Source of the DNA: a virus
Lineage: Duplodnaviria > Heunggongvirae > Uroviricota > Caudoviricetes
Virus record (IMG/VR): IMGVR_UViG_3300029935_000001
Location: 201,867 to 265,866 of that record
Direction: 5' to 3' (one strand)
Length of the DNA stretch: 64,000 bases
Positions within the stretch are counted from its first letter, which is position 1. Each line of letters begins with the position of its first letter. Under the pieces are notes generated by a model, which searched no databases, was not told the DNA's origin, and saw only the letters and a program-made list of their open reading frames with translations. The position numbers were made by a program, and so were the translations under genes. This document shows positions 1 through 64,000 of this stretch, piece by piece.

Positions 1-536
1 ACATAGTCGATGAACCTGCACACCCGTTAACTATTCCAGAAGAGGTTGCAACCCAAGCGAAACCATCGTATACTGCTAATTATACTCCGGTCGAAGTAAC
101 TTTTGAGGATATACAACAGCTTGCTGGCCCGGTTAAAGACCTAGTCTCTGTTGATCTTCCTAGCGAGCCAAAACTTTCGTTAGTGCAGGAAATGGCACAT
201 GCTCAACGAGAGGAATCAGCTGCAATTGTTAACCCAACTAATCTTAGCACCACTGATTGCCAATTTGGTGTTAAATTTCCGCTAGTTGCAAACAAAGGGG
301 ATTTATTTTTGCGAGTAGACTTTCTCCCAACTAAACTGTTTAAGTTTAACGGAAGCAAGTGGATTGAAGTTAACAAACAAAACACAGACCAATACGCATA
401 CAACGATGCTTATATCGAAATGCTCATAAGTAAGATTAGTAAAGGCGAATACGAGCCAGACTGGTTGAGTGATATTGAGCGCCAACAAATCGAAACGGTA
501 CTGCAACAAGATCCAAACACAAAAGGTAATGTATGA
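1..536 (+). CDS. hypothetical protein, 5'-truncated at window edge
   Basis: The reading frame of ORF 183..536 stays open back to position 3 with no stop (IVDEPAHPLTIPEEV...), so the gene starts upstream of the window. Confidence 0.5.
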   Translation, partial: IVDEPAHPLTIPEEVATQAKPSYTANYTPVEVTFEDIQQLAGPVKDLVSVDLPSEPKLSLVQEMAHAQREESAAIVNPTNLSTTDCQFGVKFPLVANKGDLFLRVDFLPTKLFKFNGSKWIEVNKQNTDQYAYNDAYIEMLISKISKGEYEPDWLSDIERQQIETVLQQDPNTKGNV

Positions 537-1741
537 GAACTGATGAAAATTACGAACACTGTTCATTTTGCGGAAAGCACAAAGACGCAGTAAAACGCCT
601 GATCGTCGGTAACGATGTTGGGATCTGCGACGAGTGTGTGTCTATGTGCAGCGAGTTGCTCGTGGATCAGCCAGCATCAGATTTGTCATCGCCGACTGAG
701 GAGTCCGACGGTACCATTGATCCGATTGCTCTTAAGGCGTATCTTGATCAGTATGTCATTGGGCAAGATGACGCTAAGATCATGCTTAGCGTCGCGATCG
801 CCAACCATTACAAACGCATTCAGCATAGCGCCGCAGATGTCGAAATTGACAAAGCTAACGTTCTTTTACTGGGGCCTACCGGTTCTGGCAAAACCCTTCT
901 AGCCAGGTCTGTTGCCCGTTATTTGGACGTGCCTTTTGCTATTGCTGACGCCACTTCGTTGACCGAAGCTGGCTACGTTGGCGACGACGTTGAAACCCTC
1001 GTCGCTCGCTTGCTTACAGCCGCCGGCGGCGACGTAGCAAAAGCTGAACGCGGTATAATCTTTGTTGACGAAATCGACAAAATTGCTAGGAAATCGGAGT
1101 CGGCATCAATTACCCGCGACGTATCGGGCGAAGGCGTGCAACAGGCCCTGCTCAAGCTGGTCGAAGGGTCAAGCGTGCGGGTACCTACAACAGGCAACCG
1201 CAAGCACCCTAGTGGGGACATGGTTGAGGTTAACACACGCAACATTCTCTTCATTGCTGGCGGCGCGTTTGTTGGTGTCGAAAACATTGTTAAATCACGA
1301 AAAGCACCGACGTCGTGTGGGTTCACCTCTGCAGTTAAAACTGCAACTAATGTTGATGTTAGCGACGTAACCCCAGATGATTTGGTCAAGTTTGGTCTGA
1401 TACCAGAATTTGTAGGGCGCTTTCCAAACCGTGTTACACTGCAAAAGCTCACCAAGGAAACTCTGGTGCAAATCTTGTCCAGCGTAAAGAACAGCTTGTC
1501 GTCGCAATACAAAACGCTTTTTCATCTCGACGGTGTTGCGCTTGATTTGCCTGTTGATACCCTCGACGACATTGCGCAGCGCACGTTAAAATCCAACACA
1601 GGAGCCCGCGGTCTTCAGACTGAGCTTGAGCGAATTTTGCTGCCACACATGTTCAACATCAAACGGTATCAACGCGCTGGTATCAAAACTCTTACTATCA
1701 CTCCTGAGATGGTAAATAATCCAAAAGCGCTTGAAGCGTAA
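533..1741 (+). CDS. clpX: ATP-dependent Clp protease ATP-binding subunit ClpX
   Basis: N-terminal C4 zinc-binding domain (CSFCGK...CDEC); Walker A LLLGPTGSGKTLLA; Walker B IIFVDEIDKI; full-length AAA+ unfoldase organisation. Confidence 0.9.
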   Translation: MRTDENYEHCSFCGKHKDAVKRLIVGNDVGICDECVSMCSELLVDQPASDLSSPTEESDGTIDPIALKAYLDQYVIGQDDAKIMLSVAIANHYKRIQHSAADVEIDKANVLLLGPTGSGKTLLARSVARYLDVPFAIADATSLTEAGYVGDDVETLVARLLTAAGGDVAKAERGIIFVDEIDKIARKSESASITRDVSGEGVQQALLKLVEGSSVRVPTTGNRKHPSGDMVEVNTRNILFIAGGAFVGVENIVKSRKAPTSCGFTSAVKTATNVDVSDVTPDDLVKFGLIPEFVGRFPNRVTLQKLTKETLVQILSSVKNSLSSQYKTLFHLDGVALDLPVDTLDDIAQRTLKSNTGARGLQTELERILLPHMFNIKRYQRAGIKTLTITPEMVNNPKALEA

Positions 1742-1754
1742 TAAGGAGGATTGA

Positions 1755-1973
1755 GTGGTTTCTGGCAACACCGTTTATATTAACGATGGCAACGTCGAAA
1801 AAGCGTTGCGCAAATTTAAGAAAAAAGTAGCAGAAAGTAAAATTCTGCAAGAACTTCGCGAGCGCGAACATTATACCAAACCAACTACTGCGCGCAAAGT
1901 AAAAAAAACGCAAGCTCGCAGTCGCTGGCTCAAGCACGTTCGTTCACAACAACTACCTGACGCCAAATTTTAA
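1755..1973 (+). CDS. rpsU: ribosomal protein bS21 homolog
   Basis: GTG start 8 nt after AAGGAGG; basic 72-aa protein; VEKALRKFKKKV...REHYTKPTTARKVKK matches the bS21 signature. Confidence 0.8.
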   Translation: MVSGNTVYINDGNVEKALRKFKKKVAESKILQELREREHYTKPTTARKVKKTQARSRWLKHVRSQQLPDAKF

Positions 1974-2065
1974 GATTTTATAACGAGCAAGGGTGCTCGT
2001 TATAAATTAACCGTAGATGCCTAATGGGTCTACATTTTTATCTTGCTTATAAGGAGAAATTTGAA

Positions 2066-2521
2066 ATGGCAACACAAGATCTAGCTCGTTCTATTCGTAG
2101 TATCGACATCCCTGCCCTTCGCCGCTATGCCATTGGGTTTGACACACTGTTTGACGAAATGCAGCGTGCAGTGGACACAAAGGCGATAAATTATCCGCCG
2201 TATAACATCATCAAGCTGTCGGACACCGAGTATGTTGTTGAACTAGCTGTTGCTGGATTCGCCGACGACGAACTTGCCGTTGACGTTCACGAAAACCTGC
2301 TAACAGTAACAGGCACGCCCGAGGACGCAGTTTTGCCAGTGGGGGCCACTGTGCTGACCCAGGGAATTTCGCACCGGGCATTTACTCGCGAGTTTCGGCT
2401 AGCTGAGCACGTAGTAGTTGACTCGGCAGAAGTAGTTCGAGGACTACTGCGGATCAGCTTACACGTTGAGGTTCCTGAAGAAAAACGTCCGCGCCGTATT
2501 GCAATTGAGTTCAAATCGTAA
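2066..2521 (+). CDS. small heat-shock protein (Hsp20/IbpA family)
   Basis: alpha-crystallin domain motifs YPPYNIIKLSDTEYVVELAVAGF...LLTVTGT; SD AAGGAGA upstream of the ATG at 2066 (the six-frame track begins the ORF at 2024). Confidence 0.8.
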   Translation: MATQDLARSIRSIDIPALRRYAIGFDTLFDEMQRAVDTKAINYPPYNIIKLSDTEYVVELAVAGFADDELAVDVHENLLTVTGTPEDAVLPVGATVLTQGISHRAFTREFRLAEHVVVDSAEVVRGLLRISLHVEVPEEKRPRRIAIEFKS

Positions 2522-2539
2522 TACAATAATGTAAATACT

Positions 2540-2560
2540 GTAGGGGCGCGGTGCCCCTAC
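2540..2560 (+). terminator. GC-rich stem-loop downstream of hsp20 (gtaggggc/gcccctac)
   Basis: Perfect 8-bp inverted repeat; no clear U-tract. Confidence 0.35.
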
Positions 2561-2579
2561 ATACACCAAGGAAACTAGT

Positions 2580-2882
2580 ATGGCACACACTGAACTCAAA
2601 GAACAAACCAAGCTTCGGGTTGCTGAACCTCCGATGTTTAAGGTAATTTACCTCAACGACGAAGTAACTACTGTGGAATTTGTAATGGCATCGTTGATGG
2701 AGGTGTTTCATTATGCACCTAGCACCGCCGAGCAAATCACCTGGGACATCCACGAAAATGGCGCGGCTGTAGTTGCTGTGCTGCCATACGAACTGGCTGA
2801 ACAAAAAGGGTCAGAAGTCCTGGTGAGTGCGCGTTCAAAACAGTACCCGTTACAGGTAAAGCTCGAACCCGACATGAGCTAA
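2580..2882 (+). CDS. clpS: ClpS adaptor protein
   Basis: 100 aa; PPMFKVIYLNDEVTTVEFVMASLMEVFHY matches the ClpS core (PxxYKVxLxNDDxTxMEFV). Confidence 0.8.
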   Translation: MAHTELKEQTKLRVAEPPMFKVIYLNDEVTTVEFVMASLMEVFHYAPSTAEQITWDIHENGAAVVAVLPYELAEQKGSEVLVSARSKQYPLQVKLEPDMS

Positions 2883-2887
2883 CTTGC

Positions 2888-3658
2888 TCAAATAGTAAAC
2901 TGCCTCGGATAATAGCACAGCGACTGGTTATTTCCGAGGCATTGTTTTGGGTTGCTAGTAAACCGCACGCGACCGCAGTTGATCCCAACTGGATTGTAGT
3001 AATAGCCGTGAACCCACTGAACAATTTTATGTTCTGTGTCTGCGGGGCTAGCTATGGTAAAGAGTAAGCTCGAAGCTGCTGCAAGTTCGCTAGTAATCGG
3101 CGTTGGGTTAACCAGTTTAAGATCTGGAATAGCGCTAGTGACTATACAAATTTTTTGTACATCCGGGTGCCGCTGGAGCTTTTCTAAGGATGATTTTAAA
3201 TAATTGATGTCGTTAATGCTAGCCCCCATAATCAATTTAACCTCGTGCTCGCTGGCATTATGCTTTTGCATAAACAAAGATTGTACATTTATGAAATTTT
3301 CCGAATCTTCGACATTGAAATTTGACCACCCATTGGTGCCGAGAATTGCAACACCGTCGGAAATAATTACTCGATCATGTAAGTAGACTACATTGTTTAG
3401 TTCGTCGGCAATGTCTTCAAGGAACTGTTGGGTTTCGTTTATCGCGCTCCAATTTGCAGAATGTTCGAGCAAGCCGTCGATAAAAAATACGTGTTTGTAT
3501 AGCCCTGACAGGTGTTTTAGTACACTGTGAACAACAAGCAAGTCGCTAGAGATATTTCCTGCTACCACGCAAAAAAGGCTGGTTTGTTGATTTTTAAAAT
3601 CAAAGTGATCCTGGTCCGTTAAATACAAGTCAGAAATGACATCAAAAGAGTAATCCAT
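2888..3658 (-). CDS. metallophosphoesterase-fold protein, predicted catalytically inactive paralog of 26364..27215
   Basis: Block-by-block similar to the downstream calcineurin-like phosphoesterase, but metal-ligand motifs are replaced: DVH->DLY, GD->GN, GNHE->GLLE, HHAP->TSAIP, GHLH->GYYY. Confidence 0.55.
   Translation of the reverse strand: MDYSFDVISDLYLTDQDHFDFKNQQTSLFCVVAGNISSDLLVVHSVLKHLSGLYKHVFFIDGLLEHSANWSAINETQQFLEDIADELNNVVYLHDRVIISDGVAILGTNGWSNFNVEDSENFINVQSLFMQKHNASEHEVKLIMGASINDINYLKSSLEKLQRHPDVQKICIVTSAIPDLKLVNPTPITSELAAASSLLFTIASPADTEHKIVQWVHGYYYNPVGINCGRVRFTSNPKQCLGNNQSLCYYPRQFTI
2902..2950. terminator. bidirectional hairpin terminator between convergent clpS and the minus-strand gene
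   Basis: gcctcgga...tccgaggc inverted repeat followed by attgttttgg. Confidence 0.5.
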
Positions 3659-3683
3659 AATTCTATTTACAATCGAGGAACCA

Positions 3684-4013
3684 ATGTATATTATTTTTGA
3701 CGATCAAGTAACCACTGAGCTACGTGCCCATTATACGTTGCTAGAGTTAGAAACGTTTGATAGCAAGCATGGGCCCCGAACTGCGTATTGCGTTATTGAC
3801 ACCCAGCGGCTTTCAACTGAGGATTTGTTTTACTTGGACAAGTATTCTGAAGTGCATGCAGCCCTGATAAGTAACTACAAGGAAGGCCACTTTGAATTTT
3901 GCCACCAGGCCCTCGAAGTCTTGCGCGGCAAATGGGGCGGGCAAATAGACAGTTTTTATGAAGTGTTAAACAGCCGCGTGTCTGTAGCACCAAAACAGGA
4001 CAGTGTTTTTTAG
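3684..4013 (+). CDS. hypothetical protein
   Basis: ORF with SD-like GAGGAA upstream. Confidence 0.45.
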   Translation: MYIIFDDQVTTELRAHYTLLELETFDSKHGPRTAYCVIDTQRLSTEDLFYLDKYSEVHAALISNYKEGHFEFCHQALEVLRGKWGGQIDSFYEVLNSRVSVAPKQDSVF

Positions 4014-5256
4014 GAAAATAATGGATTTTATCAACGTTGCTGCATTAAACGAATCAGTCTCGCAAACCGTTACGCAAATGGTTGCCGAGCTGCTTTCGCA
4101 CGAAAACGTTCTAGCCGAGCTTAATCGCACCGCAGCCGATGTATTAAGGGCGCAAATCACCGAACAAGTAATGCAACGAGACTTCCAGCCTCTTGTTCGG
4201 GCTGCTATCGAAAAATTTGTTAGTGAAAATACGTTGCCAACTATCGGTAACATTATCGTCGAGCATCACGGGTCAGCTCCAGTTGACTCGTTTATTGCCC
4301 TAGCAGTTGAACACGAAGTAACTCGCATTGTTGCTGCGCTAGCCCAATCTCCAGAGTGGAATGCACAGATACGTCGTTTATTGTTAAACGACGTAAACCA
4401 CGTAATCTCTACTTATATAGACCGAATCGACGTCAACAGTGCAATAGCGCAAGAAATACAAAAATACCTTGCTGCTAAGCACAGTGAATCGTTACCAAAG
4501 TTTGGTATTGTTGATAATACTACTAAACCTGTGATGTCGTTGTCAGACAATGGCGTTGACACCCAAAAACTTGTTTGTTCTGAACTTACCTGCGATACTA
4601 TCGAAGTGACGGACCTGCAAGTTAATGGGCAGCTTAAATTTGATCCTTCTGCACTCAAAGACGAGCTTACGTCGCAAATTGCCTGCCAATTAGTTGAGCA
4701 AGTTACGTCAGTTGCGATTGCGCAAACTAAAGAGATTGTATCTAGCCACCGGGTACAAGCGGATCAAGTATTTACAGGACCGGTTCCGTTACTAGCTGAC
4801 GGTAAACTAAGCCGGCTGGTTACTCACTCGTCACTAGAGTCCGTTGGCGAGCTCGAGTCGTTGACTGTATTAGGCAAAACGGAACTAAACGATACTGTTG
4901 CGGTCTTAAAGAGTCGGGTCGGTATTAACACCGCAATGCCTGATTCTGCGCTTACTGTGTGGGACGAAGAGACAGCGTTGTCATTTGGCAAACACTCTTC
5001 AAACGCGTGTTATATCGGCAGCAATCGAGGCAATAAACTAGTATTAGGGATCAACCGCAAAGGCGTTGTGGAAATTACAGACACTAAAGTTACTGTTCCT
5101 GCGTTGCAAATTAATAAAAATATGGTAGGGTTTAGTAACACAACGCCAGTGCATGCCGGCACCCGCGGAGACTGGTTATGGAACACTGAAGTTACTGACG
5201 CGTCGCCGTATGCGTGGGTGTGTCTTGGCGGTTCTCGATGGAAGGCGCTAAAATGA
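4003..5256 (+). CDS. hypothetical protein, possibly fibre-like structural (Ser/Thr/Gly/Val-rich C-terminus)
   Basis: 417-aa ORF; start overlaps the previous gene; composition resembles phage fibre/receptor-binding proteins (weak). Confidence 0.45.
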   Translation: MFFRKIMDFINVAALNESVSQTVTQMVAELLSHENVLAELNRTAADVLRAQITEQVMQRDFQPLVRAAIEKFVSENTLPTIGNIIVEHHGSAPVDSFIALAVEHEVTRIVAALAQSPEWNAQIRRLLLNDVNHVISTYIDRIDVNSAIAQEIQKYLAAKHSESLPKFGIVDNTTKPVMSLSDNGVDTQKLVCSELTCDTIEVTDLQVNGQLKFDPSALKDELTSQIACQLVEQVTSVAIAQTKEIVSSHRVQADQVFTGPVPLLADGKLSRLVTHSSLESVGELESLTVLGKTELNDTVAVLKSRVGINTAMPDSALTVWDEETALSFGKHSSNACYIGSNRGNKLVLGINRKGVVEITDTKVTVPALQINKNMVGFSNTTPVHAGTRGDWLWNTEVTDASPYAWVCLGGSRWKALK

Positions 5257-5747
5257 GGATAGCTTGGATTGTAGGGCAAAGCGATCAGAATTACGATGTT
5301 GCTGCCCTCAAGGCAATCGGTCCTCTCTGGGGCACTTGGCAGTCGTGGCGGAAGTTTAAAACTGATAACGTAGTAGTAACAGACTTTAGCAAAGCAGTTG
5401 ACTTAACTGGCCGTGCCTTTCATAGTGTTTGTAACTTGTATCTCCCCGAAGACTTGTATCAAGCTGCTCAACGGCCAGCTGGCGTGCGCTTGTTTGCGCG
5501 TCCTGCAGGCGCTGGCGATTTAGCTGCATTAATGGGAGTAGTAGCAACTGTGGCCGACATTGTTCTTATTATTGGGTTGAGGCCGGGCTCACCTAACGAA
5601 GAACGTGAAGTGAAGTCAATTGTGCTAGCACACCCTAATATTCAATGGGTGAGCCTCGATGCCACTGAACCTTTTTTTGGTGGCAATGCTCCGCCAAACT
5701 GCCTAGTAGACACCACTGCTAATGTCTTGGCGATGCTTTCTGGTTGA
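5253..5747 (+). CDS. hypothetical protein
   Basis: The ATG overlaps the upstream stop (aaATGa); the gene's stop TGA lies inside the -35 TTGACT of the next promoter. Confidence 0.45.
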   Translation: MRIAWIVGQSDQNYDVAALKAIGPLWGTWQSWRKFKTDNVVVTDFSKAVDLTGRAFHSVCNLYLPEDLYQAAQRPAGVRLFARPAGAGDLAALMGVVATVADIVLIIGLRPGSPNEEREVKSIVLAHPNIQWVSLDATEPFFGGNAPPNCLVDTTANVLAMLSG

Positions 5748-5803
5748 CTAGCTGCTGCTACGGCGTTATAATAGCTACATACATTACTACTGCGGAGAAC
5801 ACA
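5744..5803 (+). promoter_or_regulatory. sigma70-type promoter (TTGACT-17-TATAAT) plus conserved leader variant
   Basis: -35 at 5744-5749, -10 at 5767-5772; leader agctacatacattactactgcggagaacacaATG. Confidence 0.6.
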
Positions 5804-6202
5804 ATGACTGCGCTCAACGAAACCGATCTTGTCACAGTTGTCGACCAAAGCTTGGGTTTCTTGCAGGCCCTTGCTGAGGTGTATGGCTCCGAGCGCGCAC
5901 AAGAAGCGTGGGCTAAGATAAGCGAGGCCCTCGGGCACGACGTTAGAGACGCAGTGTTCTTAGCTATGCTCGCCGGCGATAACGGTTCGGCTCGTGTGAC
6001 CTTCAAAATCACAAACCAAATCGTTAGCCATCGAGTGGCTGCTATTCGAGCGATTCGCGAGGCTGCATCGCTGGGCCTTAAAGAGGCCAAAGATCTTACG
6101 GATGCGGCAATGATGCGCGCCACTGTTGTGACGTGTAAAAATCGCCAATCAGCAAAAGGCCTGCGGCAAGCGTTGCGAGATCTTGGCATGGAGGCACAGT
6201 GA
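5804..6202 (+). CDS. protein with a ribosomal protein bL12 (L7/L12) C-terminal-domain-like region
   Basis: The C-terminal 70 aa read RVTFKITNQIVSHRVAAIRAIREAASLGLKEAKDL..., closely matching the bL12 CTD (EFDVIL...KIAVIKAVRxxTGLGLKEAKDL...); the N-terminal half is unrelated. Confidence 0.55.
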   Translation: MTALNETDLVTVVDQSLGFLQALAEVYGSERAQEAWAKISEALGHDVRDAVFLAMLAGDNGSARVTFKITNQIVSHRVAAIRAIREAASLGLKEAKDLTDAAMMRATVVTCKNRQSAKGLRQALRDLGMEAQ

Positions 6203-6286
6203 TGATTGACTAGGGACTGGTTGCGTATGGAGTGATTTTGTTTGCGGTAATTTGTGTTGGTGGGTCCATTTCGACAGGAGCGAAAG

Positions 6287-6511
6287 ATGACTAAGCGTTT
6301 CGAAAAGGTACAGGTAGTTGAGCACAAGATCGATGCCAACGTGGCGTGCGTTGAGCTAGTAGCTGCGCAGCGAGCAGACACTTCATTGGTAGTGGGCAAG
6401 TTCCTGGTTCCAGTTACTGATGATTTTGACGAGTTTGTTGCTACGGTGCGTGAGCGTGCTCGCGAAACTGCGGGTGTTGAGTTTGATCACTTTCGTGTAG
6501 AGTTTCAGTAA
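6287..6511 (+). CDS. hypothetical protein
   Basis: SD GGAG 7 nt before the ATG; followed by a hairpin. Confidence 0.45.
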   Translation: MTKRFEKVQVVEHKIDANVACVELVAAQRADTSLVVGKFLVPVTDDFDEFVATVRERARETAGVEFDHFRVEFQ

Positions 6512-6548
6512 CTTTAGCGGTCAACGCAAAAACTGGCGGTTTTACAAG

Positions 6549-6590
6549 GATTCGGGCATTGTAAGTCTTTGATTTATAAGGGCCCGAATC
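6549..6590 (+). terminator. stem-loop (gattcgggc...gcccgaatc) followed by a T-rich run
   Basis: 9-bp perfect inverted repeat with a 24-nt loop, then ttgttt. Confidence 0.3.
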
Positions 6591-6705
6591 TTGTTTAAAA
6601 CGCTAAAAACTGCAAAGTGCGTGCTTACCAGCAAAGTGTCGAGACTTTTGCTGTAAATGTGCTCGATCAGAAATTACATAAACTGTGCTTAAAAAGGAAG
6701 CAATA

Positions 6706-7119
6706 ATGCCCTGGATCACTAATGTGCCGCTGCGCTGGATCGCCGAAGGTCACTACCCTAACCCGGGCTCAAACAGTATGCTGATCCAAATCGTGGACCC
6801 GGCGATGGAGTTTCCTGTACCAGCGACGCCGTTTCGGGAGATTCATCAGTTTGAGTTTCTCGACCTCGAGGACTCCGACGACTTTGCTGAAGAGTTCAAG
6901 ATCACAGACGAGCAGGCTGCCGAGCTGGTCGCGCTCCTGCAGCACGCGCTCAACCAAGGCATGAACGTTATTGTCCACTGTGTCGCTGGAGTGTGTCGCA
7001 GCGGGGCAGTATGCGAGGTTGGCGTGATGATGGGGTTTGATGATGCTGGCGCGTACCGGGCTCCTAACCTCATGGTCAAACGTCTCATGATGAGGTGTCT
7101 TGGCTGGACCTACGATTAG
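6706..7119 (+). CDS. Cys-based protein phosphatase (dual-specificity/tyrosine phosphatase fold)
   Basis: CX5R P-loop VHCVAGVCRSGAV; SD AAAAAGGAAG upstream. Confidence 0.65.
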   Translation: MPWITNVPLRWIAEGHYPNPGSNSMLIQIVDPAMEFPVPATPFREIHQFEFLDLEDSDDFAEEFKITDEQAAELVALLQHALNQGMNVIVHCVAGVCRSGAVCEVGVMMGFDDAGAYRAPNLMVKRLMMRCLGWTYD

Positions 7120-7120
7120 G

Positions 7121-7179
7121 TTGACAGCACCTGCTCAGATCCGTATAATACGAACATAGACAACGCGCCGGAGAGCAAA
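7121..7179 (+). promoter_or_regulatory. sigma70-type promoter TTGACA-17-TATAAT
   Basis: -35 at 7121-7126, -10 at 7144-7149; leader cgccggagagcaaaATG. Confidence 0.6.
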
Positions 7180-7362
7180 ATGGGTTATCGAGTGTTTGAA
7201 GCCAACGACGGGTTCGGCGCGCGCAAAGGCCTCGAAGGCCCGTTCCGTTACCCCAGCGGTCGCGTTGTATATTACGATCCCAAAGAGGGCAAGTATTATG
7301 ACCCCAAAACGGACTGGTACTTAAGCCATCAAGAGGCGTTAGAACTTTATGCATTAACCTGA
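7180..7362 (+). CDS. hypothetical small protein
   Basis: Promoter-driven 60-aa ORF. Confidence 0.45.
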
Positions 7363-7928
7363 GCACGTTGAGCTGCTCGATACGCGAGCATCTTCTCGCG
7401 TATCTTTTGCTTATGTTCTTCGGTTTGTTTGTGCCCTTTCTTTTTAGGCTTGCCAAGATGCGCTGCTGCTATCTTAGCTTTAGTCTCTTCAGAATGTTTA
7501 TCAGGAGAACCATCTAGACGAGCAGGTTTTTTGCGTCCTTTGAACTTTTCGCTCATCTTCTGTTTCCATTCGTCACTATGTTCAATTTTCTGTTTAGCTC
7601 GTGCAGCACGAATCTTTGCCTTAGCTTCTTCTGTATGGGTTCTACCAAACATATAGTTGAGCTCTCCAGGGAATGATCCCCCATCCCCGCCGTCGGTTTT
7701 GTTATAGAGAATACCTGTACCAATATCCTTTCTGCCATACCAACGGATATACCTGCGCTCAAGAGCCAATGCACCAACTTCGGTTAATCCTGTCTCAAGA
7801 AACACTATTCTCGAACGATCGCGAGGAACAGTAACATTGTGTCGGCCAAACACGCGGTTGCCTTGGCCTTTTCCGATATAGTACGGGGTTCCGTCTTTAC
7901 GGAGATAAGCATATGTATAGTAGTTCAT
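7347..7928 (-). CDS. GIY-YIG homing endonuclease with NUMOD3 DNA-binding repeats
   Basis: N-terminal [20 protein letters not shown]...R...E (GIY-YIG); three NUMOD3-like repeats ([15 protein letters not shown]; [15 protein letters not shown]; [15 protein letters not shown]); minus strand against the genome polarity. Confidence 0.8.
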
Positions 7929-8035
7929 ATTATTATTTATCCGCGCACTGATTTTTACCTCTCAGACGACGAGGTTCGCGCACTCCAGGATTCCATCTAC
8001 AATGTGCTGCGCACGTAAAAAGATTTAGATTTAGG

Positions 8036-8097
8036 TTGCCCAGAGCAGCAGAATACGGTATAATAGCTACATACAGTAACGCAACGGAGCATACAAA
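8036..8097 (+). promoter_or_regulatory. conserved promoter-leader cassette (TTGCCC-17-TATAAT-AGCTACATACAGTAACGCAACGGAGCAtacaaa)
   Basis: Near-identical to more than 13 other copies. Confidence 0.7.
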
Positions 8098-8271
8098 ATG
8101 TTTGAAACTTTCCTCACTATTCTTGCTGTGCTGGTGTTCCTGTTCTGCACGCTTGTGCTGCTTGCGGTAGGCCGCAAGAACCCGTCCAAGATTGATGGGG
8201 CTAAAGTCCTGAAACTTTTGCTGGTGTGGGCTGTCTCTGGTGCGTGGTTGGTTGCTGCTGTTATTTCCTAA
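8098..8271 (+). CDS. small hydrophobic membrane protein (57 aa)
   Basis: ATG sits directly at the end of the conserved leader; two predicted TM helices; below the ORF-track length cut-off. Confidence 0.5.
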   Translation: MFETFLTILAVLVFLFCTLVLLAVGRKNPSKIDGAKVLKLLLVWAVSGAWLVAAVIS

Positions 8272-8283
8272 CTGTCCAAAAAG

Positions 8284-8478
8284 GTGAATGCTATGACTAT
8301 CTCCCAAGAGCGCATGGTTCAAATGATTCGCATGGACGTTCGTGAATGCTACTCCGAGCAAGGTCGTGCAGGCACTGCAACCGAGTACGGAGTTGAAGCG
8401 TTTGTTGGCGCGAGCGAATCGCTTGAACAGTTTGTCGATCGTTGTGTGGCCGCCGAGCTCAACCGCTGCTACGCCTGA
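8284..8478 (+). CDS. hypothetical protein
   Basis: SD AAAAAGGTGA upstream of the ATG. Confidence 0.45.
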   Translation: MNAMTISQERMVQMIRMDVRECYSEQGRAGTATEYGVEAFVGASESLEQFVDRCVAAELNRCYA

Positions 8479-8479
8479 C

Positions 8480-8800
8480 ATGGACTACCGAGACTCGCCA
8501 ACAAAAACTCAAATCGGACTGGTAGTTGAGTGTGTAGGGCCCGATTCGAGCAAGACCTCGGTCATTTATTCCGTTGCTGGATTAGGTGTAATTTGTCCCG
8601 ACTTGCTGCTAACTTGCGGGTCCGCTTTTCGAATGTCAGTGTATCTCAGCGCACTGATTGACGGCACCGATCGATTGGCCGATGCGTTTGGACGCTACGC
8701 TATTAGCGTTTGGATTTCTGGGGAACAATACTACGACGCCGAGTCAATCGCAGCCGCTCTTGTTGCTGCTCACTATAACGCACAAAATAAGACTATATGA
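8480..8800 (+). CDS. hypothetical protein
   Basis: ATG overlaps the upstream stop (tgacATGg); in frame with track ORF 8342..8800. Confidence 0.4.
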   Translation: MDYRDSPTKTQIGLVVECVGPDSSKTSVIYSVAGLGVICPDLLLTCGSAFRMSVYLSALIDGTDRLADAFGRYAISVWISGEQYYDAESIAAALVAAHYNAQNKTI

Positions 8801-9246
8801 AATACACAATCGAACAAGCTGCTCAGATCCTCAACCTTGCTGGGCCTCGGCATGTGTCGGGATATGCTTGGCGCAAAACATTCCTTAATCACGTCACTTT
8901 GACCGAGGCACAGTGGCTGGCTACAAATCGCTGGCGCCGCGACATTCCGCAGCTTCAGAACGAAACTACTTACGATCGGTGTGTCGATGCTTGTGTGTGT
9001 GCACAATCGGGTAAGATTATCGTGACGGTTACTATCTACAACGGCGACCTGGTAGACGGGTTCCCCACTGATGCGCGTTGCAAGTTCGCCGGCGAGTTGA
9101 CCGAAATGTGCCCTGAGGTTGCAACGGTTGTAGAACAGGCGTTTGGGACACTGGTCGAAGCGGAAGTAGAACGACGCGAGAAAGCCCGTATCGACCGGCT
9201 GCGCGCAGAGGTCGAAGCACAGTTTTCCAGAACTTTCAACCTCTAA
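8797..9246 (+). CDS. hypothetical protein
   Basis: ATGA start/stop overlap with the previous gene. Confidence 0.45.
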   Translation: MKYTIEQAAQILNLAGPRHVSGYAWRKTFLNHVTLTEAQWLATNRWRRDIPQLQNETTYDRCVDACVCAQSGKIIVTVTIYNGDLVDGFPTDARCKFAGELTEMCPEVATVVEQAFGTLVEAEVERREKARIDRLRAEVEAQFSRTFNL

Positions 9247-9249
9247 CGG

Positions 9250-9306
9250 TTGACTTAAAACTCCCAAGTAGTTATAATAAGTTATTAAACAAATAAAGAG
9301 GCAAAT
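9250..9306 (+). promoter_or_regulatory. sigma70 promoter TTGACT-17-TATAAT with SD AAAGAGG (the original pnk promoter)
   Basis: -35 at 9250-9255, -10 at 9273-9278. Confidence 0.55.
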
Positions 9307-9339
9307 ATGCAAGCCATTATCACTGTTGGCGTTTCGTAA
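9307..9339 (+). pseudogene. displaced 5' remnant of pnk (MQAIITVGVS-stop)
   Basis: A 10-codon ORF behind a strong SD whose peptide and DNA (..GGCGTTTCG) match the start of the intact pnk gene (MGKAVICVGVSASGKS); it diverges exactly where the endonuclease cassette begins. Confidence 0.6.
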
Positions 9340-9395
9340 GGTAACTATTGCTGTCTCTGCCTAAAAGTGCATAAATAAAGCGTCAGGAGAGAATA

Positions 9396-10388
9396 GTGAT
9401 ACCAACAAGAGCGCAATACTTTTTTACTGAGCGTGGATTTTTTAGAAAAAACGTCCTCAAAGAAGAAAAGTTCAGTCAACGCTATCCAGCTGTTTATGCA
9501 GAAATTAACAAAATTACTTCAACCTCGTTGCCGTGGCGAGAACGAGTGTATCTATATATACATGATGCACAAGAACCCCCACTCTGCCACTGCGGATGCG
9601 GAGAGCGGTGTGCTTTTTCGAACTGCCAAGACTCGAGTCGATTTACATATTTAAAGTTTTATTCAACTAAGTGCAAAGCTCGTGCTTATGGCGGTGTTGG
9701 AAATCCGTTTTTTGGTAAAAATCACTCAGATGAGACAAAAGAAGCAATCAGAGTTAAAAAGCAGGGCAAAACATATTCGCCCGAAGTAAACGCTAAAAAA
9801 GTGCGTCGCGGTGCTCAAAACGGAATGTACCAGCGTTGTAACTATGACGTTTGGCTCGAAAAATACGGCCCAGAAATTGCTTTACAAAAGCAGTTAGCAG
9901 CAAACGCTAAAAAAGTGCGTCGCGGTGCTCAAAACGGAATGTATGGTAAGTCGCCATCAAAAAAAGCTGGCAATTCTGTTAAGTGTTGGTACAAAGGTTA
10001 CTTTTGCCGCAGTTTATCCGAGCTAAGTTTTATAATAAACTACTGCGAGCGATTTAGGTTATTGTTTGAAACTGCCGAAACTACAAAATACAAAGTTGTT
10101 ATAGGTCCTAATAAAACGTACAGACCGGATTTTTTAGTAAACAACAAATTTATTGTTGAGATCAAACCAAAAGGGCTACAGAAGGCCCATGCTGACAAGT
10201 TTAGCATAGCCAAAGCAGAGTTTCTAAAGCAAGGGCTAACGTTTAAAGTCATTGACCCTATTAAAAAACTAAGTTATAATGACATTTTTGCGCTAATGCA
10301 AACGGGTGCCGTAGAAATAATGGCTGCTACGCATAGCAAAACTTATAACAACTTTATGAAAAGGTATCAAAAATGGGCAAAGCGGTAA
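9396..10388 (+). CDS. free-standing homing endonuclease (Zn-finger + NUMOD3 repeats + C-terminal PD-(D/E)xK-like nuclease)
   Basis: GTG start after AGGAGAG; CHCGCG zinc motif; NUMOD3-like GKNHSDETKEAIRVKKQGK; duplicated AKKVRRGAQNGMY module; C-terminal RPDF...VEIKPK motif; inserted between the pnk remnant and the intact pnk. Confidence 0.7.
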   Translation: MIPTRAQYFFTERGFFRKNVLKEEKFSQRYPAVYAEINKITSTSLPWRERVYLYIHDAQEPPLCHCGCGERCAFSNCQDSSRFTYLKFYSTKCKARAYGGVGNPFFGKNHSDETKEAIRVKKQGKTYSPEVNAKKVRRGAQNGMYQRCNYDVWLEKYGPEIALQKQLAANAKKVRRGAQNGMYGKSPSKKAGNSVKCWYKGYFCRSLSELSFIINYCERFRLLFETAETTKYKVVIGPNKTYRPDFLVNNKFIVEIKPKGLQKAHADKFSIAKAEFLKQGLTFKVIDPIKKLSYNDIFALMQTGAVEIMAATHSKTYNNFMKRYQKWAKR

Positions 10389-11281
10389 TCTGTGTCGGCG
10401 TTTCGGCTTCTGGAAAAAGCACCTGGGCGCGCAATTTCATCCACGACCGTACTACGAATGCCGGCGAGCAGTGGGTTGACATCAATCGCGACTGGGAACG
10501 GCGCTGTATTTTGGTCGAAAAGTCGCAAGGTCAGATTGACCGGCTCGTTTGGCGCCACTGGAAGTGGAAGTGGGAGGACGAAGTCACCCAACGTTGTGAA
10601 GCTCGTCTTGCCGAAGCGGCTGCTGCCCAGAAAAGTGTTGTGATCTCGGATACCAACCTGAATCGAGACCGCCGGACGGCTTTGAAGCACAAGCTCGAAG
10701 CACTTGGGTACGATGTTGAATACAAGTTTTTCTCGGTTACGTTCGAGGAAGCGTGCCGGCGCGATGCTGAACGCGAAAACGGTGTTGGTTACTCGGTGAT
10801 CGCTAAGCAGTTTGAGCAGTGGAATGCCGAGTTTCATGCTAAGCACATCCTGCAAGCTGGTTTGCCTGAATGCGTGATCGTTGACATCGACGGCACCATG
10901 GCTCACATGAAGGGGCGCGGCCCGTTTGATTGGGCGCGAGTGGGCGAAGATACAGTCGACCCGGTTGTGGATCGAATGGTCCAAGCCCTTCAAGACCAAG
11001 GATTTAAGATCGTTTTCCTGTCGGGGCGCGATGGCTGCTGCGAAGCTGAAACTCGCGAATGGCTCCGCAACAAGACCAGCGTCGGCGAGTTCGAGCTGTT
11101 TATGCGCACGGCAGGCGATTCGCGACGCGACGACATTGTCAAGCAAGAATTGCTTGCTGAGCATGTCGAAGGGCGTTACAATGTTTTTTGCGTGTTCGAC
11201 GATCGCCCCCAAATGATTCGCAAGTGGCATGCTATGGGTCTCAAGGTAATGGCTGTTAGCAACCCGTACCTCGAGTTTTAA
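10373..11281 (+). CDS. pnk: polynucleotide 5'-kinase/3'-phosphatase (T4 Pnk-like)
   Basis: N-terminal P-loop GVSASGKST; C-terminal HAD phosphatase motif VIVDIDGTM (DxDGT) plus downstream Asp residues; same domain order as T4 PseT. Confidence 0.8.
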   Translation: MGKAVICVGVSASGKSTWARNFIHDRTTNAGEQWVDINRDWERRCILVEKSQGQIDRLVWRHWKWKWEDEVTQRCEARLAEAAAAQKSVVISDTNLNRDRRTALKHKLEALGYDVEYKFFSVTFEEACRRDAERENGVGYSVIAKQFEQWNAEFHAKHILQAGLPECVIVDIDGTMAHMKGRGPFDWARVGEDTVDPVVDRMVQALQDQGFKIVFLSGRDGCCEAETREWLRNKTSVGEFELFMRTAGDSRRDDIVKQELLAEHVEGRYNVFCVFDDRPQMIRKWHAMGLKVMAVSNPYLEF

Positions 11282-11282
11282 C

Positions 11283-11570
11283 ATGTGGTTTGAAGTATTA
11301 GATGAGCGTGTTGGCCCGTATGTAGTAGTTAACGGACACGGATTTGTCTACTACATACGGGCCGAACACTACTATCATCACCTGCTGTCAGGTGATACAT
11401 TCTATTCGCTAACCCTGCTGCAGATTGCTGACTTCGCGATTGATCTACAAACTAATGAGATCAAAAAGTGTCGAGTACCGTGTCACAAGTTAGTCGAATC
11501 TTATATTTTAAGGAATCACCAAGATGATGTTCATCCCGAAAGAAAAACTGAAGAGCGGTGCGTACTATGA
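11283..11570 (+). CDS. hypothetical protein
   Basis: ORF immediately after pnk. Confidence 0.4.
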   Translation: MWFEVLDERVGPYVVVNGHGFVYYIRAEHYYHHLLSGDTFYSLTLLQIADFAIDLQTNEIKKCRVPCHKLVESYILRNHQDDVHPERKTEERCVL

Positions 11571-11784
11571 AGGGCGCAGTCGAAACTCATCGCTGGCCCG
11601 CTGGAACGGCGATGTGTTTATCTACTGGCGCTATAAGATGGGCGAGCATTTTCTCGACGAAATCGGTTGCCCTGAGGATGACCGATACAATGGGTTCGAC
11701 GTGTTTTTGCCTACTCGCGAGCTCAAAGAACTACCAAAGGGCTGCAAGGTTATCCCAATGTCTATAACTCCAGGGAAAGAATAA
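11524..11784 (+). CDS. hypothetical protein
   Basis: ORF with AGGAATCACCAAG ahead of the ATG. Confidence 0.4.
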   Translation: MMFIPKEKLKSGAYYEGRSRNSSLARWNGDVFIYWRYKMGEHFLDEIGCPEDDRYNGFDVFLPTRELKELPKGCKVIPMSITPGKE

Positions 11785-11930
11785 TGGCTAAGAAAAAAGT
11801 CAAAGCAAAGGTGATTACAGCCCGCCCTGCTGAGTATGCTCGATTTTACCTTCGAGTATCCGAAAGCCCGGCGTCTCCGGCACAGCTTCCTGAGCTCATG
11901 GTTCGGCAGGTTCTGGACCGAGGGGTCTAA
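11784..11930 (+). CDS. small basic protein (48 aa)
   Basis: taATGg overlap with the upstream stop; SD GGGAAAGAA. Confidence 0.35.
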   Translation: MAKKKVKAKVITARPAEYARFYLRVSESPASPAQLPELMVRQVLDRGV

Positions 11931-11933
11931 GCT

Positions 11934-12737
11934 ATGCGCGTAGGGATCGTTGGGCATTGTGGCGTAGTTGGTTCTGCATACGCCCGCATTTATACAAATC
12001 GTGGAGCCAATGTCATTGGAATTGATCCAGCTGACCACAACTCTGCTAGCTATAGCGACCTCGATGGTGTTCGGTTAGTGTATGTTTGTGTGCCTAGCCC
12101 AACCACCGGGACTGGCTGGTGCGATACCTCGGTGCTAGAGCAAACGGTTATGCAGGTAGCTGCATTAAATCTGAAGGTGCCGATTGTGTGCAAGACTACT
12201 GCGCCGCCGTCGGTCTATGCGCAACTTCAAGCGCAGGCACCGGAAGTGATTCATGCACCTGAATTTTTGCGGCAAGACCACGCTCGCTACGATATTGAGC
12301 ATGCTGAGCTGTTAGTGTATGGGGGCGCAGCCCGAGTGACCCAACTGGTTGCGCGGCTCGAAGCTGAGTTTATTTACGATTCATTTCGTGCTCGCGTCGA
12401 AATGACTGACATCAAGACTGCTGCGCTATACAAATACCTGCGCAACGCGTACCTGGCTGCTAAGGTCACGTTCATGAATGATTTCTACAATCTAGCCACA
12501 GCCGCACAGGTAGATTGGAAGAACGTCCAGCACATCCTCGAGCGCGACGAGCACCTCGGTCCTACTCACAACGCAGTACCTGGCAAGGACGGGTTTGGCT
12601 GGGCCGGTCCGTGTTTTCCGAAAGACTTGACTGCGCTAGTTAGCTATGCTAACGTACATGCTGTAGACTTACCTGTGCTCGAAACCGTTCTCAAGCGCAA
12701 TCAACAACATCGTCTAAAAAACAAGGACACAAAATGA
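11934..12737 (+). CDS. UDP-glucose/GDP-mannose dehydrogenase-family protein (short form)
   Basis: Rossmann GIVGHCGVVGSA; APEFLRQDHARYD (compare NPEFLREG); catalytic-Cys motif GWAGPCFPKDL (compare GGSCFPKD); lacks the C-terminal UDP-binding domain. Confidence 0.55.
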   Translation: MRVGIVGHCGVVGSAYARIYTNRGANVIGIDPADHNSASYSDLDGVRLVYVCVPSPTTGTGWCDTSVLEQTVMQVAALNLKVPIVCKTTAPPSVYAQLQAQAPEVIHAPEFLRQDHARYDIEHAELLVYGGAARVTQLVARLEAEFIYDSFRARVEMTDIKTAALYKYLRNAYLAAKVTFMNDFYNLATAAQVDWKNVQHILERDEHLGPTHNAVPGKDGFGWAGPCFPKDLTALVSYANVHAVDLPVLETVLKRNQQHRLKNKDTK

Positions 12738-13285
12738 AAGTTCAAACTGAAGAAAGTATTGTTAACCAACTCGCTGATCAAATCGCGCGACTAGAAACTC
12801 TTATTGCTGAGGCCAAGGCAGTTCTTGGCATTAAAGCAGACACTCAAACTGCTGATCTATCCAGCACTTCGCCCATCATTTACCGTCGGCTTCGCTTGCA
12901 GACTGAACAAGGCACCCCCGACAACCTCAACTGTATTACGTTTGCGTTCCGCATCAACTACGCTGCCAACGTATTGCAGGCGGGCTGGAGTATTGCTAAC
13001 AACGAAAACGTGGATCTCGAGCGTGGTCGTGCGTTGGCTGCTGAACGCCTTGACAAGGATCCACTTGAAGTAGAGTACAAGGCTGGTCGCAGCCTAGTCA
13101 ACAACGTATATGCTCACTTTTTTGGTGCGGGGCCGCTGGCTCACCTGCTTAACGGTTCGTTTAACAACAATCTATACAACGCGCTAAAGCGCAAGCTTCG
13201 CGGCATGCAGTCACAAAAAACTGTGCACATCGAAGACGCGTTCGAACAGGTAGTTCAAACTATGAATCGTAGAAAAAAAGGTTGA
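12734..13285 (+). CDS. hypothetical protein
   Basis: ATGA overlap with the previous gene; ends ...RRKKG-stop, with the TGA inside the next -35 box. Confidence 0.45.
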   Translation: MKVQTEESIVNQLADQIARLETLIAEAKAVLGIKADTQTADLSSTSPIIYRRLRLQTEQGTPDNLNCITFAFRINYAANVLQAGWSIANNENVDLERGRALAAERLDKDPLEVEYKAGRSLVNNVYAHFFGAGPLAHLLNGSFNNNLYNALKRKLRGMQSQKTVHIEDAFEQVVQTMNRRKKG

Positions 13286-13341
13286 CCAGAGCAGCCACGT
13301 TGCGTATAATACGTACATAAGATAACGCAACGGAGCAAGCA
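13282..13341 (+). promoter_or_regulatory. conserved promoter-leader cassette
   Basis: aaaaaaGGTTGACC-17-TATAAT-acgtacataagataACGCAACGGAGCAAGCAATG. Confidence 0.7.
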
Positions 13342-13503
13342 ATGCGCCAAGTTACTAAGAAAGAGTTTTACGAAGTATGCAAGAGCAAACCCCGTGCTGC
13401 GTCGGTCGTTGGCGGCGTTGAACTGCGTTATTACAGCCGAGCCAAACAACTAATCGGCAAGGCGTGCCGCATCAACAAAAAAATTACATATTGGGTGTTC
13501 TAA
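13342..13503 (+). CDS. small basic protein (53 aa)
   Basis: ATG at the canonical position after the conserved leader. Confidence 0.5.
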   Translation: MRQVTKKEFYEVCKSKPRAASVVGGVELRYYSRAKQLIGKACRINKKITYWVF

Positions 13504-13516
13504 GAAAGGCCACAAA

Positions 13517-13909
13517 ATGATCTCTTACGCAAACGCATGTGCCGCAGTTGGTTATGACCCGCGTGCCGAACGTCCGGCTCCCGAGTACCAGTTTTACGCC
13601 TACAAAGCCGGAAAGGCTGTAGCATTTCCCGCCTTCGACCTTGCGATGAAGTATAGCCGGAACGTCGAGCGAGTAGCTGTCAACCAAAACGAGATCGACG
13701 CCTTCCGGGACAACCAACGCAAGCGCGAGCAGCAAGCCGCTAAGTATTGGTACGATGAGCTGCGTAGCGACTTCCGGGACCTCTCGGACAAGCAATTTGC
13801 GCTGGTGTATGCTCGCGCGTACGAAGAGTGCCACAGCTCAGGCTACGACGATATTGCTGCTGAGGTTGACACGCTTGTGGATCTATGCCGAGCGTTCGCT
13901 AACGCCTAA
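13517..13909 (+). CDS. hypothetical protein
   Basis: SD AAGAAAGG upstream. Confidence 0.45.
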   Translation: MISYANACAAVGYDPRAERPAPEYQFYAYKAGKAVAFPAFDLAMKYSRNVERVAVNQNEIDAFRDNQRKREQQAAKYWYDELRSDFRDLSDKQFALVYARAYEECHSSGYDDIAAEVDTLVDLCRAFANA

Positions 13910-13920
13910 TCGCAAAAAAA

Positions 13921-13984
13921 GGTTGCTCGCCTGGGCAGCCTTTGCTATAATGTTTTTGTTAAGACACTACTAAGGAACCGCACA
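13921..13984 (+). promoter_or_regulatory. sigma70 promoter TTGCTC-17-TATAAT
   Basis: aaaaaaaGGTTGCTC...TATAAT at 13944-13949; drives the RNA ligase gene. Confidence 0.55.
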
Positions 13985-15082
13985 ATGCGTAAGCTTGCTA
14001 CCATTCGTAAGATCGCCGAGATCAAGCCCATCGAGGGCGCCGACGCCATTGAACATTACCGCGTACTTGGGTGGTGGGTCGTTGACAAAAAAGGTGCCCA
14101 TCAAGTCGGCGACCTTGTCATTTACCTCGAGATCGATTCCTGGGCGCCCAATGAGCTGGCTCCGTTCCTGAGCAAGGGCAAAGAGCCGCGCGAATACAAC
14201 GGCGTTAAGGGCGAGCGCCTCAAAACTGTTAAGCTTCGCGGCGCTATCTCGCAAGGGCTGCTGCTGCCCGTTAAAACCGGAATCGGCGGCTACCCGTTTG
14301 TTGAGGGCTCCGCCGGCGAGCACACTGTTGTTCACGAAGGCGACGATGTCTCCGAACTGCTCGGCATTCAAAAATACGAGCCGCCCGTTCCGGCTCAGCT
14401 GCGCGGCAAGATTGCCGGCACGTTCCCGAGCTGGCTGCGAAAAACTGACCAGGAACGGATCCAATCTTGTTTTGCGGAGATTGAGCCTCTGCTCAGCGGC
14501 CTTTGGGTGATTGAAGAAAAGCTCGATGGGTCGTCTATGACTGTTGGCTACCGCAAGGGTGATTTTATCCTCGACAAGGATGGCCAGCCCATCCCTGAAG
14601 AAACTGTGGTTTGCTCGCGTAATCTGTCGCTCAAGCTCGACGATGACGCTAACTCGTTTGTGCGTGTGGCCCGAGAAACTGGCGTGCTTGACGCGCTGAA
14701 GGCGTATGGCCGTAACCTGGGCATTTCAGGCGAGCTGTGCGGCGAGGGCATCCAGGGTAACAAGTATAACCTCAAGGGCCAGCGCTGGTTTGTTTTCGAC
14801 ATTCTCGACGTTGATCGGGCCGAGTACGTTAGTTACGAAGAGCGCCAGCTGATCATCAATGATCTCGTTGCGCTCGGCGCCCAACTTGATCAAACTCCAC
14901 TGATTGCTGAGGGCGTTACGCTTGAGGGCATGACCGTCGACGGCTTGCTCCGAGCTGCTGAAGCGAAGAGTGCGCTGAATATTCAAGCCGAGCGTGAAGG
15001 ACTGGTATATAAGAGTGTTGAGCGGCCTGATGTGTCGTTCAAGGCTATTAGCAATCGGTGGTTGCTTAAAACTGGGGAATAA
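13985..15082 (+). CDS. ATP-dependent RNA ligase with N-terminal OB/tRNA-binding-like domain (Rnl5/DraRnl-like)
   Basis: N-terminal Myf/EMAP-like OB segment (RKIAEIKPIEGADAIEHYRVLGWWVV); nucleotidyltransferase motif I KLDGSS, motif IV EGLVYK, motif V FKAIS. Confidence 0.75.
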   Translation: MRKLATIRKIAEIKPIEGADAIEHYRVLGWWVVDKKGAHQVGDLVIYLEIDSWAPNELAPFLSKGKEPREYNGVKGERLKTVKLRGAISQGLLLPVKTGIGGYPFVEGSAGEHTVVHEGDDVSELLGIQKYEPPVPAQLRGKIAGTFPSWLRKTDQERIQSCFAEIEPLLSGLWVIEEKLDGSSMTVGYRKGDFILDKDGQPIPEETVVCSRNLSLKLDDDANSFVRVARETGVLDALKAYGRNLGISGELCGEGIQGNKYNLKGQRWFVFDILDVDRAEYVSYEERQLIINDLVALGAQLDQTPLIAEGVTLEGMTVDGLLRAAEAKSALNIQAEREGLVYKSVERPDVSFKAISNRWLLKTGE

Positions 15083-15086
15083 CAGT

Positions 15087-15188
15087 ATGACCAATCGTTT
15101 TGTTGCTTGGGTAGAATATCACTGCCCTGTTATTAGTGCAGCCGCGCAAGCGGCTGCGTTTGGCTACGTTACTGGAATGCAGCTATGA
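15087..15188 (+). CDS. very small ORF (33 aa)
   Basis: SD GGGGAA ahead of the ATG. Confidence 0.25.
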   Translation: MTNRFVAWVEYHCPVISAAAQAAAFGYVTGMQL

Positions 15189-15601
15189 AAAATCACACCG
15201 TTACGTTCTACAGTCCAGGCACGTTTGTGTCCGAAACCACCAAGGTCGAAATCTCCGAGTGGGATGTTGATACTGCGCTGCGGCTTGCGTTTGGGATTAC
15301 TGAACGCCACGGTGCTCGACCGTACGCGTTCCGCTTTGCTACCGAAACAGTCGGGCTGGATGCCCCAGCTACCGAAACAGCAAGATCGCCATTGCACTTT
15401 ATTGGCGGTCGTGTTCGCACGTTAGCTGAAGTCGAAGCAGACAACCTGCCCGGCGAAGAAGTGCTGCGCTGGAACATGAAGCACAACGGTATTGCTCGTG
15501 TGATCGAAACCAACACATCATACAAGCATACCTCCGAGCTAAAAGACGACGATATCGTTCTCGACGAGAAATATCTGACAGCTTTTAGACTCGCAAACTG
15601 A
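15185..15601 (+). CDS. hypothetical protein
   Basis: ATGA overlap with the previous ORF; followed by an intrinsic terminator. Confidence 0.45.
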   Translation: MKNHTVTFYSPGTFVSETTKVEISEWDVDTALRLAFGITERHGARPYAFRFATETVGLDAPATETARSPLHFIGGRVRTLAEVEADNLPGEEVLRWNMKHNGIARVIETNTSYKHTSELKDDDIVLDEKYLTAFRLAN

Positions 15602-15609
15602 TGTAAATA

Positions 15610-15643
15610 GCGAGGTGTGTTGAAAAACCACCTCGCTTTGTTG
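15610..15643 (+). terminator. intrinsic terminator (gcgaggtg...cacctcgc + tttgttg)
   Basis: 8-bp GC-rich stem followed by a U-tract. Confidence 0.65.
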
Positions 15644-16117
15644 CATCAACAGTGGGACCGCAAACCACTATAAAAAGTGCGCTAACAGGACAGTCTGGTA
15701 TGCGCTCGCATACTCCCATTGAGCTAGCCGAGGTAGTGCTCGTAGCCAGCAGATCTTGGGTCCGCCGCCAGCAGGCAAACGGTTGCCGATTTTGTGACCC
15801 GAGGAAAGCCGCCGAGAGGAGATGCGAGAGTTCTCTAAATGATGTGGGCAACTGTGAAAAAGATACAACCCACGCTTTGTATAACTGAAGGTGTAGAGGT
15901 TATACAAGGAACCGTTGAAAGCCAATAACCGATGTAGGGGGTACAGGTCAACCGCCTCCGCGCTGCAGATGTTCGGCAGTAATCAGGGCTACACCCACGC
16001 GGAAACGCCCGACTCGTCGAATTCCTGTGAAAATTTGCCCGCTCTGGGCAAATTACGACCAATCTTTCGAATATCCCTTAAAAACTTTAAAATAATTGCC
16101 ATAAGAATTTGTTTGCG

Positions 16118-16157
16118 AACGAGTTGAACACGAGTGACAAACGAGTGTGAGCGAGTG
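16118..16157. repeat. four iteron-like ACGAGTG repeats phased about 11 bp apart, next to an AT-rich stretch
   Basis: aACGAGTTg / cACGAGTG / aACGAGTG / gCGAGTG at 16118-16157; the AT-rich run aaaactttaaaataattgccataagaattt lies at 16081-16110. Confidence 0.45.
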
Positions 16158-16289
16158 AAGCAAACAGGTGTTTGTAGAACACCTTCATACAGTAAAACCC
16201 GTTTGGGCATTTGTAAGTGTCTAGAATTCTGAGTTGACAATCAGCGTTCGTTTTTGTAAACTATGATTTATTAACCACAGAGGTGTTAA

Positions 16290-16616
16290 ATGCCTAGAAC
16301 TAAAGCCGAACGGCTTGCTGCAATCCAAACAATGTATTTGCTTGCAGCTGATAATGGACGGCTCTCAGAGAGCCAAATTGCCCAACTTATTGCAGATGTC
16401 GAACAGGTAATGGATCCTCACTATACTGTGACTTTTCGGTGCCGGCACAGTCAGATGAAAAAACTTCTGCAAGCAGTAAACCGAAAGCGCAATCGTTTAT
16501 TCTTTGACGTTGACCTCGAAGTAAATGAAATTAAAAAATCGTATTTCAAACTCGAAGATACTCAATACGCGGTAACTATGCGCTATGCTACTCGCCCGTC
16601 CGGCGCGCATTATTAA
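16290..16616 (+). CDS. hypothetical protein
   Basis: SD GAGGTG ahead of the ATG. Confidence 0.45.
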   Translation: MPRTKAERLAAIQTMYLLAADNGRLSESQIAQLIADVEQVMDPHYTVTFRCRHSQMKKLLQAVNRKRNRLFFDVDLEVNEIKKSYFKLEDTQYAVTMRYATRPSGAHY

Positions 16617-16624
16617 CGTACTTT

Positions 16625-16870
16625 ATGCATTTGTTAGAAATTGGCAGCAAAGACATTGAGTGGCTAGGTCCACTCACCGACGAATTTCGAGCCCGGCACA
16701 ACTGCCCTGAGGGCCAAGTTTTGGATGGCGAATTGTTTTGCTATGAGTACGGCATTGCTAGTATAAAAACCGAGCCTGCGCCTGACTGTGAAGGTTTGTT
16801 GTCGCTAATGTGGTTTGAGTTTGCTTCGGAGGCTGATTTACTTTTGTTTGTAATGAGGTACAAAAAGTGA
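16625..16870 (+). CDS. hypothetical protein
   Basis: ORF in the same operon. Confidence 0.4.
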   Translation: MHLLEIGSKDIEWLGPLTDEFRARHNCPEGQVLDGELFCYEYGIASIKTEPAPDCEGLLSLMWFEFASEADLLLFVMRYKK

Positions 16871-17127
16871 AGGTGTTTGAGGAGTACGTACACGATCGCA
16901 CTAACCGCATGCTCGGATATAGGGTTGACACAATTTTGCTAACCAATGCAGAACTGACCAAACTTGATAAGTTTGCTCAGCAAGTTGGCGTGAGCGCAGA
17001 AACATTTTTAGATTACGAAGTTACTATGGCGGGCGATGTTGACATTCCGGCGTTGTTACTGTATTATAACGACGGTGCTGACGTAGACTATATTCGAACC
17101 TGGTTACGCCTTTATTACGAGAGCTAA
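16867..17127 (+). CDS. hypothetical protein
   Basis: GTGA/ATGA-type overlap with the previous gene. Confidence 0.4.
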   Translation: MKVFEEYVHDRTNRMLGYRVDTILLTNAELTKLDKFAQQVGVSAETFLDYEVTMAGDVDIPALLLYYNDGADVDYIRTWLRLYYES

Positions 17128-17128
17128 G

Positions 17129-18115
17129 ATGCAGATTGGATTTTGTTGCAAGATGGTTATGCCGGCGGTGAAAAAAGGTTTTGAAAACATCGAATCCTGC
17201 AACTTCAAGACTACTACGGCTAAGTGGCTGCGCGAGCATCCGGGCTCGGCTCCTGAACGGCTTGATAGTATCTTGCGTCACAATTTGCAAGCAGTCAAGG
17301 ACCTAATCAGGCGGGTAGCTCAGCGGCCGCAAGTGGGACGCATGGTTCGCATTGGCTCGGATATTTTTCCACTCTTCACGCACCCTGACGCTCGGTGGTA
17401 TTGGTCAGACCCGCTAGTGCTCAAGTTTGCTGAGTCTCAACTAGCTATAGCGGGTGCTACTGCTCGCGCAAGCGGTGTTCGTTTGTCTATGCACCCGGGA
17501 CAGTTTGTTGTACTCGCGTCCGAATCAGAGAACGTCCGCGCTAACTCAGTCGAAGAGTTTGAGTACCACGCGTTAGTAGCTCGCATGATGGGCTACTGTG
17601 TCACCGATCACGATTTTAAGATTAACGTTCATTTATCGGGCAAAGGCGGCACAGCAGTGTTTCGTCAGACTTACGCTCAGCTCAGCCCCGAAGCACGTTC
17701 CTGCATTACCATTGAGAACGACGAGTTTCAAGCTGGGCTCGATCGAGTGCTTGAAATTGCTGATTTGTGCCCGATTGTGCTTGACCTACACCACCACTTT
17801 ATTCACTCCGGCGAGTACATCCAGCCCACCGATCCTCGCATTCAGCAAGTTATTGCGTCGTGGCGCGGCGTTCGACCAGTTATCCACTACTCGCAGTCTG
17901 GTGAGCAGTATCTTGCTCACTTCCCTAACACCTTGCCTACTCATGCCGAGCTACTCCAAGTTGCTCCGCGCAGCAAGCTTCGCGCACACTCGGACTTTTA
18001 CACCCACACTCAAACAAACGCCTGGGCGCTGCAACACTTAGAGTGGGCAGACATCCAGGCAGAATGTAAAGCCAAAAACTTAGGTGCCGACCAGCTTATT
18101 GCTGCTTTGTCTTAG
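17129..18115 (+). CDS. UV-damage endonuclease (UvdE/UVDE family, TIM barrel)
   Basis: MQIGFCCK start (compare M-R-L-G-Y-x-C); ITIENDE (compare LENDD); IVLDLHHH triple-His; 328 aa, typical length. Confidence 0.6.
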   Translation: MQIGFCCKMVMPAVKKGFENIESCNFKTTTAKWLREHPGSAPERLDSILRHNLQAVKDLIRRVAQRPQVGRMVRIGSDIFPLFTHPDARWYWSDPLVLKFAESQLAIAGATARASGVRLSMHPGQFVVLASESENVRANSVEEFEYHALVARMMGYCVTDHDFKINVHLSGKGGTAVFRQTYAQLSPEARSCITIENDEFQAGLDRVLEIADLCPIVLDLHHHFIHSGEYIQPTDPRIQQVIASWRGVRPVIHYSQSGEQYLAHFPNTLPTHAELLQVAPRSKLRAHSDFYTHTQTNAWALQHLEWADIQAECKAKNLGADQLIAALS

Positions 18116-18287
18116 TAGCAGGCTTGCGACGCCGCGGCTTTTTAGGTGCCGCGACGGGCTGTGCAGTCGCGGCTGCTACAGGGTCTGGCTCTTTGGCTGG
18201 AGCAGAGCATTCTGTTTTTTCAAACAGTTTTTTGATGCGGTTAACAACCCCTGCTACCCACGAAAGACTTTGTATCCAATTAAGCAT
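18096..18287 (-). CDS. small Lys/Pro/Ala-rich basic protein (63 aa), minus strand
   Basis: Strong SD AAGGAGG 6 nt upstream of the ATG on the minus strand; C-terminus PKKPRRRKPATKTKQQ looks like a histone-like DNA binder. Confidence 0.45.
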   Translation of the reverse strand: MLNWIQSLSWVAGVVNRIKKLFEKTECSAPAKEPDPVAAATAQPVAAPKKPRRRKPATKTKQQ

Positions 18288-18426
18288 GTTTTTCCTCCTT
18301 GTGTGTGTATTTATGGTTGATTATCCGAGGAAAAATGTGTTATGCTGCACTGCAAGGTAAATAACATTGTTGAGCGCCGAATGGTTCGGGCCGACACTTT
18401 ACACTCGCTTAATAAAGGAGCTTTTT

Positions 18427-18645
18427 ATGTTTAAATCTTTCACCCCGTTTGCTTCAGTAACTGCTTTTGCCAACTCAGCTATCGACGCCACTGAGCGCAC
18501 CGTAGAACAGCTTGTTAGTTTTGCGCCAGACGCAGTTAAAGGTCACGCTCAACAGTTTAACCAATCGTACTTTGCGATCGTCCGCGCCAACTCTGCTGCA
18601 GTCAGTAATTTTTACGAGCAAGCCACAAAGAGCTTTGCTAAGTAA
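18427..18645 (+). CDS. small Ala/Ser-rich helical protein
   Basis: SD AAAGGAG 7 nt upstream; followed by a strong bidirectional terminator. Confidence 0.5.
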   Translation: MFKSFTPFASVTAFANSAIDATERTVEQLVSFAPDAVKGHAQQFNQSYFAIVRANSAAVSNFYEQATKSFAK

Positions 18646-18646
18646 C

Positions 18647-18670
18647 AAAAGCCCCGCAAGGGGCTTTTTT
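18647..18670. terminator. bidirectional intrinsic terminator aaaaGCCCCgcaaGGGGCtttttt
   Basis: Perfect GC stem flanked by an A-tract and a T-tract. Confidence 0.75.
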
Positions 18671-18674
18671 GTGG

Positions 18675-18731
18675 TTGCTCTTCCTGCATCAATACCGTAT
18701 AATACGGCATAGACACCACTGAGCGAGCACT
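18675..18731 (+). promoter_or_regulatory. sigma70 promoter TTGCTC-16-TATAAT
   Basis: -10 at 18697-18702. Confidence 0.5.
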
Positions 18732-18866
18732 ATGAGAGGCGTTGAACTTGAGCTATTAGATCGCCTAAAGACACCATATCTTGCAGCGCCCCGAAGCGTG
18801 CTCCATCAAGCATTGGCTGAGCTTATCAGCTTGCGCGAAGAATTCGCCCACGCCACTTTACTGTAA
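18732..18866 (+). CDS. small ORF (44 aa)
   Basis: First ATG after the promoter. Confidence 0.3.
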   Translation: MRGVELELLDRLKTPYLAAPRSVLHQALAELISLREEFAHATLL

Positions 18867-18878
18867 GGAATACCTACC

Positions 18879-19835
18879 ATGGGATCATGGAACAAGACGT
18901 GTGGTTTGTCAAACTTGCACATCTACTCTGGCACGCCAGTCTATGTGTTTGTAATGGAACAAAACCGAGACCGCTACGACCGTTGTTACACGACTGCGCT
19001 GTATAAGCCTTGCCTGCTCGCGTTCAAAAGTGTCTACAACGACTACGGCGGCGGCGAAAACTCTAGCGGACCCGGTCTCCCATTCATCATGGCTGCGCTC
19101 AAAGAGCATCTACACGAAATGCCATTGGGCAAAAACAAGTACCACGACATTGCTGTGACCAAAGCTGCGTTTGACGAGGAACTGTTTTTCCGCGCGGTTC
19201 ACGAAGGGCGACTCAAGCTGGACCTACACTGCAGCGAACCCGTTGACGTTGAGTTTGTAATGTTCCGCCAAGACGTAGTAGATCAAATCCTGCGTACTTA
19301 CGTAGCCGAACGTTATGTTGGCGCAGGCCAGGGCACCGGCGGCTGGAACAACGCCTATGTTCACTACTCGTGGGCTGACGTAGCAACTGACGTGCCTGCG
19401 CTAGTAGACGCCATTGCTGCAAAGGTCAACGCCGTTGACAGCAGGTTTGCTGGTATGCCTGCGCAGTGGCGGCCTGGGACCAGCCTTGATCAAATCAGTG
19501 ATCGCTGCGGTAGCAACAAGGCAGCATGGTATGTGCCTGTTAACGCCCACCAATACGCTAGCTTTTTGCGGGTTGATAGGCTTGTAATTGACCTAGTTGA
19601 AGCCAAGGACAGCAGCACTGCCGTTGCTGTGCTCACAGAGTACCTACGTGGCGCCTTTCTAGACGAGTTTATGATGGCCACGCGCCGGATCTGGGTCCCA
19701 GGCTGTCACGAAGGCAGTCAGGGAGCTGGCTATAAAGAGTACCTGGTCCTAGCCGACACTGTTCGCGATTGCTTGCGCCGCGAGATTGAGGAAAACGAAG
19801 AAGAAAACGACGACACCGTTGACCTTTCTGAATAA
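18879..19835 (+). CDS. hypothetical protein (318 aa, acidic C-terminus)
   Basis: SD-like AAGGAATACC ahead of the ATG. Confidence 0.5.
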   Translation: MGSWNKTCGLSNLHIYSGTPVYVFVMEQNRDRYDRCYTTALYKPCLLAFKSVYNDYGGGENSSGPGLPFIMAALKEHLHEMPLGKNKYHDIAVTKAAFDEELFFRAVHEGRLKLDLHCSEPVDVEFVMFRQDVVDQILRTYVAERYVGAGQGTGGWNNAYVHYSWADVATDVPALVDAIAAKVNAVDSRFAGMPAQWRPGTSLDQISDRCGSNKAAWYVPVNAHQYASFLRVDRLVIDLVEAKDSSTAVAVLTEYLRGAFLDEFMMATRRIWVPGCHEGSQGAGYKEYLVLADTVRDCLRREIEENEEENDDTVDLSE

Positions 19836-19878
19836 TTCCGGTATAATAGCTACATAACGTAACGCAACGGAGCAAGCA
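19819..19878 (+). promoter_or_regulatory. conserved promoter-leader cassette
   Basis: TTGACC-17-TATAAT-AGCTACATAACGTAACGCAACGGAGCAAGCAATG; the -35 lies inside the end of the upstream gene. Confidence 0.7.
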
Positions 19879-20232
19879 ATGGTTGAAGGCACAGTAATTC
19901 AAACGGACGGTAATGGGCTGTGGAGTCGAGTCGCAAAAGATGTCCGCCTCACCAGGCTGACTGTTGACACCTGGGAAGGCCTCGACGAAGATCTTCCCGG
20001 GGAAATGCGTGTTTTCTTTGACACAGCAACCTGGAATGTCTACGAAGACGGCTTGATTTACACTGACGAGCAGTTTAAAGGCCGCCTGGCGCTGTTGTTA
20101 AAAATCAAAGGCTTTGATGCCGACGATTGGTTTGAGTATTCAGAACAAGGGATGCAAGGTCGTGACTTTGTTTCGTTTGACGTCGGCGGCAAACTACTTC
20201 ATGAACTGATTGCTGCTCAAGCAAAGGATTGA
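19879..20232 (+). CDS. hypothetical protein
   Basis: Start at the end of the conserved leader. Confidence 0.5.
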   Translation: MVEGTVIQTDGNGLWSRVAKDVRLTRLTVDTWEGLDEDLPGEMRVFFDTATWNVYEDGLIYTDEQFKGRLALLLKIKGFDADDWFEYSEQGMQGRDFVSFDVGGKLLHELIAAQAKD

Positions 20233-20236
20233 TACT

Positions 20237-20386
20237 ATGGGCAAGTTTATTCTTGGCTTTATCCTGGGGCTGGTTGTTGCTACCATCGGCCTCGACGGAG
20301 TGTATAACCTCACTACCCGCGCAGTTGACGCATCCAAAACGGTGATCGTCGAAAACGCCAAGCCCATCGAAGGAGCCGCAAAATGA
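20237..20386 (+). CDS. small membrane protein (49 aa)
   Basis: One TM helix (FILGFILGLVVATIGL); ATGA overlap into the next gene. Confidence 0.4.
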   Translation: MGKFILGFILGLVVATIGLDGVYNLTTRAVDASKTVIVENAKPIEGAAK

Positions 20387-20646
20387 AAGTCATTCCGGTA
20401 ATTGAAGTGAGCACTTGGGACGGCGGTGATCGCCATAACTTTGCGTTTTACATTGACAATACCAATCGGTGCGGCGTAAGCCACGCGCGTGCTTACCAGG
20501 ACAAACACCCTCACGACATCGTTCGTGAAACCGAGATTGTTATTTTTGAGGGCCAGGTCGATTACAACGAGTTCCGTTCAGGCAAGGTGCGCGAGCGCGC
20601 GCTGGCCAAGCTGACAGCCGAAGAACGAAAAGCGCTCGGCTTCTAA
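20383..20646 (+). CDS. hypothetical protein
   Basis: Translationally coupled ORF. Confidence 0.45.
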   Translation: MKVIPVIEVSTWDGGDRHNFAFYIDNTNRCGVSHARAYQDKHPHDIVRETEIVIFEGQVDYNEFRSGKVRERALAKLTAEERKALGF

Positions 20647-20655
20647 GGAATAGCC

Positions 20656-21066
20656 ATGACAAAGCCTAACGCGTTTGTGTTTTACTTTGCTTTCGTGCAC
20701 GATGGGCTGCCCGGCGTGACCATGGGCTTTGTTGTGCCCGACGCCGAAGCAGTCTTTAAAAAGTTTTACGCATCTGACTTCGAAGATATGGTCGAAAAGC
20801 TTTACGCCGACGGACCATTCGACGACCTCGAATCGGCGTTTGGGGTTCACGACTGGAGAACATCGCCGAGCCAAGAAGTCGACGCAGTCGGGTTCAACAC
20901 TTACGAAGTTGAACCCAGTCAAATCGCAACGCTGATGGAACGGTGGCGCGAGGTATTTACAACCAACGTTGCCCCCGGGCCGGCTGTTGAGATCCCTGAG
21001 ATTGTCGCGTCAGGCTCGGATCACAGCATCTACAAATATATCACCGAACGCTACGAAAAAGGTTGA
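20656..21066 (+). CDS. hypothetical protein
   Basis: SD AAGGAATAG ahead of the ATG; ends ...YEKG-stop inside the next -35 box. Confidence 0.45.
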   Translation: MTKPNAFVFYFAFVHDGLPGVTMGFVVPDAEAVFKKFYASDFEDMVEKLYADGPFDDLESAFGVHDWRTSPSQEVDAVGFNTYEVEPSQIATLMERWREVFTTNVAPGPAVEIPEIVASGSDHSIYKYITERYEKG

Positions 21067-21124
21067 CTGCTAAGCTCTGTCTGCATATAATACGTATATA
21101 AAATAATGCAACGGAGCAGCCGAC
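21063..21124 (+). promoter_or_regulatory. conserved promoter-leader cassette (variant)
   Basis: TTGACT-17-TATAAT-acgtatataaaataATGCAACGGAGCAgccgacATG. Confidence 0.65.
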
Positions 21125-21424
21125 ATGATGAGCATGAAGACCCTCGAGCGGTACCATCAACTTCAAGGACTGATGGTCGGCTATAGCACCGAACCAGAAA
21201 AAAAGCAAACTCTCACGGAGATGCAACGGCTGTTCCAGCACCTCGATGTTGTTTCCTGTGTTGAGTATGCTCGCGCGTGCAAAACCGAACTAGTGCTAGT
21301 TGATTGCAAGCTCGAGGGCGAAGACATGTTCCAGGTCGCGCACAGCAAAACTAAATTCTGCTTCTTTATCGGCACTCGCACCGCTTGTGAAGAATTTCTC
21401 TCCAAGGTGTTTAAAAAAGGTTGA
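21125..21424 (+). CDS. hypothetical protein
   Basis: Ends ...FKKG-stop inside the next -35 box. Confidence 0.45.
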   Translation: MMSMKTLERYHQLQGLMVGYSTEPEKKQTLTEMQRLFQHLDVVSCVEYARACKTELVLVDCKLEGEDMFQVAHSKTKFCFFIGTRTACEEFLSKVFKKG

Positions 21425-21482
21425 CCGCCTGCCTGCTTTCTGGTATAATAGCTACATACAGTAACGCAACGGAGCAAAGATC
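21421..21482 (+). promoter_or_regulatory. conserved promoter-leader cassette
   Basis: TTGACC-17-TATAAT-AGCTACATACAGTAACGCAACGGAGCAaagatcATG. Confidence 0.7.
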
Positions 21483-21647
21483 ATGCAAGTCACCAAATAT
21501 GTTTCAAAGCAGAGCCCGGCGAACTTGGACTTTGCGGTTGTTGTTGTTGGCATTCTCGATAAGCTCTCCTACATGATCGACGACTACGAAGAAGGTCTCC
21601 AAGCTGAGCGCGACATGATGAGTTTTATCTACGGCGATGGACAGTGA
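21483..21647 (+). CDS. small protein (54 aa) with a hydrophobic segment
   Basis: Starts at the leader ATG; ends in a gTGAttGTG overlap with the next ORF. Confidence 0.4.
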   Translation: MQVTKYVSKQSPANLDFAVVVVGILDKLSYMIDDYEEGLQAERDMMSFIYGDGQ

Positions 21648-21811
21648 TTGTGACTCACGAACGTTTCAAACCTCCGCGCATTCGACGCCGGCCAACCGAA
21701 CTTTACGACGCTGACAGCCCGTTTCGCTATCAGCGGGTAGTTCAAGACAAGACCCGTCCTAAACGCAAAGACAAACATCCGGTGCGTTATGATCTCAAAG
21801 ACCTTGATTAG
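21644..21811 (+). CDS. small basic protein (GTG start)
   Basis: Start overlaps the upstream stop; Arg/Lys-rich. Confidence 0.3.
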   Translation: MIVTHERFKPPRIRRRPTELYDADSPFRYQRVVQDKTRPKRKDKHPVRYDLKDLD

Positions 21812-22037
21812 TTTAGCCGCAGCAACACTGGTAGGGTGTTCGACTGTTGCTGTGCCAAACGCGCGCAATGTAATGATAATACCCGACGACTGTGCCAATT
21901 CAAAGGCAATTGGTCAGTGGCTCGAAGAGCAGTCGCAGCGTCCTAAGCTTATTATTGAATCTCGTGAGCATCATAATGAAAGTGTTCAAGCAGTCAAAGT
22001 TCGTTTGTGGAGCTTGCGTTATCGTTGCCAGTCTTAG
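21789..22037 (+). CDS. lipoprotein (lipobox LVGC)
   Basis: Signal peptide MISKTLISLAAATLVGCSTV. Confidence 0.5.
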   Translation: MISKTLISLAAATLVGCSTVAVPNARNVMIIPDDCANSKAIGQWLEEQSQRPKLIIESREHHNESVQAVKVRLWSLRYRCQS

Positions 22038-22314
22038 CACAGGATGTAGCTCTGTGCCCGAAGCGCGATTTCCGCGAGCAATGCTTGACACTTTTGTAGT
22101 GGACTGTTCAAAAAAACGCGAACAAATTGAATTTATCAACTCGCAGCGGACCAGCGGCGGCGACCGGGCAGTTGCGCGTGTTTTGGTGTATCTAACACCG
22201 TGGCAAATGATCACCAACCCGGGGCCAAGGACCAACCAAATTGAAGTTGGGTACGGACAGCAGGATTGGATGTTGAACCAAATTTTGTGGGAGCTAGGAC
22301 AATGCCCCGAGTAA
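21976..22314 (+). CDS. lipoprotein (lipobox LSTGC)
   Basis: MKVFKQSKFVCGACVIVASLSTGCSS; overlaps the previous gene in another frame. Confidence 0.45.
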   Translation: MKVFKQSKFVCGACVIVASLSTGCSSVPEARFPRAMLDTFVVDCSKKREQIEFINSQRTSGGDRAVARVLVYLTPWQMITNPGPRTNQIEVGYGQQDWMLNQILWELGQCPE

Positions 22315-22871
22315 TGTTTGCTGTTGCTGGTATGATTGTGGCTGCTAATGCGGTAGCACAAGATAACTGTGTGCTTCAAATCGCAACCGTGACCAATGCT
22401 GACGCAGTCGTTGAGCGTGGTGCAGTGACCGCAAATATCGTCACTGATTACCGCGGCGTTAAGAAATGCGTGGTATCGTTTCGCGCCAGAGTAGGGTCAG
22501 ATTGGCACGTCACCGGAGGCGAGTGGCAGTGGGACGGAGTTTCGCCTCCCGAAACCGCGTGTGCGCTTGCGGTTAAAGAAGGCGAAAAAGCCTTAGTCGA
22601 AACAATTGCACCAGTTGCTTTGCGTAGCGAGCAACGAATGCTTTGTAATGACAGCGAAAGTCTTCGGACCCTACCGCTGTCGGAAATCGGACAGCGCGGA
22701 AACCTCGATCAGTTTAGAGTCCATCCAGAGTATCCAAATGTGTTTTATCACAACGGAACTGAGTGCCGTTGGACGCTAGACACCGTATTTGAGCGCAGTA
22801 AAGTCAAAACCTACCAAGGTATTATTTGTAAGATGGCCGGTAACCAATGGGTTCTGGTCGATCGCTTCTAA
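22302..22871 (+). CDS. secreted protein with cleavable signal peptide
   Basis: MPRVMFAVAGMIVAANAVAQDN; the track shows a TTG start at 22266. Confidence 0.5.
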   Translation: MPRVMFAVAGMIVAANAVAQDNCVLQIATVTNADAVVERGAVTANIVTDYRGVKKCVVSFRARVGSDWHVTGGEWQWDGVSPPETACALAVKEGEKALVETIAPVALRSEQRMLCNDSESLRTLPLSEIGQRGNLDQFRVHPEYPNVFYHNGTECRWTLDTVFERSKVKTYQGIICKMAGNQWVLVDRF

Positions 22872-22883
22872 CCGGAGAATGTC

Positions 22884-23471
22884 ATGAAAGTCAAAATGAT
22901 TGCAATTGCCTGTCTTGCTGCCACGCTTGCTGCGTGCTCGAGCACCCCTAACGTAGTGAAAGAAGCCCGCGAAGCCGAGCGAGTTGCTGCCAAGCAAGTT
23001 GAGAAAGCAATTGACCGCGCGCCGAGCTGGTATCTTCGTCCACCGGAGACCACGCGCGAAGTAGTCTTTGTTACTGGCACCAGCACGTCCAACAACATGA
23101 GCATGAGCCGTAACAAAGCTGTTCTTGACGCACAAGCCCAACTTGGCGACCAGCTCAACGCCCTGGTATTGGGTATGACCAAGCAGTATTTACGCGACGC
23201 AGGCGTGAACATCACGTCTACTATCGAAGACACTGAAATGATCACGCGTAAGCTGATTGCCGAAGCCAACGTAGCTGGCTACCGCGTGGAAAAGATCGAA
23301 GTTTACCCCGAAGGTCGTTACTTCCGCACCTACGTAATGCTGGCTTATCCAATTGGTGAAACTAATACTATCCGCGCCCAGCAAGAGCAAGCTCAGATGC
23401 TCAAAGCCCTGCCCGAGCAAAAGGCAAAAGCGTTTGATGAGCTCGACGCCCTACTTCAGGAGCGCCAATAA
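22884..23471 (+). CDS. lipoprotein with C-terminal coiled-coil
   Basis: MKVKMIAIACLAATLAACSS lipobox; Gln/Glu/Ala-rich helical C-terminus. Confidence 0.55.
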   Translation: MKVKMIAIACLAATLAACSSTPNVVKEAREAERVAAKQVEKAIDRAPSWYLRPPETTREVVFVTGTSTSNNMSMSRNKAVLDAQAQLGDQLNALVLGMTKQYLRDAGVNITSTIEDTEMITRKLIAEANVAGYRVEKIEVYPEGRYFRTYVMLAYPIGETNTIRAQQEQAQMLKALPEQKAKAFDELDALLQERQ

Positions 23472-23710
23472 TGGGGGCCTGGACTAACGTAGACGTCCCA
23501 ACGTTTGCTGAATGGCAGCGCGATGAGTACGAGCTCAAACTTGCTGCTGAACGAGAGTTTTGGAAAAAGCGTGCCGAACATCTACGCGACCAGCTTAACA
23601 ATATCCCAGCGGCAGTCAAGCAATACGGATACTGCGACATTACTGACACTAATGGGGTCAAGGTCCGACTTGTTGCTGAGTCGCAAGCCTCAGCGACGAG
23701 CCCGACCTAA
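23471..23710 (+). CDS. hypothetical protein
   Basis: taATGg overlap with the previous gene; 3' end overlaps the convergent minus-strand gene by 20 nt. Confidence 0.4.
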   Translation: MGAWTNVDVPTFAEWQRDEYELKLAAEREFWKKRAEHLRDQLNNIPAAVKQYGYCDITDTNGVKVRLVAESQASATSPT

Positions 23711-25258
23711 TGAGCTGGTATCTTTTTTCACAGTCTTTTTAGAATCACTAGCCTTTACGGTTGACTTAGATGTGCCGACGTCGACTGTATCGGCGCTAAT
23801 TTCAACAGGCGCGGTGGGCTTGTCGTTGTCTACGTCTGGCAGGTCTTTGGTGCCGTTTTTTAATATTTTAAACGTGAAGTTGCCTTTGATGCCGGTGCTG
23901 TAGTAGCTTTTTGACGCAGAAAACAGTACGCCGGTGGTAGCGCTGCCTGGATAGGTGGCTTTGAATTCCTTCAATACCCATTCGTGTTCGCGCTCGATTG
24001 CTGAAGTATGCACTTGAACCAGCGCACCGTGATTGAGAATATCTGCTGCTGCTGCAGAAAATCCAGTACGGGTGTTTATATGCTCGGCGACTCGGTGTGC
24101 AATAGCGGCGAGCATATGATAGTAAGCGCTAGCCGAGTTAGCATCAGCAGTATTGCGGTCTGCGTACAATTTCTTTAAACGAGGCGAAAGGGCATTCGAT
24201 CCGAGCGCAGTGGTGTAGGTTACTAATCCGCGCTGCTCTAGTCCGGCAAGGTCGTCTACTTGGCCAGCCTCGGCGTCAGATATTATACCAAGCTGAACTC
24301 CGAGCACCAGCGGCGCACTCTTGTAACCAGCTGATTTTACCGCTCGGATCATGCTAATAGTTTCTTGATAACGGTTCTTGAGCTTGGTATTGCCTGCCAT
24401 TGAAAGCTCGTCGATAGCGTCAATTAGATTTTTAATCGACGCTTGCGCCCCTAACCCGCCCTTGGAGGAAATGCGGACTAACTCGCCTCCGGGTCCGTTA
24501 AAGACCGAATCCGACAAGCCCTCAGTTTTAGTGCCACCAAAGGAAATTTTGCAACCAGCAAACCCAACATCGCCGAGAAAGATTTCCTCAGCTTCCGCAG
24601 CATTGCCTGTGACTAAGTTGCGTTGCAAAGCGATTGGGTGCATTAGCTCGCAAAAATAGTCTCGGAACGCAGTAAATGACGTGTCCAGAGGTTTAGGTAC
24701 TGAGATAGGCAACGGCATTCCGGCGTTGATGCGGTTGGCTATTGCAGTAAGGGGATGATCAGATCCAAACCGCTCAGACACCTGCTCCACAATGTGGTCC
24801 GCATCAAGGTCGTCAAGTGAAGTTAGGATATCTTGAGGCATCATTCCTGCTTGCGCTTTTGAAGCAGTTTTGCTACTATACTTGTATCCAGGAATTCCAG
24901 AGTTTGGCCAAAAGTTATCGTTGATAAAACGCTTTACTTCTTGGAAGTATCTGCCAAAATAAATAGACTGCCCTGTTTCAGTTTCGAATGTAGCGATTGC
25001 AAATCCGCCCATGCGTGCGTTGGGTTGGTTAGACCAAACCAATCCAGGATGTTGCTCAGTAGCTACCGCACCGGCTGTTGCAAGCGCCTGGGGATCAAGC
25101 TTTCCTCCTTCGGCAGGCACAAACTTGATGGATTTGAAGTAAATTTCGCCACTACCGTCGGCAGCAACAAAAACATCACCGGGTTTACGATGCGCAATAC
25201 CAGTGGATTCGGCTAAAAAAAGTTTGTTTAGGATGTCTCTCATAACTATAGTTATCAA
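23690..25258 (-). CDS. large hypothetical protein (522 aa) with Lys/Ser/Thr-rich C-terminal tail
   Basis: Long uninterrupted minus-strand ORF divergent from clpP; no recognisable motifs; the tail ([19 protein letters not shown]) suggests a nucleic-acid-binding or virion-internal protein. Confidence 0.55.
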
Positions 25259-25263
25259 AAAAA

Positions 25264-25321
25264 GCGACTAACGTATCGCTATCGTGTATTATTTAACTTT
25301 GTTTTTTTACCAGGACCAAAT
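25264..25321 (+). promoter_or_regulatory. extended -10 promoter (TGTATTAT) upstream of clpP
   Basis: tgTATTAT at 25285-25292, 29 nt upstream of the ATG; weak -35. Confidence 0.35.
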
Positions 25322-25918
25322 ATGACCACCCTTATCCCCATCGTTGTTGAACAAACTGCCCGCGGCGAACGCTCCTACGACATCTTTAGTCGTATGCTCA
25401 AGGACCGTATTGTTTTCCTCAACGGCCCTGTTCGCACTGAGATGTCGCATTTGATTGTAGCGCAGCTTCTTCTACTTGAAGCCGAAGATCCTGAGCGAGA
25501 CATTGTTATGTACATTAACTCGCCAGGCGGCGAAGTCACTGCAGGCCTGGCAATCCTTGACACTATGCGTTTCATCAAGCCTGACGTAGTTACGGTAGTA
25601 ATGGGGCAGGCGGCGTCAATGGGCTCACTGCTTGCATCCTCGGGCACTAAAGGAAAGCGCTATCTGCTGCCCAATGCGCGGCACCTCATCCACCAGCCAC
25701 TCGGCGGCGCCTCGGGCCAAGCCTCGGACATCGAGATCCATGCCAAGGAGATTATCCGCCTCAAGCGCGAGCTCACTGAAATTTACGTAGGCAACACAGG
25801 CAAGACATTTGAAACACTCGAGCGCGACATGGATCGTGACAACATTATGACGGCTGCTGAATCCGTGGCATATGGCCTCGCTGACAAAATCATTACTAAC
25901 CGACTTGACGGGCTATGA
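25322..25918 (+). CDS. clpP: ATP-dependent Clp protease proteolytic subunit ClpP
   Basis: 198 aa; [14 protein letters not shown]; active-site Ser in QAASMGS; His in LIHQP; canonical Ser-His-Asp triad spacing. Confidence 0.9.
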
Positions 25919-25962
25919 GATTAACTGTATACTAATAACAGTTAAACAAATGGAGCTCGATT

Positions 25963-26361
25963 ATGCTCGACAGTCTCTTGTACATTGTTACTGCACTCGT
26001 TGTTGGATTTGTAGCGCAAATCGTGTATTACTTTGTTAAGTTTCTAATCGAGCTCCGGGCTAGCGGCTGGGATGTCGACGAGCTCGAACGCCGGCTTGCT
26101 ATCGAGGAGGCAGCAACCGCTGCCGCAGCAGCACCCACTTCGCTGATAATCGAGCTCGAAGCCGAAGCTCACAATGGGGTAGTTTATTGCTTTTCGCCAA
26201 GCACTCGAGAGTTTATATGCCAAGGTGCCACAATAGATGAACTGGTATCGAACCTCTCGCACCGTTTTGGGCATCGAAACGTTAAAGGCAAAATTGTATC
26301 AACGACGCAAGAAGCACGAAATCTGCTTATCAAAGCGGGTGCTAGCTTGATTAAGGATTAG
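25963..26361 (+). CDS. membrane-anchored hypothetical protein
   Basis: N-terminal TM helix (LLYIVTALVVGFVAQIVYYFV). Confidence 0.45.
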   Translation: MLDSLLYIVTALVVGFVAQIVYYFVKFLIELRASGWDVDELERRLAIEEAATAAAAAPTSLIIELEAEAHNGVVYCFSPSTREFICQGATIDELVSNLSHRFGHRNVKGKIVSTTQEARNLLIKAGASLIKD

Positions 26362-26363
26362 GT

Positions 26364-27215
26364 ATGCCTAAGGTAGCAGTAGTAAGTGATGTTCACCTCG
26401 AGTTTGGGTCTGGAACCATCGAAAACAAAGAAGCTGCAGATATTTTGCTCCTCGCCGGCGATATTTGTGTAGCCGAAGACCTTAAGCGACACCCGGTTGA
26501 CGCTACAGTAGTAGACAAACGAACAAGCCCGCGCCTAGTTAGTGCAATGGCTTATCGCGAGTTTTTCCGCGAGTGTGCTAAACAGTTTGAGCATGTAGTT
26601 TATGTGCTAGGCAACCACGAGCACTATGACGGCAACTACGACGAGTCTTATTCAGTAATTAAGGCAGCACTGGCTGAGATTAGCCCCCGGTTTCACGTGC
26701 TCGAGCAAGAAGCAGTCACGCTTGATGGTGTAGTATTTGTTGGGAGTACCTTATGGACTGATATGTTCAAAGGCGATTCGTTAGCGGTGTATCACGCCCG
26801 CGAGAGAATGAGTGATTACAACTGTGTTCGGGTGGCAAAGAAAAGCTATCGCAAGTTGCAACCTGCTGACACCATGCATGACCACTGGCGCAGTGTTCAG
26901 TTCATCAAGACCGTAGCCGAAAACAATCGAGCTAGTGACACACCTAAGTCGATTGTGGTCGTATCGCACCACGCGCCTGCGTCACTGTCGCTGAATCCTG
27001 CTTATCGCGGTGACTTGCTCAATGCGGCGTATTACTCGGACTTGTCGGATCTGATCCTAGACAACCCAGAGATTCGCCTTTGGATTCATGGTCACCTGCA
27101 CAACGAATCTGATTACATGGTAGGAGATCAGACTCGGGTGGTCTGTAACCCACGTGGATACTACGGCGAGCAGCATGCTGATCGCGAGATTCGCTTAGTT
27201 TATGTTGACATTTAA
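26364..27215 (+). CDS. calcineurin-like metallophosphoesterase
   Basis: All conserved motifs present: DVHLE, GDIC, GNHEHYDG, HHAP, GHLHN. Confidence 0.8.
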   Translation: MPKVAVVSDVHLEFGSGTIENKEAADILLLAGDICVAEDLKRHPVDATVVDKRTSPRLVSAMAYREFFRECAKQFEHVVYVLGNHEHYDGNYDESYSVIKAALAEISPRFHVLEQEAVTLDGVVFVGSTLWTDMFKGDSLAVYHARERMSDYNCVRVAKKSYRKLQPADTMHDHWRSVQFIKTVAENNRASDTPKSIVVVSHHAPASLSLNPAYRGDLLNAAYYSDLSDLILDNPEIRLWIHGHLHNESDYMVGDQTRVVCNPRGYYGEQHADREIRLVYVDI

Positions 27216-27262
27216 CTCGGTGCCTGTTATAATCTAATCATCAACTACAAGCAGCGACGAAC
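27205..27262 (+). promoter_or_regulatory. sigma70 promoter TTGACA-17-TATAAT
   Basis: -35 at 27205-27210 overlaps the end of the phosphoesterase gene; -10 at 27228-27233. Confidence 0.55.
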
Positions 27263-27490
27263 ATGAAGCGTAAAGTTTATAGCAAAAGTGACAAGTTTGC
27301 GCTTGTGCGCGAACTCGGCCCCAAGGGCAAATACCGATACGCAGTAAAGTCATTGCGCTGGCTGCCATCAGACGAAGTAACGCGTATGTTTCAAGTCTTG
27401 CCCAAGGATCAATGGCAGGGTAGTGTGGCTTATTTTAATAAGCATGCAGATGCTAAGCGTTTGTTTCTTGCTCTTGTGTTAATTGTATGA
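27263..27490 (+). CDS. hypothetical protein
   Basis: Promoter-driven ORF. Confidence 0.45.
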   Translation: MKRKVYSKSDKFALVRELGPKGKYRYAVKSLRWLPSDEVTRMFQVLPKDQWQGSVAYFNKHADAKRLFLALVLIV

Positions 27491-27690
27491 AATGGACCCC
27501 TAACAAAAGCTCGCGGCCAGGGTGGACAATGTTAAAAGCGCCGTACACACATGAAGCCCGCCAGTGGTGCCGCGCGAACTATCCAGACTCTGGATGGTGG
27601 TATTGTTGGATGACCGGCAATTTTTACTTCAAACACGAAGAAATTGCATGCGAGTTTGTGCTAAAGTACGGAGCACAATGTAATGTTTAA
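27487..27690 (+). CDS. hypothetical protein (Trp/Cys-rich)
   Basis: ATGA overlap with the previous gene. Confidence 0.4.
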   Translation: MKWTPNKSSRPGWTMLKAPYTHEARQWCRANYPDSGWWYCWMTGNFYFKHEEIACEFVLKYGAQCNV

Positions 27691-27710
27691 CTAGTTAAAA
27701 GGTGTGTAGT

Positions 27711-27881
27711 GTGAAAATATATGTTTGTTACGAGTGTGAATTTGCATATGGTAGCCAGCGGCAAGTAATTTCAACAGTAGTAAAAATCGCACGCAACGAA
27801 GATGCAGCGCTTATATGGTGCAGCGAGCTCGGCGAAAGCAAACTTAAGTGGCGTGAATATGAGGAGCGAGAAGTAGAATGA
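27711..27881 (+). CDS. small Cys-containing protein (GTG start; CYECE motif)
   Basis: SD AAAAGGTG upstream; stop overlaps the next ATG (aATGA). Confidence 0.3.
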   Translation: MKIYVCYECEFAYGSQRQVISTVVKIARNEDAALIWCSELGESKLKWREYEEREVE

Positions 27882-28180
27882 ACCCATCCTTAGCTGAACA
27901 AATGAATCGTAAGATCTCAAACATCATCAAAGAGCTTAATTCAGTACGTTACGAGACTAGTCAAGACAACGATCACTCGTGGCGGTCGATGTGCGCTCAG
28001 ATTCTCATAATGGTACAAACTGAATCCAAGCGAGCTCGAGACTTGGTCGAAGACATGAAGCACGAAGGCTTCACTGTTGGCCTTATCGAGGCCGAAGGCT
28101 TCTTGCGTGCTGTGCGCACCATCGAAGAAGAAGTTAAGGGCATTCTCGAGGACAAGCTCGACGAAGTTCAACTTGACTAA
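27878..28180 (+). CDS. hypothetical helical protein
   Basis: Translationally coupled ORF. Confidence 0.45.
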   Translation: MNPSLAEQMNRKISNIIKELNSVRYETSQDNDHSWRSMCAQILIMVQTESKRARDLVEDMKHEGFTVGLIEAEGFLRAVRTIEEEVKGILEDKLDEVQLD

Positions 28181-28188
28181 CTGCTAAC

Positions 28189-28503
28189 ATGAACCACTTC
28201 TACCTTCTGTTAGTTCCAAACTCTGAAATATGGCAACTAATTGACGTAACAGCCGTTGAAAAACAAGCAGTTTGGGATCAGTTATCCAGCACACTAAGTA
28301 ACCCACTAGCGATGTGTGCAGCTTCAATTACACGATTCTATCTCAAACACAAAAACATAAAGGTATTATCGTTTGAATCTGAGCTAACACTAGCTGAGCT
28401 CCGTAGTCTACTAACGGCGGAGCAAACGCGCATGATTGCTCTTATTAGCGAAAACAGTAACTTGGTTTTTCTGCCCACTGGATTTAGTCATGACATCACC
28501 TAA
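28189..28503 (+). CDS. hypothetical protein
   Basis: ORF in the same gene train. Confidence 0.4.
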   Translation: MNHFYLLLVPNSEIWQLIDVTAVEKQAVWDQLSSTLSNPLAMCAASITRFYLKHKNIKVLSFESELTLAELRSLLTAEQTRMIALISENSNLVFLPTGFSHDIT

Positions 28504-28960
28504 CGCATCAACTCTGTATCGCAAAGAAGGTCGAAAGTATGTTCCAGTTCAGCTTGTAGAAGACGTGTATCACCGATTCCCGCACGGGGCGCATTTGGTA
28601 GTCGCCGATTTGCCCCATTGTACAATCTTCCGCTATAATGTAGAAAACTTGGATGTAGCTGTGCTAGCTGCCTTAGTTCGTTGCGAGAATCGGCTTGTTG
28701 AAGAGATTTGCGTCGAATCCGCATTGCGCCCTTCACGCCCTCCAATTACACCGGAGCAACACCGGGCTTGGAAAAACTTCATTGCTGTAATGGGCGACAG
28801 CGGGCGCACAGTAACCCACAATTCTGCCCAGCAAATAGCAGCTTCTGCGTTACAAAAGCTCAGCAAAGACATTGAGCAGACTTTGGCTGATCCACGCGTT
28901 CGGGAAGCATACGAAAAATTTAAACTTGTAGTAACAATGCTCGACAACGAGGAAAAATAA
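28490..28960 (+). CDS. hypothetical protein
   Basis: Internal ATG of track ORF 28436..28960 chosen to minimise overlap. Confidence 0.4.
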   Translation: MTSPNASTLYRKEGRKYVPVQLVEDVYHRFPHGAHLVVADLPHCTIFRYNVENLDVAVLAALVRCENRLVEEICVESALRPSRPPITPEQHRAWKNFIAVMGDSGRTVTHNSAQQIAASALQKLSKDIEQTLADPRVREAYEKFKLVVTMLDNEEK

Positions 28961-29601
28961 TGCTCTTTGATCTTGACGAACTTTCGTGGACTCGTCCGGT
29001 CCCAGTCAGGCCATCAATTAAAGTGATCCCAGGGCAATATCCGTTGGTGCCCGAAGCTGACCAAGGTGCAGTGACGCTAATTGGACCAAATCTCGAGCAC
29101 GGGCCTTGGATTGCCGGCGGAGCCCCCTTACATTGGTATCGCGGGGAGTCGATTGGTCTACATCACGACATTGACGTGTGGTTTAAAGACTTGGAACAGT
29201 TTTCGGCGGCAGTGTTACGCCTCCGCGATTATGGGGACGTGGTGTGTGAATCACCTAATGCACAGACTTTCCGATATTATCACCCTGACAGTGGCACCTG
29301 CACAATCCAGTTAATCAAGGTAAACTTTTTTGCTAGCGCACAAGAAGTTATTGATCACTTTGACTTCAGTGTGTGCCAGCTAGTTACCGATGGCAAAGTT
29401 ATGCTCTATGGCAAACACACGCGCGAGGACATCGAATCCAAGCGCCTTCGAGTAGTAAAGGTTCGAGCTGATTGCGCTAAACGCATTGTGAAATACCTGT
29501 CGTATGGTTACAAAATGGCGCTTACTGACATTAAAGAGCACTTTGCTCTAACTGAAAATTGGGAGTTCACCCACGAGGATTACGAGGCAACAAAGCTATG
29601 A
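28960..29601 (+). CDS. possible minimal nucleotidyltransferase-fold protein
   Basis: RGESIGLHHDIDVWF resembles a G[GS]...DxD pol-beta NTase motif, with a later DHFDFS acidic patch; weak. Confidence 0.3.
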   Translation: MLFDLDELSWTRPVPVRPSIKVIPGQYPLVPEADQGAVTLIGPNLEHGPWIAGGAPLHWYRGESIGLHHDIDVWFKDLEQFSAAVLRLRDYGDVVCESPNAQTFRYYHPDSGTCTIQLIKVNFFASAQEVIDHFDFSVCQLVTDGKVMLYGKHTREDIESKRLRVVKVRADCAKRIVKYLSYGYKMALTDIKEHFALTENWEFTHEDYEATKL

Positions 29602-30002
29602 CTGTGCAATACAACGAATCGCTCAAACTGTTCACGAAGTTTGCACCTCTCCCGGCAGTAGATCCCACCACTCGAGTTGAAGACCGGCTGGTGTATTGGG
29701 CCGGTCATGCAATGCCAGTGCCACTTGCTCTTGCTATTGCCATCGCTGCAGGTGGCGCCTTTCCTACGCCAGCAATGAAAAAAGAGCTGACACAGCGGTT
29801 TATTGAGGCGTATGAATCTGGTATGTTTAAAGGCGCAGATGGAGTGCACGACCCTGACGCAGCCTACTTGTATGAACGTGCGCTTGTTGGGCGTTGTGTG
29901 TATGGCTTTTATCAAAACTACGTCTTCACTCGTTTTTACGGAACCCAGCCACGTCCGTCTGATGCAGAAGCACTCGTGGACATTATTTTGAGTACTGAAT
30001 AA
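29598..30002 (+). CDS. hypothetical protein
   Basis: ATGA overlap with the previous gene. Confidence 0.4.
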   Translation: MTVQYNESLKLFTKFAPLPAVDPTTRVEDRLVYWAGHAMPVPLALAIAIAAGGAFPTPAMKKELTQRFIEAYESGMFKGADGVHDPDAAYLYERALVGRCVYGFYQNYVFTRFYGTQPRPSDAEALVDIILSTE

Positions 30003-30401
30003 ATGTTGCAACATATCTGGTTGCTACTAACGTTTCGACACCGCGGACAAGGGCTTTCCCGTACTCCGTTGGCGTTTGCTGCTGTAATAGTAGGTATTGC
30101 TGTAGCGTTGGATGCGTTCCGGTTTGGGGTAGCAAGCGCGGAACCAATGGTCACTGCAGCAGCATGGACCGCGTGGGCGATCGCCCAAGCACTTGGTGCA
30201 ACCTTGCTCTGGGCTATTTCTCGAGGAACGGAACATCGGCCCATGTTCGCAGGATGGTATATGATTGCTATAGCGTTTGACGTTGTTGCAATCACGTTGT
30301 TTGCAGCTGGAGTGCCTTACCCGGGGTTACTTGTGCTGTATGAAGTAGCTGCTGCAATAACCTTTGCAACCCGCCTGCGGGTCTCGGTTGACCAAACATA
30401 A
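30003..30401 (+). CDS. integral membrane protein (4 TM)
   Basis: Hydrophobic throughout (AAVIVGIAVALDAF..., WAIAQALGATLLWAI..., MIAIAFDVVAITLFAAGV...). Confidence 0.5.
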   Translation: MLQHIWLLLTFRHRGQGLSRTPLAFAAVIVGIAVALDAFRFGVASAEPMVTAAAWTAWAIAQALGATLLWAISRGTEHRPMFAGWYMIAIAFDVVAITLFAAGVPYPGLLVLYEVAAAITFATRLRVSVDQT

Positions 30402-30450
30402 CTATTCTGTTACAATGTTGTTTACTAATTAATAGTTTTGAGAGCTAACT
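30388..30450 (+). promoter_or_regulatory. sigma70 promoter TTGACC-17-TACAAT
   Basis: The -35 overlaps the stop of the upstream gene. Confidence 0.45.
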
Positions 30451-31242
30451 ATGGCAATCATTCAAGCGTGGAAGTGCCTAAAAACCGGCAAGTTGTTTGA
30501 ATCTGAGCGAGCTTACAAAAAACATCGCCGGCAACTGGCGGTCTTGGCTCGGAATTTGCTTATGAACAAGCGCAGCCTGCGAAACTACGCACATGACCTA
30601 CAAGAGCTGGTTGAGGTTGAGCGCAGCCTGCCAATGCTCATGGACGCGCTCATTGCCAAGCAAGGTAAGTTCTGGGCCCGCGCAAAACAGCTCAACAGCT
30701 GGATCCATGGTCGAAAAGATTTTGAAGAGTGGCCCGAGTTGGTTAAGGTCAATTTTCGCAATATTACCTATCGCGATCGAGTGTCTAACTCACACAGCCG
30801 CCCAGTCGGCGGAGTAACCAATTGGGGCGGCGACCCCAATAAACCGCGTGGATATCCCGGGTGGACCGGCAATATCGACTTCAAGTACCGGTATCTCAAA
30901 AAAGCGAGCGGCTACTACCCGGGCGGTGCTCTGTTTGCTGCGATCAATGTCCATACCGGAACCGGTGGCGGCGGCGGCCACATAGACGACCCAACTAGCA
31001 AAGATCACATCATCCAGTCGTATAGCTACGGCGTCGAGATCTTTGCTCACGATCACCCAGGGCTGTGGAAGCATCATGCTCGTCAGGTAGAGCAAAAGCG
31101 GCGCGCAGCGGCGTGGAAGGCTGTTGGCGGCAGGGAGTTCGTGCTCCCTGCCCTCGAAGATGACTGGGAGCCGCCTGCCTTGCCGAGTCTCGAAGAATAC
31201 CTCGTTAACCCTTCTCTTAACATCGGATATGAGCATGCGTAA
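30451..31242 (+). CDS. hypothetical protein (263 aa, Gly-rich loop HTGTGGGGGH)
   Basis: SD GAGAGCTAACT ahead of the ATG. Confidence 0.5.
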   Translation: MAIIQAWKCLKTGKLFESERAYKKHRRQLAVLARNLLMNKRSLRNYAHDLQELVEVERSLPMLMDALIAKQGKFWARAKQLNSWIHGRKDFEEWPELVKVNFRNITYRDRVSNSHSRPVGGVTNWGGDPNKPRGYPGWTGNIDFKYRYLKKASGYYPGGALFAAINVHTGTGGGGGHIDDPTSKDHIIQSYSYGVEIFAHDHPGLWKHHARQVEQKRRAAAWKAVGGREFVLPALEDDWEPPALPSLEEYLVNPSLNIGYEHA

Positions 31243-31456
31243 ACCACAAGCGGCTGTTTTGCCAGCCCCAAAATCGGTGACTGAAAAGCGTATTGAGCTA
31301 TTTGTGCAGCTCAAGGCGCTTGGCTTGCCAACCTCAAAAGCCAAAACCGAGGCATGGACAAAAGCGTGGCAACTATTTTACTCAGGAGAGCTAGATGATA
31401 AACCCGCGGCCGTATTTTACTCAGGCAGTCCCGAAGCCACCAGTCCAACTTGTTGA
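31235..31456 (+). CDS. hypothetical protein
   Basis: Overlapping start (ATGcgTAA). Confidence 0.4.
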   Translation: MRKPQAAVLPAPKSVTEKRIELFVQLKALGLPTSKAKTEAWTKAWQLFYSGELDDKPAAVFYSGSPEATSPTC

Positions 31457-31491
31457 GGAACGATGTTGGCTAGTAACCCCACCAAAAAAGC

Positions 31492-31552
31492 TTGACCCTG
31501 TTGGCCTAAACCAGTATAATACAACTTCCAAAACTAAGCAAGGAGAACTCAA
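31492..31552 (+). promoter_or_regulatory. sigma70 promoter aaaaaagcTTGACC-17-TATAAT with SD AAGGAGAA
   Basis: -10 at 31515-31520. Confidence 0.6.
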
Positions 31553-32467
31553 ATGAATTTCAAATCTGTACCTGCCGTAATCTTCGACTTTCCGCCCCTT
31601 GCGGCAATTCTCGTAACTCTCTCTACACTGTTTCTTGCTGCGTGCGGCGACCGAGTTGAAGTGCCCCCAGCACATGTAGCCAAGATCATGACCAAGGATG
31701 GCTACAAGGCCGACACCATCGGCACGTCAAAATTTCGTCTTGAATGGTGCTGGGCATACTGCGACAAGCTGGTTCTGCTTGACGCGTCTGACCAAGCAGT
31801 GTCTGAAAAGATGGAACTTTTCATGCCGCAAGACAAGTTGAACATGGCGTTTGACTTGCGTCTAACGCTAGTGGTCAATCCCGACAAGTACGAAGAACTT
31901 TTTGCGCGGGTGCCGCCAGTTGAACAAAACGGCATCGAGTACATTGCCTGGGCAAAAGCATATCAAACGTATGCGCAGCAAATCGTTCGAGCCGAGGCAC
32001 GTGAATTCCTGAGCGGTTTTACGATTGCTGAAATCGCCAGCTCGCGCGAAGCGATTAACGCACAGCTTAGCACACGACTGACTGAGAGCATCAACAAGCG
32101 CACCCCGTTCCAAGTACGGTACGTTGGGCTAGCTGACATTCAGTACCCAGCAATTATTGTCGAAGCGCAAGAAAATGCAGCGCAGCGACGTGAGCAGATC
32201 CAACAAGAAGAAGCGCAGCTCGAAATTAGCAAAGTGGCACTTGAGCGACAACTGCAAGAGCAACAACTTCAGCGCCGAATTGACGTTGAACGCGCTCAAG
32301 CAGAAGCAGAAGTTGCGCGCATTCAATCGCAATCGCTTACTCCGCAATACATGAAGTATCGCGAACTTCAGATCCTAGAGAAGCTCGCAACAAGCGACAA
32401 CAAGGTGTTTGTGCCTAGCACGATGCTAGATTCGATCGCCGGTCAAGTGCAACTTGGTCGTCAGTAA
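31553..32467 (+). CDS. SPFH/band-7 (stomatin/prohibitin/HflKC-like) lipoprotein
   Basis: Lipobox LAAC after the signal peptide; central SPFH-like region; long C-terminal coiled-coil Q/E/A/R heptads (EQIQQEEAQLEISKVALERQLQEQQLQRR...). Confidence 0.5.
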   Translation: MNFKSVPAVIFDFPPLAAILVTLSTLFLAACGDRVEVPPAHVAKIMTKDGYKADTIGTSKFRLEWCWAYCDKLVLLDASDQAVSEKMELFMPQDKLNMAFDLRLTLVVNPDKYEELFARVPPVEQNGIEYIAWAKAYQTYAQQIVRAEAREFLSGFTIAEIASSREAINAQLSTRLTESINKRTPFQVRYVGLADIQYPAIIVEAQENAAQRREQIQQEEAQLEISKVALERQLQEQQLQRRIDVERAQAEAEVARIQSQSLTPQYMKYRELQILEKLATSDNKVFVPSTMLDSIAGQVQLGRQ

Positions 32468-32477
32468 ATAACGCAAC

Positions 32478-32498
32478 CGAGGGGCCTGAGGCCCCTCG
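32478..32498 (+). terminator. GC-rich stem-loop cgaggggcc-tga-ggcccctcg
   Basis: Perfect 9-bp stem; no U-tract. Confidence 0.35.
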
Positions 32499-32513
32499 CA
32501 ATGGGAGAATAGG

Positions 32514-32885
32514 ATGCTTGATTATCTGTATAACGTAGCGCAAAGCTTTATGCCATATTTAGTAGGCGGAGTGTTTGTGCTTGCTATGTTTGTAGCGATT
32601 CTATCGATTGTTAATGTTTCAACCGAGCAACGTGCTCGAGTGCGAAGATACGTATTTAAAACTGTGCTCGCGATTTGGGTGCTCGGTTTGCTCCTTGCGC
32701 TGGTAGCGCCAGCAAACACATTTAAGCGCGAACCGCACAACAAGGCTGCGACAAACGCTCAGATTGAGCAGCATCAAAAGTCCTTGACAAGCAATCAACT
32801 AATTGTCGATCGCTCGAGAAAGCCGGCGATGACAGACGAAGAACGCGCAGCCCATGTTCGAAATTTAGTGGATTACCGAAAATGA
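32514..32885 (+). CDS. membrane protein (2 TM)
   Basis: SD GGGAGAATAGG; TM helices in the N-terminal half. Confidence 0.5.
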   Translation: MLDYLYNVAQSFMPYLVGGVFVLAMFVAILSIVNVSTEQRARVRRYVFKTVLAIWVLGLLLALVAPANTFKREPHNKAATNAQIEQHQKSLTSNQLIVDRSRKPAMTDEERAAHVRNLVDYRK

Positions 32886-33100
32886 AAGTAGTAATGGACA
32901 CTGACGAAGTTGGTCGAGCTGACGGTCTGCCAGTTTCGCTCGAGATTGGGTACAATATGATCAATGACGGCGAAGATAACTCTATTCGGCCTTTGCTGTG
33001 GTTCGAAACTCCGATGGAAACCGTAACGGTAGAGTTGTCCCCAGCGAAAGCTCGGCGATTGATTCGGGCTCTTGAAATGCTCGTTGACACCTTGGAGTAA
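32882..33100 (+). CDS. hypothetical protein
   Basis: ATGA coupling. Confidence 0.4.
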   Translation: MKVVMDTDEVGRADGLPVSLEIGYNMINDGEDNSIRPLLWFETPMETVTVELSPAKARRLIRALEMLVDTLE

Positions 33101-33102
33101 GC

Positions 33103-33348
33103 ATGCGAGCACGCAAACTGATACGAAGCGGAAAGTGGATCAGCTATACGGTCCCTTGTCACGCACCGATTCGGCGGTTTTCTGAGCTCGCAAATAGGTT
33201 TACCCTGATGGCCAGCATGCGATCGTGGTGCTCAGAAAACCTCCAAGAACCGTTTGTTGTTAAGTGGCACTCAGGTAATGACATTGTGTGCTTGGTTACA
33301 AACTCGCTTGATTTGATGCGTGTGATGGCAGAGTTCCCTAATGAATGA
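33103..33348 (+). CDS. hypothetical protein
   Basis: Coupled ORF. Confidence 0.4.
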   Translation: MRARKLIRSGKWISYTVPCHAPIRRFSELANRFTLMASMRSWCSENLQEPFVVKWHSGNDIVCLVTNSLDLMRVMAEFPNE

Positions 33349-33574
33349 ATACGATCGCGAAGATTTTACTTACCTGCTCGAGCTCACGGTCGAAGGCATG
33401 ACCGATCGGGGCTACGAGTGGGTAAACGATCAAATGGCGGTAAACCCGGAGCGAATGTGCTGGTTAATAGCCCTTGCTGCCGAAATGGTGGATTTGGCTG
33501 CTATTGACAAAAAAACAGCCAACACTCTGGATTTTCCTGAAATTATCAAAATACTCAAAGAGATTTTAAAGTGA
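33341..33574 (+). CDS. hypothetical protein
   Basis: Overlapping start. Confidence 0.4.
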   Translation: MNEYDREDFTYLLELTVEGMTDRGYEWVNDQMAVNPERMCWLIALAAEMVDLAAIDKKTANTLDFPEIIKILKEILK

Positions 33575-33849
33575 CACTACTTTACGTGGCTGAATCAACC
33601 GCCTGGCCAGCCTCCTTGGTGCCACTAATGTACGAACCAGCGCAACGCAAGCTTGTCGCTGTTGGGAGTAACATGGTATATACAGAAGTGAGTTTTGCAC
33701 ATCCCCCTGAGCTCCTCGCTGTAGTAACCTGGGCAAAACAAAAAATGCTCGAAGAAAGCGAGATCAATCACCTCGTACAATCTAACCCTGCGATTCGTGA
33801 CGCAAAAACTGCCCTTGATGTATTATTGGCGCTGAACAAATCCAGTTGA
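33571..33849 (+). CDS. hypothetical protein
   Basis: GTGA overlap. Confidence 0.4.
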   Translation: MTLLYVAESTAWPASLVPLMYEPAQRKLVAVGSNMVYTEVSFAHPPELLAVVTWAKQKMLEESEINHLVQSNPAIRDAKTALDVLLALNKSS

Positions 33850-33896
33850 CATCTGGACATAGTGTGCTATAATAGCTTATACCAAGGAGAAGCAGC
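33846..33896 (+). promoter_or_regulatory. sigma70 promoter TTGACA-16-TATAAT, leader with SD AAGGAGAA
   Basis: -10 at 33868-33873. Confidence 0.55.
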
Positions 33897-34151
33897 ATGG
33901 ATAACTCTGTTGTTGAAGTAGCCGAAGATCTCGAAGAATTTGTCAAGACAATCGCAGCAACCGAACCAATGCAGAAGGTCTACTATAATCCTGGTGTGGT
34001 CAAGTATGAGTTTCAGTTTCGCTCGTCGCAAATAAATAACGGTAAGGTGGTTGTTGCGTCAAAGAAAGACATTGTGTTGGTGCTCGATAACGAGATTTAT
34101 CATAGCACTGATTTTTTCGACGCCCGCCGGAATCTTATAATGATGACTTGA
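33897..34151 (+). CDS. hypothetical protein
   Basis: Promoter-driven ORF. Confidence 0.45.
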   Translation: MDNSVVEVAEDLEEFVKTIAATEPMQKVYYNPGVVKYEFQFRSSQINNGKVVVASKKDIVLVLDNEIYHSTDFFDARRNLIMMT

Positions 34152-34154
34152 CAC

Positions 34155-34421
34155 ATGGGACCTTACGCGGAAGTGGATATAGATTTAGAATTTGCAAATT
34201 TGCGGAGTCACTCGCTTGCCCGCATTGCGGACAGGATTGAGTCGATTTGGGGGACCTCCGAAGCTGTGTCTTACCTCAACAGCTTAATAATCGACTACCG
34301 CGGCAATCGATCAGGGTTTCCGCGTTCGGTGATGTCAAGTTTGCTTAAACTATACAGTGCGCATCCAAGCCTTGGGCAACCTGATGGGAGCAACCCGTGG
34401 ATAACAACTCGGTACCAGTAG
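34155..34421 (+). CDS. hypothetical protein
   Basis: ORF in the gene train. Confidence 0.4.
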   Translation: MGPYAEVDIDLEFANLRSHSLARIADRIESIWGTSEAVSYLNSLIIDYRGNRSGFPRSVMSSLLKLYSAHPSLGQPDGSNPWITTRYQ

Positions 34422-34756
34422 GCGACTTGCATCTTGCAATGTGGTGCAGCGAAGGCCTCGAAGCTTTAGTTAATCTTAGCGAGCAATCGCGGGCTGACAC
34501 TTTTTCTGTTCTTTCTACCAGCAAGGCTGACCCTAAGTCTTTTAACAGCCACCAATTGGAAATGATGAAATTGCGCGCTCGTATGAATTCGCAACGCTGC
34601 TACGAAATCTATGCGTTTTGGTCTACAGTCGACACCAACACCGTTCGTGAAGTGTTTGATAGCGATCCGCAAATGCTGGTAGACTGGGTCCGCGAGCATG
34701 GCGAAAAAATTTACTCAGACCGTGTAGTTCACCATCGCAAAATCCTTATTACTTAA
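34397..34756 (+). CDS. hypothetical protein
   Basis: Overlapping ORF. Confidence 0.4.
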   Translation: MDNNSVPVGDLHLAMWCSEGLEALVNLSEQSRADTFSVLSTSKADPKSFNSHQLEMMKLRARMNSQRCYEIYAFWSTVDTNTVREVFDSDPQMLVDWVREHGEKIYSDRVVHHRKILIT

Positions 34757-34794
34757 CGTTATCTTGCCTATAACAACACCTGCCCTGAGGTAGC

Positions 34795-35124
34795 ATGAGC
34801 GACCAACCAGAACTATTCACACTCGACGACAGCAGCCAGGATTGGTGGCTTAACGGCGAACTACATCGCGATGATGGCCCTGCTGTAATCGATAGCGACG
34901 GAACCGAGTGGTGGTTCCGCAATGGGCGATTACATCGCGAAGACGGGCCTGCTGTAATTCGGACCGATGGTACCCAGGAGTGGTATCGCAACGGCCAACT
35001 ACATCGCGAAGATGGTCCTGCTGTTATCTATGCAAACGATGGCACCCAGGAGTGGTTTCTTGATGGCAACCGAGTAGACCCCATTGTTCACTTAATGCTG
35101 CGTTATGAGCAAGAAACAGGTTGA
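34795..35124 (+). CDS. MORN-variant repeat protein, paralog 1 (3.5 repeats)
   Basis: 23-aa repeats DGTxEWWxRNGxLHREDGPAVI; conserved tail VDPIVHLMLRYEQETG. Confidence 0.65.
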   Translation: MSDQPELFTLDDSSQDWWLNGELHRDDGPAVIDSDGTEWWFRNGRLHREDGPAVIRTDGTQEWYRNGQLHREDGPAVIYANDGTQEWFLDGNRVDPIVHLMLRYEQETG

Positions 35125-35178
35125 CCGTTGCGTTAATTCCGGTATAATATAAATATACAGATAATCCAGGAGTTTCGC
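35121..35178 (+). promoter_or_regulatory. promoter unit duplicated with the MORN genes
   Basis: cagGTTGACCgttgcgttaattccggTATAAT; the -35 overlaps the ...ETG-stop of the upstream gene. Confidence 0.6.
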
Positions 35179-35505
35179 ATGAACAACAAACCAACCCTAC
35201 AAAAACGCACAAACGGCACCCAGCAGTGGGTCCTCAATGGGCAACTACATCGCGAAGATGGGCCTGCTGTTATTCAAGCCGATGGTACCAGGATGTGGTA
35301 TCTTAATGGCCAGCGACATCGCGAAGATGGCCCTGCTGTGATCGATAGCGACGGAACCGAGTGGTGGTTCCGTAATGGCGAACTACATCGCGAAGATGGC
35401 CCTGCTGTTGTTCAAACAGACGGAACCAAAGAATGGTGGATCAACGGCGAAGAAGTAGACTTCGTGACTCACGCAGTGCTGCAACACAAAAATAAAAATC
35501 GTTGA
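35179..35505 (+). CDS. MORN-variant repeat protein, paralog 2
   Basis: Same repeat type; divergent tail VDFVTHAVLQHKNKNR. Confidence 0.65.
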   Translation: MNNKPTLQKRTNGTQQWVLNGQLHREDGPAVIQADGTRMWYLNGQRHREDGPAVIDSDGTEWWFRNGELHREDGPAVVQTDGTKEWWINGEEVDFVTHAVLQHKNKNR

Positions 35506-35561
35506 CCATCCGGGCTTGTTTTGGTATAATAACTATATCAACAACGCATTAGGTACGTGTT
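35502..35561 (+). promoter_or_regulatory. promoter TTGACC-17-TATAAT
   Basis: -10 at 35525-35530. Confidence 0.55.
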
Positions 35562-36029
35562 ATGAGCGGCAAACCAGAACTACACAAGCTCACCGACGGC
35601 ACCCAAAAGTGGTATCGCAACGGCGAACTACATCGCGAAGATGGGCCTGCTGTTATTCGGGCAGATGGCACTCGGTGGTGGTACCTCAATGGTCAAATTC
35701 ACAGAGAAGATGGTCCTGCGTGTATTTGCTCCAATGGCACCCAGGAGTGGTGGATCAACGGCCGACTACATCGAGAAGACGGGCCTGCATATATCGATGC
35801 AGACAGCACCCAGGAGTGGCACCTCACTGGCCTGCGACATCGCGAAGATGGGCCTGCATACATTGGTGCAGATGGCTCTCAGTGGTGGTACCGCAATGGC
35901 CGACTACATCGCAAAGACGGGCCTGCTGTTATCTATGCAAACGATGGCACCCAGGAGTGGTACCTCAATGGCAACCGAGTAGATCCTATCGCTCACTTAG
36001 TGCTGCGTTATGAGCAAGAAACGAGTTGA
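35562..36029 (+). CDS. MORN-variant repeat protein, paralog 3 (6 repeats)
   Basis: Six consecutive W-x-x-N-G-x-x-H-R-E/K-D-G-P-A repeats; tail VDPIAHLVLRYEQETS. Confidence 0.65.
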   Translation: MSGKPELHKLTDGTQKWYRNGELHREDGPAVIRADGTRWWYLNGQIHREDGPACICSNGTQEWWINGRLHREDGPAYIDADSTQEWHLTGLRHREDGPAYIGADGSQWWYRNGRLHRKDGPAVIYANDGTQEWYLNGNRVDPIAHLVLRYEQETS

Positions 36030-36086
36030 CCACCTGGGCTCGTTTCGGTGTAATAACTACATACAACAACACATTGGGTATGTGCA
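36027..36086 (+). promoter_or_regulatory. promoter TTGACC-17-TGTAAT
   Basis: The -35 overlaps the ...ETS-stop. Confidence 0.5.
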
Positions 36087-36482
36087 ATGAGCAGTAAGAC
36101 AGAAATGCGCGAATTCGCGGATGGCGGCCGGATGTGGCTACTTAATAGCCAACCACACCGCACGGACGGACCTGCTGTTATTCAAGCAGATGGAACCCAA
36201 AAGTGGTTCAGGAATGGCCGACTACATCGCGAAGACGGACCTGCTTTTATTCATGCAGATGGAACCCAAAAGTGGTATCGCAACGGCGATCTACATCGCG
36301 AAGATGGACCTGCTGTTACTTGGATTGATGGAACACAAGCCTGGTATCGAAATAGCCAACTACATCGCGCGGATGGACCTGCATATATTGATGCAAACGG
36401 CACCCAAATGTGGTACCTCAATGGCAAACGAGTAGATCCCATCACTCACTTAGTGCTGCGTTACGAGCAAGAAACAGGTTGA
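36087..36482 (+). CDS. MORN-variant repeat protein, paralog 4 (5 repeats)
   Basis: Same family; tail VDPITHLVLRYEQETG. Confidence 0.65.
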   Translation: MSSKTEMREFADGGRMWLLNSQPHRTDGPAVIQADGTQKWFRNGRLHREDGPAFIHADGTQKWYRNGDLHREDGPAVTWIDGTQAWYRNSQLHRADGPAYIDANGTQMWYLNGKRVDPITHLVLRYEQETG

Positions 36483-36524
36483 CCGTTGCGTTTAATTCTG
36501 GTATAATAGCATTGGGTATATGCC
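36479..36524 (+). promoter_or_regulatory. promoter TTGACC-17-TATAAT
   Basis: Nearly identical to the unit at 36848. Confidence 0.55.
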
Positions 36525-36851
36525 ATGAGCAACCGACTAAAACTACGTAAACTCGCTAATGGCACCCAGATGTGGGCCCTTGGCGGCCGACTACATCGCG
36601 AAGACGGGCCTGCTGTTATTCACGCCGACGGCGACCAGATGTGGTATCGCAATGGCCAACTACATCGAGAAGATGGGCCTGCAGTTGTCTACTCTGATGG
36701 ACAACAAGAGTGGTGGATCAACGGCCAACTACATCGCGAAGATGGACCTGCTGTTGTTTGGCCCAATGGCACCCGAATGTGGTGGCTTAATGGCAAACAT
36801 GTAGACCCCATCACTCACCTAATGCTGCGTTATGAGCAAGAAACAGGTTGA
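36525..36851 (+). CDS. MORN-variant repeat protein, paralog 5 (4 repeats)
   Basis: Same family; tail VDPITHLMLRYEQETG. Confidence 0.65.
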   Translation: MSNRLKLRKLANGTQMWALGGRLHREDGPAVIHADGDQMWYRNGQLHREDGPAVVYSDGQQEWWINGQLHREDGPAVVWPNGTRMWWLNGKHVDPITHLMLRYEQETG

Positions 36852-36909
36852 CCGTTGCGTTTAATTCTGGTATAATAACTACATACGGTAATTGAACGGA
36901 CAAAAAGAA
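36848..36909 (+). promoter_or_regulatory. promoter TTGACC-17-TATAAT plus leader variant (actacatacggtaattgAACGGAcaaaaagaaATG)
   Basis: -10 at 36871-36876. Confidence 0.6.
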
Positions 36910-37605
36910 ATGGCTCGCCAACAATACGCAAAACCTGCACCAGTAATGATTCCGGCTGAACGAGTGTGGGCGGCTATCGCTCTTGCTTGGCGTGTAGTTG
37001 GTAATCAATATCTCGCCGAACCTTTGGTGGTCTACGGCAACCAAGGCGAAGTGCTGTCGACCACACCGCCCAACAAAGTCCTGGTTCGCCAAATTCTAAC
37101 CAACGAATCAGAGTATCGAATCACTGCTGCCGACCAGGAAAAAGGCGCCGAGTTCCGGCAGCAAATCAATGCCCTGAGCTTTGCAGTGCTTATGGGCCGT
37201 CGGCTCAATAGCTTTCTCACCAACTTGGTTGAGCTTGCGCAAAAAGATGAAGTTGACCTCAACGACCGGTTCGCCGTTGGTGTGCTCTCATGTGCGCCCA
37301 AGACTGCTATCGCCGAGCATACGCGAGCAATGCAAGATCAGCGACTGGCGTTTGCCAATACCAAGCACCTTGGCAAAGTTGGCGAGCGCGTCAACATACA
37401 AGTTGAAGTGATTAAATCCGTCTACTCGCAGCAGTGGAACACTTATTACATCACTGCTATTTCCGAAACTGACCAAGCGGTCTGGTTTGCGTATCGCAAG
37501 CCAATTGAGCTTGGCACCAAGATCTCGATTGCTGGCACAGTCAAGCGGCTGGCTGACAACGGGCAAACCCAACTCAGTCGCGTGACTGTTAAATCCACCC
37601 TGTAA
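36910..37605 (+). CDS. hypothetical protein (231 aa)
   Basis: ATG at the canonical leader position; the track's 36892 start lies inside the leader. Confidence 0.5.
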   Translation: MARQQYAKPAPVMIPAERVWAAIALAWRVVGNQYLAEPLVVYGNQGEVLSTTPPNKVLVRQILTNESEYRITAADQEKGAEFRQQINALSFAVLMGRRLNSFLTNLVELAQKDEVDLNDRFAVGVLSCAPKTAIAEHTRAMQDQRLAFANTKHLGKVGERVNIQVEVIKSVYSQQWNTYYITAISETDQAVWFAYRKPIELGTKISIAGTVKRLADNGQTQLSRVTVKSTL

Positions 37606-37627
37606 TAATCCTCCAAAGGAGTAGTAT

Positions 37628-37954
37628 ATGAGTAAAGATCTATTTTCTGTTGCTGGCGTCGCACGCAACCCCGACGGCGAAATGAAGGTTCGCTTTGCAA
37701 ACGACATTGTGTCCAGGACCAAGATCCTCGTCAAGGCCAACTGCACTGATATTGACCTTAACGAGCTTCCGGCGCCAATGAGCAAGCTCGAAGCCCTCAA
37801 ATGGCTTAATGCCAACAAGAACTACGAAGGCGATGCTCAGTTTGTTGTTCAACTCAAGCTTCAAGAAAAGAACAAAGAAGCAAAGAAAGCTCAACTCAAG
37901 CTCAGCGGCATCGTCACGCACCTCAAAGAAAAGGAACCCGCTACTGAGGGGTAA
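37628..37954 (+). CDS. hypothetical protein with Lys-rich coiled-coil C-terminus
   Basis: Strong SD AAAGGAG. Confidence 0.5.
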   Translation: MSKDLFSVAGVARNPDGEMKVRFANDIVSRTKILVKANCTDIDLNELPAPMSKLEALKWLNANKNYEGDAQFVVQLKLQEKNKEAKKAQLKLSGIVTHLKEKEPATEG

Positions 37955-37978
37955 TAAATACCCCTACAAGGGGGTTAA

Positions 37979-38206
37979 ATGGCTTTGTCGGCATTATGTC
38001 TCAAATGGCTTACTACAGCGTTATTTTTAGCCGCCGGGTTGATATTAGCGCTTAATCTGCCGTTTAGCGTTTTGGGATTTTTCCTGTTTTTAACAGGACA
38101 CTTAATACTAATCGCGGTCTTTCTGCAAGCCAAAGACTGGCCGCTGGTATCGCAAAATTTAATGTTTTGCACAATAGATCTGATTGGGATCTATAGATGG
38201 CTTTAA
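37979..38206 (+). CDS. small membrane protein (2 TM)
   Basis: Hydrophobic 75-aa ORF; SD-like GGGGTTAAATGG. Confidence 0.45.
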   Translation: MALSALCLKWLTTALFLAAGLILALNLPFSVLGFFLFLTGHLILIAVFLQAKDWPLVSQNLMFCTIDLIGIYRWL

Positions 38207-38218
38207 TAAGGAGAATAT

Positions 38219-38410
38219 ATGACATCGCATGAAATTATCGTTGAGCAGTTTAACCAGTACCTTGCCGAACACGCCAAGTTTACGGAAAAAGGCGTTAAGG
38301 CCAGTGCCGCCCGCGCCCGCAAAGCGCTGCAAGAAATTGCTAAAGCAGTGAAAGAGCGTCGCAAAGAAATCACAGCCGAAAAAGAAGCAATGTCGGCTGT
38401 TGCTGAGTAA
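38219..38410 (+). CDS. small basic helical protein (63 aa)
   Basis: SD AAGGAGAA; Lys/Ala/Glu-rich; followed by a hairpin. Confidence 0.5.
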   Translation: MTSHEIIVEQFNQYLAEHAKFTEKGVKASAARARKALQEIAKAVKERRKEITAEKEAMSAVAE

Positions 38411-38421
38411 TACTTACCTGC

Positions 38422-38444
38422 GGGCACGGCTATAAACCGTGCCC
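38422..38444 (+). terminator. stem-loop gggcacgg...ccgtgccc
   Basis: 8-bp perfect stem with a weak T-run. Confidence 0.4.
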
Positions 38445-38792
38445 AATTTGACTATGTCAGTTATTAACCCACACCAGCAGACTGCTGGCCACACAGTTGT
38501 AAACATAAGTTCCGCGGCAGCGATCCCGTGGTCAGATGCTAATTTGCCCCACAAAATTAGCAACACTATAAATACATCTTTGCGTATTGATTCAGATTCT
38601 ATTGTAATCGGCGACCAAACACTCAGTGTTATTTTGCAAAACTTGCAAGAGCAAATAGCTCTTTTGGTTCCAAGTCTTGAGCTGCACAAAGAGTATGCCG
38701 AGCTTCGAGAGCTCTACGATCAGTACCAAACTAAGCGCAACGAAATCAAGGAGAAGCGCCGAATGTGGGAAACACTAAAAAGCAATGGCTAA
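38439..38792 (+). CDS. hypothetical protein
   Basis: ORF; C-terminal helical region. Confidence 0.4.
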
Positions 38793-39003
38793 AGAAGAAG
38801 CAATCCGTTTAGACGGGGTAGTAACCGAAGTCCTGCCTAACGCAATGTTCAAGGTAGAAGTTGGTGACACAAAGCACCAAGCAGTAGCACATATTAGTGG
38901 ACGAATGCGCCAAAACTCGATCAAAGTGATTGCCGGGGATCGCGTAGAGATTGAGTTTTCGCCCTACGATTTGACCAAGGGCCGAGTAGTGCGTCGCCTG
39001 TAA
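38785..39003 (+). CDS. infA: translation initiation factor IF-1
   Basis: 72 aa; the S1-like OB signature [64 protein letters not shown] aligns along its full length to bacterial IF-1. Confidence 0.85.
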
Positions 39004-39036
39004 AATAGCTAAATACTCGTATAAAACGAGTAAGCT

Positions 39037-41811
39037 ATGACGCAAATACGCTGGATAACAAGTGCCGGGTCGTTAGGGACCATTCCGGAAGGACGATTTT
39101 ACCGACTACCACTCCAGGCGGTTGCTCCCGGTGAAGATGTGAAATTTAAACTGATCTCAGGCAGGCTTCCTGCAGGGATTCAAGTAAAAATAAACGGAAC
39201 ACTTGAGGGCATACCAGAAGCAGTGGCAATAACACAAGGTGTTCCACTTCCGGTTGACCGCAATGTAACTTCAAAATTCACTGTTCGAGCATACGTCACT
39301 GACGCCCATGGCACAGTGATTGGCATTGCTGACCGGACGTTCGAAGTTACCGTCACGGGTCAAGACGCGCCGCGGTTTGTTACCCCAAGCGGTAGTCTCG
39401 GCGGTTTTTTAGATGCCACCGAGGTCCGCATTCCTATTCAAGTAGCTGACGACGACAACGAAGAGTTAACAATCACTGTCGCGTCTGGCCAGCTCCCACC
39501 GGGCCTTACTGTTGTTGGTAATGTTATTCAAGGCATTATTGAGCCCGAACTTACTCTCGAAAACACTGCTATTCCTGGATTTGACAGATCATCATACGAC
39601 CAGTATCCGTTTGACTTTTCTGCTATCGCAGTGGACCGTAATTATCAATTTACCTTAGAAGTTACCGACGGAAAAGAAACCGATCGCCGCCAATACTCAA
39701 TATTTGTAATGGCGCGCAACAACATCCCACTGGATCCGAGCGAACGGTTTGCGTTATTATCAGGGTTGGTATCAAATTCCGACTCCGATTGGACAGTTGA
39801 GCGGCCTCCGTTTATTACAAACGCATTAAACGAGTTAACAGTTCGCCACGACAACTACTTTTTTTTAAAATTTAATACTGTCGATTTCGACGGCGATCAA
39901 GTGGGAGTTAGGGTCGTCGGCGGGGTGGTGCCGCCATTTCTTTATAATTTCAAAGACACAAACACAACGTTCGATAATGGGACTACTACATTTAAAGAGC
40001 GTTTAGAGGCGTATAAGACTGTTACCTTTGATAATAAGACTACAGTGTTTGATAGCGGCCGTACTCAAATGTTTGTTTCTGGGCATATAACTTTCGACAC
40101 AACCACTCCGAATTTAACATCTAACGCAACAACATTTGATTGCAGGTTGAGCAGCGGCGAAACCTCCGCTACGAGGTTTTATAGTTATTTGCCAGTTAAT
40201 GTTGCTACTTCTTTTGTTAACAATTCGTTGTTCGGCCAACTACCAGACCAGGGTGCCACTGAAGAAGAGTATGTGTTTGTAGTCGAAGCCTACAAACTCA
40301 ACAACCCCGCAATTCGAAGCCGCCCATACCAGTTTAAAATAACCGTAGTCGGCGACATCGAAAAAGAGGTTACCTGGTTAACTGCTACAGTAGACTCAGT
40401 TTGGACTGGCCAGCCATCAACGTCGTTTGTTCAAGCAGCCAGTAAGCTGGGTTATCCGCTACAGTATCGGTTAGCGAAGAACACAGCTAGCAAGTTGCCG
40501 CAAGGCTTACAACTGTTGCCAACAGGTGAAATTGCCGGCCGCCCAAGTATTAACCAGCTAATGTTCGACGGTGAAAAAACCACATTTGATTCGGAACTGG
40601 CCACCCGTCGCGAAGTTAAACCAACTACGTTTGACCGAACTTTTGAATTTGTTGTTGAAGCTTTTTACGTCGATCCTGCCGACGCAACTAACACAATTGT
40701 TTCGACATTTAAGCAATTTACCATCCAGGTGCGTGATTCCGCTAAGCGGCCGTGGGAAGGGTTGTATATTCAAGCAATGCCTCCACTGGACGACCGCGCA
40801 ATAGTGCGGGAGTTTTTATCTAGTACCATTTTTGATCCTGAGATGTTGTTTCGGCCAAATGACCCAAACTTTGGCTTAGCTCGAAACATAGTTTATCATC
40901 ACGCGTTTGGTGTCACTGCTGCTGATTTAGAACAATATGTAGATGCCGTGCAACAATCGCATTATTCCAAAGAAGTCACAATCGGTGAACTGAAGAGCGC
41001 ACAAGCCCTGGACGACAACGGTCAAGTTGAATATGAAGTAATTTATGCGTCTATTGTCGACGATTTAGTCACCGCTAGCGGAGAGTCAATTTCTACTCGT
41101 GTTCAGTTACCGCCATTAAAAAATCGTCCGGTTGATGCTAGCGGAGTTCCAGTCTCTGGTGTTTATCCAAACAGTTTGCAAAATATGCAGAAGCGTATAT
41201 TTACTGAAGTTGGGAGAGTAATACCGTCACTCCCAGCTTGGATGCGTTCTAAACAACCCGACGGCCGGGTGTTAGGCTTTACACCTGCGTGGGTTATAGC
41301 TTACACCAAACCCGGAAAATCACGCGAACTGCTGTATCGAATACAAGAAAATTTTATAAATGTTTTTAATAAAATTGACTTTTCGGTTGATCGATTTATT
41401 GTTGACAAAGAACTAACGTATATCTGGGGTGCAACGCGAACCCCTTCGTATGCAGCTTCGCTTGCGGGTGCAGGAGTTACTGTGTTGCCTGGCGCGTGGG
41501 ATACTCCAACATACACTACGTTTGACATTGATGTCAATCGCACATTTGATCCAGTTAACACATACGACCGTGGCACGGTCACAACAGAAACGCTCGCAGA
41601 CCCGCCGTTTTGGATCAGCGGCGCTGTGTCAACTATTATTTCAAATTCGTGTGGCCAGTGGGACTGCGGCGAAGTGTTGGGTCTAAGCGGCGGAACTGGC
41701 ACTACTTTTGATCGAGCCCGGTTGCGGTTTGTTGCTCCTGTGATTTCCTACGGGCAAGGCGACATTCATAATAAATATGTTATGTTCACAAAACGAGGTA
41801 TTTTTAAATGA
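39037..41811 (+). CDS. large structural protein (924 aa) with N-terminal Ig-like (He_PIG-type) repeats and multiple T-T-F-D motifs
   Basis: Repeats ISGRLPAGIQVKINGTLEGIP / ASGQLPPGLTVVGNVIQGIIEP / ASKLPQGLQLLPTGEIAGRP; at least 8 copies of (T)TFD; likely tail-fibre, baseplate or decoration protein. Confidence 0.55.
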   Translation: MTQIRWITSAGSLGTIPEGRFYRLPLQAVAPGEDVKFKLISGRLPAGIQVKINGTLEGIPEAVAITQGVPLPVDRNVTSKFTVRAYVTDAHGTVIGIADRTFEVTVTGQDAPRFVTPSGSLGGFLDATEVRIPIQVADDDNEELTITVASGQLPPGLTVVGNVIQGIIEPELTLENTAIPGFDRSSYDQYPFDFSAIAVDRNYQFTLEVTDGKETDRRQYSIFVMARNNIPLDPSERFALLSGLVSNSDSDWTVERPPFITNALNELTVRHDNYFFLKFNTVDFDGDQVGVRVVGGVVPPFLYNFKDTNTTFDNGTTTFKERLEAYKTVTFDNKTTVFDSGRTQMFVSGHITFDTTTPNLTSNATTFDCRLSSGETSATRFYSYLPVNVATSFVNNSLFGQLPDQGATEEEYVFVVEAYKLNNPAIRSRPYQFKITVVGDIEKEVTWLTATVDSVWTGQPSTSFVQAASKLGYPLQYRLAKNTASKLPQGLQLLPTGEIAGRPSINQLMFDGEKTTFDSELATRREVKPTTFDRTFEFVVEAFYVDPADATNTIVSTFKQFTIQVRDSAKRPWEGLYIQAMPPLDDRAIVREFLSSTIFDPEMLFRPNDPNFGLARNIVYHHAFGVTAADLEQYVDAVQQSHYSKEVTIGELKSAQALDDNGQVEYEVIYASIVDDLVTASGESISTRVQLPPLKNRPVDASGVPVSGVYPNSLQNMQKRIFTEVGRVIPSLPAWMRSKQPDGRVLGFTPAWVIAYTKPGKSRELLYRIQENFINVFNKIDFSVDRFIVDKELTYIWGATRTPSYAASLAGAGVTVLPGAWDTPTYTTFDIDVNRTFDPVNTYDRGTVTTETLADPPFWISGAVSTIISNSCGQWDCGEVLGLSGGTGTTFDRARLRFVAPVISYGQGDIHNKYVMFTKRGIFK

Positions 41812-42116
41812 GCACAATCGATCCAACTACTATTGATGTAAACTATCCTATTCCAGGCCAGGATAATGATTCGCAAGGATTCCGCGATAACTTTTTCAAC
41901 ACCCGCAGAAACTTTGAATTTGCTGCAACCGAACTTGACCAGCTAAACCTAAACTTTTCGAGGCTGGGCCGCCCCGGCCCCAATGGCATACTGACCTTAT
42001 GGCCGTCCACTAGCGCAGTAATTCCAGCCGGCTGGAGTGATACTAATCATAAGTTAGTGGCAAAAGACGCTGCCAACGCCGATGTAGAGTACAAAATTAT
42101 TCGATTTGACGGCTAA
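41808..42116 (+). CDS. hypothetical protein (probably structural partner)
   Basis: ATGA coupling to the large gene. Confidence 0.45.
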   Translation: MSTIDPTTIDVNYPIPGQDNDSQGFRDNFFNTRRNFEFAATELDQLNLNFSRLGRPGPNGILTLWPSTSAVIPAGWSDTNHKLVAKDAANADVEYKIIRFDG

Positions 42117-42130
42117 TTTACCAAAATCTA

Positions 42131-42184
42131 TTGCTTGCAGCACCCGTGTGCTATATACTCAAGTTATAAGGAGATATAGCACAC
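42131..42184 (+). promoter_or_regulatory. sigma70 promoter TTGCTT-17-TATACT with SD AAGGAGA
   Basis: -10 at 42154-42159. Confidence 0.45.
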
Positions 42185-42589
42185 ATGACACAAGTAAATC
42201 TACACGCTTACCAAGATTTTGTTCAAGCAATCACCAGCGAGGACAGCAATGACCCTGAGGCGTTTGTTCGACGCATTCAAGCGCTCGTTGAGCAAGGAGT
42301 AAATCCGGCGCTGCTTAATACTGCAGCCATTGGTCTGCCTAGCGAAGCCGGTGAATTTTCGGACCTGGTGAAAAAAGTTTTGTTCCATCGCAAAGAACTT
42401 ACAGCCGAGGTTCGCAACAAACTCAACCAGGAACTTGGCGACGTGGCTTTCTATTGGATTACAGCATGCCGCGCACTTGGCTTAGACCCGAACCAAGTGA
42501 TTCAAGACAACATTCAAAAATTATCAAATCGATACCCTAACGGGTTTGATGTTTTTCGAGCTGAGAATAAAGACAAGCTAGGCATTTAG
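42185..42589 (+). CDS. mazG: MazG-like nucleoside triphosphate pyrophosphohydrolase
   Basis: All-alpha NTP-PPase motifs EAGEFSDLVKK and ELGDVAFYW. Confidence 0.65.
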   Translation: MTQVNLHAYQDFVQAITSEDSNDPEAFVRRIQALVEQGVNPALLNTAAIGLPSEAGEFSDLVKKVLFHRKELTAEVRNKLNQELGDVAFYWITACRALGLDPNQVIQDNIQKLSNRYPNGFDVFRAENKDKLGI

Positions 42590-42602
42590 TATATGCGCAT
42601 TT

Positions 42603-42646
42603 AATGTCTCCTAGTGGAGCATAAGTATTATGAACTAGGAGACATT
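42603..42646 (+). promoter_or_regulatory. 13-bp perfect hairpin that occludes the SD of the homing endonuclease gene
   Basis: aatgtctcctagt...actaggagacatt; the 3' arm contains AGGAGAC 5 nt before the ATG at 42651. Confidence 0.55.
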
Positions 42647-42650
42647 ATCT

Positions 42651-43559
42651 ATGAGGCTAGACGACCACACCCTCGTTGCAAATTTTATCAAACGGGTGCA
42701 ATTAAGACAGCCGAACTTTTTTGCGTATTATGATTACTCTGAGGCCGAGCTCAACAGAAGCAATGGCAAAATTAAATTAAAATGCCCAGCACATGGGGAA
42801 TTCTGGACAAACAGGGGCGATCATTTAAGTGGGTATGCAGGGTGTTCTGAATGCTCGGCAGAAAAAAGAAAGAAGACGCTTTTAGCAAAATACGGGGTTG
42901 ACAATTTTTTTAAGAGGACGGACTTAGTTGAGCAAGCGATGCTCAAAAAACACGGGGTTAAAAATCCCGGGTTGTTGCCAGATCACGTGGCTAAAATTCA
43001 AGAAACTAGTCAACAAAGATACGGAATACTGTGGGCCAACCAAACTGATGTATCAAAAGCACATCGAAAGAAAACTAATTTAGAAAAATTCGGCCACGAA
43101 TATCCGATGCAAAATACCGCAGTATCAAAAAAAATGGTCGCAACTAAGATAAAAACTGGCGGATTTACAAAGTCAAATTCAAGCAAACAAGCTACATCCT
43201 ATATTAAAAGTTATATTGAGAGTAAACACTACGACTTATCACAGTGCGCTTTTGCTAGTGTTGAGGATGGCCTCTACGAGTGGGGTATTTATGTTAGCGG
43301 CCGGTGGCTGTTGTTTGACTTAGTAGTGTTTGAAAAAGGGCATCGTGGAAATAAAGAAAAGATACTCGAAATACTCGAATTCCACGGGCCTTTCCACTAT
43401 AATGAAATAGATGTTCAGTTGCGCGGCAATGATGCGGCATATCCTTGGAAAACTAATCGAACCACTATTATGGAGAGCTATATGCGAGATAAAGAAAAAG
43501 AAGCCGTTGCGTTATTGTTAACGGATAAGTTTACAATTGTATGGGGCAAAGATTTATGA
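42651..43559 (+). CDS. free-standing homing endonuclease-like protein (repeated KYGV-N DNA-binding modules + C-terminal nuclease-like domain)
   Basis: Four ~22-aa modules (AKYGVDNFFKRTDLVEQAM / KKHGVKNPGLLPDHVAKIQET / QRYGILWANQTDVSKAHRKKT / EKFGHEYPMQNTAVSKKMVAT); inserted between mazG and a duplicated mazG 3' fragment. Confidence 0.55.
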   Translation: MRLDDHTLVANFIKRVQLRQPNFFAYYDYSEAELNRSNGKIKLKCPAHGEFWTNRGDHLSGYAGCSECSAEKRKKTLLAKYGVDNFFKRTDLVEQAMLKKHGVKNPGLLPDHVAKIQETSQQRYGILWANQTDVSKAHRKKTNLEKFGHEYPMQNTAVSKKMVATKIKTGGFTKSNSSKQATSYIKSYIESKHYDLSQCAFASVEDGLYEWGIYVSGRWLLFDLVVFEKGHRGNKEKILEILEFHGPFHYNEIDVQLRGNDAAYPWKTNRTTIMESYMRDKEKEAVALLLTDKFTIVWGKDL

Positions 43560-43681
43560 GACAAGCGCTCGGCCTGGACCCAAATCAAGTGATTCAAGAC
43601 AACGTAACCAAGCTCGAGGCGCGGCATCCTGCTGGTGTGTTTAATGTTAATTTCGAAAACACTCGCAATGAACCAAAATAA
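43556..43681 (+). pseudogene. displaced 3' fragment of mazG (MRQALGLDPNQVIQDNVTKLEARHPAGVFNVNFENTRNEPK)
   Basis: The peptide duplicates the MazG C-terminus (ACRALGLDPNQVIQDNIQKLSNRYPNGFDVF...), but with diverged codons. Confidence 0.6.
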
Positions 43682-43923
43682 TGGAACACCCATTTATTCA
43701 CGGCTTGGGCCATCTTAGTGCAGACGAGATTCAAGCCACGCTTTCGGAGTTGTATAAAAAACTAGCGTTCGCATCTCGCTCTGGAAATAGTATGCTAGCG
43801 AATCAGATTCGAATGGCAATAGAATCATACCAAGTTGCACATACTCGTAAGCTAGAGGAAATGATCCCTAAGCCCAACGATGATGACGACAGCGACCCTT
43901 TTACTCTAATAGATATATCATGA
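43681..43923 (+). CDS. hypothetical protein
   Basis: taATGg coupling. Confidence 0.4.
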   Translation: MEHPFIHGLGHLSADEIQATLSELYKKLAFASRSGNSMLANQIRMAIESYQVAHTRKLEEMIPKPNDDDDSDPFTLIDIS

Positions 43924-44525
43924 ATGTACGAATCCAGCAGTCATTTGGCTTTTTAGCCGGAGTCTTTGATTCATCCGAGGGACTACTTATGAATGAGTAT
44001 TCCTTGACGCTAGATCTTATTACCAACACTGTTGACTCGATTGAACAAAACATTGCGTTCGACCGGATAACTCACTTTATTGAGAATGTGGTGTCGAATG
44101 CGGTCTTTGTGCGCGACACAGACGTTGAGGTTTGTAAAAATTTGCACGCTGCTGGAGTTCGAGTAATCACTCTACCCGAAGAGCCGTACGATCAAATTGT
44201 TGGGCTGGCATTGTATGCCAAGCTAAGTGCAATAATGGAGCAGCGAATGTTTATCACCGACTGCGAAATTTCCAGCAGCGAAGGCCGTCATGTTGTGTAT
44301 ATGCACGCTGCTGAAGAATCTATCGGACCATTCGAGCTGCCAGGCTGGTGGAATGACCCCAGCAGGTCGTACTGCGATAAAAAGTTGTTTGCCTGGGATA
44401 AAAAAATAATCAAACTTAGTAAATCCGACGACTCGTGGCGGAACTTCAATTTAGATTGGGAAGCTGCAACAGAACCCGCCGATTCGAATGTGGTGGTAGT
44501 AAAATTCGACTATGAAAAAGAGTAG
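43920..44525 (+). CDS. hypothetical protein (201 aa)
   Basis: ATGA coupling. Confidence 0.45.
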   Translation: MNVRIQQSFGFLAGVFDSSEGLLMNEYSLTLDLITNTVDSIEQNIAFDRITHFIENVVSNAVFVRDTDVEVCKNLHAAGVRVITLPEEPYDQIVGLALYAKLSAIMEQRMFITDCEISSSEGRHVVYMHAAEESIGPFELPGWWNDPSRSYCDKKLFAWDKKIIKLSKSDDSWRNFNLDWEAATEPADSNVVVVKFDYEKE

Positions 44526-45015
44526 TGTTGGCGAAAATATTTACTCCGAAGACGAGTTAATTGACTCGTTAATGCGCGACCCTGCTGCGCAACTGTCAGG
44601 CGCTACTGCCGACGTTACACTGCCGACAAATTTAGCCGAAGTGTTAGACGATGTGCCGCATTTTGTTCAACCGACTAAGTTACTGGATGTAGCGGCGTTT
44701 GATCAAAAAAATCAACAACAGTGGCTAATGCCAGACGAGTACAAAGAGTTTGATGTTGCCAAATATGTATTAGAGTTGTGTACCACTGACGCCGAGTTGC
44801 AGCGAGTAGGAAATGAATTATTACTTTACCAAGAGAGGGATTTGTTTAACTTGCTGCGGTATTTAAAGTTTTTAGTAGACACAATGCAACAGCACAATAT
44901 TATTTACGGCGTTGGTCGTGGATCGAGTGTTGCGTCGTATGTGTTGTACTTATTAAAAGTACATAGAATTAATTCTATGTACTATGATTTAGACATTGGT
45001 GAGTTTTTACGCTAA
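44512..45015 (+). CDS. hypothetical protein (167 aa)
   Basis: Overlapping start. Confidence 0.45.
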   Translation: MKKSSVGENIYSEDELIDSLMRDPAAQLSGATADVTLPTNLAEVLDDVPHFVQPTKLLDVAAFDQKNQQQWLMPDEYKEFDVAKYVLELCTTDAELQRVGNELLLYQERDLFNLLRYLKFLVDTMQQHNIIYGVGRGSSVASYVLYLLKVHRINSMYYDLDIGEFLR

Positions 45016-45039
45016 GTAAGCGTATAGGAGATTATCAAA

Positions 45040-45471
45040 ATGACAAAACGAATATATAGATCAGCCAATGGCAAAATGGTCGACCTTGGTCAGTTAATTT
45101 TGCAAAACGAAGATGCGGTTGCAGTTGGCAACATGAATGTAAATGCTCGCGGGGATGTGGTTTCCCCAACAGGAGCGATTGTAGAACCGCGAGCAGCAAC
45201 GGTTGCTGCATATGTTGATGATCAGATTGAGTATGCAAAGCCAGGCCGAGTGCCTACATCGCGTCGAGCTGCAACAATAGAAGCTGCCGAAAAAGTCAAA
45301 TCCCCAGCGATCTCAGGCGAGCACACCACCAAAGCAGAAGTGGAAGCCGAGGAAGTAGCTGCACTAAGTGGCATTGCTGCTGCACTGGCCCGGACTAAAT
45401 TGGTTCAACAAGATGAGTTAACTCCGCCAAATAAAGTGGCTCGAGCCAAGACTGGAGTGAGTAAAATCTAA
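45040..45471 (+). CDS. hypothetical protein (Ala/Val-rich)
   Basis: SD AGGAGATTATC. Confidence 0.45.
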   Translation: MTKRIYRSANGKMVDLGQLILQNEDAVAVGNMNVNARGDVVSPTGAIVEPRAATVAAYVDDQIEYAKPGRVPTSRRAATIEAAEKVKSPAISGEHTTKAEVEAEEVAALSGIAAALARTKLVQQDELTPPNKVARAKTGVSKI

Positions 45472-45848
45472 TGGCAGTAATTTTTCAACCACATCGGATT
45501 AAATCATTTACTGCATTGGCTGATCATGTCATTGTCGAAGACATGAACTTCGAAGGACGGAAACTCGCATCGGGTATTATACTTCACTCAGATAATGCCA
45601 AGTCGGAAGGTATTCGACCACGGTGGGGTCGAGTTTACGCAGTCGGTCCGGAACAAAAAGAAATTCAAGTCGGGCAGTGGGTTTGCGTAGAGCACGGCCG
45701 GTGGACCCGCGGGGTAAAGATTGAAGACTCTGCAGGCAATCATACAATTCGCAGAGTAGACATTAACGCGATCATGATGGTCTCAGACGAACAACCGTCC
45801 GACGAGACAATGTCCGACGCTATTTCGGTGACTGCAAAATCATGCTAA
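45471..45848 (+). CDS. GroES/Cpn10-like co-chaperonin (T4 gp31-like)
   Basis: LADHVIVEDMNFEGRKLASGIILHSD...GRVYAVGPE...VGQWVCVEHGRW follows the GroES beta-barrel pattern (RVLVK...GGIVLP...GxVVAVGxG...GDxVxF). Confidence 0.55.
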   Translation: MAVIFQPHRIKSFTALADHVIVEDMNFEGRKLASGIILHSDNAKSEGIRPRWGRVYAVGPEQKEIQVGQWVCVEHGRWTRGVKIEDSAGNHTIRRVDINAIMMVSDEQPSDETMSDAISVTAKSC

Positions 45849-46084
45849 ACCTAACCCAAGAAGAGGCGAGAGCGCGGATTCGTAAGCTCTCGCCTTACCG
45901 CACTGTATCTGGCACCGAGCGCAAGCAGCTTGAGCTAGTGTTTGCGCTCATGGAACCGGTTTATCAATTTAATGATCAGCGTAGCTGGACCGACGTATAT
46001 CACTTAGATGACCAGATATTTTATGTGTCAAGTGGCTGCGGCGACGAAGTTGAAATAGTTGAGCGCCTGCCGGACGTGGATTAA
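45842..46084 (+). CDS. hypothetical protein
   Basis: Overlapping ORF. Confidence 0.4.
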   Translation: MLNLTQEEARARIRKLSPYRTVSGTERKQLELVFALMEPVYQFNDQRSWTDVYHLDDQIFYVSSGCGDEVEIVERLPDVD

Positions 46085-46149
46085 TTATGACACCAACAAA
46101 AGAACTAATTATCACCAACATCATGTTGGCAACTTGTCGTCCGGAATAA

Positions 46150-46236
46150 CTGACACCGAAGCAGCGTTTTTGTATAATCAAATGAAACAAGTGTTTGAAA
46201 ACTGTATCGAACCCTACGTAACGTTTAAGGAATAAT
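46150..46236 (+). promoter_or_regulatory. sigma70 promoter CTGACA-17-TATAAT with long leader, SD AAGGAATAAT
   Basis: -10 at 46173-46178. Confidence 0.45.
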
Positions 46237-47160
46237 ATGAGTAAGCTCTGGACGGAACATTACCGCCCTAAAACCGTTGATGGTTATGTGTTTCGCGACG
46301 CCAGCCAAAAAGAACAAGTAGCAGCCTGGCTACGAGAGGGAATGATTCCCCACTTACTGTTTTCGGGTGCGCCGGGTACTGGCAAAACCACCTTAGCCAA
46401 GGTGTTGCTCAATGAGCTCGGCGTTGACGATTACGATGTGCTTGAGATCAACGCATCGCGCGAAAACTCGGTCGACACCATTCGTGACAAGATCACAAAC
46501 TTTGTTCAAACCATGCCGTTTGGCAAGTTCAAAGTGGTGTTACTCGACGAAGCTGACTACATTTCGCCCAATGGCCAGGCCGCCTTGCGTGGGGTAATGG
46601 AAATGTATGCTGCGACTGCCAGATTCATCCTGACTTGTAACTACCCGCACAAAGTTTTGCCGGCACTAAAGTCTCGGTGTCAAGGATTTCACATCGAACA
46701 GCTGGACGAAGTTGAATTCACTGCGCGAGTTGCTACGGTACTGGTCGAAGAAGGAGTTGAGTTTGACCTCGATACTCTGGACTTGTATGTTAAGGCTACT
46801 CGTCCAGACTTGCGCAAGTGCTTAAACCTACTCCAGATGAACTCAGGTACGGGTAAGTTGCTTGCGCCGGCTGCTGAAGAGTTGTCAGACACAAGTGGAT
46901 ACTTGCTACAAGCGGTAGAGCTATTTAAAGCAGGGCGCAGCCGAGATGCCCGGCAAGTGCTATGCAGCAACACGCGCGTCGACGAAGTAGAAAAAGTGTT
47001 CCGCTGGATGTATGATAATCTCAGTTTGTGGGGGCAGTCGCCAGAACAGCAAGACCGGGCGATTGTGATCATTCGTCAAGGCTTAGTAAATCATTCGTTT
47101 GTTGGCGACCCAGAAATCAACCTCAGCGCTACTATCACAGAACTAATCAATATAGAGTAA
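46237..47160 (+). CDS. clamp-loader ATPase (RFC small-subunit / T4 gp44 type)
   Basis: HYRPKTVDGYV; Walker A LLFSGAPGTGKTT; DEAD box VVLLDEADYIS; sensor-1 TCN; SRC motif LKSRCQGF. Confidence 0.85.
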   Translation: MSKLWTEHYRPKTVDGYVFRDASQKEQVAAWLREGMIPHLLFSGAPGTGKTTLAKVLLNELGVDDYDVLEINASRENSVDTIRDKITNFVQTMPFGKFKVVLLDEADYISPNGQAALRGVMEMYAATARFILTCNYPHKVLPALKSRCQGFHIEQLDEVEFTARVATVLVEEGVEFDLDTLDLYVKATRPDLRKCLNLLQMNSGTGKLLAPAAEELSDTSGYLLQAVELFKAGRSRDARQVLCSNTRVDEVEKVFRWMYDNLSLWGQSPEQQDRAIVIIRQGLVNHSFVGDPEINLSATITELINIE

Positions 47161-47162
47161 CT

Positions 47163-47441
47163 ATGCGATACCTAATCATCCGTTATACCCGACAGCCATC
47201 GGGCGAATTCAAAGAGCAGGCCACTGTTGCTGAAACCCTCAAAAACCATGACTTACAAATGGCCGCAGTGATTTTGGACTATCGAGCCCAGGCGGTAGTA
47301 AAGGCGGTCATCGACGGCAAAACTTTGCCACGAGTATTCCAGCGCTTTCACACTTACTATCAAGAATTTTTCCCAGCGATCGTCGACCGCTTAGAAAAAG
47401 AAAACAAATCGGTTGTTGTACCGGAGCCTCCTGTGTTATAA
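47163..47441 (+). CDS. hypothetical protein (possible clamp-loader accessory subunit)
   Basis: ATG 3 nt after the stop of the clamp-loader gene; the gp44-gp62 analogy is based on position only. Confidence 0.4.
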   Translation: MRYLIIRYTRQPSGEFKEQATVAETLKNHDLQMAAVILDYRAQAVVKAVIDGKTLPRVFQRFHTYYQEFFPAIVDRLEKENKSVVVPEPPVL

Positions 47442-47448
47442 TCTATTC

Positions 47449-47835
47449 ATGATTGCTGCTATTATTGGTTCGCGCGGATTTAACAACTACGTCGGCCTCA
47501 GTCGCGTACTCTCGGAGTATCCGATCACTCGGATCGTGTCGGGCGGCGCCGTTGGGGCCGACACCTTAGGCGCTGAGTGGTCTGACGCGCAAGGCTTGCC
47601 TGAGCCGATTATCTTTCTCCCAGACTGGACCCGGTATGGTCGAGCGGCCGGCCCTATTCGCAACCAAGACATTGTTGACGCTGCAGATTTTGTGGTAGCA
47701 TTTTGGGACGGCAAATCCCGTGGCACACGGTCTGCGCTGCGTTACGCAAAAAAAGTAGGCAAGCCGGCTCACGTGTGGTTATACGATGCCGAGACCTTTG
47801 AAATTCTGCGCCTCCTCGATCCCGCCGAGCATTGA
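47449..47835 (+). CDS. SLOG-superfamily (DprA/Smf-like Rossmann) protein
   Basis: IVSGGAVGADTLGAEW matches the DprA/SLOG glycine-rich loop (VSGxAxGxD); about 128 aa. Confidence 0.5.
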   Translation: MIAAIIGSRGFNNYVGLSRVLSEYPITRIVSGGAVGADTLGAEWSDAQGLPEPIIFLPDWTRYGRAAGPIRNQDIVDAADFVVAFWDGKSRGTRSALRYAKKVGKPAHVWLYDAETFEILRLLDPAEH

Positions 47836-48599
47836 TGGAACTTGACAATAAATACTGCATGTTCCTAAATGATTTGTTCGATGATATTAACGTTGTTAAC
47901 GATAAGTTAGCGTTTGACTACCGCGACCGCACCGGTGTTTCTACTGCGCTTGGCAAAAGCAACTTTGTGCCATATGCTCGCAAAGACAAAACACTTGATG
48001 GCTATACTATATATAGCGTCTACGCCAGCGGCGACGATTCCCTTACTGACGTGTTGCTTGCGTTAAAAAAGAAGTCGTTTATTAAAGTAGATCCGCAGGA
48101 TTACGAGTATTTTCTCAAGCGCACAGCAATTTTCATCACCAGCAAAATCTTGCGCCCTACGCGGTGTGACATCATCATCACACCGCGGTCGTCGACGAAC
48201 ATTCTCAACGACATTCTCAAGTATCTACAAGCGCAAAATCCGCACATTGAGTTTCTACCTGAGTCGTATGTCAAAACCGTAGATCTGACGCGAATCGAGG
48301 TAGATCGAGCCCACCCGCAGATCACTGACAAGATTGCGTATGGCTTAGAGCGCATTATCAAAAACGCTCAGCAAACAGGCAAGTTTGAAATCAAAAAAGC
48401 GCTCCCGCAGTATCGAAAATTTTTCCGCAACTTTTTCGAAGTAGTAGACCCAAGGTTGACAAAAAAGTTTGCAGGTCGTAACATATGTGTATTAGATGAT
48501 GTGCTTTCGTCAGGAACTACTGTAGTTCAAATACTCAAGGATGTGGCCAATTATGCGCCTGCAGAAGCATTCGGCTGCACCCTCTTCAAGACAAAATAA
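47832..48599 (+). CDS. phosphoribosyltransferase-domain protein
   Basis: PRPP-binding motif ICVLDDVLSSGTTV near the C-terminus; ATGA coupled to the SLOG gene. Confidence 0.55.
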   Translation: MMELDNKYCMFLNDLFDDINVVNDKLAFDYRDRTGVSTALGKSNFVPYARKDKTLDGYTIYSVYASGDDSLTDVLLALKKKSFIKVDPQDYEYFLKRTAIFITSKILRPTRCDIIITPRSSTNILNDILKYLQAQNPHIEFLPESYVKTVDLTRIEVDRAHPQITDKIAYGLERIIKNAQQTGKFEIKKALPQYRKFFRNFFEVVDPRLTKKFAGRNICVLDDVLSSGTTVVQILKDVANYAPAEAFGCTLFKTK

Positions 48600-48876
48600 A
48601 TGTGACCCCATACAAGTCCACCTAACGGCTGAATTTGACTACGACATATTAACTAAACTGGTTAGCGTGGCTGAGTTTTACGACCTGATTACCGCCGTGA
48701 CCTCTTTTGCTGTCCAGAAACTACCAGGGCAGTTGCCCGATAATGAGTTGTTTCGAGACCACTTTGGATTTTGGTTTGACATGACCAAATCGGCGGTAAA
48801 GATCAACGACCAGCAAAAATATCTTCTTTTTGTCTTGCAATCAGGGATGACGGTTGACCAGTTTGTGGCTGAGTAG
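48541..48876 (+). CDS. hypothetical protein (start uncertain)
   Basis: ORF overlapping the PRTase 3' end by 59 nt; the next promoter's -35 lies inside its 3' end. Confidence 0.35.
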   Translation: MWPIMRLQKHSAAPSSRQNKCDPIQVHLTAEFDYDILTKLVSVAEFYDLITAVTSFAVQKLPGQLPDNELFRDHFGFWFDMTKSAVKINDQQKYLLFVLQSGMTVDQFVAE

Positions 48877-48913
48877 TATAATACTTGTTGTCTACTAACT
48901 AAGCGGTGGTTAT
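48854..48913 (+). promoter_or_regulatory. sigma70 promoter TTGACC-17-TATAAT
   Basis: -10 at 48877-48882. Confidence 0.55.
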
Positions 48914-49237
48914 ATGAATGTCACTCTCGATGCCAGGCGCAATGCCTACGACCATCATGATCGCGAGCAGGTTCGAAAGCAGCTATTGTTTCACGCACAC
49001 TATCCTTATGTAATAGTTGTAGACGGTGGCACGCCTGCGCGGACAGTGCACGGCACGCCAGGCCGCGACGAGCGCAAGGCATGGTGTTACTCAGCTAAAC
49101 TGCACGGTGCATGGATGACCGTCGACACGTACCGCAGCCGAGATTATTATTTTGCCGTTGAGCAAGACGCTCTGCTGTTTGTTATGACCTTTGGTGGCAA
49201 CTACGTCAAGCAAGAAGATACCAATGACAACCCCTGA
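48914..49237 (+). CDS. hypothetical protein
   Basis: Promoter-driven ORF. Confidence 0.45.
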   Translation: MNVTLDARRNAYDHHDREQVRKQLLFHAHYPYVIVVDGGTPARTVHGTPGRDERKAWCYSAKLHGAWMTVDTYRSRDYYFAVEQDALLFVMTFGGNYVKQEDTNDNP

Positions 49238-49424
49238 CGATACCTATCGCGCCCTTGCCGGGCACCCGCTTCCGGTCCGCAGAATCTGGTGCCGAGTAGG
49301 CATTCATATGTGGACACCATGGTCTGAGTCGCGATCGGTAAAGTGGTCGTCTTACTACGTCCAAGAATCGACATGCGTGTTCTGCAACCGACTCCGCGTG
49401 CGAAGAATCAAGGGTACCGGTTGA
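49191..49424 (+). CDS. hypothetical protein (Trp/Cys-rich)
   Basis: Overlapping ORF. Confidence 0.35.
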   Translation: MVATTSSKKIPMTTPDDTYRALAGHPLPVRRIWCRVGIHMWTPWSESRSVKWSSYYVQESTCVFCNRLRVRRIKGTG

Positions 49425-49475
49425 CCTTTCAGAATGATTCTAGTATAATAGCTACATAACGAACGGAGCAAATAA
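49421..49475 (+). promoter_or_regulatory. conserved promoter-leader cassette (short-leader variant)
   Basis: TTGACC-17-TATAAT-AGCTACATAACGAACGGAGCAAATAAATG. Confidence 0.7.
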
Positions 49476-49643
49476 ATGACCCAAGTTTTTGTTTCAAAGC
49501 GCACAGGCAAGCAAATAACCGCAACTCCGCTGGTAGTTGGGTTCACAAATCGACGAGCCGATATGTTTCGGGTCACGCATGCCGACGGCCGCGTAACGAC
49601 TGTTGACCGCGATTCGATTCGTCGTCGATACTGCGCAGCCTAA
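49476..49643 (+). CDS. small protein (55 aa)
   Basis: ATG at the end of the conserved leader. Confidence 0.45.
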   Translation: MTQVFVSKRTGKQITATPLVVGFTNRRADMFRVTHADGRVTTVDRDSIRRRYCAA

Positions 49644-49651
49644 GGCGGTAA

Positions 49652-49858
49652 TTGAATGCATCTGGTCTGGTACTAACAACAAGTGTCTCTGAAATGAATC
49701 GACTATATAAACTAACAGGCACAGTCACAAAAACTAAGTCTGTTGACACAATTTACGTTATTGCTCCAACTGCGGCGCAAGCGCAAGCTGATGCGGAAGC
49801 CTTTGCTACTGCAGTCACGGTTGTAAGTTCAGAAAAACTCAGTGAGGAATGGAATTAA
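49652..49858 (+). CDS. hypothetical protein
   Basis: ORF in the gene train. Confidence 0.4.
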   Translation: MNASGLVLTTSVSEMNRLYKLTGTVTKTKSVDTIYVIAPTAAQAQADAEAFATAVTVVSSEKLSEEWN

Positions 49859-50088
49859 TGGAGTCGTTTCAACTTGAAAATCTGGCCGAAGAAGAATTTG
49901 GCCAGCTACAAGCATATCACTTCAGCGAAGACGCAGTGCGCGCCTTTCGTGAAGCACTGCCAAAGGGACCAAGTCTTTCGGAGTGTATCGACTGTGGCGA
50001 TGACATTCCCGAAGCACGACAACAAGCTGTTGCTGGGTGCAAGCGCTGCGTTGATTGCCAAACTATGTACGACAAGTATAAAAAATGA
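49849..50088 (+). CDS. TraR/DksA-family C4 zinc-finger protein
   Basis: CIDCGDDIPEARQQAVAGCKRCVDCQ matches the C-x2-C-x17-C-x2-C DksA/TraR finger; 79 aa, typical of phage TraR. Confidence 0.6.
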   Translation: MELMESFQLENLAEEEFGQLQAYHFSEDAVRAFREALPKGPSLSECIDCGDDIPEARQQAVAGCKRCVDCQTMYDKYKK

Positions 50089-50237
50089 TTACTGCTGCCG
50101 AATCGACGATTCTGTCAACTCCTGATGAGCTCACGGTAACACTAATTATGGAACAGGTTGTAGACGGCCTCGGACTAAGCTGTCAGACCCCCAGCGTCCT
50201 CTGAGGACTGCTTAATAGTTATTTAATAGGTTAAATT

Positions 50238-50507
50238 ATGCTAAAAGTAGCGTTTAGTGTAGCTATTAGTCCGCCCGAGTTTCAGAACGAAGATTCCTGG
50301 CGAAGTCTTTGCGAATGGATGGCCAAGCAATCGGATCTGATTACGACGGTCTCGCAACTGATTCAAATACACTCGCCTAACCTTTCAACCAAGCCAACGG
50401 CTTGTCAGTGCCAGACAATAAATTGTTGGGAATTCGCCAACACTGGCGACCTTGAATATTTTCTCTTATGCTTGCCGCCGGGCGTATGTTATCAGATCCA
50501 CGAGTAA
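50238..50507 (+). CDS. hypothetical protein
   Basis: ORF. Confidence 0.4.
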   Translation: MLKVAFSVAISPPEFQNEDSWRSLCEWMAKQSDLITTVSQLIQIHSPNLSTKPTACQCQTINCWEFANTGDLEYFLLCLPPGVCYQIHE

Positions 50508-50710
50508 TTGCGCAAAAGCCTGCGGAGCCACCGTTTCTCTACAAAATAGTGATCGAGCGGCACTACAATCCCGCATATGGTGACAGCCGATTGTGTGAGT
50601 GCGGGCATCCGTACCGCCGGCACTTTGACTTTTACGAAAGCACAGAACTATGCGGCTGTAAGCATTGTGGATGTTTTGAGTTCAAACCGGTTGACACTGA
50701 GGTAACTTGA
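50468..50710 (+). CDS. hypothetical Cys/His-rich protein
   Basis: CECGHPYRRH...CGCKHCGC suggests a zinc-binding fold. Confidence 0.4.
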   Translation: MLAAGRMLSDPRVIAQKPAEPPFLYKIVIERHYNPAYGDSRLCECGHPYRRHFDFYESTELCGCKHCGCFEFKPVDTEVT

Positions 50711-50749
50711 CACTACAATGTAGCTTTATATAGTAAAGCGAACAAACTT

Positions 50750-51223
50750 ATGACTACTTGTTATCGCATTTGGCCTTGTTTGGGCTACTTCTATGACGTT
50801 GACTCAGGAATGGTCTACTCAGAAGCCCGCGGGAATAACCGCCTACTTTCGTGGAATCGGCGGAGTGATTCGCTGAACGACTCTATGAGGTTTTATATCC
50901 ACGGAGTGCAAGTGAGTCGAACCCGACGTCAAATTCTTGACTTAATTCAACCCCAGATTGACAGAGCAAACACACTTACTGAGGAAATTCAAATGATCAA
51001 AAATTCGCATCGCACCAGTGCTATGCACACCACAAAGGGCTATATTGTTGGGTCAATCCGCCAAGACGGCACCCACAGCATTTCGACCAAGCCGAAGTAT
51101 CACGAATCCTACGCCGAAGCCAGCGCCGAGGCTGCGCGCCTTGCTACACAACACCCCGGTGTCAGGTTCATGGTCCTGACCGTTGGCGGTGTTGTGTCTG
51201 TTAGCACCATCAGCTGGGAGTAA
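50750..51223 (+). CDS. hypothetical protein
   Basis: ORF. Confidence 0.45.
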   Translation: MTTCYRIWPCLGYFYDVDSGMVYSEARGNNRLLSWNRRSDSLNDSMRFYIHGVQVSRTRRQILDLIQPQIDRANTLTEEIQMIKNSHRTSAMHTTKGYIVGSIRQDGTHSISTKPKYHESYAEASAEAARLATQHPGVRFMVLTVGGVVSVSTISWE

Positions 51224-51227
51224 ACTT

Positions 51228-51527
51228 ATGCCCGTTGTGGCTCATTTCCAAGTTGAAGATCGTTACTTTCAGCACCAGATAAATTACGTCACTGACGAAG
51301 TTGTGTGTGTTGAGCTATCCGACAGTGCCGCAGTAGACCCACTGGTAGTCTACACTGCCGACGGTACAGTTACTACCGGCGGGAAGTGCGCTGGACGAAT
51401 GAGCCTCGGGCTTGATGGCTACTGGTCATTTGTGGACAACAGCGGTGCCCGGCACCAACTTGGCGCTGACTTGTACGCCGCCGAAGCACTGGTTAGTCAA
51501 CTTTTAATTGGAGATAGTAATGTTTGA
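51228..51527 (+). CDS. hypothetical protein
   Basis: Internal ATG chosen right after the upstream stop. Confidence 0.4.
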   Translation: MPVVAHFQVEDRYFQHQINYVTDEVVCVELSDSAAVDPLVVYTADGTVTTGGKCAGRMSLGLDGYWSFVDNSGARHQLGADLYAAEALVSQLLIGDSNV

Positions 51528-51780
51528 ATGGTTTACAAAAAAAGACAAGGTCGACGCTACGCCGGAGTACACAGAGTTTGATTGGAAGATTCATCACCTT
51601 ACATTAGGCCACATCACTGTTCGAGCAGCTTGTGTTGATGTTGGTACTACCGGTGCATGGTTCCGCGACCAGTCGCTGGCAGGGATTTTGTTTGTGCCAA
51701 CGTCTGAACTTGGATGTATCCAGCGAGTCGACTGTGCTGGAGAGGAAGTAGATGCTGATCTACCCGGCACAGCTGACTGA
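51520..51780 (+). CDS. hypothetical protein
   Basis: GGAG 8 nt upstream of the ATG. Confidence 0.4.
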   Translation: MFEWFTKKDKVDATPEYTEFDWKIHHLTLGHITVRAACVDVGTTGAWFRDQSLAGILFVPTSELGCIQRVDCAGEEVDADLPGTAD

Positions 51781-52351
51781 TCTCACGTCATTGCACAACC
51801 ACCAAGCAGAGGTATGTATTGCGCAGTGGTTTGCGCAATGGACAAAGTGGCCTGTCCTATATGAGCCCAAGGCAAGCTATTTTCCAGACTGGGATTTTGT
51901 TATTGCACACTCGAATTCTCGAAAGGTTGCCCGCGTAGAAATCAAGATTTCCGCAAAAGGAAATTATGACGGCTCGTTAGAAATCAGCCGAAGTGACGGA
52001 TCACCGTCGGGATTGACGGCTACTACGGCGGATTTTTATCTAATGCTTAATGTAGCAAGCAGATCTACTGGCAAGATCCGAGCCATTCGTACTGAACATC
52101 TTAGGCAATATGCCGCTTCGCGCATTCACACTGCAATTGACTTGCCAACCCGCGGCACAAACATAGGCTCGAAGGTGTTGCCGCTAAATCTTACATCGTC
52201 GCAGATACAGGACTTAATGATAGCTGAGTTGCCGTGGGATAGCAGCACAGGTGCGTTCGACTTTGATCCTGCGCGTTTCAAATACAACACTTTTGCAAAC
52301 CGAAATATTTCACGCTTTTTAGTAGACGATAACTGGTACAGTAGTAAATAG
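51752..52351 (+). CDS. hypothetical protein (199 aa)
   Basis: ORF. Confidence 0.45.
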   Translation: MLIYPAQLTDLTSLHNHQAEVCIAQWFAQWTKWPVLYEPKASYFPDWDFVIAHSNSRKVARVEIKISAKGNYDGSLEISRSDGSPSGLTATTADFYLMLNVASRSTGKIRAIRTEHLRQYAASRIHTAIDLPTRGTNIGSKVLPLNLTSSQIQDLMIAELPWDSSTGAFDFDPARFKYNTFANRNISRFLVDDNWYSSK

Positions 52352-52505
52352 TATTTTACACTGAGGCATTTATGTCGTTGTTTGCTTTTATGCAGTTGCA
52401 CGTTCAGTATTCCTGTAACCTTAGTACCTACTATATATTGCACAAGCGTAGGCTGACTGAAGAGGAGAATCGCGTGCTCGACGACGCATTTACTTTTATG
52501 TGAGG

Positions 52506-52566
52506 TTGACCGTCGGTCTCGGTTGCCGTATAATACGTACATAAGATAACGCGACGGAGCAAGCAA
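52506..52566 (+). promoter_or_regulatory. conserved promoter-leader cassette
   Basis: gaGGTTGACC-17-TATAAT-acgtacataagataACGCGACGGAGCAAGCAAATG. Confidence 0.7.
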
Positions 52567-53091
52567 ATGAACCCGATAGAAACCGCAGTTCTCCCGCTCA
52601 AAGCTGCTGCTATCGAACGCGCTCGCAATCGCGCTGTTGAGCTTGTTGAAACCATGCGCCAGCAACTCGAAGCCGTTGACTTTGATCTCAACAAGGCTGC
52701 TCCCTACCCCAAAGCCAACATCGGTCGTCCGGCGTACATGGCTGCAATGTCGCGTCGCCAAATGTTCCAACGCGTGTTCCGCCCTACTCAGTGCTCGCGC
52801 AAAATGACCGATCCCGACACTGTCTACCTCAACGAAGAATGCCGTGACCTGTTTATCCAGCACGCTGGCGAAAACGCTGCGTTCGAGTACGATGCGTTTG
52901 TGGCCAAGCTCAACGCTAAGATTGGCGAGGTGGTCAGTGCCGAGCTCGAAGGCAACCACGTGTGGGGCCACTCAATTCTGCGTGTTGTTAAGGCCGACGG
53001 CTCCAAAGAAAACTGGAAAACGCAGATGATCATCAACGTGAGCAAGCTGGGTAAGCTGTTCAACCAATACCCAACCCGTAAGGTTAAGTGA
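52567..53091 (+). CDS. hypothetical protein (174 aa)
   Basis: Leader-positioned ATG. Confidence 0.5.
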   Translation: MNPIETAVLPLKAAAIERARNRAVELVETMRQQLEAVDFDLNKAAPYPKANIGRPAYMAAMSRRQMFQRVFRPTQCSRKMTDPDTVYLNEECRDLFIQHAGENAAFEYDAFVAKLNAKIGEVVSAELEGNHVWGHSILRVVKADGSKENWKTQMIINVSKLGKLFNQYPTRKVK

Positions 53092-53609
53092 TGGGCAATT
53101 TTACTTCCATCTTCCGACACCCTGAAAAAGGGGTGTATCGCTACAGCTTCGGCTCGGGCTCGCTCGAAGAAGAAAGAAAAACAGCCGAGCTTATGGGCGC
53201 CATGTCCAGTGAGATCTTCGGCGACTTTCTCTACAGCAGGCCAGTGCGTCAGGTACTGCCCCGCTGCGGTCAAAGGTACCAGTTTAGGGTTGACAAAGCA
53301 GCAATGCGCCTACACTATCGAGCCGTAAACGAGGAGATGTTCGGACAGTTTGACTATTTTAACATTAACGGGCCTCATAACTCCACTATTGACTTTTTAG
53401 TCGACGTTATCAAAACCGGCGCCTTTGAGACTCAAGCTCGCGGCAGTTTTAACGCTGCAATGTCATTCAAATTTGCCGACTTTTGTAACCAGTGCGAGTT
53501 TGAGTTTGTGCGTGCTGACGGCGGGATTTACTTGTTAGGAGTCGACGCGTCTCGCCGAAAAATTGTTCAAATCCCGCTCGAAATCGGTCACACTCATATG
53601 TGGTTATGA
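53088..53609 (+). CDS. hypothetical protein (173 aa)
   Basis: GTGATG coupling. Confidence 0.45.
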   Translation: MMGNFTSIFRHPEKGVYRYSFGSGSLEEERKTAELMGAMSSEIFGDFLYSRPVRQVLPRCGQRYQFRVDKAAMRLHYRAVNEEMFGQFDYFNINGPHNSTIDFLVDVIKTGAFETQARGSFNAAMSFKFADFCNQCEFEFVRADGGIYLLGVDASRRKIVQIPLEIGHTHMWL

Positions 53610-53757
53610 TGCGGTTATTAGCGCTTCGTGTGGATGCTGTCCACCCCACAGTATCTGAGGCAGTGAATAACTTTTGCCGCGACCACGGTGCTCACTGGTA
53701 CTCAATCGGTTGACTTTGCTGTAGCTGTGTATATAATGTTTGTACGTTAATGCGTAG

Positions 53758-53958
53758 GTGCCCGCAATGATCCGCAAAAATTTCCAACTCACAATCACCA
53801 AAGCAGACCGTCGGCACAAGAGCGGTGTTCGACTGTGGAACACGTACACCTACTCTGATGTTGACCCAGCGTGGATGGCCGAGGAAGTTCGAGTCTTGCG
53901 CAACCAGCTTTACCGAGTTGAGGATGGCTTTGCCCTTACTGTGGAGGAAGTGCAATGA
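53758..53958 (+). CDS. hypothetical protein
   Basis: Upstream TATAAT-like element at about 53732. Confidence 0.4.
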   Translation: MPAMIRKNFQLTITKADRRHKSGVRLWNTYTYSDVDPAWMAEEVRVLRNQLYRVEDGFALTVEEVQ

Positions 53959-54248
53959 GCGTGTCCAAGGTCGAGGAACTCCTCAAAGTAGCCGGGCAGA
54001 CACTGTACTTTGAGCTGCCCGAGTCAGTGCAGAAGCAACTCAATCTGCCCAAATACGTATGTTCAGGCCCGATTGTCACCCAGCGATTGACTTACGTTGC
54101 GCATCGAATCTGGCAAGTAAGCAATGGCGAAGCTCGGTATCTAAAAAATAGGTTCGCGCCAGTGCAATGCCCGCCTGATCCTGCCGAGCTAACGGCTATC
54201 ATCCTCTCGGCGCGGCGGATTCAAAACACGGATTTATATGACTTATAA
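53955..54248 (+). CDS. hypothetical protein
   Basis: ATGA coupling. Confidence 0.4.
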   Translation: MSVSKVEELLKVAGQTLYFELPESVQKQLNLPKYVCSGPIVTQRLTYVAHRIWQVSNGEARYLKNRFAPVQCPPDPAELTAIILSARRIQNTDLYDL

Positions 54249-54549
54249 AATTTTAAAATATCGCAAGCGTCACTCGGCTTCGATCCCAGAGCCGAAAAGC
54301 ATCGACGATCAGTTGCGCGATGTGCTGTTCCGACCGCGGGTAACGGGCGCAGCTCGCCGAGCCGAGATTGTACGTTTGCTTGCGCAATCAGAACATAAGC
54401 AAATCCCCGTTAATCGTCGCTATTGTATCGTTGTTGATCGCGACGCTGACTTCCGGTATATGATCAAACACGGCATTGGTCGCCTTGTGCGCCAGCATCT
54501 TTCGCGTACAAACGCCCGCACATACTTTGAGCTTGTTGACTGTGATTAA
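54238..54549 (+). CDS. hypothetical protein
   Basis: Overlapping ORF. Confidence 0.4.
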   Translation: MTYKILKYRKRHSASIPEPKSIDDQLRDVLFRPRVTGAARRAEIVRLLAQSEHKQIPVNRRYCIVVDRDADFRYMIKHGIGRLVRQHLSRTNARTYFELVDCD

Positions 54550-54716
54550 ATGGATCATTAATCACGCCCCGGCGGGGGTCCTGGCAGTGCTCTTTTACAT
54601 TGCTATAGGGCTTGGTGCCGCAGCGACTCGCGTACAAGAAGCGTACTATATCGTTTTTCGGATTCCGTATTACAAAGGTACGGGCAAGTTCCACTATTAC
54701 GTAGTGAGGAAGTCGA

Positions 54717-54905
54717 ATGTTCGGTAAAAAGCTATCGTTCCGTGACGTGCTTGTTGCTCGCGGTTGGGTTGGTCACATCGATCGAATGTATGAGTATGCG
54801 CATACCCTCGATTACCCTTACTTTTTGTGGAACGGTCGTATCTACCAGCTCGTTAATGAAGGCGGGTTTGTTCCTACTAATTATTTGCTCGAGGATGTAG
54901 AATAA
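54717..54905 (+). CDS. hypothetical protein
   Basis: ORF. Confidence 0.35.
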   Translation: MFGKKLSFRDVLVARGWVGHIDRMYEYAHTLDYPYFLWNGRIYQLVNEGGFVPTNYLLEDVE

Positions 54906-54982
54906 TGGATATTTTGTTACGAGTATCTTCGCAGGCTGGCTAATCACCGCGGTTATCGTAGCAGTGTATCAGCTCTCTTAGG

Positions 54983-55038
54983 TTGACCTTCGGCGCCTAT
55001 GTCCGTATAATAACAACATACGCTAACGGAGAGAAGCA
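54983..55038 (+). promoter_or_regulatory. conserved promoter-leader cassette (variant)
   Basis: taGGTTGACC-17-TATAAT-aacaacatacgctAACGGAGAGAAGCAATG. Confidence 0.65.
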
Positions 55039-55203
55039 ATGTCGAACGAATGGGTTGTGTATTTTGTAGAATACGGTCTCGACGGCGAGCAATGGGAATC
55101 TCACGTTGAATACTGCCCGACCGAGGCAGAAGCCGAAGTGGCGCGCGCCGAGTGGCAAGCAGCTGACCCCCACAACACGTATCTGGTTCGGGAGGCATTC
55201 TAA
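55039..55203 (+). CDS. small acidic protein (54 aa)
   Basis: Leader ATG; taATGc coupling into the next gene. Confidence 0.45.
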   Translation: MSNEWVVYFVEYGLDGEQWESHVEYCPTEAEAEVARAEWQAADPHNTYLVREAF

Positions 55204-55697
55204 TGCGCAAAGGCGAAATGCTCAGCCTGGCGATCCTAATCGCTACTCTTGCCCACGAAGGTCAGTTTGACAAGGGCGGCAAGCCCTACATTCTCCATTC
55301 GCTCACTGTCCTATACAAGCTCAACACCAACGACGAAGAGCTCCAGTGCGCTGCTGTGCTTCACGACGTCATTGAAGACTGCTCGGGCAAGCGCATCCAC
55401 TTCGCCGGTGAAGATCGAGTGATCAGCTTCGCGATGCTTGCAGACGCAGGCATGTCGACTCGAGTGATCGATATCGTGCGGCGCCTCACTAAGATGCCAG
55501 GCCAAACCTACGAAGAGTACCAAGCCGCAGTGCTCGGCGATGTTGGTGCTATGCTGGTCAAGCGCGAAGACCTGCGCACCAATAGCGATCTTCGCCGACT
55601 GAAGTCTCGCACAATTACTGAAAAAGACGTTGCCCGCGTCGCAAAGTACATGACATTTTACGCCTTGATTGAGGCCAAACTCGCAGAAAAAGGTTGA
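55203..55697 (+). CDS. small alarmone hydrolase (RelA/SpoT-type HD-domain (p)ppGpp pyrophosphohydrolase)
   Basis: LAHEGQFDKGGKPYILHSL...AAVLHDVIEDC matches the SpoT/Mesh1 HD motif (AHxGQxRxxGxPYIxHP...LHDxxED); 164 aa with no synthetase domain. Confidence 0.7.
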   Translation: MRKGEMLSLAILIATLAHEGQFDKGGKPYILHSLTVLYKLNTNDEELQCAAVLHDVIEDCSGKRIHFAGEDRVISFAMLADAGMSTRVIDIVRRLTKMPGQTYEEYQAAVLGDVGAMLVKREDLRTNSDLRRLKSRTITEKDVARVAKYMTFYALIEAKLAEKG

Positions 55698-55699
55698 CC
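55672..55699 (+). terminator. perfect 12-bp hairpin CGCAGAAAAAGG-ttga-CCTTTTTCTGCG at the end of the HD-hydrolase gene
   Basis: The stem embeds the GGTTGACC -35-like box in its loop; a copy of the 5' arm occurs in the promoter at 56773. Confidence 0.5.
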
Positions 55700-55776
55700 T
55701 TTTTCTGCGGAATCAGTGCCCTTACTAAGACAGAGTTTGCCTATAGGAGTCATAAATAAAAAAAAAAGGAAAACCT

Positions 55777-56187
55777 ATGCCAACTTCTTTATTATCGACT
55801 GGGATTCAATTCCCAGACAACACTATCCAAACTACAGCAGCGTCGGGGTCCGGTGGCGCAGCATTTGCGTGGGTCAATTTCAACGGCTCGACGGCCGGCA
55901 TCCGCGCAAGTTTAAACGTGTCGAGCATTACCCGACACGCTGCTGGACAATACACTATTAACTTTATTAATGCAGCAGTAGACAACAACTATGTTGTATG
56001 CGGTATTACTCGCCGAATCGGCTCTGGTTCGGCTACTGACATAAACGCTGGCTTATCGTTAGTGGGCGGCCAAGTCTCAACATGGCCGTATAATGCAGTT
56101 AAAACTACATCTGGTGTGCGAATTTTAGGTGGCACCCGCGACACTATACAAGATTCTGACATGTTTGATATTATTATTTTTCGATAA
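55777..56187 (+). CDS. hypothetical Gly/Ser/Thr-rich protein, possibly fibre/structural
   Basis: SD AAAGGAAAACC; low-complexity beta-rich composition. Confidence 0.45.
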   Translation: MPTSLLSTGIQFPDNTIQTTAASGSGGAAFAWVNFNGSTAGIRASLNVSSITRHAAGQYTINFINAAVDNNYVVCGITRRIGSGSATDINAGLSLVGGQVSTWPYNAVKTTSGVRILGGTRDTIQDSDMFDIIIFR

Positions 56188-56189
56188 CT

Positions 56190-56420
56190 ATGACTAATTT
56201 AGTAATTATATATTTACAAGATAACAACGTCCCGGCGGTGGTAATTCCAGCACCTGGGGCGCTGGAAGCCTTTGCAATCAACGACATCGCAAATAAAGAC
56301 GTACCGTTTGGTAAGAAGTACAAAATATTATCAATTGACGATCTCCCGCTGGATTCGCCGCAAGAATCCTGGACGGTCGACGAAGAAGATTTAACCGACG
56401 GCATAGGATCAAAACTGTGA
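56190..56420 (+). CDS. hypothetical protein
   Basis: ORF. Confidence 0.4.
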   Translation: MTNLVIIYLQDNNVPAVVIPAPGALEAFAINDIANKDVPFGKKYKILSIDDLPLDSPQESWTVDEEDLTDGIGSKL

Positions 56421-56626
56421 GCATAGTTAAAGTTAACCCAGAGATTAAAAGCAAACTTGCAAGACAACGCAGAATTGCAGAGTTACAAGAGTTGCTAAGG
56501 CAAACGGATTACGTTGCACTCTCAGATTATGACGGCTCTTGCGATGCGATTATTCAGCAACGCGCAGCCTGGCGCTCAGAAGTGAGGGCACTAAAGTCAG
56601 ATGCTGACCCGGATGTTATTAGGTAA
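56417..56626 (+). CDS. hypothetical protein
   Basis: GTGA coupling. Confidence 0.4.
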   Translation: MSIVKVNPEIKSKLARQRRIAELQELLRQTDYVALSDYDGSCDAIIQQRAAWRSEVRALKSDADPDVIR

Positions 56627-56791
56627 ACGCACCACTACAGCAGACAACAACAAAAATATATAATCGCGTTGATTGACTATATTTACGTTGCGCTCGCAGT
56701 GCGGTCAAATTGCAGACTATTAGTTTGCGGACTGGCATGCAGCTAGTCGCACACGGCGTTACCAGCATAAGACCAAACTCGCAGAAAAAGG

Positions 56792-56853
56792 TTGACCAGG
56801 TCGCGCCCGCGCTGTATAATAGCTACATACAGTAAACAAACGGAGTAAGAAAC
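56792..56853 (+). promoter_or_regulatory. conserved promoter-leader cassette
   Basis: aaaaaGGTTGACC-17-TATAAT-AGCTACATACAGTAAacAAACGGAGtAAGaAacATG. Confidence 0.7.
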
Positions 56854-57216
56854 ATGGCACGCGAAACCCGAGCACAACGTGAAGCCCGCCTTGCTGCCGA
56901 GCAAGAAGCAAACCGCCGCAAACACCAAGAGCACTACATGCCTCGCTTGCTGGCGCTGCTCGAATCCGCCTTCATTGAGGGATTTGCGCTGCGTGTTGAA
57001 GCCGGGCGCTTTGTGCTCTCCGAAAAGTTTAACAGTCACGGAACTTTCTCGTTTGCTGCAGAGTACAACGACGACGACTGGTTTGACATGGAACGCCTGT
57101 ACCAAGAAATCAACTATCGTAAACAGGAGCGCGAAGAACAAGCTCAACGGGCCGAAGCCAAGCGGGCTGCGCTGGCCAAGCTGACAGCCAATGAACGCGA
57201 CCTGCTGGGGCTTTAA
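56854..57216 (+). CDS. hypothetical Arg/Glu/Ala-rich helical protein
   Basis: Leader ATG. Confidence 0.5.
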   Translation: MARETRAQREARLAAEQEANRRKHQEHYMPRLLALLESAFIEGFALRVEAGRFVLSEKFNSHGTFSFAAEYNDDDWFDMERLYQEINYRKQEREEQAQRAEAKRAALAKLTANERDLLGL

Positions 57217-57245
57217 CCTAAGGCAAATACTCGTTTGGAAAAACA

Positions 57246-57545
57246 ATGACTGACCTACAACAACTCTTCGCCGACCAGCTGGCAATCACGGATCCGATTA
57301 CTCCCGAAATGGCCGCCGCAATGCAAAGCCGTTGCGACGAGCGCAGCAGCAAGCATTGGCTAACGGATCGCATCGAAAACGGAACAATCATTGGGCGCAA
57401 GTTGGTGTTCTTTATGTTCGAAGACGACAACAAGCTTCGTATGCTCGAAGCAGTTGACGACGAACTCGACACTGTGTTGGCTTCACTAATGTATGTGAGA
57501 AGTTCCGGAGTGTATCCTGTATTTCGACATAAGCATAGCGATTAA
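57246..57545 (+). CDS. hypothetical protein
   Basis: ORF. Confidence 0.4.
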   Translation: MTDLQQLFADQLAITDPITPEMAAAMQSRCDERSSKHWLTDRIENGTIIGRKLVFFMFEDDNKLRMLEAVDDELDTVLASLMYVRSSGVYPVFRHKHSD

Positions 57546-57577
57546 CGCGAGAACCGCTCTACCTTAGGAATCGAAAC

Positions 57578-57763
57578 ATGAAACCCAGAACTATTATCGG
57601 AATCTTTCTGTGGGTTGCCCTTAGCGTTGCCCTTGGCTATATGGGTATCGACGCAGTCAACGACCCGTTGAAGTTTCTTGCAATCATTATGATTGTCGGC
57701 GGCATCTACATCAATGGTCGAATGAGCGGTCGACCTCGGCCTGAAGTCGACAGCAGTGATTGA
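57578..57763 (+). CDS. small membrane protein (2 TM)
   Basis: SD TAGGAATCG; hydrophobic. Confidence 0.45.
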   Translation: MKPRTIIGIFLWVALSVALGYMGIDAVNDPLKFLAIIMIVGGIYINGRMSGRPRPEVDSSD

Positions 57764-57806
57764 TGATCGCTAACTCGATGCCCGTCAGCAAATGGAAGGC
57801 CCGCCA

Positions 57807-58076
57807 ATGCAAATCCGAGTAGAAGAATGCTCGTACATCAACATCCGATTTGACGGCGGCCAAGCAGTTCTGCGCCAAGGACTGGTTGCAAACGAGCTCG
57901 AGATTGTGTTCTTCCATGTGTGCTTAGCTAAGCGCAATCAAGGCCTGGCTAAGCAGGCACTACGCGAAATTCAGGCACACTTCCAAGACTGTGTGCTCAA
58001 GCCAATCGACATCCTTGAGACTGCCGAAGGGTTCTGGAACCGAATGGCAACCGAGGGCCTAGTCTCATTACAGTAA
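57807..58076 (+). CDS. possible GNAT-fold acetyltransferase-like protein
   Basis: GGAAGG 7 nt before the ATG; CLAKRNQGLAKQALREI resembles the GNAT motif A (weak). Confidence 0.3.
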   Translation: MQIRVEECSYINIRFDGGQAVLRQGLVANELEIVFFHVCLAKRNQGLAKQALREIQAHFQDCVLKPIDILETAEGFWNRMATEGLVSLQ

Positions 58077-58086
58077 GGAAACAGCT

Positions 58087-58203
58087 ATGAAAAAGATTCT
58101 TGTTCTTGCGGCCGCTGCTCTTGCTCTCGTTGGTTGTGACCAGTATGTCACCCGCACATTCGGCGGCGAAACAAGCTTGAGATTCCTGCCGGCACGCAAC
58201 TGA
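58087..58203 (+). CDS. short lipoprotein ORF (38 aa), possibly the 5' part of a frameshifted gene
   Basis: SD TAAGGAAACAG; MKKILVLAAAALALVGC lipobox; the downstream ORF (to 58367) is open in the -1 frame from about 58140. Confidence 0.4.
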   Translation: MKKILVLAAAALALVGCDQYVTRTFGGETSLRFLPARN

Positions 58204-58537
58204 TGTCGATAACGTGGAAGGGCTCAGACTTGTGGTACCTGTACTTTGACCCTGCAACCAATCGTTGCGTGTTCCGAGAGTCGTCGATGGTGGGCGTAAT
58301 GGAAGGCTCTGTTGTGGTTCCTAATTGCAATCCGGTTGGCGCACATGAAAAAGCGATGGGCGATTAAGTTTGCTTGGTTGCCCACGCGTGTTCAGGCGCG
58401 TTGGGTTTGGCTCAACTGCTACTGGGAACTCGAAGTGTACCGGTGGGCCGGCGACGGGTTTTACTGCTGGTGCTCGACGTTCCCGGAACCTACTCGAGAC
58501 TTTCTCGAATCTTAGCAACCGTTTGCTAAGATTCTCC

Positions 58538-58599
58538 TTGACACCTCCGGTCAGATCCGGTATAATAGCTACATAACGTAACGCAACGGAGCAAGTCAA
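58538..58599 (+). promoter_or_regulatory. conserved promoter-leader cassette
   Basis: TTGACA-17-TATAAT-AGCTACATAACGTAACGCAACGGAGCAAGtCAAATG. Confidence 0.7.
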
Positions 58600-58926
58600 A
58601 TGATCACCGCAGCCGAAGCCAAAACACTGTACGACGACTCGGGCGCCGAGGTTGACAAGTATCTCCAGTACAAGATCGAGCCTGAAGTCAAAGCTGCTGC
58701 GACCTCAGGCAAGCGCATGGTGTTCCATTGCATTGGGTCCCGCGACGTTTTTACGCATCCGCGCCCTGACGCGCTCCAAGCCCGGATCATCGAAAAGCTG
58801 CGCAGCCTTGGTTACACCGTTCAGTGGATGGCATCCGTTGGCGACAGCTATGTTCCGCGCGCCCTGGCCGACGACGACGGCAACGGCCCGGCCTATACCG
58901 ACTACGGCATCCAGATCACCTGGTAA
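58600..58926 (+). CDS. hypothetical protein
   Basis: Leader ATG. Confidence 0.5.
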   Translation: MITAAEAKTLYDDSGAEVDKYLQYKIEPEVKAAATSGKRMVFHCIGSRDVFTHPRPDALQARIIEKLRSLGYTVQWMASVGDSYVPRALADDDGNGPAYTDYGIQITW

Positions 58927-58937
58927 GGCATAGCATA

Positions 58938-59435
58938 ATGACTACGCTCTACGTTGTTCACAGCACCACAGGCGGCTTTGCTCGCGAAGATGCTGCCCAA
59001 AGCACAGTCGAAGGCGCCTACACTGACGAAGCTGTTGCGCGAAAAGTGGCTGCTCTTGTCGGCGGTTGGGTTGCTACTGTAACGCTCAACAAGATCGCGC
59101 CTGGATATCTCAACGCTGCCCAAGAGATGGGTATCTTGCTCCGGCCAACGTCGACCCCACTTGCGAGGTTTGAGCAGATCTACAAAGCCGTTGCTACCCG
59201 TGAGAACCACGTTCGGCCAAGTCATCCCCAAATGGATAATTGGGCTGTTGACCGCTATGAGCGCGCCGACGGCTATTTTGCTGGCATGATGGACAATGGC
59301 TATTACAAGTACGTCGGGCTCAAAATCGACGGCAAGCAAGTGTGGCGTGTAAGCTGCGCCTATACTAGCCCGAGTGACGCGCTGCGTTACGATAATATCT
59401 CTTGTGAAGACTTTGCAACAATGGAGTTCCAATGA
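58938..59435 (+). CDS. hypothetical protein
   Basis: Internal ATG of track ORF 58824..59435 placed after the upstream stop. Confidence 0.4.
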   Translation: MTTLYVVHSTTGGFAREDAAQSTVEGAYTDEAVARKVAALVGGWVATVTLNKIAPGYLNAAQEMGILLRPTSTPLARFEQIYKAVATRENHVRPSHPQMDNWAVDRYERADGYFAGMMDNGYYKYVGLKIDGKQVWRVSCAYTSPSDALRYDNISCEDFATMEFQ

Positions 59436-59629
59436 AGCTCACCGACGTTCGATCTTTGCTCCGCCAGACTATTTACAACAAGAAAGCGTACCTCGCGGAC
59501 CTGGCTAAAGATCAGCCTGCTACTGTAGCTGAGCGCCAAACTCGGTCAACTGTGGTCCAAGTGCTTGACATTAACATCGCCGAGCTCGAGCGGATTCTTG
59601 TTGATCTCGACCGGTGCGATCAACTATGA
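59432..59629 (+). CDS. hypothetical protein
   Basis: ATGA coupling. Confidence 0.4.
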   Translation: MKLTDVRSLLRQTIYNKKAYLADLAKDQPATVAERQTRSTVVQVLDINIAELERILVDLDRCDQL

Positions 59630-59982
59630 AAGTCAACGAAGTCGACAGCGAGGACATTCTGTATGAAATGTCCAACTTCAACGCTCGCACCACCGGCCTA
59701 CCGTCGAGCATCGACATATGGGCGCGCACCGATCTGCAGAATCACGGTCATTCACGCTACCGCGTTAAAATCACAAAGCAACAAGCGTGGGCAGCTATTT
59801 TTACTGTAGGGTCAAGTCCAGGGTTGGTGAAGGACATCAACCAATCTCTTTTGCCCAAAGAGGTTGCGCAAATCCAAGAGTGGATTCGGCAGTTTTACCC
59901 GCTGATCATCAGTCTCATTGACGGAAAAATCGACTCTGCTGAGTTTGCTATAGAGATGCAAAAGATCAGAAATTCTGGTTGA
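59626..59982 (+). CDS. hypothetical protein
   Basis: ATGA coupling. Confidence 0.4.
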   Translation: MKVNEVDSEDILYEMSNFNARTTGLPSSIDIWARTDLQNHGHSRYRVKITKQQAWAAIFTVGSSPGLVKDINQSLLPKEVAQIQEWIRQFYPLIISLIDGKIDSAEFAIEMQKIRNSG

Positions 59983-60040
59983 TCGTTTGAGCTATCTCCA
60001 GTATAATGGCTACATAACGTAACGCAACGGATCAAACCAA
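59979..60040 (+). promoter_or_regulatory. conserved promoter-leader cassette
   Basis: TTGATC-17-TATAAT-gGCTACATAACGTAACGCAACGGAtCAAaCcAAATG. Confidence 0.7.
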
Positions 60041-60433
60041 ATGATTACACCCGCTATCATTGACGCAGTCAAAGTTCAGTTCCTCAAGCCGATCTTCGAA
60101 GACGACTTCCCCGAAAAAGGCATGCGGGCGTGGCTGACCGACGTCAAGTGGGACAAAGGACACGAGTGTTACAAACTCTACTTTGACTTCGCTGACTTTG
60201 AGGCTGAGAACGAGAAATACTTCAAGTGCTGCTACTACGCAAACCGGCATACAGCTGAGATCGCTGCTGCTACTGGTCGCTCGCTTTTTACTGCGCGCGA
60301 AGCTGGGCACTATACGTCCAAATACTCGGTTTATTTCAGCGTCGGAGATATGACCAAGCGCGATGACGCTGCGTTTGCCGAAGAAATCAAAAATTCCTGC
60401 GCGAGGTTGAATGATGAACAAACTCATGCTTGA
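60041..60433 (+). CDS. hypothetical protein
   Basis: Leader ATG. Confidence 0.5.
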   Translation: MITPAIIDAVKVQFLKPIFEDDFPEKGMRAWLTDVKWDKGHECYKLYFDFADFEAENEKYFKCCYYANRHTAEIAAATGRSLFTAREAGHYTSKYSVYFSVGDMTKRDDAAFAEEIKNSCARLNDEQTHA

Positions 60434-60650
60434 ACTGTACCGCCGGGCCCATGTGCCGTCAACTGCGATCGACCCGTCAAACAACATGCCGTACGAAACA
60501 ACGTCGTTTAGCGCTGATCGGTTTGCTGAGCTAATCGTTGAGGAGTGTTTGTCAACGATCAAGACGCAGGCCTTAGAAAAGCCAATGAGCGACTACTACG
60601 TTGCCCAGATTCGCAAGCATTTTGGAAAATCGAAGAACTGTTTGGGGTGA
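60411..60650 (+). CDS. FAELIV-motif small protein, paralog A
   Basis: Shares RFAELIVEEC...with the next two genes. Confidence 0.45.
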   Translation: MMNKLMLELYRRAHVPSTAIDPSNNMPYETTSFSADRFAELIVEECLSTIKTQALEKPMSDYYVAQIRKHFGKSKNCLG

Positions 60651-60654
60651 AATT

Positions 60655-60876
60655 ATGAGCCATGATCTACTGATGAGACTGGTCGAGCAATCGGGGTGCT
60701 TTATGAGCGAGCACCCCGATGACTATGTCAAGTTTGCTGAGCTGATCGTTCGCGAATGCGCTGCTCACTTGGAAACTACTGATTACGGCGATATCGTCAC
60801 CGGGGGCAACACTGTTGCTGAAATTGCTGCGGTGGACTTGCTGGAACTTTTTGGCGTTGACCGGATCGAACCGTGA
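60655..60876 (+). CDS. FAELIV-motif small protein, paralog B
   Basis: KFAELIVRECAAH...LLELFGV. Confidence 0.45.
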   Translation: MSHDLLMRLVEQSGCFMSEHPDDYVKFAELIVRECAAHLETTDYGDIVTGGNTVAEIAAVDLLELFGVDRIEP

Positions 60877-61118
60877 ATAAACAGCTTCAAAAGATTGCCA
60901 AGCAAGCAAGCGGCCACAACAATATCACAAAGTTTCGCGGGCACTGCCTTCCGCCTCCTCCTGATTACATCGACCCCGCGACCGTAGACTTGGAAAAGTT
61001 TGCCGAGTTAATTGTTCTCGAGTGTGCTGCCGTTGCCGACAAAGGCTACGCGTCAGACAACTTCGGCAACGGCATCACCGGAACGCAACTGCTCAAACTC
61101 TTCGGACTTGAAAAATGA
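60873..61118 (+). CDS. FAELIV-motif small protein, paralog C
   Basis: KFAELIVLECAAV...LLKLFGL; GTGA coupling. Confidence 0.45.
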   Translation: MNKQLQKIAKQASGHNNITKFRGHCLPPPPDYIDPATVDLEKFAELIVLECAAVADKGYASDNFGNGITGTQLLKLFGLEK

Positions 61119-61465
61119 GAGCCGTCGACTTGTTTGAAATGAGCAACATCCGGAAGACAGAATCCGGATTGCCGGTTAACATATATGTAAGCAGCGGTGG
61201 CAGTGTTAACAAGCAGCACGGTCCGCGTATAAAAGTAATGACAGACGCAGGGGATCGATTCAATCCAACGCAAACTGTCAGCGTGTTGCTCAAGCCAAAC
61301 ATTACTGCCGAGGACGTTGTGGGCTACAACCGGTTGCCCGAGTCAACATTGCGCGCTGTGCGAGCGTTCATTAACCTAAACTACACTGTGCTCTTGGCTT
61401 ACTGGAACGACGAGATCAGTACCCGAGAAATGATTCTTTCCCTGCAGGCACTACCTAAGGATTAA
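61115..61465 (+). CDS. hypothetical protein
   Basis: ATGA coupling. Confidence 0.4.
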   Translation: MRAVDLFEMSNIRKTESGLPVNIYVSSGGSVNKQHGPRIKVMTDAGDRFNPTQTVSVLLKPNITAEDVVGYNRLPESTLRAVRAFINLNYTVLLAYWNDEISTREMILSLQALPKD

Positions 61466-61467
61466 AA

Positions 61468-61833
61468 ATGTCATTCAATATCTTCCCTGCAAATCGTGCC
61501 CGTGAACTGGTCGAGGCCAGCGAAAAGACTCTTCGTGGCCGTCTTGAAGAAGTTAGCAAAAAGATCGAAGCCTTGGCAGCCAAGGGCGAGCGCGAGTGCT
61601 ACCCGGTTGACTACTTTGGCCCGTCTTCGATCTACGCTGTAGCCAGCGTGAGTCAAACGCAAGCACCCACGTTCACCGCGCAGCAACTCGCAGTCAAAGT
61701 CGAGCTCGAAAAGGCCGGGTACCAAGTGAAGATTACTCGTTACGAATATCGCGAGCTGACCACAATTGATCCTGAACCCGGACAAGCTCCGTACTCGGTC
61801 AAAATCGGCTATAAGTTCGGCATCTTCTGGTAA
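61468..61833 (+). CDS. hypothetical protein
   Basis: ORF. Confidence 0.4.
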   Translation: MSFNIFPANRARELVEASEKTLRGRLEEVSKKIEALAAKGERECYPVDYFGPSSIYAVASVSQTQAPTFTAQQLAVKVELEKAGYQVKITRYEYRELTTIDPEPGQAPYSVKIGYKFGIFW

Positions 61834-61956
61834 TCTGTATGCCATCAAGAGACGAGTTAGACCAGTGCTACATGCAGGTAGCACTTGCGCACCGCTTTGC
61901 TCATCGCAGCGTGCGCAAGGGTGGCACGGTACCAATACAACGTATGTGAGACTACC

Positions 61957-62163
61957 ATGATTAGATACGCGGTTAAGTTCGAAGATGTCAAGACGGGCGA
62001 GGCTCGTTACGAAGCTATCGGCCTAGGCACTAGCCCTGACCGTCAGTACGCCCACCTATACACCACACCGGAACTAGCTGAGAAGAAAGCTGCCCAGTAC
62101 CGTAAGGGCAAGCAGTGGTGGAAGAATGTTGAAGTGATTCCGGTGGAGGTTATTTGGAAATAA
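61957..62163 (+). CDS. hypothetical protein
   Basis: Internal ATG of track ORF 61885..62163. Confidence 0.35.
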   Translation: MIRYAVKFEDVKTGEARYEAIGLGTSPDRQYAHLYTTPELAEKKAAQYRKGKQWWKNVEVIPVEVIWK

Positions 62164-62285
62164 GTGATAGATTATATTCCGACACGGATTTCTATGTCCG
62201 CGTTCAAAAAGACTAAGCTGGCTATCGTTGTCGCCGGCATAGATTTTCTCGCCCGGGCTGGGGTCGAAGTGCGTCAACTTGGTGG

Positions 62286-62346
62286 TTGACAACTTCTCTA
62301 CTTCTTGTTAAAATAGCTACATAACGTAACGAGACGGAGCAACAAA
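62286..62346 (+). promoter_or_regulatory. conserved promoter-leader cassette (-10 TAAAAT)
   Basis: TTGACA-17-TAAAAT-AGCTACATAACGTAACGaGACGGAGCAAcaAAATG. Confidence 0.65.
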
Positions 62347-62550
62347 ATGGCGCGCTGGTTTAGTGAAGACCCCGAGTACTCCGAGATCTCCCCAGCCGAA
62401 AAGGCCATCCGTGATCGCATTGTTGCGGTGATGGCCAGGCATACCCAAGAGATGGAAGGGTATAGCTACTATGGCTCCAACCCTGGCATCGCCGAAGAGG
62501 ACTACGAAGACATCGCCGACGAACTTATGAAGGAGTTTGGCCTCAAATGA
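62347..62550 (+). CDS. small acidic protein
   Basis: Leader ATG. Confidence 0.5.
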   Translation: MARWFSEDPEYSEISPAEKAIRDRIVAVMARHTQEMEGYSYYGSNPGIAEEDYEDIADELMKEFGLK

Positions 62551-62708
62551 TCCCTCTCCATCTCGCAATCATCCTGTACTCGGTAGCAGTGATTTACAGC
62601 TATCGGCGCCAAAAAGACAGTCGTGACACCACAGTAGTCATTGTCAACACGGTTATCATCGCCCTGAACGTGCTGGGCATCCTGTACCGACTTGTTACCC
62701 CTATCTGA
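62547..62708 (+). CDS. small membrane protein (53 aa, 2 TM)
   Basis: ATGA coupling; hydrophobic. Confidence 0.4.
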   Translation: MIPLHLAIILYSVAVIYSYRRQKDSRDTTVVIVNTVIIALNVLGILYRLVTPI

Positions 62709-62716
62709 GAGACACC

Positions 62717-63055
62717 ATGCCTTTTATCATCGAAGTTGTTGACCTCGAAACCGGCCGCACTACCTATGTCACACGAGGCGAGTGGAGTGATTTCAGTCTC
62801 GACGATCGTGTATCTTCGGCCAAGCATTTTGATACGCTTGACGATGTCAACCAAGCACTTCAAAGCCCTGATTTTACGAAGTGTTCGGAATTTTCTGGTG
62901 GCAGCAAAGCCCCTCCGTCGATCTTGTGGACGGGGCTGAAGATCAGCTACGCAAAGCCGCGTGGCCGTGGCGAGATCAGGGTGTATGAATTGATTTACAA
63001 AACAGTAAGCCAACATCGTGTTGAGGCTGAGCTGATTCGAGGCAAGGAGGACTAA
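62717..63055 (+). CDS. hypothetical protein
   Basis: SD GAGAGACACC. Confidence 0.4.
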   Translation: MPFIIEVVDLETGRTTYVTRGEWSDFSLDDRVSSAKHFDTLDDVNQALQSPDFTKCSEFSGGSKAPPSILWTGLKISYAKPRGRGEIRVYELIYKTVSQHRVEAELIRGKED

Positions 63056-63246
63056 CCGTGCGTTGGAATCTCAAAAAAAGCTGAGCTTGGCACTAAACGC
63101 ACGGTTAGGCGGTTTGCGTTTTGGCCGACCCGGTTATGCGATGACAACACTGTAGTATGGCTCGAGTCCTACCTCGAAGACCACGAGTATCGTGAGTATG
63201 GTTACGGTCATCCGTATGCTTGGATTGTTTTGCGGCGACATTTAGG

Positions 63247-63308
63247 TTGACCTCCACCAGCTTGCTCTGTATAATAGTTACATAACGTAACGCAACGGAG
63301 CAAGCCAA
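63247..63308 (+). promoter_or_regulatory. conserved promoter-leader cassette
   Basis: taGGTTGACC-17-TATAAT-AGtTACATAACGTAACGCAACGGAGCAAGCcAAATG. Confidence 0.7.
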
Positions 63309-63506
63309 ATGAAAGCCACTCTTAGCATGATCTCTGCTGTTAAGGCCGTTCAAAAAAGCCAGCGCCTTCAGGCGGCTGCTCTGGCGGAACAAACGTTCCA
63401 CACTTACTACGTTGCGCTCCAAACGATCGACAAATACACTGAAGCCGAGCTGATCGAGATGGCCGGCGACGCTGCTGCGGCCGAAGTTCGCTTTTACTTC
63501 CACTAA
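63309..63506 (+). CDS. small Ala-rich helical protein
   Basis: Leader ATG. Confidence 0.5.
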   Translation: MKATLSMISAVKAVQKSQRLQAAALAEQTFHTYYVALQTIDKYTEAELIEMAGDAAAAEVRFYFH

Positions 63507-63515
63507 GAGGCGGCC

Positions 63516-63674
63516 ATGACTGTTTATATGGTGATCAGTAACGACAAAGTCGTCCAGGTGTTTTGGAGCGTGTATCCTCCGGACGCAAAACAGGCAGCCG
63601 AAGACCTGGTGCGTGAGCTCACAAAGAAATGGGCAATCGCCCGAGTTGTTGAACAGCAAGTAACGGTGGTATAA
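63516..63674 (+). CDS. small protein (52 aa)
   Basis: SD AGAGGCGGCC; taATGa coupling downstream. Confidence 0.35.
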   Translation: MTVYMVISNDKVVQVFWSVYPPDAKQAAEDLVRELTKKWAIARVVEQQVTVV

Positions 63675-63922
63675 TGACCAAGTACCCTAATCTCCGCGAT
63701 GTTCCTGCTAAACTGGCTTACGAATGGGTTCGTACCTGTCGCTGGAACAAACAACAGTTTGTTGCGTGGCTTAACGCCAAGCAGCTCGACCACGGTTCGA
63801 TCCGCACTTTGCCTGGCGGCACTGTAGTGTATCGAACCAGCGCTGAGCTAGCATACGAATGGGTGCGAACTAAGCACTGGAATCGCTGGTTGTTTCAGAA
63901 CTGGTTGAACCACATGCTATGA
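63674..63922 (+). CDS. protein with two tandem ~25-aa Trp-rich repeats
   Basis: LAYEWVRTCRWNKQQFVAWLNAKQL / LAYEWVRTKHWNRWLFQNWLNHML. Confidence 0.45.
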   Translation: MTKYPNLRDVPAKLAYEWVRTCRWNKQQFVAWLNAKQLDHGSIRTLPGGTVVYRTSAELAYEWVRTKHWNRWLFQNWLNHML

Positions 63923-64000
63923 ACCCAATCGTTGAACGCTTTATCGAACACGCGACTCGCGCCGCCACCGCAAACGGCAAGTTAATGGACGACTGGAAGC
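63919..64000 (+). CDS. hypothetical protein, 3'-truncated at window edge
   Basis: ATGA coupling; ORF runs off the end of the window. Confidence 0.3.
   Translation, partial: MNPIVERFIEHATRAATANGKLMDDWK

Follow-up and report, generated by a model that had tools for sequence, protein, structure and literature searches.

Why would a phage place a consensus promoter and a strong Shine-Dalgarno (SD) sequence ahead of an open reading frame (ORF) of only ten codons, which resembles the start of an intact polynucleotide kinase/phosphatase gene (pnk) located beyond an endonuclease gene? This question is raised by a locus in a 64,000-nt stretch of a caudoviricete genome (hereafter, the window; all features described below lie on its plus strand). 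The promoter (TTGACT-N17-TATAAT, 9250..9278) and the SD sequence precede a short ORF (9307-9339) that reads ATGCAAGCCATTATCACTGTTGGCGTTTCG-TAA and encodes MQAIITVGVS*, as given in a preliminary description of the sequence, which also pointed to a match between this ORF and the start of the downstream kinase gene; indeed, after the ATG the two copies agree at 20 of 27 nt, and at 11 of the last 12. The interpretation that we favor, with a probability of roughly 85%, agrees in essence with the one put forward in that description and is that positions 9337-10405 constitute a discrete, horizontally mobile homing-endonuclease cassette that occupies the P-loop codons of pnk and is tolerated by virtue of the gene start it carries. 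The routes used by selfish endonuclease genes include self-splicing introns, inteins, reassembly of split subunits and ribosomal bypass. The locus described here would add another route into a region coding for an essential motif, through a spare, diverged gene start and expression signals of the element's own.

Occupied and insert-free alleles of pnk

Three relatives of the window (L028, L029 and L030), which are 97.3-98.6% identical to it at the nucleotide level (97-99% in round numbers), lack the insert. In these genomes, the promoter and the SD sequence adjoin an uninterrupted pnk, which is the arrangement that the preliminary description had suggested looking for, and the window differs from them by exactly 9337-10405. 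The insert-free gene product (P0015) consists of 301 aa, starts with MQAIITVGVSASGKST and beyond the N-terminus is identical to the Pnk of the window. The locus is thus polymorphic for presence and absence at one precise site, with the insert found in the window and in L023, and none in L028, L029 or L030. The short ORF is the displaced 5' end of the native gene (codons 1-10, 9307..9336), and in L028-L030 the corresponding 30 nt of pnk show a single difference, a synonymous SNP at 9327.

The inserted cassette (9337..10405) is 1069 nt long, its ends being ambiguous inside a 12-nt direct repeat, and comprises, in this order, a TAA stop codon, a spacer, an endonuclease ORF of 330 aa, an embedded promoter, an SD sequence and recoded codons 1-11 of pnk. 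The insertion point lies within the Walker A (P-loop) codons of pnk, between S10 and A11. The left copy of the repeat (GTTGGCGTTTCG, 9325..9336) spans the Walker A codons V-G-V-S and the right copy (GTCGGCGTTTCG) occupies 10394..10405; the shared pattern GTYGGCGTTTCG occurs in the 64-kb window only at 9325-9336 and 10394-10405, against 0.01 occurrences expected. Identity between the two gene starts had been described as stopping exactly where the GTG-initiated ORF begins, which needs correction: the matching stretch ends at 9336, next comes the in-frame TAA (9337..9339) with which the cassette opens, and the first base of the endonuclease ORF (9396..10388) is reached only after another 59 nt. 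The reported overlap between the 3' end of this ORF and the recoded pnk start amounts to 16 nt, with pnk opening at 10373 as MGKAVICVGVSASGKST. The cassette falls in a low-GC island, with 36-44% GC over 9200-10400 versus 52-56% in the flanks.

The resulting pnk (10373..11281) is chimeric but intact. Its product of 302 aa contains the kinase and phosphatase domains (Pfam AAA_33, E 2e-16, and HAD_PNKP, E 8.9e-45) in the layout of T4-type polynucleotide kinase/phosphatases, with an N-terminal P-loop kinase and a C-terminal HAD phosphatase, and its Walker A motif, GVSASGKS, is unbroken. An RNA ligase gene is located 2.7 kb downstream. The native type of start, M[QRFK]AI[IV]TVGVS, is present in 8 of the 10 closest Pnk homologues, and MGKAVIC was found only in two cassette-bearing genomes; a scan of IMG/VR with the pnk peptide yielded no relative.

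The second of these genomes, L031, belongs to a different phage, the Pnk of which is 59.7% identical to that of the window at the amino acid level, yet a cassette of 1070 nt interrupts it at the same codon. L031 has its own ten-codon remnant, followed by TAA, the cassette and a pnk start encoding MGKAVICVGVS; in both genomes the insert begins with TAA. Within the cassette, the two sequences are 85% identical in the spacer, 90.6% in the endonuclease gene (nucleotide level) and 90.9% in the 5' copy of pnk, whereas the flanks share only 67/65/59% along the body of pnk and 49% ahead of the remnant. The recoded codons 1-11 (10373..10405, MGKAVICVGVS) have 30 of 33 nt in common, all three differences being synonymous, and beyond 10405 identity drops to 67%. 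Since the cassette including codons 1-11 is about 90% identical and the pnk body about 65%, the recoded 5' copy travels with the endonuclease, as the preliminary description had proposed. The case that would have spoken against that proposal, an endonuclease lacking the displaced fragment, was not encountered; the only other full-length copy, that of L031, is accompanied by both. An insert-free relative of L031, L035, is 80-96% identical to it up to the remnant and 54-70% past it. Finally, in L024 (a sequence spanning 1076 bp), an endonuclease that is 52% identical again ends across a pnk start (MAKKAFITIGVSASGKS). Naturally occurring alleles with and without the insert, about 98% identical to each other, and the second lineage together fix the mobile unit to the base, so its target site is directly testable.

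The endonuclease and its expression signals

Two of the domains that had been read from the sequence of the GTG-initiated ORF were recovered. A NUMOD3 DNA-binding motif (Pfam PF07460, E 7e-6) covers residues 100-119 (9693..9752) and is followed by two NGMY-type repeats, and the family profile matches the DNA-binding domain of I-TevI (1i3j, E 1.7e-3). In this gene, a stretch of 40 nt is repeated exactly (9788-9827 = 9902-9941). The C-terminal domain (residues ~195-330, 9978..10385) has a restriction-endonuclease-like core fold, and its candidate catalytic residues E209, D245, E255 and K257 are invariant among 14 aligned family members. The last three of these form the RPDF..VEIKPK motif, which aligns with the YTPDF..VETK motif of T7 endonuclease I. 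Residues 213-286 match Tn7_TnsA-like_N (PF08722) with an E-value of 3e-5 and 24.8 bits, under the gathering cut-off of 26.5 bits, and most relatives of the endonuclease have a precomputed match to the same profile. The nuclease domain is of the PD-(D/E)xK type, similar to the N-terminal domain of TnsA and to T7 endonuclease I. A cluster of cysteines around residues 64-93, the Zn-finger of the preliminary description, is plausibly Zn-ribbon-like, the relatives having a CxxC...CxxC pattern, with low model confidence in this region. The endonuclease shows neither the sequence or structural similarity nor the intron-encoded setting of the I-Ssp6803I-type PD-(D/E)xK enzymes, and has no EDxHD motif on a Vsr-like core as in I-Bth0305I. 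Unlike TnsA of Tn7, it has no TnsB or TnsC partner and no transposon context; unlike T7 endonuclease I, it is found outside any Holliday-junction-resolvase context; and it differs from both in the fusion of the nuclease domain to I-TevI-like NUMOD3 modules and in what appears to be the behavior of a site-specific selfish gene. The gene evolves under purifying selection, with a dN/dS of 0.11 between the window and L031 (91.8% amino acid identity). The protein is presumed to be a site-specific nuclease, and the break point of the pnk copies, which the preliminary description took as the probable cleavage site, is a candidate position for the cut.

The early promoter native to pnk (9250-9278) is identical in L028-L030 and is one of 20 sites with the pattern TTGAC-N18-TATAAT in the window, all of them on the plus strand, where 0.01 would be expected. 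The native SD sequence AAAGAGG (9295..9301) is likewise identical in these genomes, where it stands ahead of the intact pnk. In the window, the same promoter would now drive the remnant ORF and, via putative read-through, the endonuclease gene and pnk. The endonuclease has an SD sequence of its own (AGGAGAGA, 9385..9392), kept in L031 and L024, and a GTG start codon (ATG in L031). A further promoter-like sequence of the sigma70 type, TTGACC-N17-TATAAT, is embedded in the endonuclease coding sequence (10252..10280), with 93 nt between it and the start of the rebuilt pnk; both hexamers and their spacing are kept in L031 and L024, with the spacer of L024 differing at 8 of 17 bases. A weak SD sequence, AAAGG (10360-10364), precedes the recoded start codon. 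Upstream of the endonuclease, a putative hairpin (9346..9402) can be drawn in which CUGUCUCUGCC pairs with the SD sequence and start codon of the endonuclease gene. The core of this pairing recurs in L031, and L024 forms a different hairpin over its AUG; the z-scores for the hairpin upstream of the endonuclease (-0.7 and +0.2) are not significant. By analogy with known regulation of endonuclease genes, the hairpin may serve in translational control of the endonuclease, and the embedded promoter may supply transcripts of the rebuilt pnk. The loop of the hairpin contains CATAAATA (9370-9377), which we do not claim as a T4-type late promoter, as ATAAATA exceeds expectation across the window by a factor of only about two (12 occurrences versus 6.4 expected; 5/100 shuffles).

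These signals bear on whether the ten-codon ORF is a functional leader peptide or upstream ORF, retained for the regulation of the endonuclease or of pnk. A consensus promoter, a strong SD sequence, an ATG and an in-frame stop codon are kept in both lineages, the remnant of L031 differs from that of the window at five positions, all synonymous, so that the peptide is the same, and a ribosome that terminates there would stop some 10 nt away from the putative hairpin, at its 5' arm. On the other hand, the insert-free alleles prove that the ORF originated as the 5' end of pnk, and its conservation may reflect a recent insertion and a role as left-hand homology. We regard such a regulatory function as rather improbable; it can be reconciled with a mobile cassette.

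Proposed origin and spread of the cassette

Besides the SNP at 9327, the window differs from the insert-free allele by six SNPs at 10411..10588, so the differences span positions -10 to +183 relative to the insertion; around them, there is not a single difference in 769 nt to the left and 791 nt to the right. This cluster looks like a co-conversion tract, in which the window bases are mostly unlike those of L031. L031 was rejected as the cassette donor, as the window bases at the flanking SNPs are not consistently of the L031 type. The right junction equals the insert-free allele over 13 nt leftward and, bar two SNPs (+6 and +15), also rightward. Occupied alleles are presumably immune to their own endonuclease, and the preliminary description took the carried copy to be resistant to cleavage; the retained identity is a caveat to this, as resistance would have to come from those two SNPs or from positions 14 bp or more upstream of the insertion point.

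According to the history that we propose for the mobile cassette, the endonuclease gene would at first have been free-standing in the ordinary way and would have overlapped the beginning of a MGKAVIC-type pnk. Its product would next have cleaved a pnk without insert, within or close to the P-loop codons, whereupon the right end would have been repaired by pnk homology and the left end joined illegitimately at the break, so that the junction between remnant and TAA would have been made once. From then on, the element would possess homology on both sides, namely the remnant plus promoter to its left and the body of pnk to its right. Double-strand-break repair could then carry it precisely into other phages of the clade, the right-hand crossover points being variable. 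It speaks against this history that, for precise homing from one divergent phage to another, only ~30-60 nt of homology would be available on the left. In each recipient, the cassette TAA would close the stranded native codons 1-10, and the cassette promoter, weak SD sequence, ATG and diverged codons 1-11 would rebuild a full-length chimeric Pnk with an intact P-loop.

The 12-nt direct repeat flanking the insert would equally permit precise loss, and the difference between the window and L028 could represent either gain or loss. The remnant of the window has T at one position of the repeat (GTT), where L028 and the cassette copy both have C (GTC). It could accordingly be argued that the cassette state is ancestral and the endonuclease immobile, that the insert-free alleles arose by deletion between the repeats, and that the two 5' copies reflect an old duplication, the more so as precise "hit-and-run" loss of MobA elements is documented (bioRxiv 10.1101/2022.08.31.505936). 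We consider this sequence of events quite unlikely, because a cassette that is about 90% identical between phages with 49-67% identity in pnk and the flanks demands recent horizontal transfer, the native type of N-terminus prevails in the clade, and the two gene starts mismatch at 7 of 27 nt and are of unequal length, with 10 and 11 codons. Occasional loss of the mobile cassette may well occur alongside gain.

Another explanation would be a single illegitimate insertion, spread by descent and general recombination, with pnk not being targeted and the P-loop position coincidental. Phage genomes are mosaic, the sharp shift in identity between L031 and L035 at this point could be ordinary module exchange, and cleavage of pnk by the endonuclease is a prediction. 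This scenario appears very unlikely in view of the junction at the same codon in two lineages, the SNPs clustered at the insertion site, the overlap of the 52%-identical homologue in L024 with another pnk start and the genomic surroundings of more distant relatives, which in 7 of the 8 contexts examined lie against or within the P-loop-proximal 5' end of a different NTPase gene. A chimera assembled from two phage variants, conceivable for a metagenome assembly with a 40-nt exact repeat in the endonuclease gene that broke another assembly, has a negligible probability, given that the endonuclease-pnk junction and pnk are identical in L023, an independent Logan assembly matching the window at 100% over 5834 nt, and that the remnant-TAA junction and the whole architecture recur in L031, an independent ENA assembly.

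The family of the endonuclease is abundant and mainly metagenomic, with at least 776 clusters at 50% identity (E<=1e-30). In 50,697 GenBank phage records no full-length copy was detected: megablast with 8797-11281 and tblastn with the endonuclease were both empty, and a search with a relative, P0009, returned matches of NUMOD3 length only. An exact look-up of the 330-aa protein retrieved no record, and in the literature searched we found neither a homing role for this PD-(D/E)xK family, or for any TnsA-like/NUMOD3 endonuclease, nor a phage endonuclease with a partial duplication of its target. Two relatives (in L025 and L026) reside inside a true split-intein fractured AAA ATPase, with the junction GIPG|CVLGDTKIRI... 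and an Intein_splicing match. A regular-expression scan near the other viral family loci gave no intact P-loop motif, which led to the recognition of an interrupted P-loop in L001-L003. Bypass or frameshifting over TAACTA in these three loci was rejected, as no pair of take-off and landing codons yields a valid Walker A motif. It is tempting, though at somewhat less than even odds, to regard these proteins as a large uncharacterized homing family (Zn-ribbon, NUMOD3, PD-(D/E)xK) specialized for Walker A-coding DNA, with at least three routes to tolerance. Its targets may include Pnk, small AAA_33 kinases, an AAA+ ATPase and a RecD-like helicase, and the routes may be a portable 5' end with promoter, as in the window, a split intein, and divergent placement with a replaced 5' end. 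If active, the endonuclease would represent a new homing scaffold with a long, probably asymmetric recognition site.

Comparison with known systems

The closest precedents are the fractured genes of Dassa et al., the T4 MobA/gene 60 cassette and mobile ORFs of fungal mitochondria. In fractured genes (Dassa et al. 2009, PMC2677866), such as nrdA of Aeh1 with mobE, the coding sequence of a phage gene is broken by a free-standing homing endonuclease gene. As in these, the invader provides the upstream piece with its stop codon (here TAA, 9337-9339) and the downstream piece with its initiator methionine (ATG at 10373, inside the endonuclease ORF), the 3' end of the endonuclease gene overlaps the downstream start, and control elements arrive with the element, including, putatively in the present case, a hairpin with a TATAAATA-like element upstream of the endonuclease. 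Unlike in fractured genes, there is no intein sequence, and hence no split-intein halves, in the window and no reassembly of two protein pieces; the element replaces the whole upstream piece, leaving the native 10-aa fragment redundant, and the endonuclease is TnsA/T7-endonuclease-I-like rather than Vsr-like or GIY-YIG.

The MobA cassette of T4-type genes 39 and 60, as presented in bioRxiv 10.1101/2022.08.31.505936, which cites Bonocora et al. 2011, is likewise an element of ~1.1 kb found at the same site in several clades, with insert-free relatives at 96-99% identity and an element-encoded target-homologous region (homR) standing in for the host coding sequence that surrounds the cut. However, MobA is an HNH enzyme, its cassette deletes 55-75 nt of host sequence and leaves two subunits with extra tails in place of one protein, and its immunity derives from a 50-nt ribosomal bypass, whereas the window cassette involves no deletion, a one-piece protein and no recoding signal.

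In atp6 of Allomyces macrogynus and in atp6, atp9, cox2 and nad3 of Glomus, mobile ORFs carry a foreign gene terminus (PMC3630166): a diverged end of the target gene rides along and is expressed, while the gene's native end persists as a duplicate. These organellar elements, which encode LAGLIDADG or GIY-YIG enzymes, are the mirror image of the present one, since they replace the 3' end and thus the C-terminus. As the element in the window replaces the 5' end, it must also bring signals for the start of translation and transcription.

Intronless homing is said to have been described for T4 SegF and SegG by Belle and colleagues in 2002 and Liu and colleagues in 2003. The cassette shares with the T4 Seg and Mob genes a free-standing gene beside its target, modular NUMOD DNA-binding and, presumably, homing by double-strand-break repair with co-conversion; those genes lie between genes and encode GIY-YIG or HNH enzymes, whereas the present element lies within a coding sequence, part of which it duplicates, and encodes a PD-(D/E)xK enzyme. 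As the present case illustrates, endonuclease cassettes in large phages can give rise to chimeric genes and serve as markers of recombination boundaries. For genome annotation, a strong promoter and SD sequence before a ten-codon ORF can be the sign of a gene stump.

Structure of the pnk locus and its insert-free alleles

In the window, a consensus promoter, TTGACT-N17-TATAAT (9250-9278, plus strand), and an SD sequence, AAAGAGG (9295-9301, plus strand), both read from the sequence, precede a 10-codon ORF, ATGCAAGCCATTATCACTGTTGGCGTTTCG-TAA (9307-9339, plus strand), that translates to MQAIITVGVS-stop. On the same strand, these are followed by a GTG-initiated ORF encoding a 330-aa endonuclease (9396-10388) and by the polynucleotide kinase/phosphatase gene pnk (10373-11281, 302 aa), which starts with MGKAVICVGVSASGKST and overlaps the endonuclease ORF by 16 nt. 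On rereading, the sequence agreed with the preliminary description of all these elements, except for the statement that the identity between the short ORF and the start of pnk stops where the endonuclease ORF begins: the match ends at 9336, an in-frame TAA comes next, and the ORF starts 59 nt later. The 12-mer GTYGGCGTTTCG occurs in the 64-kb window only at 9325-9336 and 10394-10405 (0.01 expected), and the GC content is 36-44% at ~9200-10400 compared with 52-56% in both flanks.

A search with the Pnk protein of the window retrieved P0015, a 301-aa protein that is the same save for its start, MQAIITVGVSASGKST. Three Logan contigs (L028, L029 and L030) code for this protein; they have 97.3-98.6% nucleotide identity to the window over ~10 kb, and in them the same promoter and SD lie directly ahead of an unbroken pnk (...ACTGTCGGCGTTTCG continuing into GCTTCGGGAAAAAG...), as had been anticipated for relatives without the insert. 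To this arrangement, the window adds 1069 nt (9337-10405, hereafter the cassette), and therefore the 10-codon ORF is the original 5' end of pnk (the remnant); the native-type start M[QRFK]AI[IV]TVGVS is present in 8 of the 10 closest Pnk homologues. An assembly chimera at the endonuclease-pnk junction is ruled out by an independent assembly, L023, that matches the window at 100% identity, starting within the endonuclease and extending through pnk and past it.

The first codon of the cassette is the TAA that closes the remnant, and an SD, AGGAGAGA, is located within the cassette ahead of the endonuclease. A promoter-like sequence, TTGACC-N17-TATAAT (10252-10280, plus strand), lies in the 3' coding region of the endonuclease, 93 nt ahead of the new start codon of pnk; both hexamers and their spacing are kept in L031, a second phage with the cassette, and in the distant short contig L024. 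Thus, besides a stop and the signals for its own translation, the element supplies the host gene with a predicted promoter, an SD, an ATG and 11 codons. By analogy with published endonuclease loci, a hairpin that pairs with the start codon and SD of the endonuclease, and whose loop contains CATAAATA, is possible; its fold was not statistically distinguished. The window contains 20 TTGAC-N18-TATAAT sites (0.01 expected), the promoter-like sequence among them; all are on the plus strand (e.g., 5744, 7121, 13282, 19819 and 63247), most read TTGACC...GTATAAT, and those at 36479 and 36848 are identical 29-mers.

Co-transfer of the pnk 5' end with the endonuclease

The Pnk homologue P0022 is only 59.7% identical to that of the window, yet has the same MGKAVICVGVS start. 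Its contig, L031, displays the full architecture, with a promoter and a 10-codon remnant, ATGCAGGCCATCATTACTGTAGGAGTTTCG, of its own, the TAA, and a 1070-nt cassette that encodes a 330-aa endonuclease and ends in ATGGGCAAAGCGGTAATCTGCGTCGGGGTGTCG joined to the L031 pnk. Compared segment by segment, the window and L031 are 49% identical ahead of the remnant and 83% within it; the values rise to 85% for the spacer, 90.6% for the endonuclease and 90.9% for the recoded pnk 5' copy (3 differences, all synonymous) and then drop to 67%, 65% and 59% along the body of pnk. Given the fall past the recoded copy, the shared unit has a sharp right edge between 10405 and 10406. The same start in P0022 and a cassette more alike than its flanks uphold the earlier proposal that the endonuclease carries a copy of the 5' end of its target. 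Because the crossover in the window lies right at the P-loop, the pnk of the window is a chimera. L031 may have acquired its entire pnk together with the cassette. The insert-free relative of this phage, L035, is 80-96% identical to it up to the remnant and 54-70% from pnk on, so that the cassette marks a border at which conserved DNA gives way to exchanged DNA; in L031 from 3933 on, the identity is 90-96% immediately upstream of the remnant and 54-70% over pnk and past it. The endonuclease of L024 is 52% identical to that of the window, and its end likewise overlaps the pnk start (MAKKAFITIGVSASGKS).

The endonuclease family and its genomic contexts

A Pfam search of the 330-aa protein identified NUMOD3, with TnsA-like_N slightly under the threshold, and the C-terminal domain is confidently modeled by AlphaFold (pLDDT ~86-96). 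The family profile matches T7 endonuclease I (9e-5, spanning E...YTPDF...VETK) and the DNA-binding domain of I-TevI (1.7e-3), and E209, D245, E255 and K257 are invariant in the family alignment. Among 1.84 billion cluster representatives, a profile search detected 776 at E<=1e-30, and no full-length member was found among 50,697 GenBank phage records. The abstract of the F-CphI paper lists six recognised homing endonuclease families; no description of a TnsA-like/NUMOD3 homing endonuclease of this build was found in the literature searched. I-Ssp6803I belongs to the same superfamily but differs in architecture. The endonuclease ORF contains a 40-nt exact direct repeat (9788-9827 and 9902-9941) that duplicates NAKKVRRGAQNGM and at which the assembly of L023 breaks; the two copies differ from each other in L031, pointing to intragenic conversion that occurred recently in the lineage of the window.

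In 7 of the 8 contexts examined, family members are associated with the 5' end of an NTPase gene, close to its P-loop (the exception is L004). P0004 (contig L025) and P0006 (L026) are encoded between split-intein halves that interrupt the Walker A motif GIPG/C of an AAA ATPase; P0012 (L032) is located between phoH and an AAA_33 kinase, with the 3' end of the endonuclease gene overlapping the kinase start; P0009 (L027) and the copies in L001-L003 face the 5' end of AAA_33 kinases; and P0010 (L033) faces a RecD-like helicase with the P-loop at residues 29-37. Between L001 and L003, a block of 92-100% identity extends from the kinase P-loop to the 3' end of the endonuclease, flanked by divergent sequence. 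These eight contexts, a small and non-independent sample, suggest that the family is specialised on Walker A coding DNA. The split intein (L025 2900-5128, L026 3900-6168) has a very short N-intein, CVLGDTKIRIKKVS...FVE-stop, and each of the two endonucleases and the piece downstream of it overlap by 28 nt. All three of L001, L002 and L003 (~4674-4679, minus strand) have an in-frame TAACTA within the P-loop of the adjoining kinase (RGVP-stop-LGSGKT). This TAACTA corresponds in position to the pnk insertion site and resembles how the pnk cassette begins on its left, TAAGGTAACTA; downstream of it, dN/dS between the L001 and L003 kinase parts is 0.11. A short ORF, MSG(I/M)LFC-stop, on the kinase strand (L001 5697-5720, L003 ~5700-5725, minus strand) abuts the 3' end of the endonuclease in two different flanking contexts and is similar to the kinase start carried by the cassette (..STGILFLIRGVP). 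Like the 10-codon ORF of the window, this ORF may be what is left of a displaced native 5' end.

Proposed spread of the cassette, known systems and other insertions

The cassette is a precisely bounded unit that is polymorphic in close relatives, common to distant ones and under selection (endonuclease of the window versus L031: 91.8% protein identity, dS 0.37, dN/dS 0.11). Homing by double-strand-break repair is the best-supported account of its spread. The window and L028 show no differences over 769 nt left of position 9327, 7 SNPs at -10 to +183 of the insertion point, and none over the next 791 nt. Such a cluster is what would be expected of a co-conversion tract; the difference between these two alleles may reflect either gain of the cassette or its precise loss via the 12-nt repeat. 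Under homing, the endonuclease would originally have been free-standing, overlapping the start of an MGKAVIC-type pnk in an arrangement like that in L032. In the first invasion, the broken native 5' end would have been joined illegitimately to the element, producing the remnant-TAA junction, and thereafter the remnant with its promoter would provide the left homology and the body of pnk the right one. The cut is predicted at or near the codon 10/11 boundary, which matches the site guessed previously; NUMOD3 enzymes can cleave away from their binding site. Leftward of the right junction, 13 nt are still the same as in the target, and so is most of the sequence on its right side; any immunity would therefore have to rest on bases lying further upstream or on the +6 and +15 SNPs.

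The gene-fracturing endonuclease model of Dassa et al. (PMC2677866) already included an element-supplied stop, Met, overlap and control signals, all of which it has in common with the cassette. The MobA/gene 60 elements (bioRxiv 10.1101/2022.08.31.505936) share a homologous replacement segment and the same population pattern, and fungal mitochondrial mobile ORFs (PMC3630166) carry a foreign C-terminus, leaving the native one stranded. What is new is the combination: a portable 5' end, equipped with a predicted promoter of its own, stands in for all of the upstream gene piece, so that splicing, subunit reassembly and recoding are all unneeded; new, too, is the carrier, a modular PD-(D/E)xK family undescribed in the literature searched.

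Compared with L028, where 29 nt lie at the corresponding place, the window has a second insertion at 7167-8250. It contains a minus-strand GIY-YIG-like ORF (7347-7928) that has three NUMOD3 motifs and is immediately preceded by ATAAATA, and a small hydrophobic ORF (8098-8271, plus strand); 11 differences from L028 cluster immediately to its right, at 8258-8292. In L031 (9016-10644), the RNA ligase is fractured into a 37-aa N-terminal piece, an ORF for another NUMOD3 endonuclease (245 aa) and a C-terminal piece with an intein-splicing match; the RNA ligase of the window (13985-15082) is intact. L028 encodes a ribosomal protein L7/L12-like protein (PF00542; 2549-2947, window ~5800-6200), as does L031, and the source contig of the window, at 323 kb, is of jumbo-phage size.

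Follow-up and report, generated by a model that had tools for sequence, protein, structure and literature searches.

The 64,000-nucleotide stretch of Caudoviricetes virus DNA analysed here (the window) encodes a T4-type polynucleotide 5'-kinase/3'-phosphatase (Pnkp; 10373-11281, + strand, 302 aa) and, downstream of it, an Rnl5-family ATP-dependent RNA ligase (13985-15082, + strand, 365 aa). Judged by their sequences, both enzymes look fully active. The reading we favour, with measured confidence, is that these are two active end-repair enzymes, Pnkp healing and Rnl5 sealing, put to early anti-defence use. An earlier note on this DNA had placed both ORFs at these positions and 2.7 kb apart; they are present there, separated by 2,703 bp in the ORF list of the window. 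All the motifs it had quoted were found, with GVSASGKST (residues 9-17) and DIDGT (171-175) in Pnkp and KLDGS (179-183), EGLVYK (338-343) and FKAIS (352-356) in the ligase. A long minus-strand ORF (10367-11284) was rejected as an antisense shadow of the Pnkp gene. The source phage is large, probably a jumbo phage, and we propose that the window, 64 kb of a genome of roughly 340 kb, is part of its early-gene region.

Pnkp aligned with T4 Pnkp (PseT, 1LTQ) over residues 2-295 (E 3.6e-39, 34% identity), with the same domain order and a similar length (302 versus 301 aa), as its description as a T4-type enzyme had implied. The N-terminal P-loop kinase domain (10385..10834, + strand, residues 5-154; PF13671 AAA_33, E 2e-16) carries the GVSASGKST P-loop, and the C-terminal 3'-phosphatase domain (10865..11260, + strand, residues 165-296; PF25109 HAD_PNKP, E 9e-45) is a DxDxT acylphosphatase. 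The whole protein matched phrog_505 (E 6e-86). All checked kinase and phosphatase residues are kept. Kinase residues Lys15, Ser16, Asp40, Arg43 and Arg134 correspond to T4 Lys15, Ser16, Asp35, Arg38 and Arg126; T4 Ser16 and Arg38 we take to be essential from earlier T4 Pnkp mutagenesis. Phosphatase residues Asp171, Asp173, Thr175, Ser217, Lys257 and Asp277 correspond to T4 Asp165, Asp167, Thr169, Ser211, Lys258 and Asp278. The roles of T4 Lys15, Asp35 and Arg126, and the mechanistic roles of the T4 phosphatase residues, have been described (PMC3592404). The locus departs from that of T4 in that the neighbouring ligase is of Rnl5 rather than Rnl1 type, and the nearest relatives of the window Pnkp are from Stenotrophomonas/Xanthomonas phages (about 45% identity).

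The ligase matched NgrRnl (5COT) over residues 1-362 (E 8e-66; 45.6% identity over 331 aligned residues), phrog_968 (E 6e-75) and the Pfam families PF21189 OB (E 1e-25) and PF09414 (E 9e-21 to 3e-20). On the TIGR02306 RNA_lig_DRB0094 equivalog it scored 185 bits, with a cutoff of 151. An N-terminal OB domain (13985..14380, + strand, residues 1-132) is followed by a nucleotidyltransferase domain (14381..15082, + strand, residues 133-365; PF09414). There is no C-terminal domain, since the protein stops 12 residues past the motif V lysine. This is the architecture of NgrRnl and DraRnl (DR_B0094), and the proposal of an Rnl5-like ligase with a Myf/EMAP-like OB module is upheld: the domain has a tRNA-binding/EMAPII-like fold and corresponds to the NgrRnl OB fold, not to a permuted Rnl2 domain. 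The lysine of KLDGS, Lys179 (codon 14519..14521, + strand; motif I, KLDG), is the predicted adenylylated nucleophile; it aligns with NgrRnl Lys170 and is invariant across 22/22 aligned homologs. All 12 checked active-site and ATP-contact residues of NgrRnl, whose roles are described in PMC7261155, are kept in the window ligase. Thr154, Arg158, Lys179, Asp181 and Arg212 align with NgrRnl Thr145, Arg149, Lys170, Asp172 and Arg190, and Glu250, Phe271, Glu338 and Lys353 with Glu227, Phe248, Glu312 and Lys326. Relative to NgrRnl it has two short insertions, one of ~22 residues (97-118) within the OB domain, where the model shows an extra beta-hairpin, and one of ~12 residues after motif I (196-207). 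The window ligase is also phage-encoded, unlike NgrRnl and DraRnl.

The idea that either ORF, or both, is a decayed or inactive remnant or a chance match to the motifs is effectively refuted by the sequence, and we give it next to no credence. Nothing was found in its favour. Against it stand full-length alignments with crystallised enzymes (E 8e-66 and E 3.6e-39), family matches far above the level expected by chance, checked catalytic residues that are all kept and are invariant or nearly so (≥90%) in 22 homologs, and independent assemblies in which both genes are intact.

The substrate of the ligase bears on what the two enzymes might repair. Rnl5 enzymes characterised so far seal nicked duplexes with a 3'-OH RNA strand (PMC4408790, PMC5397189), are feeble on single-strand RNA and do not seal anticodon-loop breaks (PMC4408790). 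By analogy, we infer that the preferred substrate of the window ligase would be a duplex nick with an RNA 3'-OH strand. Rnl5 and Rnl2 have identical reported in vitro substrate specificity (PMC5397189). The nucleotidyltransferase domain shares the Pfam family PF09414 with nick-sealing T4 Rnl2 (gp24.1), whose C-terminal domain is lacking in the window ligase, with the N-terminal OB domain in its place; a sequence search with the ligase gave no match to Rnl2 structures at E ≤ 1. The T4 tRNA repair system, in which Pnkp and Rnl1 reverse PrrC cleavage of tRNA-Lys, is similar in its healing-then-sealing logic, its end chemistry and its early-looking phage genes. It differs in its use of an Rnl1-type ligase, which the window lacks, and in the preference of Rnl5 for duplex nicks. 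No tRNA genes were available to support the repair reading. The earlier note's description of a "tRNA-repair pair" holds in full for both enzyme identities, whereas the pairing is less secure given the Rnl5 substrates above, the distribution of the genes among other phages and the intervening DNA.

Seven + strand ORFs (11283..13909; 95, 86, 48, 267, 183, 53 and 130 aa) lie between Pnkp and the ligase, the fourth being a truncated UDP-glucose-dehydrogenase-like ORF (11934-12737, + strand, 267 aa). None matched an RNA-repair family in Pfam, PHROG and TIGRFAM-type profile searches, and none gave a tblastn match in 80 IMG/VR Rnl5 loci. A sigma-70-type promoter-like site (TTGACC-N17-TATAAT; 10252..10280, + strand) lies 93 bp upstream of the Pnkp start, within the 3' end of a homing-endonuclease-like ORF. 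A second such site (TTGACC-N17-TATAAT; 13282..13310, + strand) precedes the 53-aa ORF, the 130-aa ORF and Rnl5. The window holds 20 exact matches to TTGAC-N18-TATAAT, all on the + strand, with 0.01 expected from shuffles. The segment around the second site (13275-13338) is repeated at ~21414-21477 of the window and at 17563-17626 of L082. Both the order of the seven ORFs and the exact Pnkp/Rnl5 arrangement were found only in a close relative (L082-L084; 340,122-bp contig), with 91% ligase identity and 76-82% DNA identity, where shared ancestry alone explains the matching arrangement. In ligase relatives of 70-76% identity, no Pnkp lies within 10 kb; these ligases sit next to a DNA ligase instead.

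An alternative is that the two enzymes are active but serve separate pathways. As in T4, Pnkp would then partner another sealing enzyme, an Rnl1-type ligase or RtcB, encoded at a different place in the roughly 340-kb genome; Rnl5 would have another job, and the 2.7-kb proximity would reflect crowded early-region auxiliary genes. The stretch between the genes holds seven unrelated ORFs and a promoter-like site of its own; in other phages Rnl5 accompanies an Rnl1-type ligase and does not replace it, and several non-redundant RNA ligases are often present in a jumbo phage (PMC7824862). Both genes also occur in Xanthomonas phages X1 and BUDD, but about 14-15 kb apart. Many Rnl5 phages, and apparently most of those in GenBank, also seem to be without a T4-type Pnkp, since Pseudomonas phages account for 219 of 347 GenBank Rnl5 records whereas Pseudomonas is outside the ten commonest genera among Pnkp records (i.e. 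<55 records). As only 64 kb of the genome is visible, the real partner of Pnkp could lie outside the window. We nevertheless consider this account unlikely: no other ligase-like ORF was detectable in the 64 kb, the 3'-OH/5'-PO4 ends made by Pnkp are exactly what an ATP-dependent ligase requires, and healing enzymes are the commonest of the tested Rnl5 neighbours in other lineages.

In 26 of the 80 IMG/VR loci, at least one of three RNA-repair partners (an Rnl1-like ligase, a P-loop kinase or a Pnkp-type HAD phosphatase) lies no more than 10 kb from Rnl5. With clustering at 80% identity, these loci belong to 14 of the 48 clusters, and some form tight Rnl1-kinase-phosphatase-Rnl5 cassettes with abutting or overlapping genes. 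In these cassettes Rnl5 fills a "second ligase" slot beside Rnl1 and Pnk, as Rnl2 does. Ten loci (L031, L035, L037, L038, L043, L045, L070, L071, L018 and L025) resemble the window in combining Rnl5, about 46-50% identical to the window ligase, with a 5'-kinase and a Pnkp-type 3'-phosphatase. They differ in having separate kinase and phosphatase genes, an Rnl1-type ligase and abutting genes, where the window has a fused kinase-phosphatase, no Rnl1 in view and a 2.7-kb gap. In 5/80 loci Rnl5 has a Thg1-like enzyme nearby, which is also a candidate for tRNA repair. This repeated linkage supports a general RNA healing-and-sealing role, as the earlier note had proposed; for these two genes in particular, we infer the coupling.

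Tested neighbours outside RNA repair were rarer (DNA ligase 7/80, RNase H 9/80, DenV 5/80, UvdE 1/80), which weighs against a role in DNA repair or replication. There, Pnkp would heal 3'-phosphate/5'-OH DNA ends and Rnl5 would seal nicks with a 3' ribonucleotide patch, as proposed for DraRnl, perhaps acting with UvdE. A UvdE UV-damage endonuclease (17129-18115; PF03851, E 4e-37) does lie 2 kb downstream of Rnl5 and is kept in the close relative. The sole physiological role shown for an Rnl5 enzyme comes from Deinococcus, where it concerns reassembly of the DNA genome following irradiation; DraRnl knockout makes the cells sensitive to ionising radiation and delays reassembly, and DraRnl joins RNA-3'-OH to DNA-5'-PO4 (PMC5397189). 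The nearest GenBank ligase, from Synechococcus phage S-CREM1, is 5.5 kb from a pyrimidine-dimer glycosylase, and in relatives L085 and L086 a DNA ligase follows 1.5 kb downstream. Given the 26/80 loci with RNA-repair partners, we judge this explanation improbable.

The suggestion of an "unusual ligase flavour" was overstated. Homologs of Rnl5 number about 8,000 among database proteins, are present in 347 phage records of GenBank and have their own PHROG. Phage homologs of DraRnl were reported in 2007 and 2015, and Rnl5 homologs in phages are named explicitly in PMC1807946, PMC4408790 and PMC5397189. Jumbo-phage sets of RNA ligase and kinase-HAD were surveyed by Iyer et al. in 2021, who report that the occurrence of polynucleotide kinases and HAD phosphatases follows that of ATP-dependent RNA ligases (PMC7824862). 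The window likewise combines such a ligase with a fusion of polynucleotide kinase and HAD phosphatase ("PKN-HAD"), with one ligase visible; the survey sorts ligases as Rnl1/Rnl2 and does not single out Rnl5, although BcepSauron and BcepSaruman, which it names, have an Rnl5 homolog too. The finding stands, and since this enzyme set was already known in phages, it is a fairly ordinary one.

In the healing-and-sealing reading that we prefer, Pnkp would heal breaks of the kind left by metal-independent ribonucleases. Its phosphatase would strip 2',3'-cyclic or 3'-phosphates via an aspartyl-phosphate on Asp171, and its kinase would add phosphate to the 5'-OH. Rnl5 would then act on the 3'-OH/5'-PO4 ends so made, joining them in the three classic steps: ATP would adenylylate Lys179, with the OB domain holding the pyrophosphate leaving group, AMP would pass to the 5'-phosphate, and attack by the RNA 3'-OH would form the phosphodiester. 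By analogy with characterised Rnl5 enzymes, breaks in base-paired RNA (tRNA/rRNA stems, guide:target duplexes) would be a better fit than an anticodon-loop break of the T4 Rnl1 type. Lying downstream of strong host-type promoter-like sites, both genes would be made early, as expected of a counter-measure to host RNA-cleaving defences.

The RNA ligase encoded at window 13985–15082 (+) shows every Rnl5 hallmark that can be checked from sequence and structure, and does not conform to Rnl1 or Rnl2. The 365-aa protein carries the motifs KLDGS, EGLVYK and FKAIS, all as named in the earlier note. Pfam places the PHA02142 OB-fold domain (PF21189, E 1e-25) at residues 4–96 and an RNA ligase domain (PF09414, E 3e-20) at residues 174–354. 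The protein also matched phrog_968 ("RNA ligase") in PHROGs (E 6e-75), and scored 185.2 bits against a cutoff of 151.15 across positions 2–341 of the 341-position NCBIfam equivalog TIGR02306 (RNA_lig_DRB0094), a model named after the Deinococcus radiodurans ligase DraRnl. The only real matches in the PDB were entries for the Naegleria gruberi RNA ligase (NgrRnl), including 5cot (E 8e-66, 45.6% identity, colinear over residues 1–362). No Rnl1, Rnl2, Rnl3, Rnl4 or REL1 structure was matched at E ≤ 1. Neither the Rnl1-type nucleotidyltransferase (NTase) domain (PF09511) nor the Rnl1 C-terminal tRNA-specificity domain (PF20819) was found in the ligase. Its architecture is an N-terminal OB domain followed by an NTase domain with no C-terminal appendage; the protein ends 12 residues past the motif V lysine, and a C-terminal domain is thus absent. 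Rnl2/REL1 membership was rejected, as nothing follows motif V from which such a domain could be built, and the extra domain is N-terminal and OB-fold. It is not the permuted Rnl2 domain that the earlier note had entertained as a possibility. That note's description of a Myf/EMAP-like OB module proved right, the nearest structural relatives after NgrRnl being tRNA-binding OB modules (Trbp111-like, PheRS-beta, MetRS-C and EMAPII), in line with an earlier proposal that likened the DraRnl N-module to the OB fold of PheRS (PMC1807946). In NgrRnl, the chief role of the OB domain is in lysine adenylylation, where it holds the pyrophosphate leaving group (PMC7261155).

All 12 NgrRnl residues with defined roles (PMC7261155) are present in the window ligase, each invariant or at least 90% conserved in a 22-homolog alignment. 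The motif I lysine, Lys179 of KLDG, aligns with NgrRnl Lys170 and is invariant in the 22 homologs; the adenylyl-lysine, whose absence had been considered, is in place. The NTase ligands of metal and ATP phosphates are kept (Arg158, Asp181, Glu250, Glu338 and Lys353 for NgrRnl Arg149, Asp172, Glu227, Glu312 and Lys326), as are the OB contacts to the ATP gamma-phosphate and second metal (Arg2, Asp51 and Lys130 for NgrRnl Arg4, Asp53 and Lys121), which are invariant among homologs. NgrRnl Thr145, Arg190 and Phe248 are represented by Thr154, Arg212 and Phe271. By homology, the ligase is predicted to perform Mn2+-dependent sealing of 3'-OH/5'-PO4 nicks, a reaction that would need an RNA 3'-OH strand.

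The kinase-phosphatase (Pnkp) is encoded at 10373–11281 (+). Both genes lie on the + strand, exactly where the earlier note placed them, and the Pnkp motif GVSASGKST that it quoted was found together with DIDGT. The 302-aa protein is a single polypeptide in which an N-terminal P-loop 5'-kinase precedes a C-terminal DxDxT 3'-phosphatase, as judged by Pfam and alignment to T4 Pnkp. The kinase domain (PF13671, E 2e-16) spans residues 5–154 and the dedicated Pnkp phosphatase domain (PF25109, E 9e-45) residues 165–296, while phrog_505 ("polynucleotide kinase") matches the whole protein (E 6e-86). The top solved structure was T4 Pnkp 1ltq (E 3.6e-39, 34% identity, colinear over 2–295). Alignment mapping showed kinase residues Lys15, Ser16, Asp40, Arg43 and Arg134 to be kept (T4 Lys15, Ser16, Asp35, Arg38 and Arg126); of these, we take T4 Ser16 and Arg38 to be catalytic from earlier mutagenesis work. 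T4 phosphatase residue Thr169 is likewise kept. So are Asp171, Asp173, Ser217, Lys257 and Asp277, equivalent to T4 Asp165, Asp167, Ser211, Lys258 and Asp278, whose phosphatase roles, like the kinase roles of T4 Lys15, Asp35 and Arg126, are described in PMC3592404. With the sequence features checked against T4 Pnkp all in place, the enzyme looks to be T4-type and fully functional, and would have 5'-kinase and 2',3'-cyclic/3'-phosphatase activities on RNA ends. An antisense ORF of 305 aa that covers the gene was dismissed as a shadow ORF. Given two intact sets of catalytic residues, we regard inactivity of the genes as extremely improbable.

Both families are curated and have many phage homologs, so the annotation itself is routine. 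The earlier note's view of an unusual ligase flavor was not borne out. The Rnl5 family has its own PHROG and approximately 8,000 relatives at E ≤ 1e-10 in a large protein database. Phage homologs have been on record since 2007, when one was reported in Aeromonas phage 44RR2.8t (PMC1807946), with more following in 2015 from Aeromonas, Caulobacter, Mycobacterium and Sinorhizobium phages (PMC4408790). The pair is correctly annotated within known enzyme classes and does not amount to an unusual system.

In character the window resembles the early or auxiliary part of a very large phage genome: nearly all of its genes are small and run on the + strand. Among the annotated products are a clamp loader, a metallophosphoesterase, an SPFH/Band-7 protein (31553–32467) and a phage-encoded proteostasis set of ClpX-like protein with zinc finger (533–1741), Hsp20 (2024–2521) and ClpP (25322–25918), all three on the + strand. 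Several homing-endonuclease-like ORFs are also present. One (9396–10388, +; NUMOD3 plus TnsA-like nuclease domain) shares 16 nt with the start of Pnkp and holds the promoter-like site preceding that gene; another (7347–7928, −; NUMOD3) sits inside a ~660-bp insertion (7281–7938) relative to L082, a close relative on a 340,122-bp contig, in which window 8479–10393 also lacks a counterpart. A third (42651–43559, +) matches DUF7487 and homing-endonuclease PHROGs. A 924-aa ORF (39037–41811, +) has no Pfam or PHROG match. Two more intervals, 43920–44525 and 44512–45015 (+), follow a little way past the third homing-endonuclease-like ORF, and a 167-aa ORF there resembles just part of the DNA polymerase III alpha NTPase domain. 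This may be a split or fragmented polymerase gene. Scans of the whole window for tRNA genes and, at gathering thresholds, for Rfam families returned none.

Exact matches to TTGAC-N18-TATAAT numbered 20, every one of them on the + strand, where shuffled sequence would give 0.01. They lie at 5744, 7121, 9250, 10252, 13282, 19819, 21063, 21421, 27205, 31492, 35502, 36479, 36848, 48854, 49421, 52506, 54983, 56792, 58538 and 63247, and the majority read TTGACC...G/TTATAAT. They resemble strong early promoters of the host type, set densely along the window. The same 29-mer occurs at 36479 and 36848, pointing to a local duplication. One site (10252–10280, +) lies 93 bp upstream of Pnkp, and a strong one (13282–13310, +) lies between Pnkp and Rnl5, upstream of a 53-aa ORF, a 130-aa ORF and the ligase. 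From these two positions, Pnkp and Rnl5 look like members of consecutive early transcription units driven by host RNA polymerase. No convincing terminator was found between them. Downstream of the ligase unit, ~690 bp (15601–16290) lack any + strand ORF of 90 aa or more and any Rfam match; this stretch aligns with L082 up to window 16190, the corresponding gap without called gene in L082 being 11597–12283, and a promoter-like site lies near its end (16234–16262).

The wider genome was approached through relatives. A 5.8-kb Logan contig carries an identical ligase sequence and the same neighbors. The 340,122-bp ENA contig (ERZ27247813 k141_189559) encodes a 91%-identical ligase, its DNA is 76–82% identical to the window, and its gene order is the same: Pnkp, 95 aa, 81 aa, 48 aa, UGDH-like, 201 aa, 130 aa and Rnl5, with UvdE further on. 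Given its length and shared order, the source is probably a jumbo phage. The 4.7-kb region had no megablast match among GenBank phages; there is thus no close sequenced relative in GenBank, and all protein matches fall below 60% identity. The best ligase match, at 52%, comes from Synechococcus phage S-CREM1, and the best Pnkp matches, at 46%, come from Stenotrophomonas phages. The S-CREM1 ligase lies 5.5 kb from a pyrimidine-dimer glycosylase.

Whether Pnkp and Rnl5 act together was addressed by searching ±10 kb around the ligase in 80 IMG/VR loci encoding Rnl5 relatives of 44–70% identity. Of the 80, 26 had an RNA-repair partner, alone or in combination: 22 carried an Rnl1-like ligase, 16 a stand-alone P-loop kinase and 12 a Pnkp-type HAD phosphatase. 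When ligases are grouped at 80% identity, the 26 belong to 14 of 48 clusters. The non-RNA-repair neighbors tested were rarer than these partners (RNase H 9/80, DNA ligase 7/80, DenV 5/80, UvdE 1/80). A Thg1-like enzyme, which is a candidate for tRNA repair in its own right, was near Rnl5 in 5/80. In several lineages Rnl1, kinase, phosphatase and Rnl5, in some cases joined by a deaminase, form a tight cassette whose reading frames abut or overlap. In locus L045 (6591–10125) it comprises an Rnl1-type ligase, P-loop polynucleotide kinase, dCMP-deaminase-like ORF, Pnkp-type HAD phosphatase and Rnl5; locus L037 (7144–11035) has the same genes without the deaminase-like ORF. Kinase and phosphatase are separate genes in both, flanked by two different ligases. 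Pfam, together with a match to T4 Rnl1 structures, confirmed the identity of the cassette components. A jumbo-phage survey likewise found that polynucleotide kinases and HAD phosphatases track ATP-dependent RNA ligases (PMC7824862). It is this recurrent linkage in other phages that supports an RNA-repair role, and the cassettes of uncultured phages are a modest pointer in that direction.

Other observations speak against tight coupling. Pnkp and Rnl5 lie 2.7 kb apart on the same strand, separated by seven unrelated ORFs and a promoter-like site, in an order common to the close relative only. In three more distant loci with ligases 70–76% identical (L002, L085, L086), no Pnkp lies within 10 kb of the ligase, and the L085 and L086 ligases adjoin a DNA ligase. 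Pseudomonas phages account for 219 of 347 GenBank records with an Rnl5 homolog, while Pseudomonas is outside the top ten Pnkp genera, indicating, on a co-occurrence estimated only from the 80 loci and genus counts, many Rnl5 phages without a T4-type Pnkp. Independent pathways for the two enzymes are a minority reading, unlikely but deserving real weight. Among the intervening and flanking small ORFs, Pfam, PHROGs and NCBIfam found no RNA-repair families. None has counterparts near Rnl5 in the 80 loci, and the idea of a conserved module with the ligase was dropped. One intervening ORF (11934–12737, +) encodes a truncated 267-aa UDP-glucose/nucleotide-sugar dehydrogenase-like protein that retains its central domain and some of the NAD-binding domain and lacks the C-terminal UDP-binding domain; it falls below NCBIfam cutoffs and is kept in the close relative. 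The L085 locus (9153–11104, ENA scaffold, ligase 73% identical), with a 54-aa OB-only ORF, a NUMOD3 homing-endonuclease-like ORF and full-length Rnl5, looks like a homing-endonuclease insertion with a duplicated ligase 5' end; it also encodes a stand-alone AAA_33 kinase, the DNA ligase, a Thg1-like enzyme and an Acb3 homolog.

A role for the pair in DNA repair was also weighed. To our knowledge, the only in vivo Rnl5 phenotype is the radiation sensitivity of the Deinococcus knockout. This phenotype would fit DNA repair, as would a UvdE-type UV-damage endonuclease at 17129–18115 (+; PF03851 E 4e-37, phrog_8420 E 1.5e-76), 2 kb downstream of the ligase and kept in the close relative. However, few of the 80 IMG/VR loci have a UV-repair enzyme close to Rnl5, and we judge this explanation quite improbable.

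We consider a healing-and-sealing RNA-repair role, with early expression as counter-defense, the reading to favor, if with restrained confidence. Healing followed by sealing is textbook logic that dates from T4. Pnkp would turn 2',3'-cyclic-phosphate/5'-OH breaks into 3'-OH/5'-PO4 ends, which Rnl5 would seal via Lys179-AMP, the OB domain assisting adenylylation. By DraRnl and NgrRnl biochemistry, the probable substrates are duplex nicks with an RNA 3'-OH strand (PMC4408790, PMC5397189), a type closer to that of T4 Rnl2 than T4 Rnl1. In the tight cassettes Rnl5 accompanies Rnl1 and does not replace it, a further point against tight coupling with Pnkp here. No window sequence matched the L045 Rnl1-type ligase, a query that itself matches T4 Rnl1 (tblastn, E ≤ 1e-4), and a KxDG...EGxV scan of all window ORFs of at least 80 aa returned the Rnl5 ORF only; both searches are blind to RtcB-type ligases, and ~80% of the genome lies outside the window. 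Pfam found no RtcB, 2H phosphoesterase, Thg1 or CCA-adding enzyme among 37 window ORFs.

A bolder proposal, which we hold to be rather unlikely, is that Rnl5 is the sole RNA ligase of the jumbo phage and the physiological partner of Pnkp, directed by its OB domain to base-paired tRNA or rRNA breaks, or to transcripts cut in guide:target duplexes by RNA-guided defenses. If true, this would provide the first physiological RNA substrate for any Rnl5 ligase, and a phage counter-defense distinct from the T4 Rnl1 pathway. The physiological substrates of the nick-sealing ligases Rnl5 and Rnl2 are the question to which such a phage speaks. With an intact Rnl5 near an intact Pnkp, it is a tractable candidate for learning what Rnl5 enzymes repair during infection, and the recurrence of Rnl5 in cassettes with Rnl1, kinase and phosphatase bears on the same question in the same direction.
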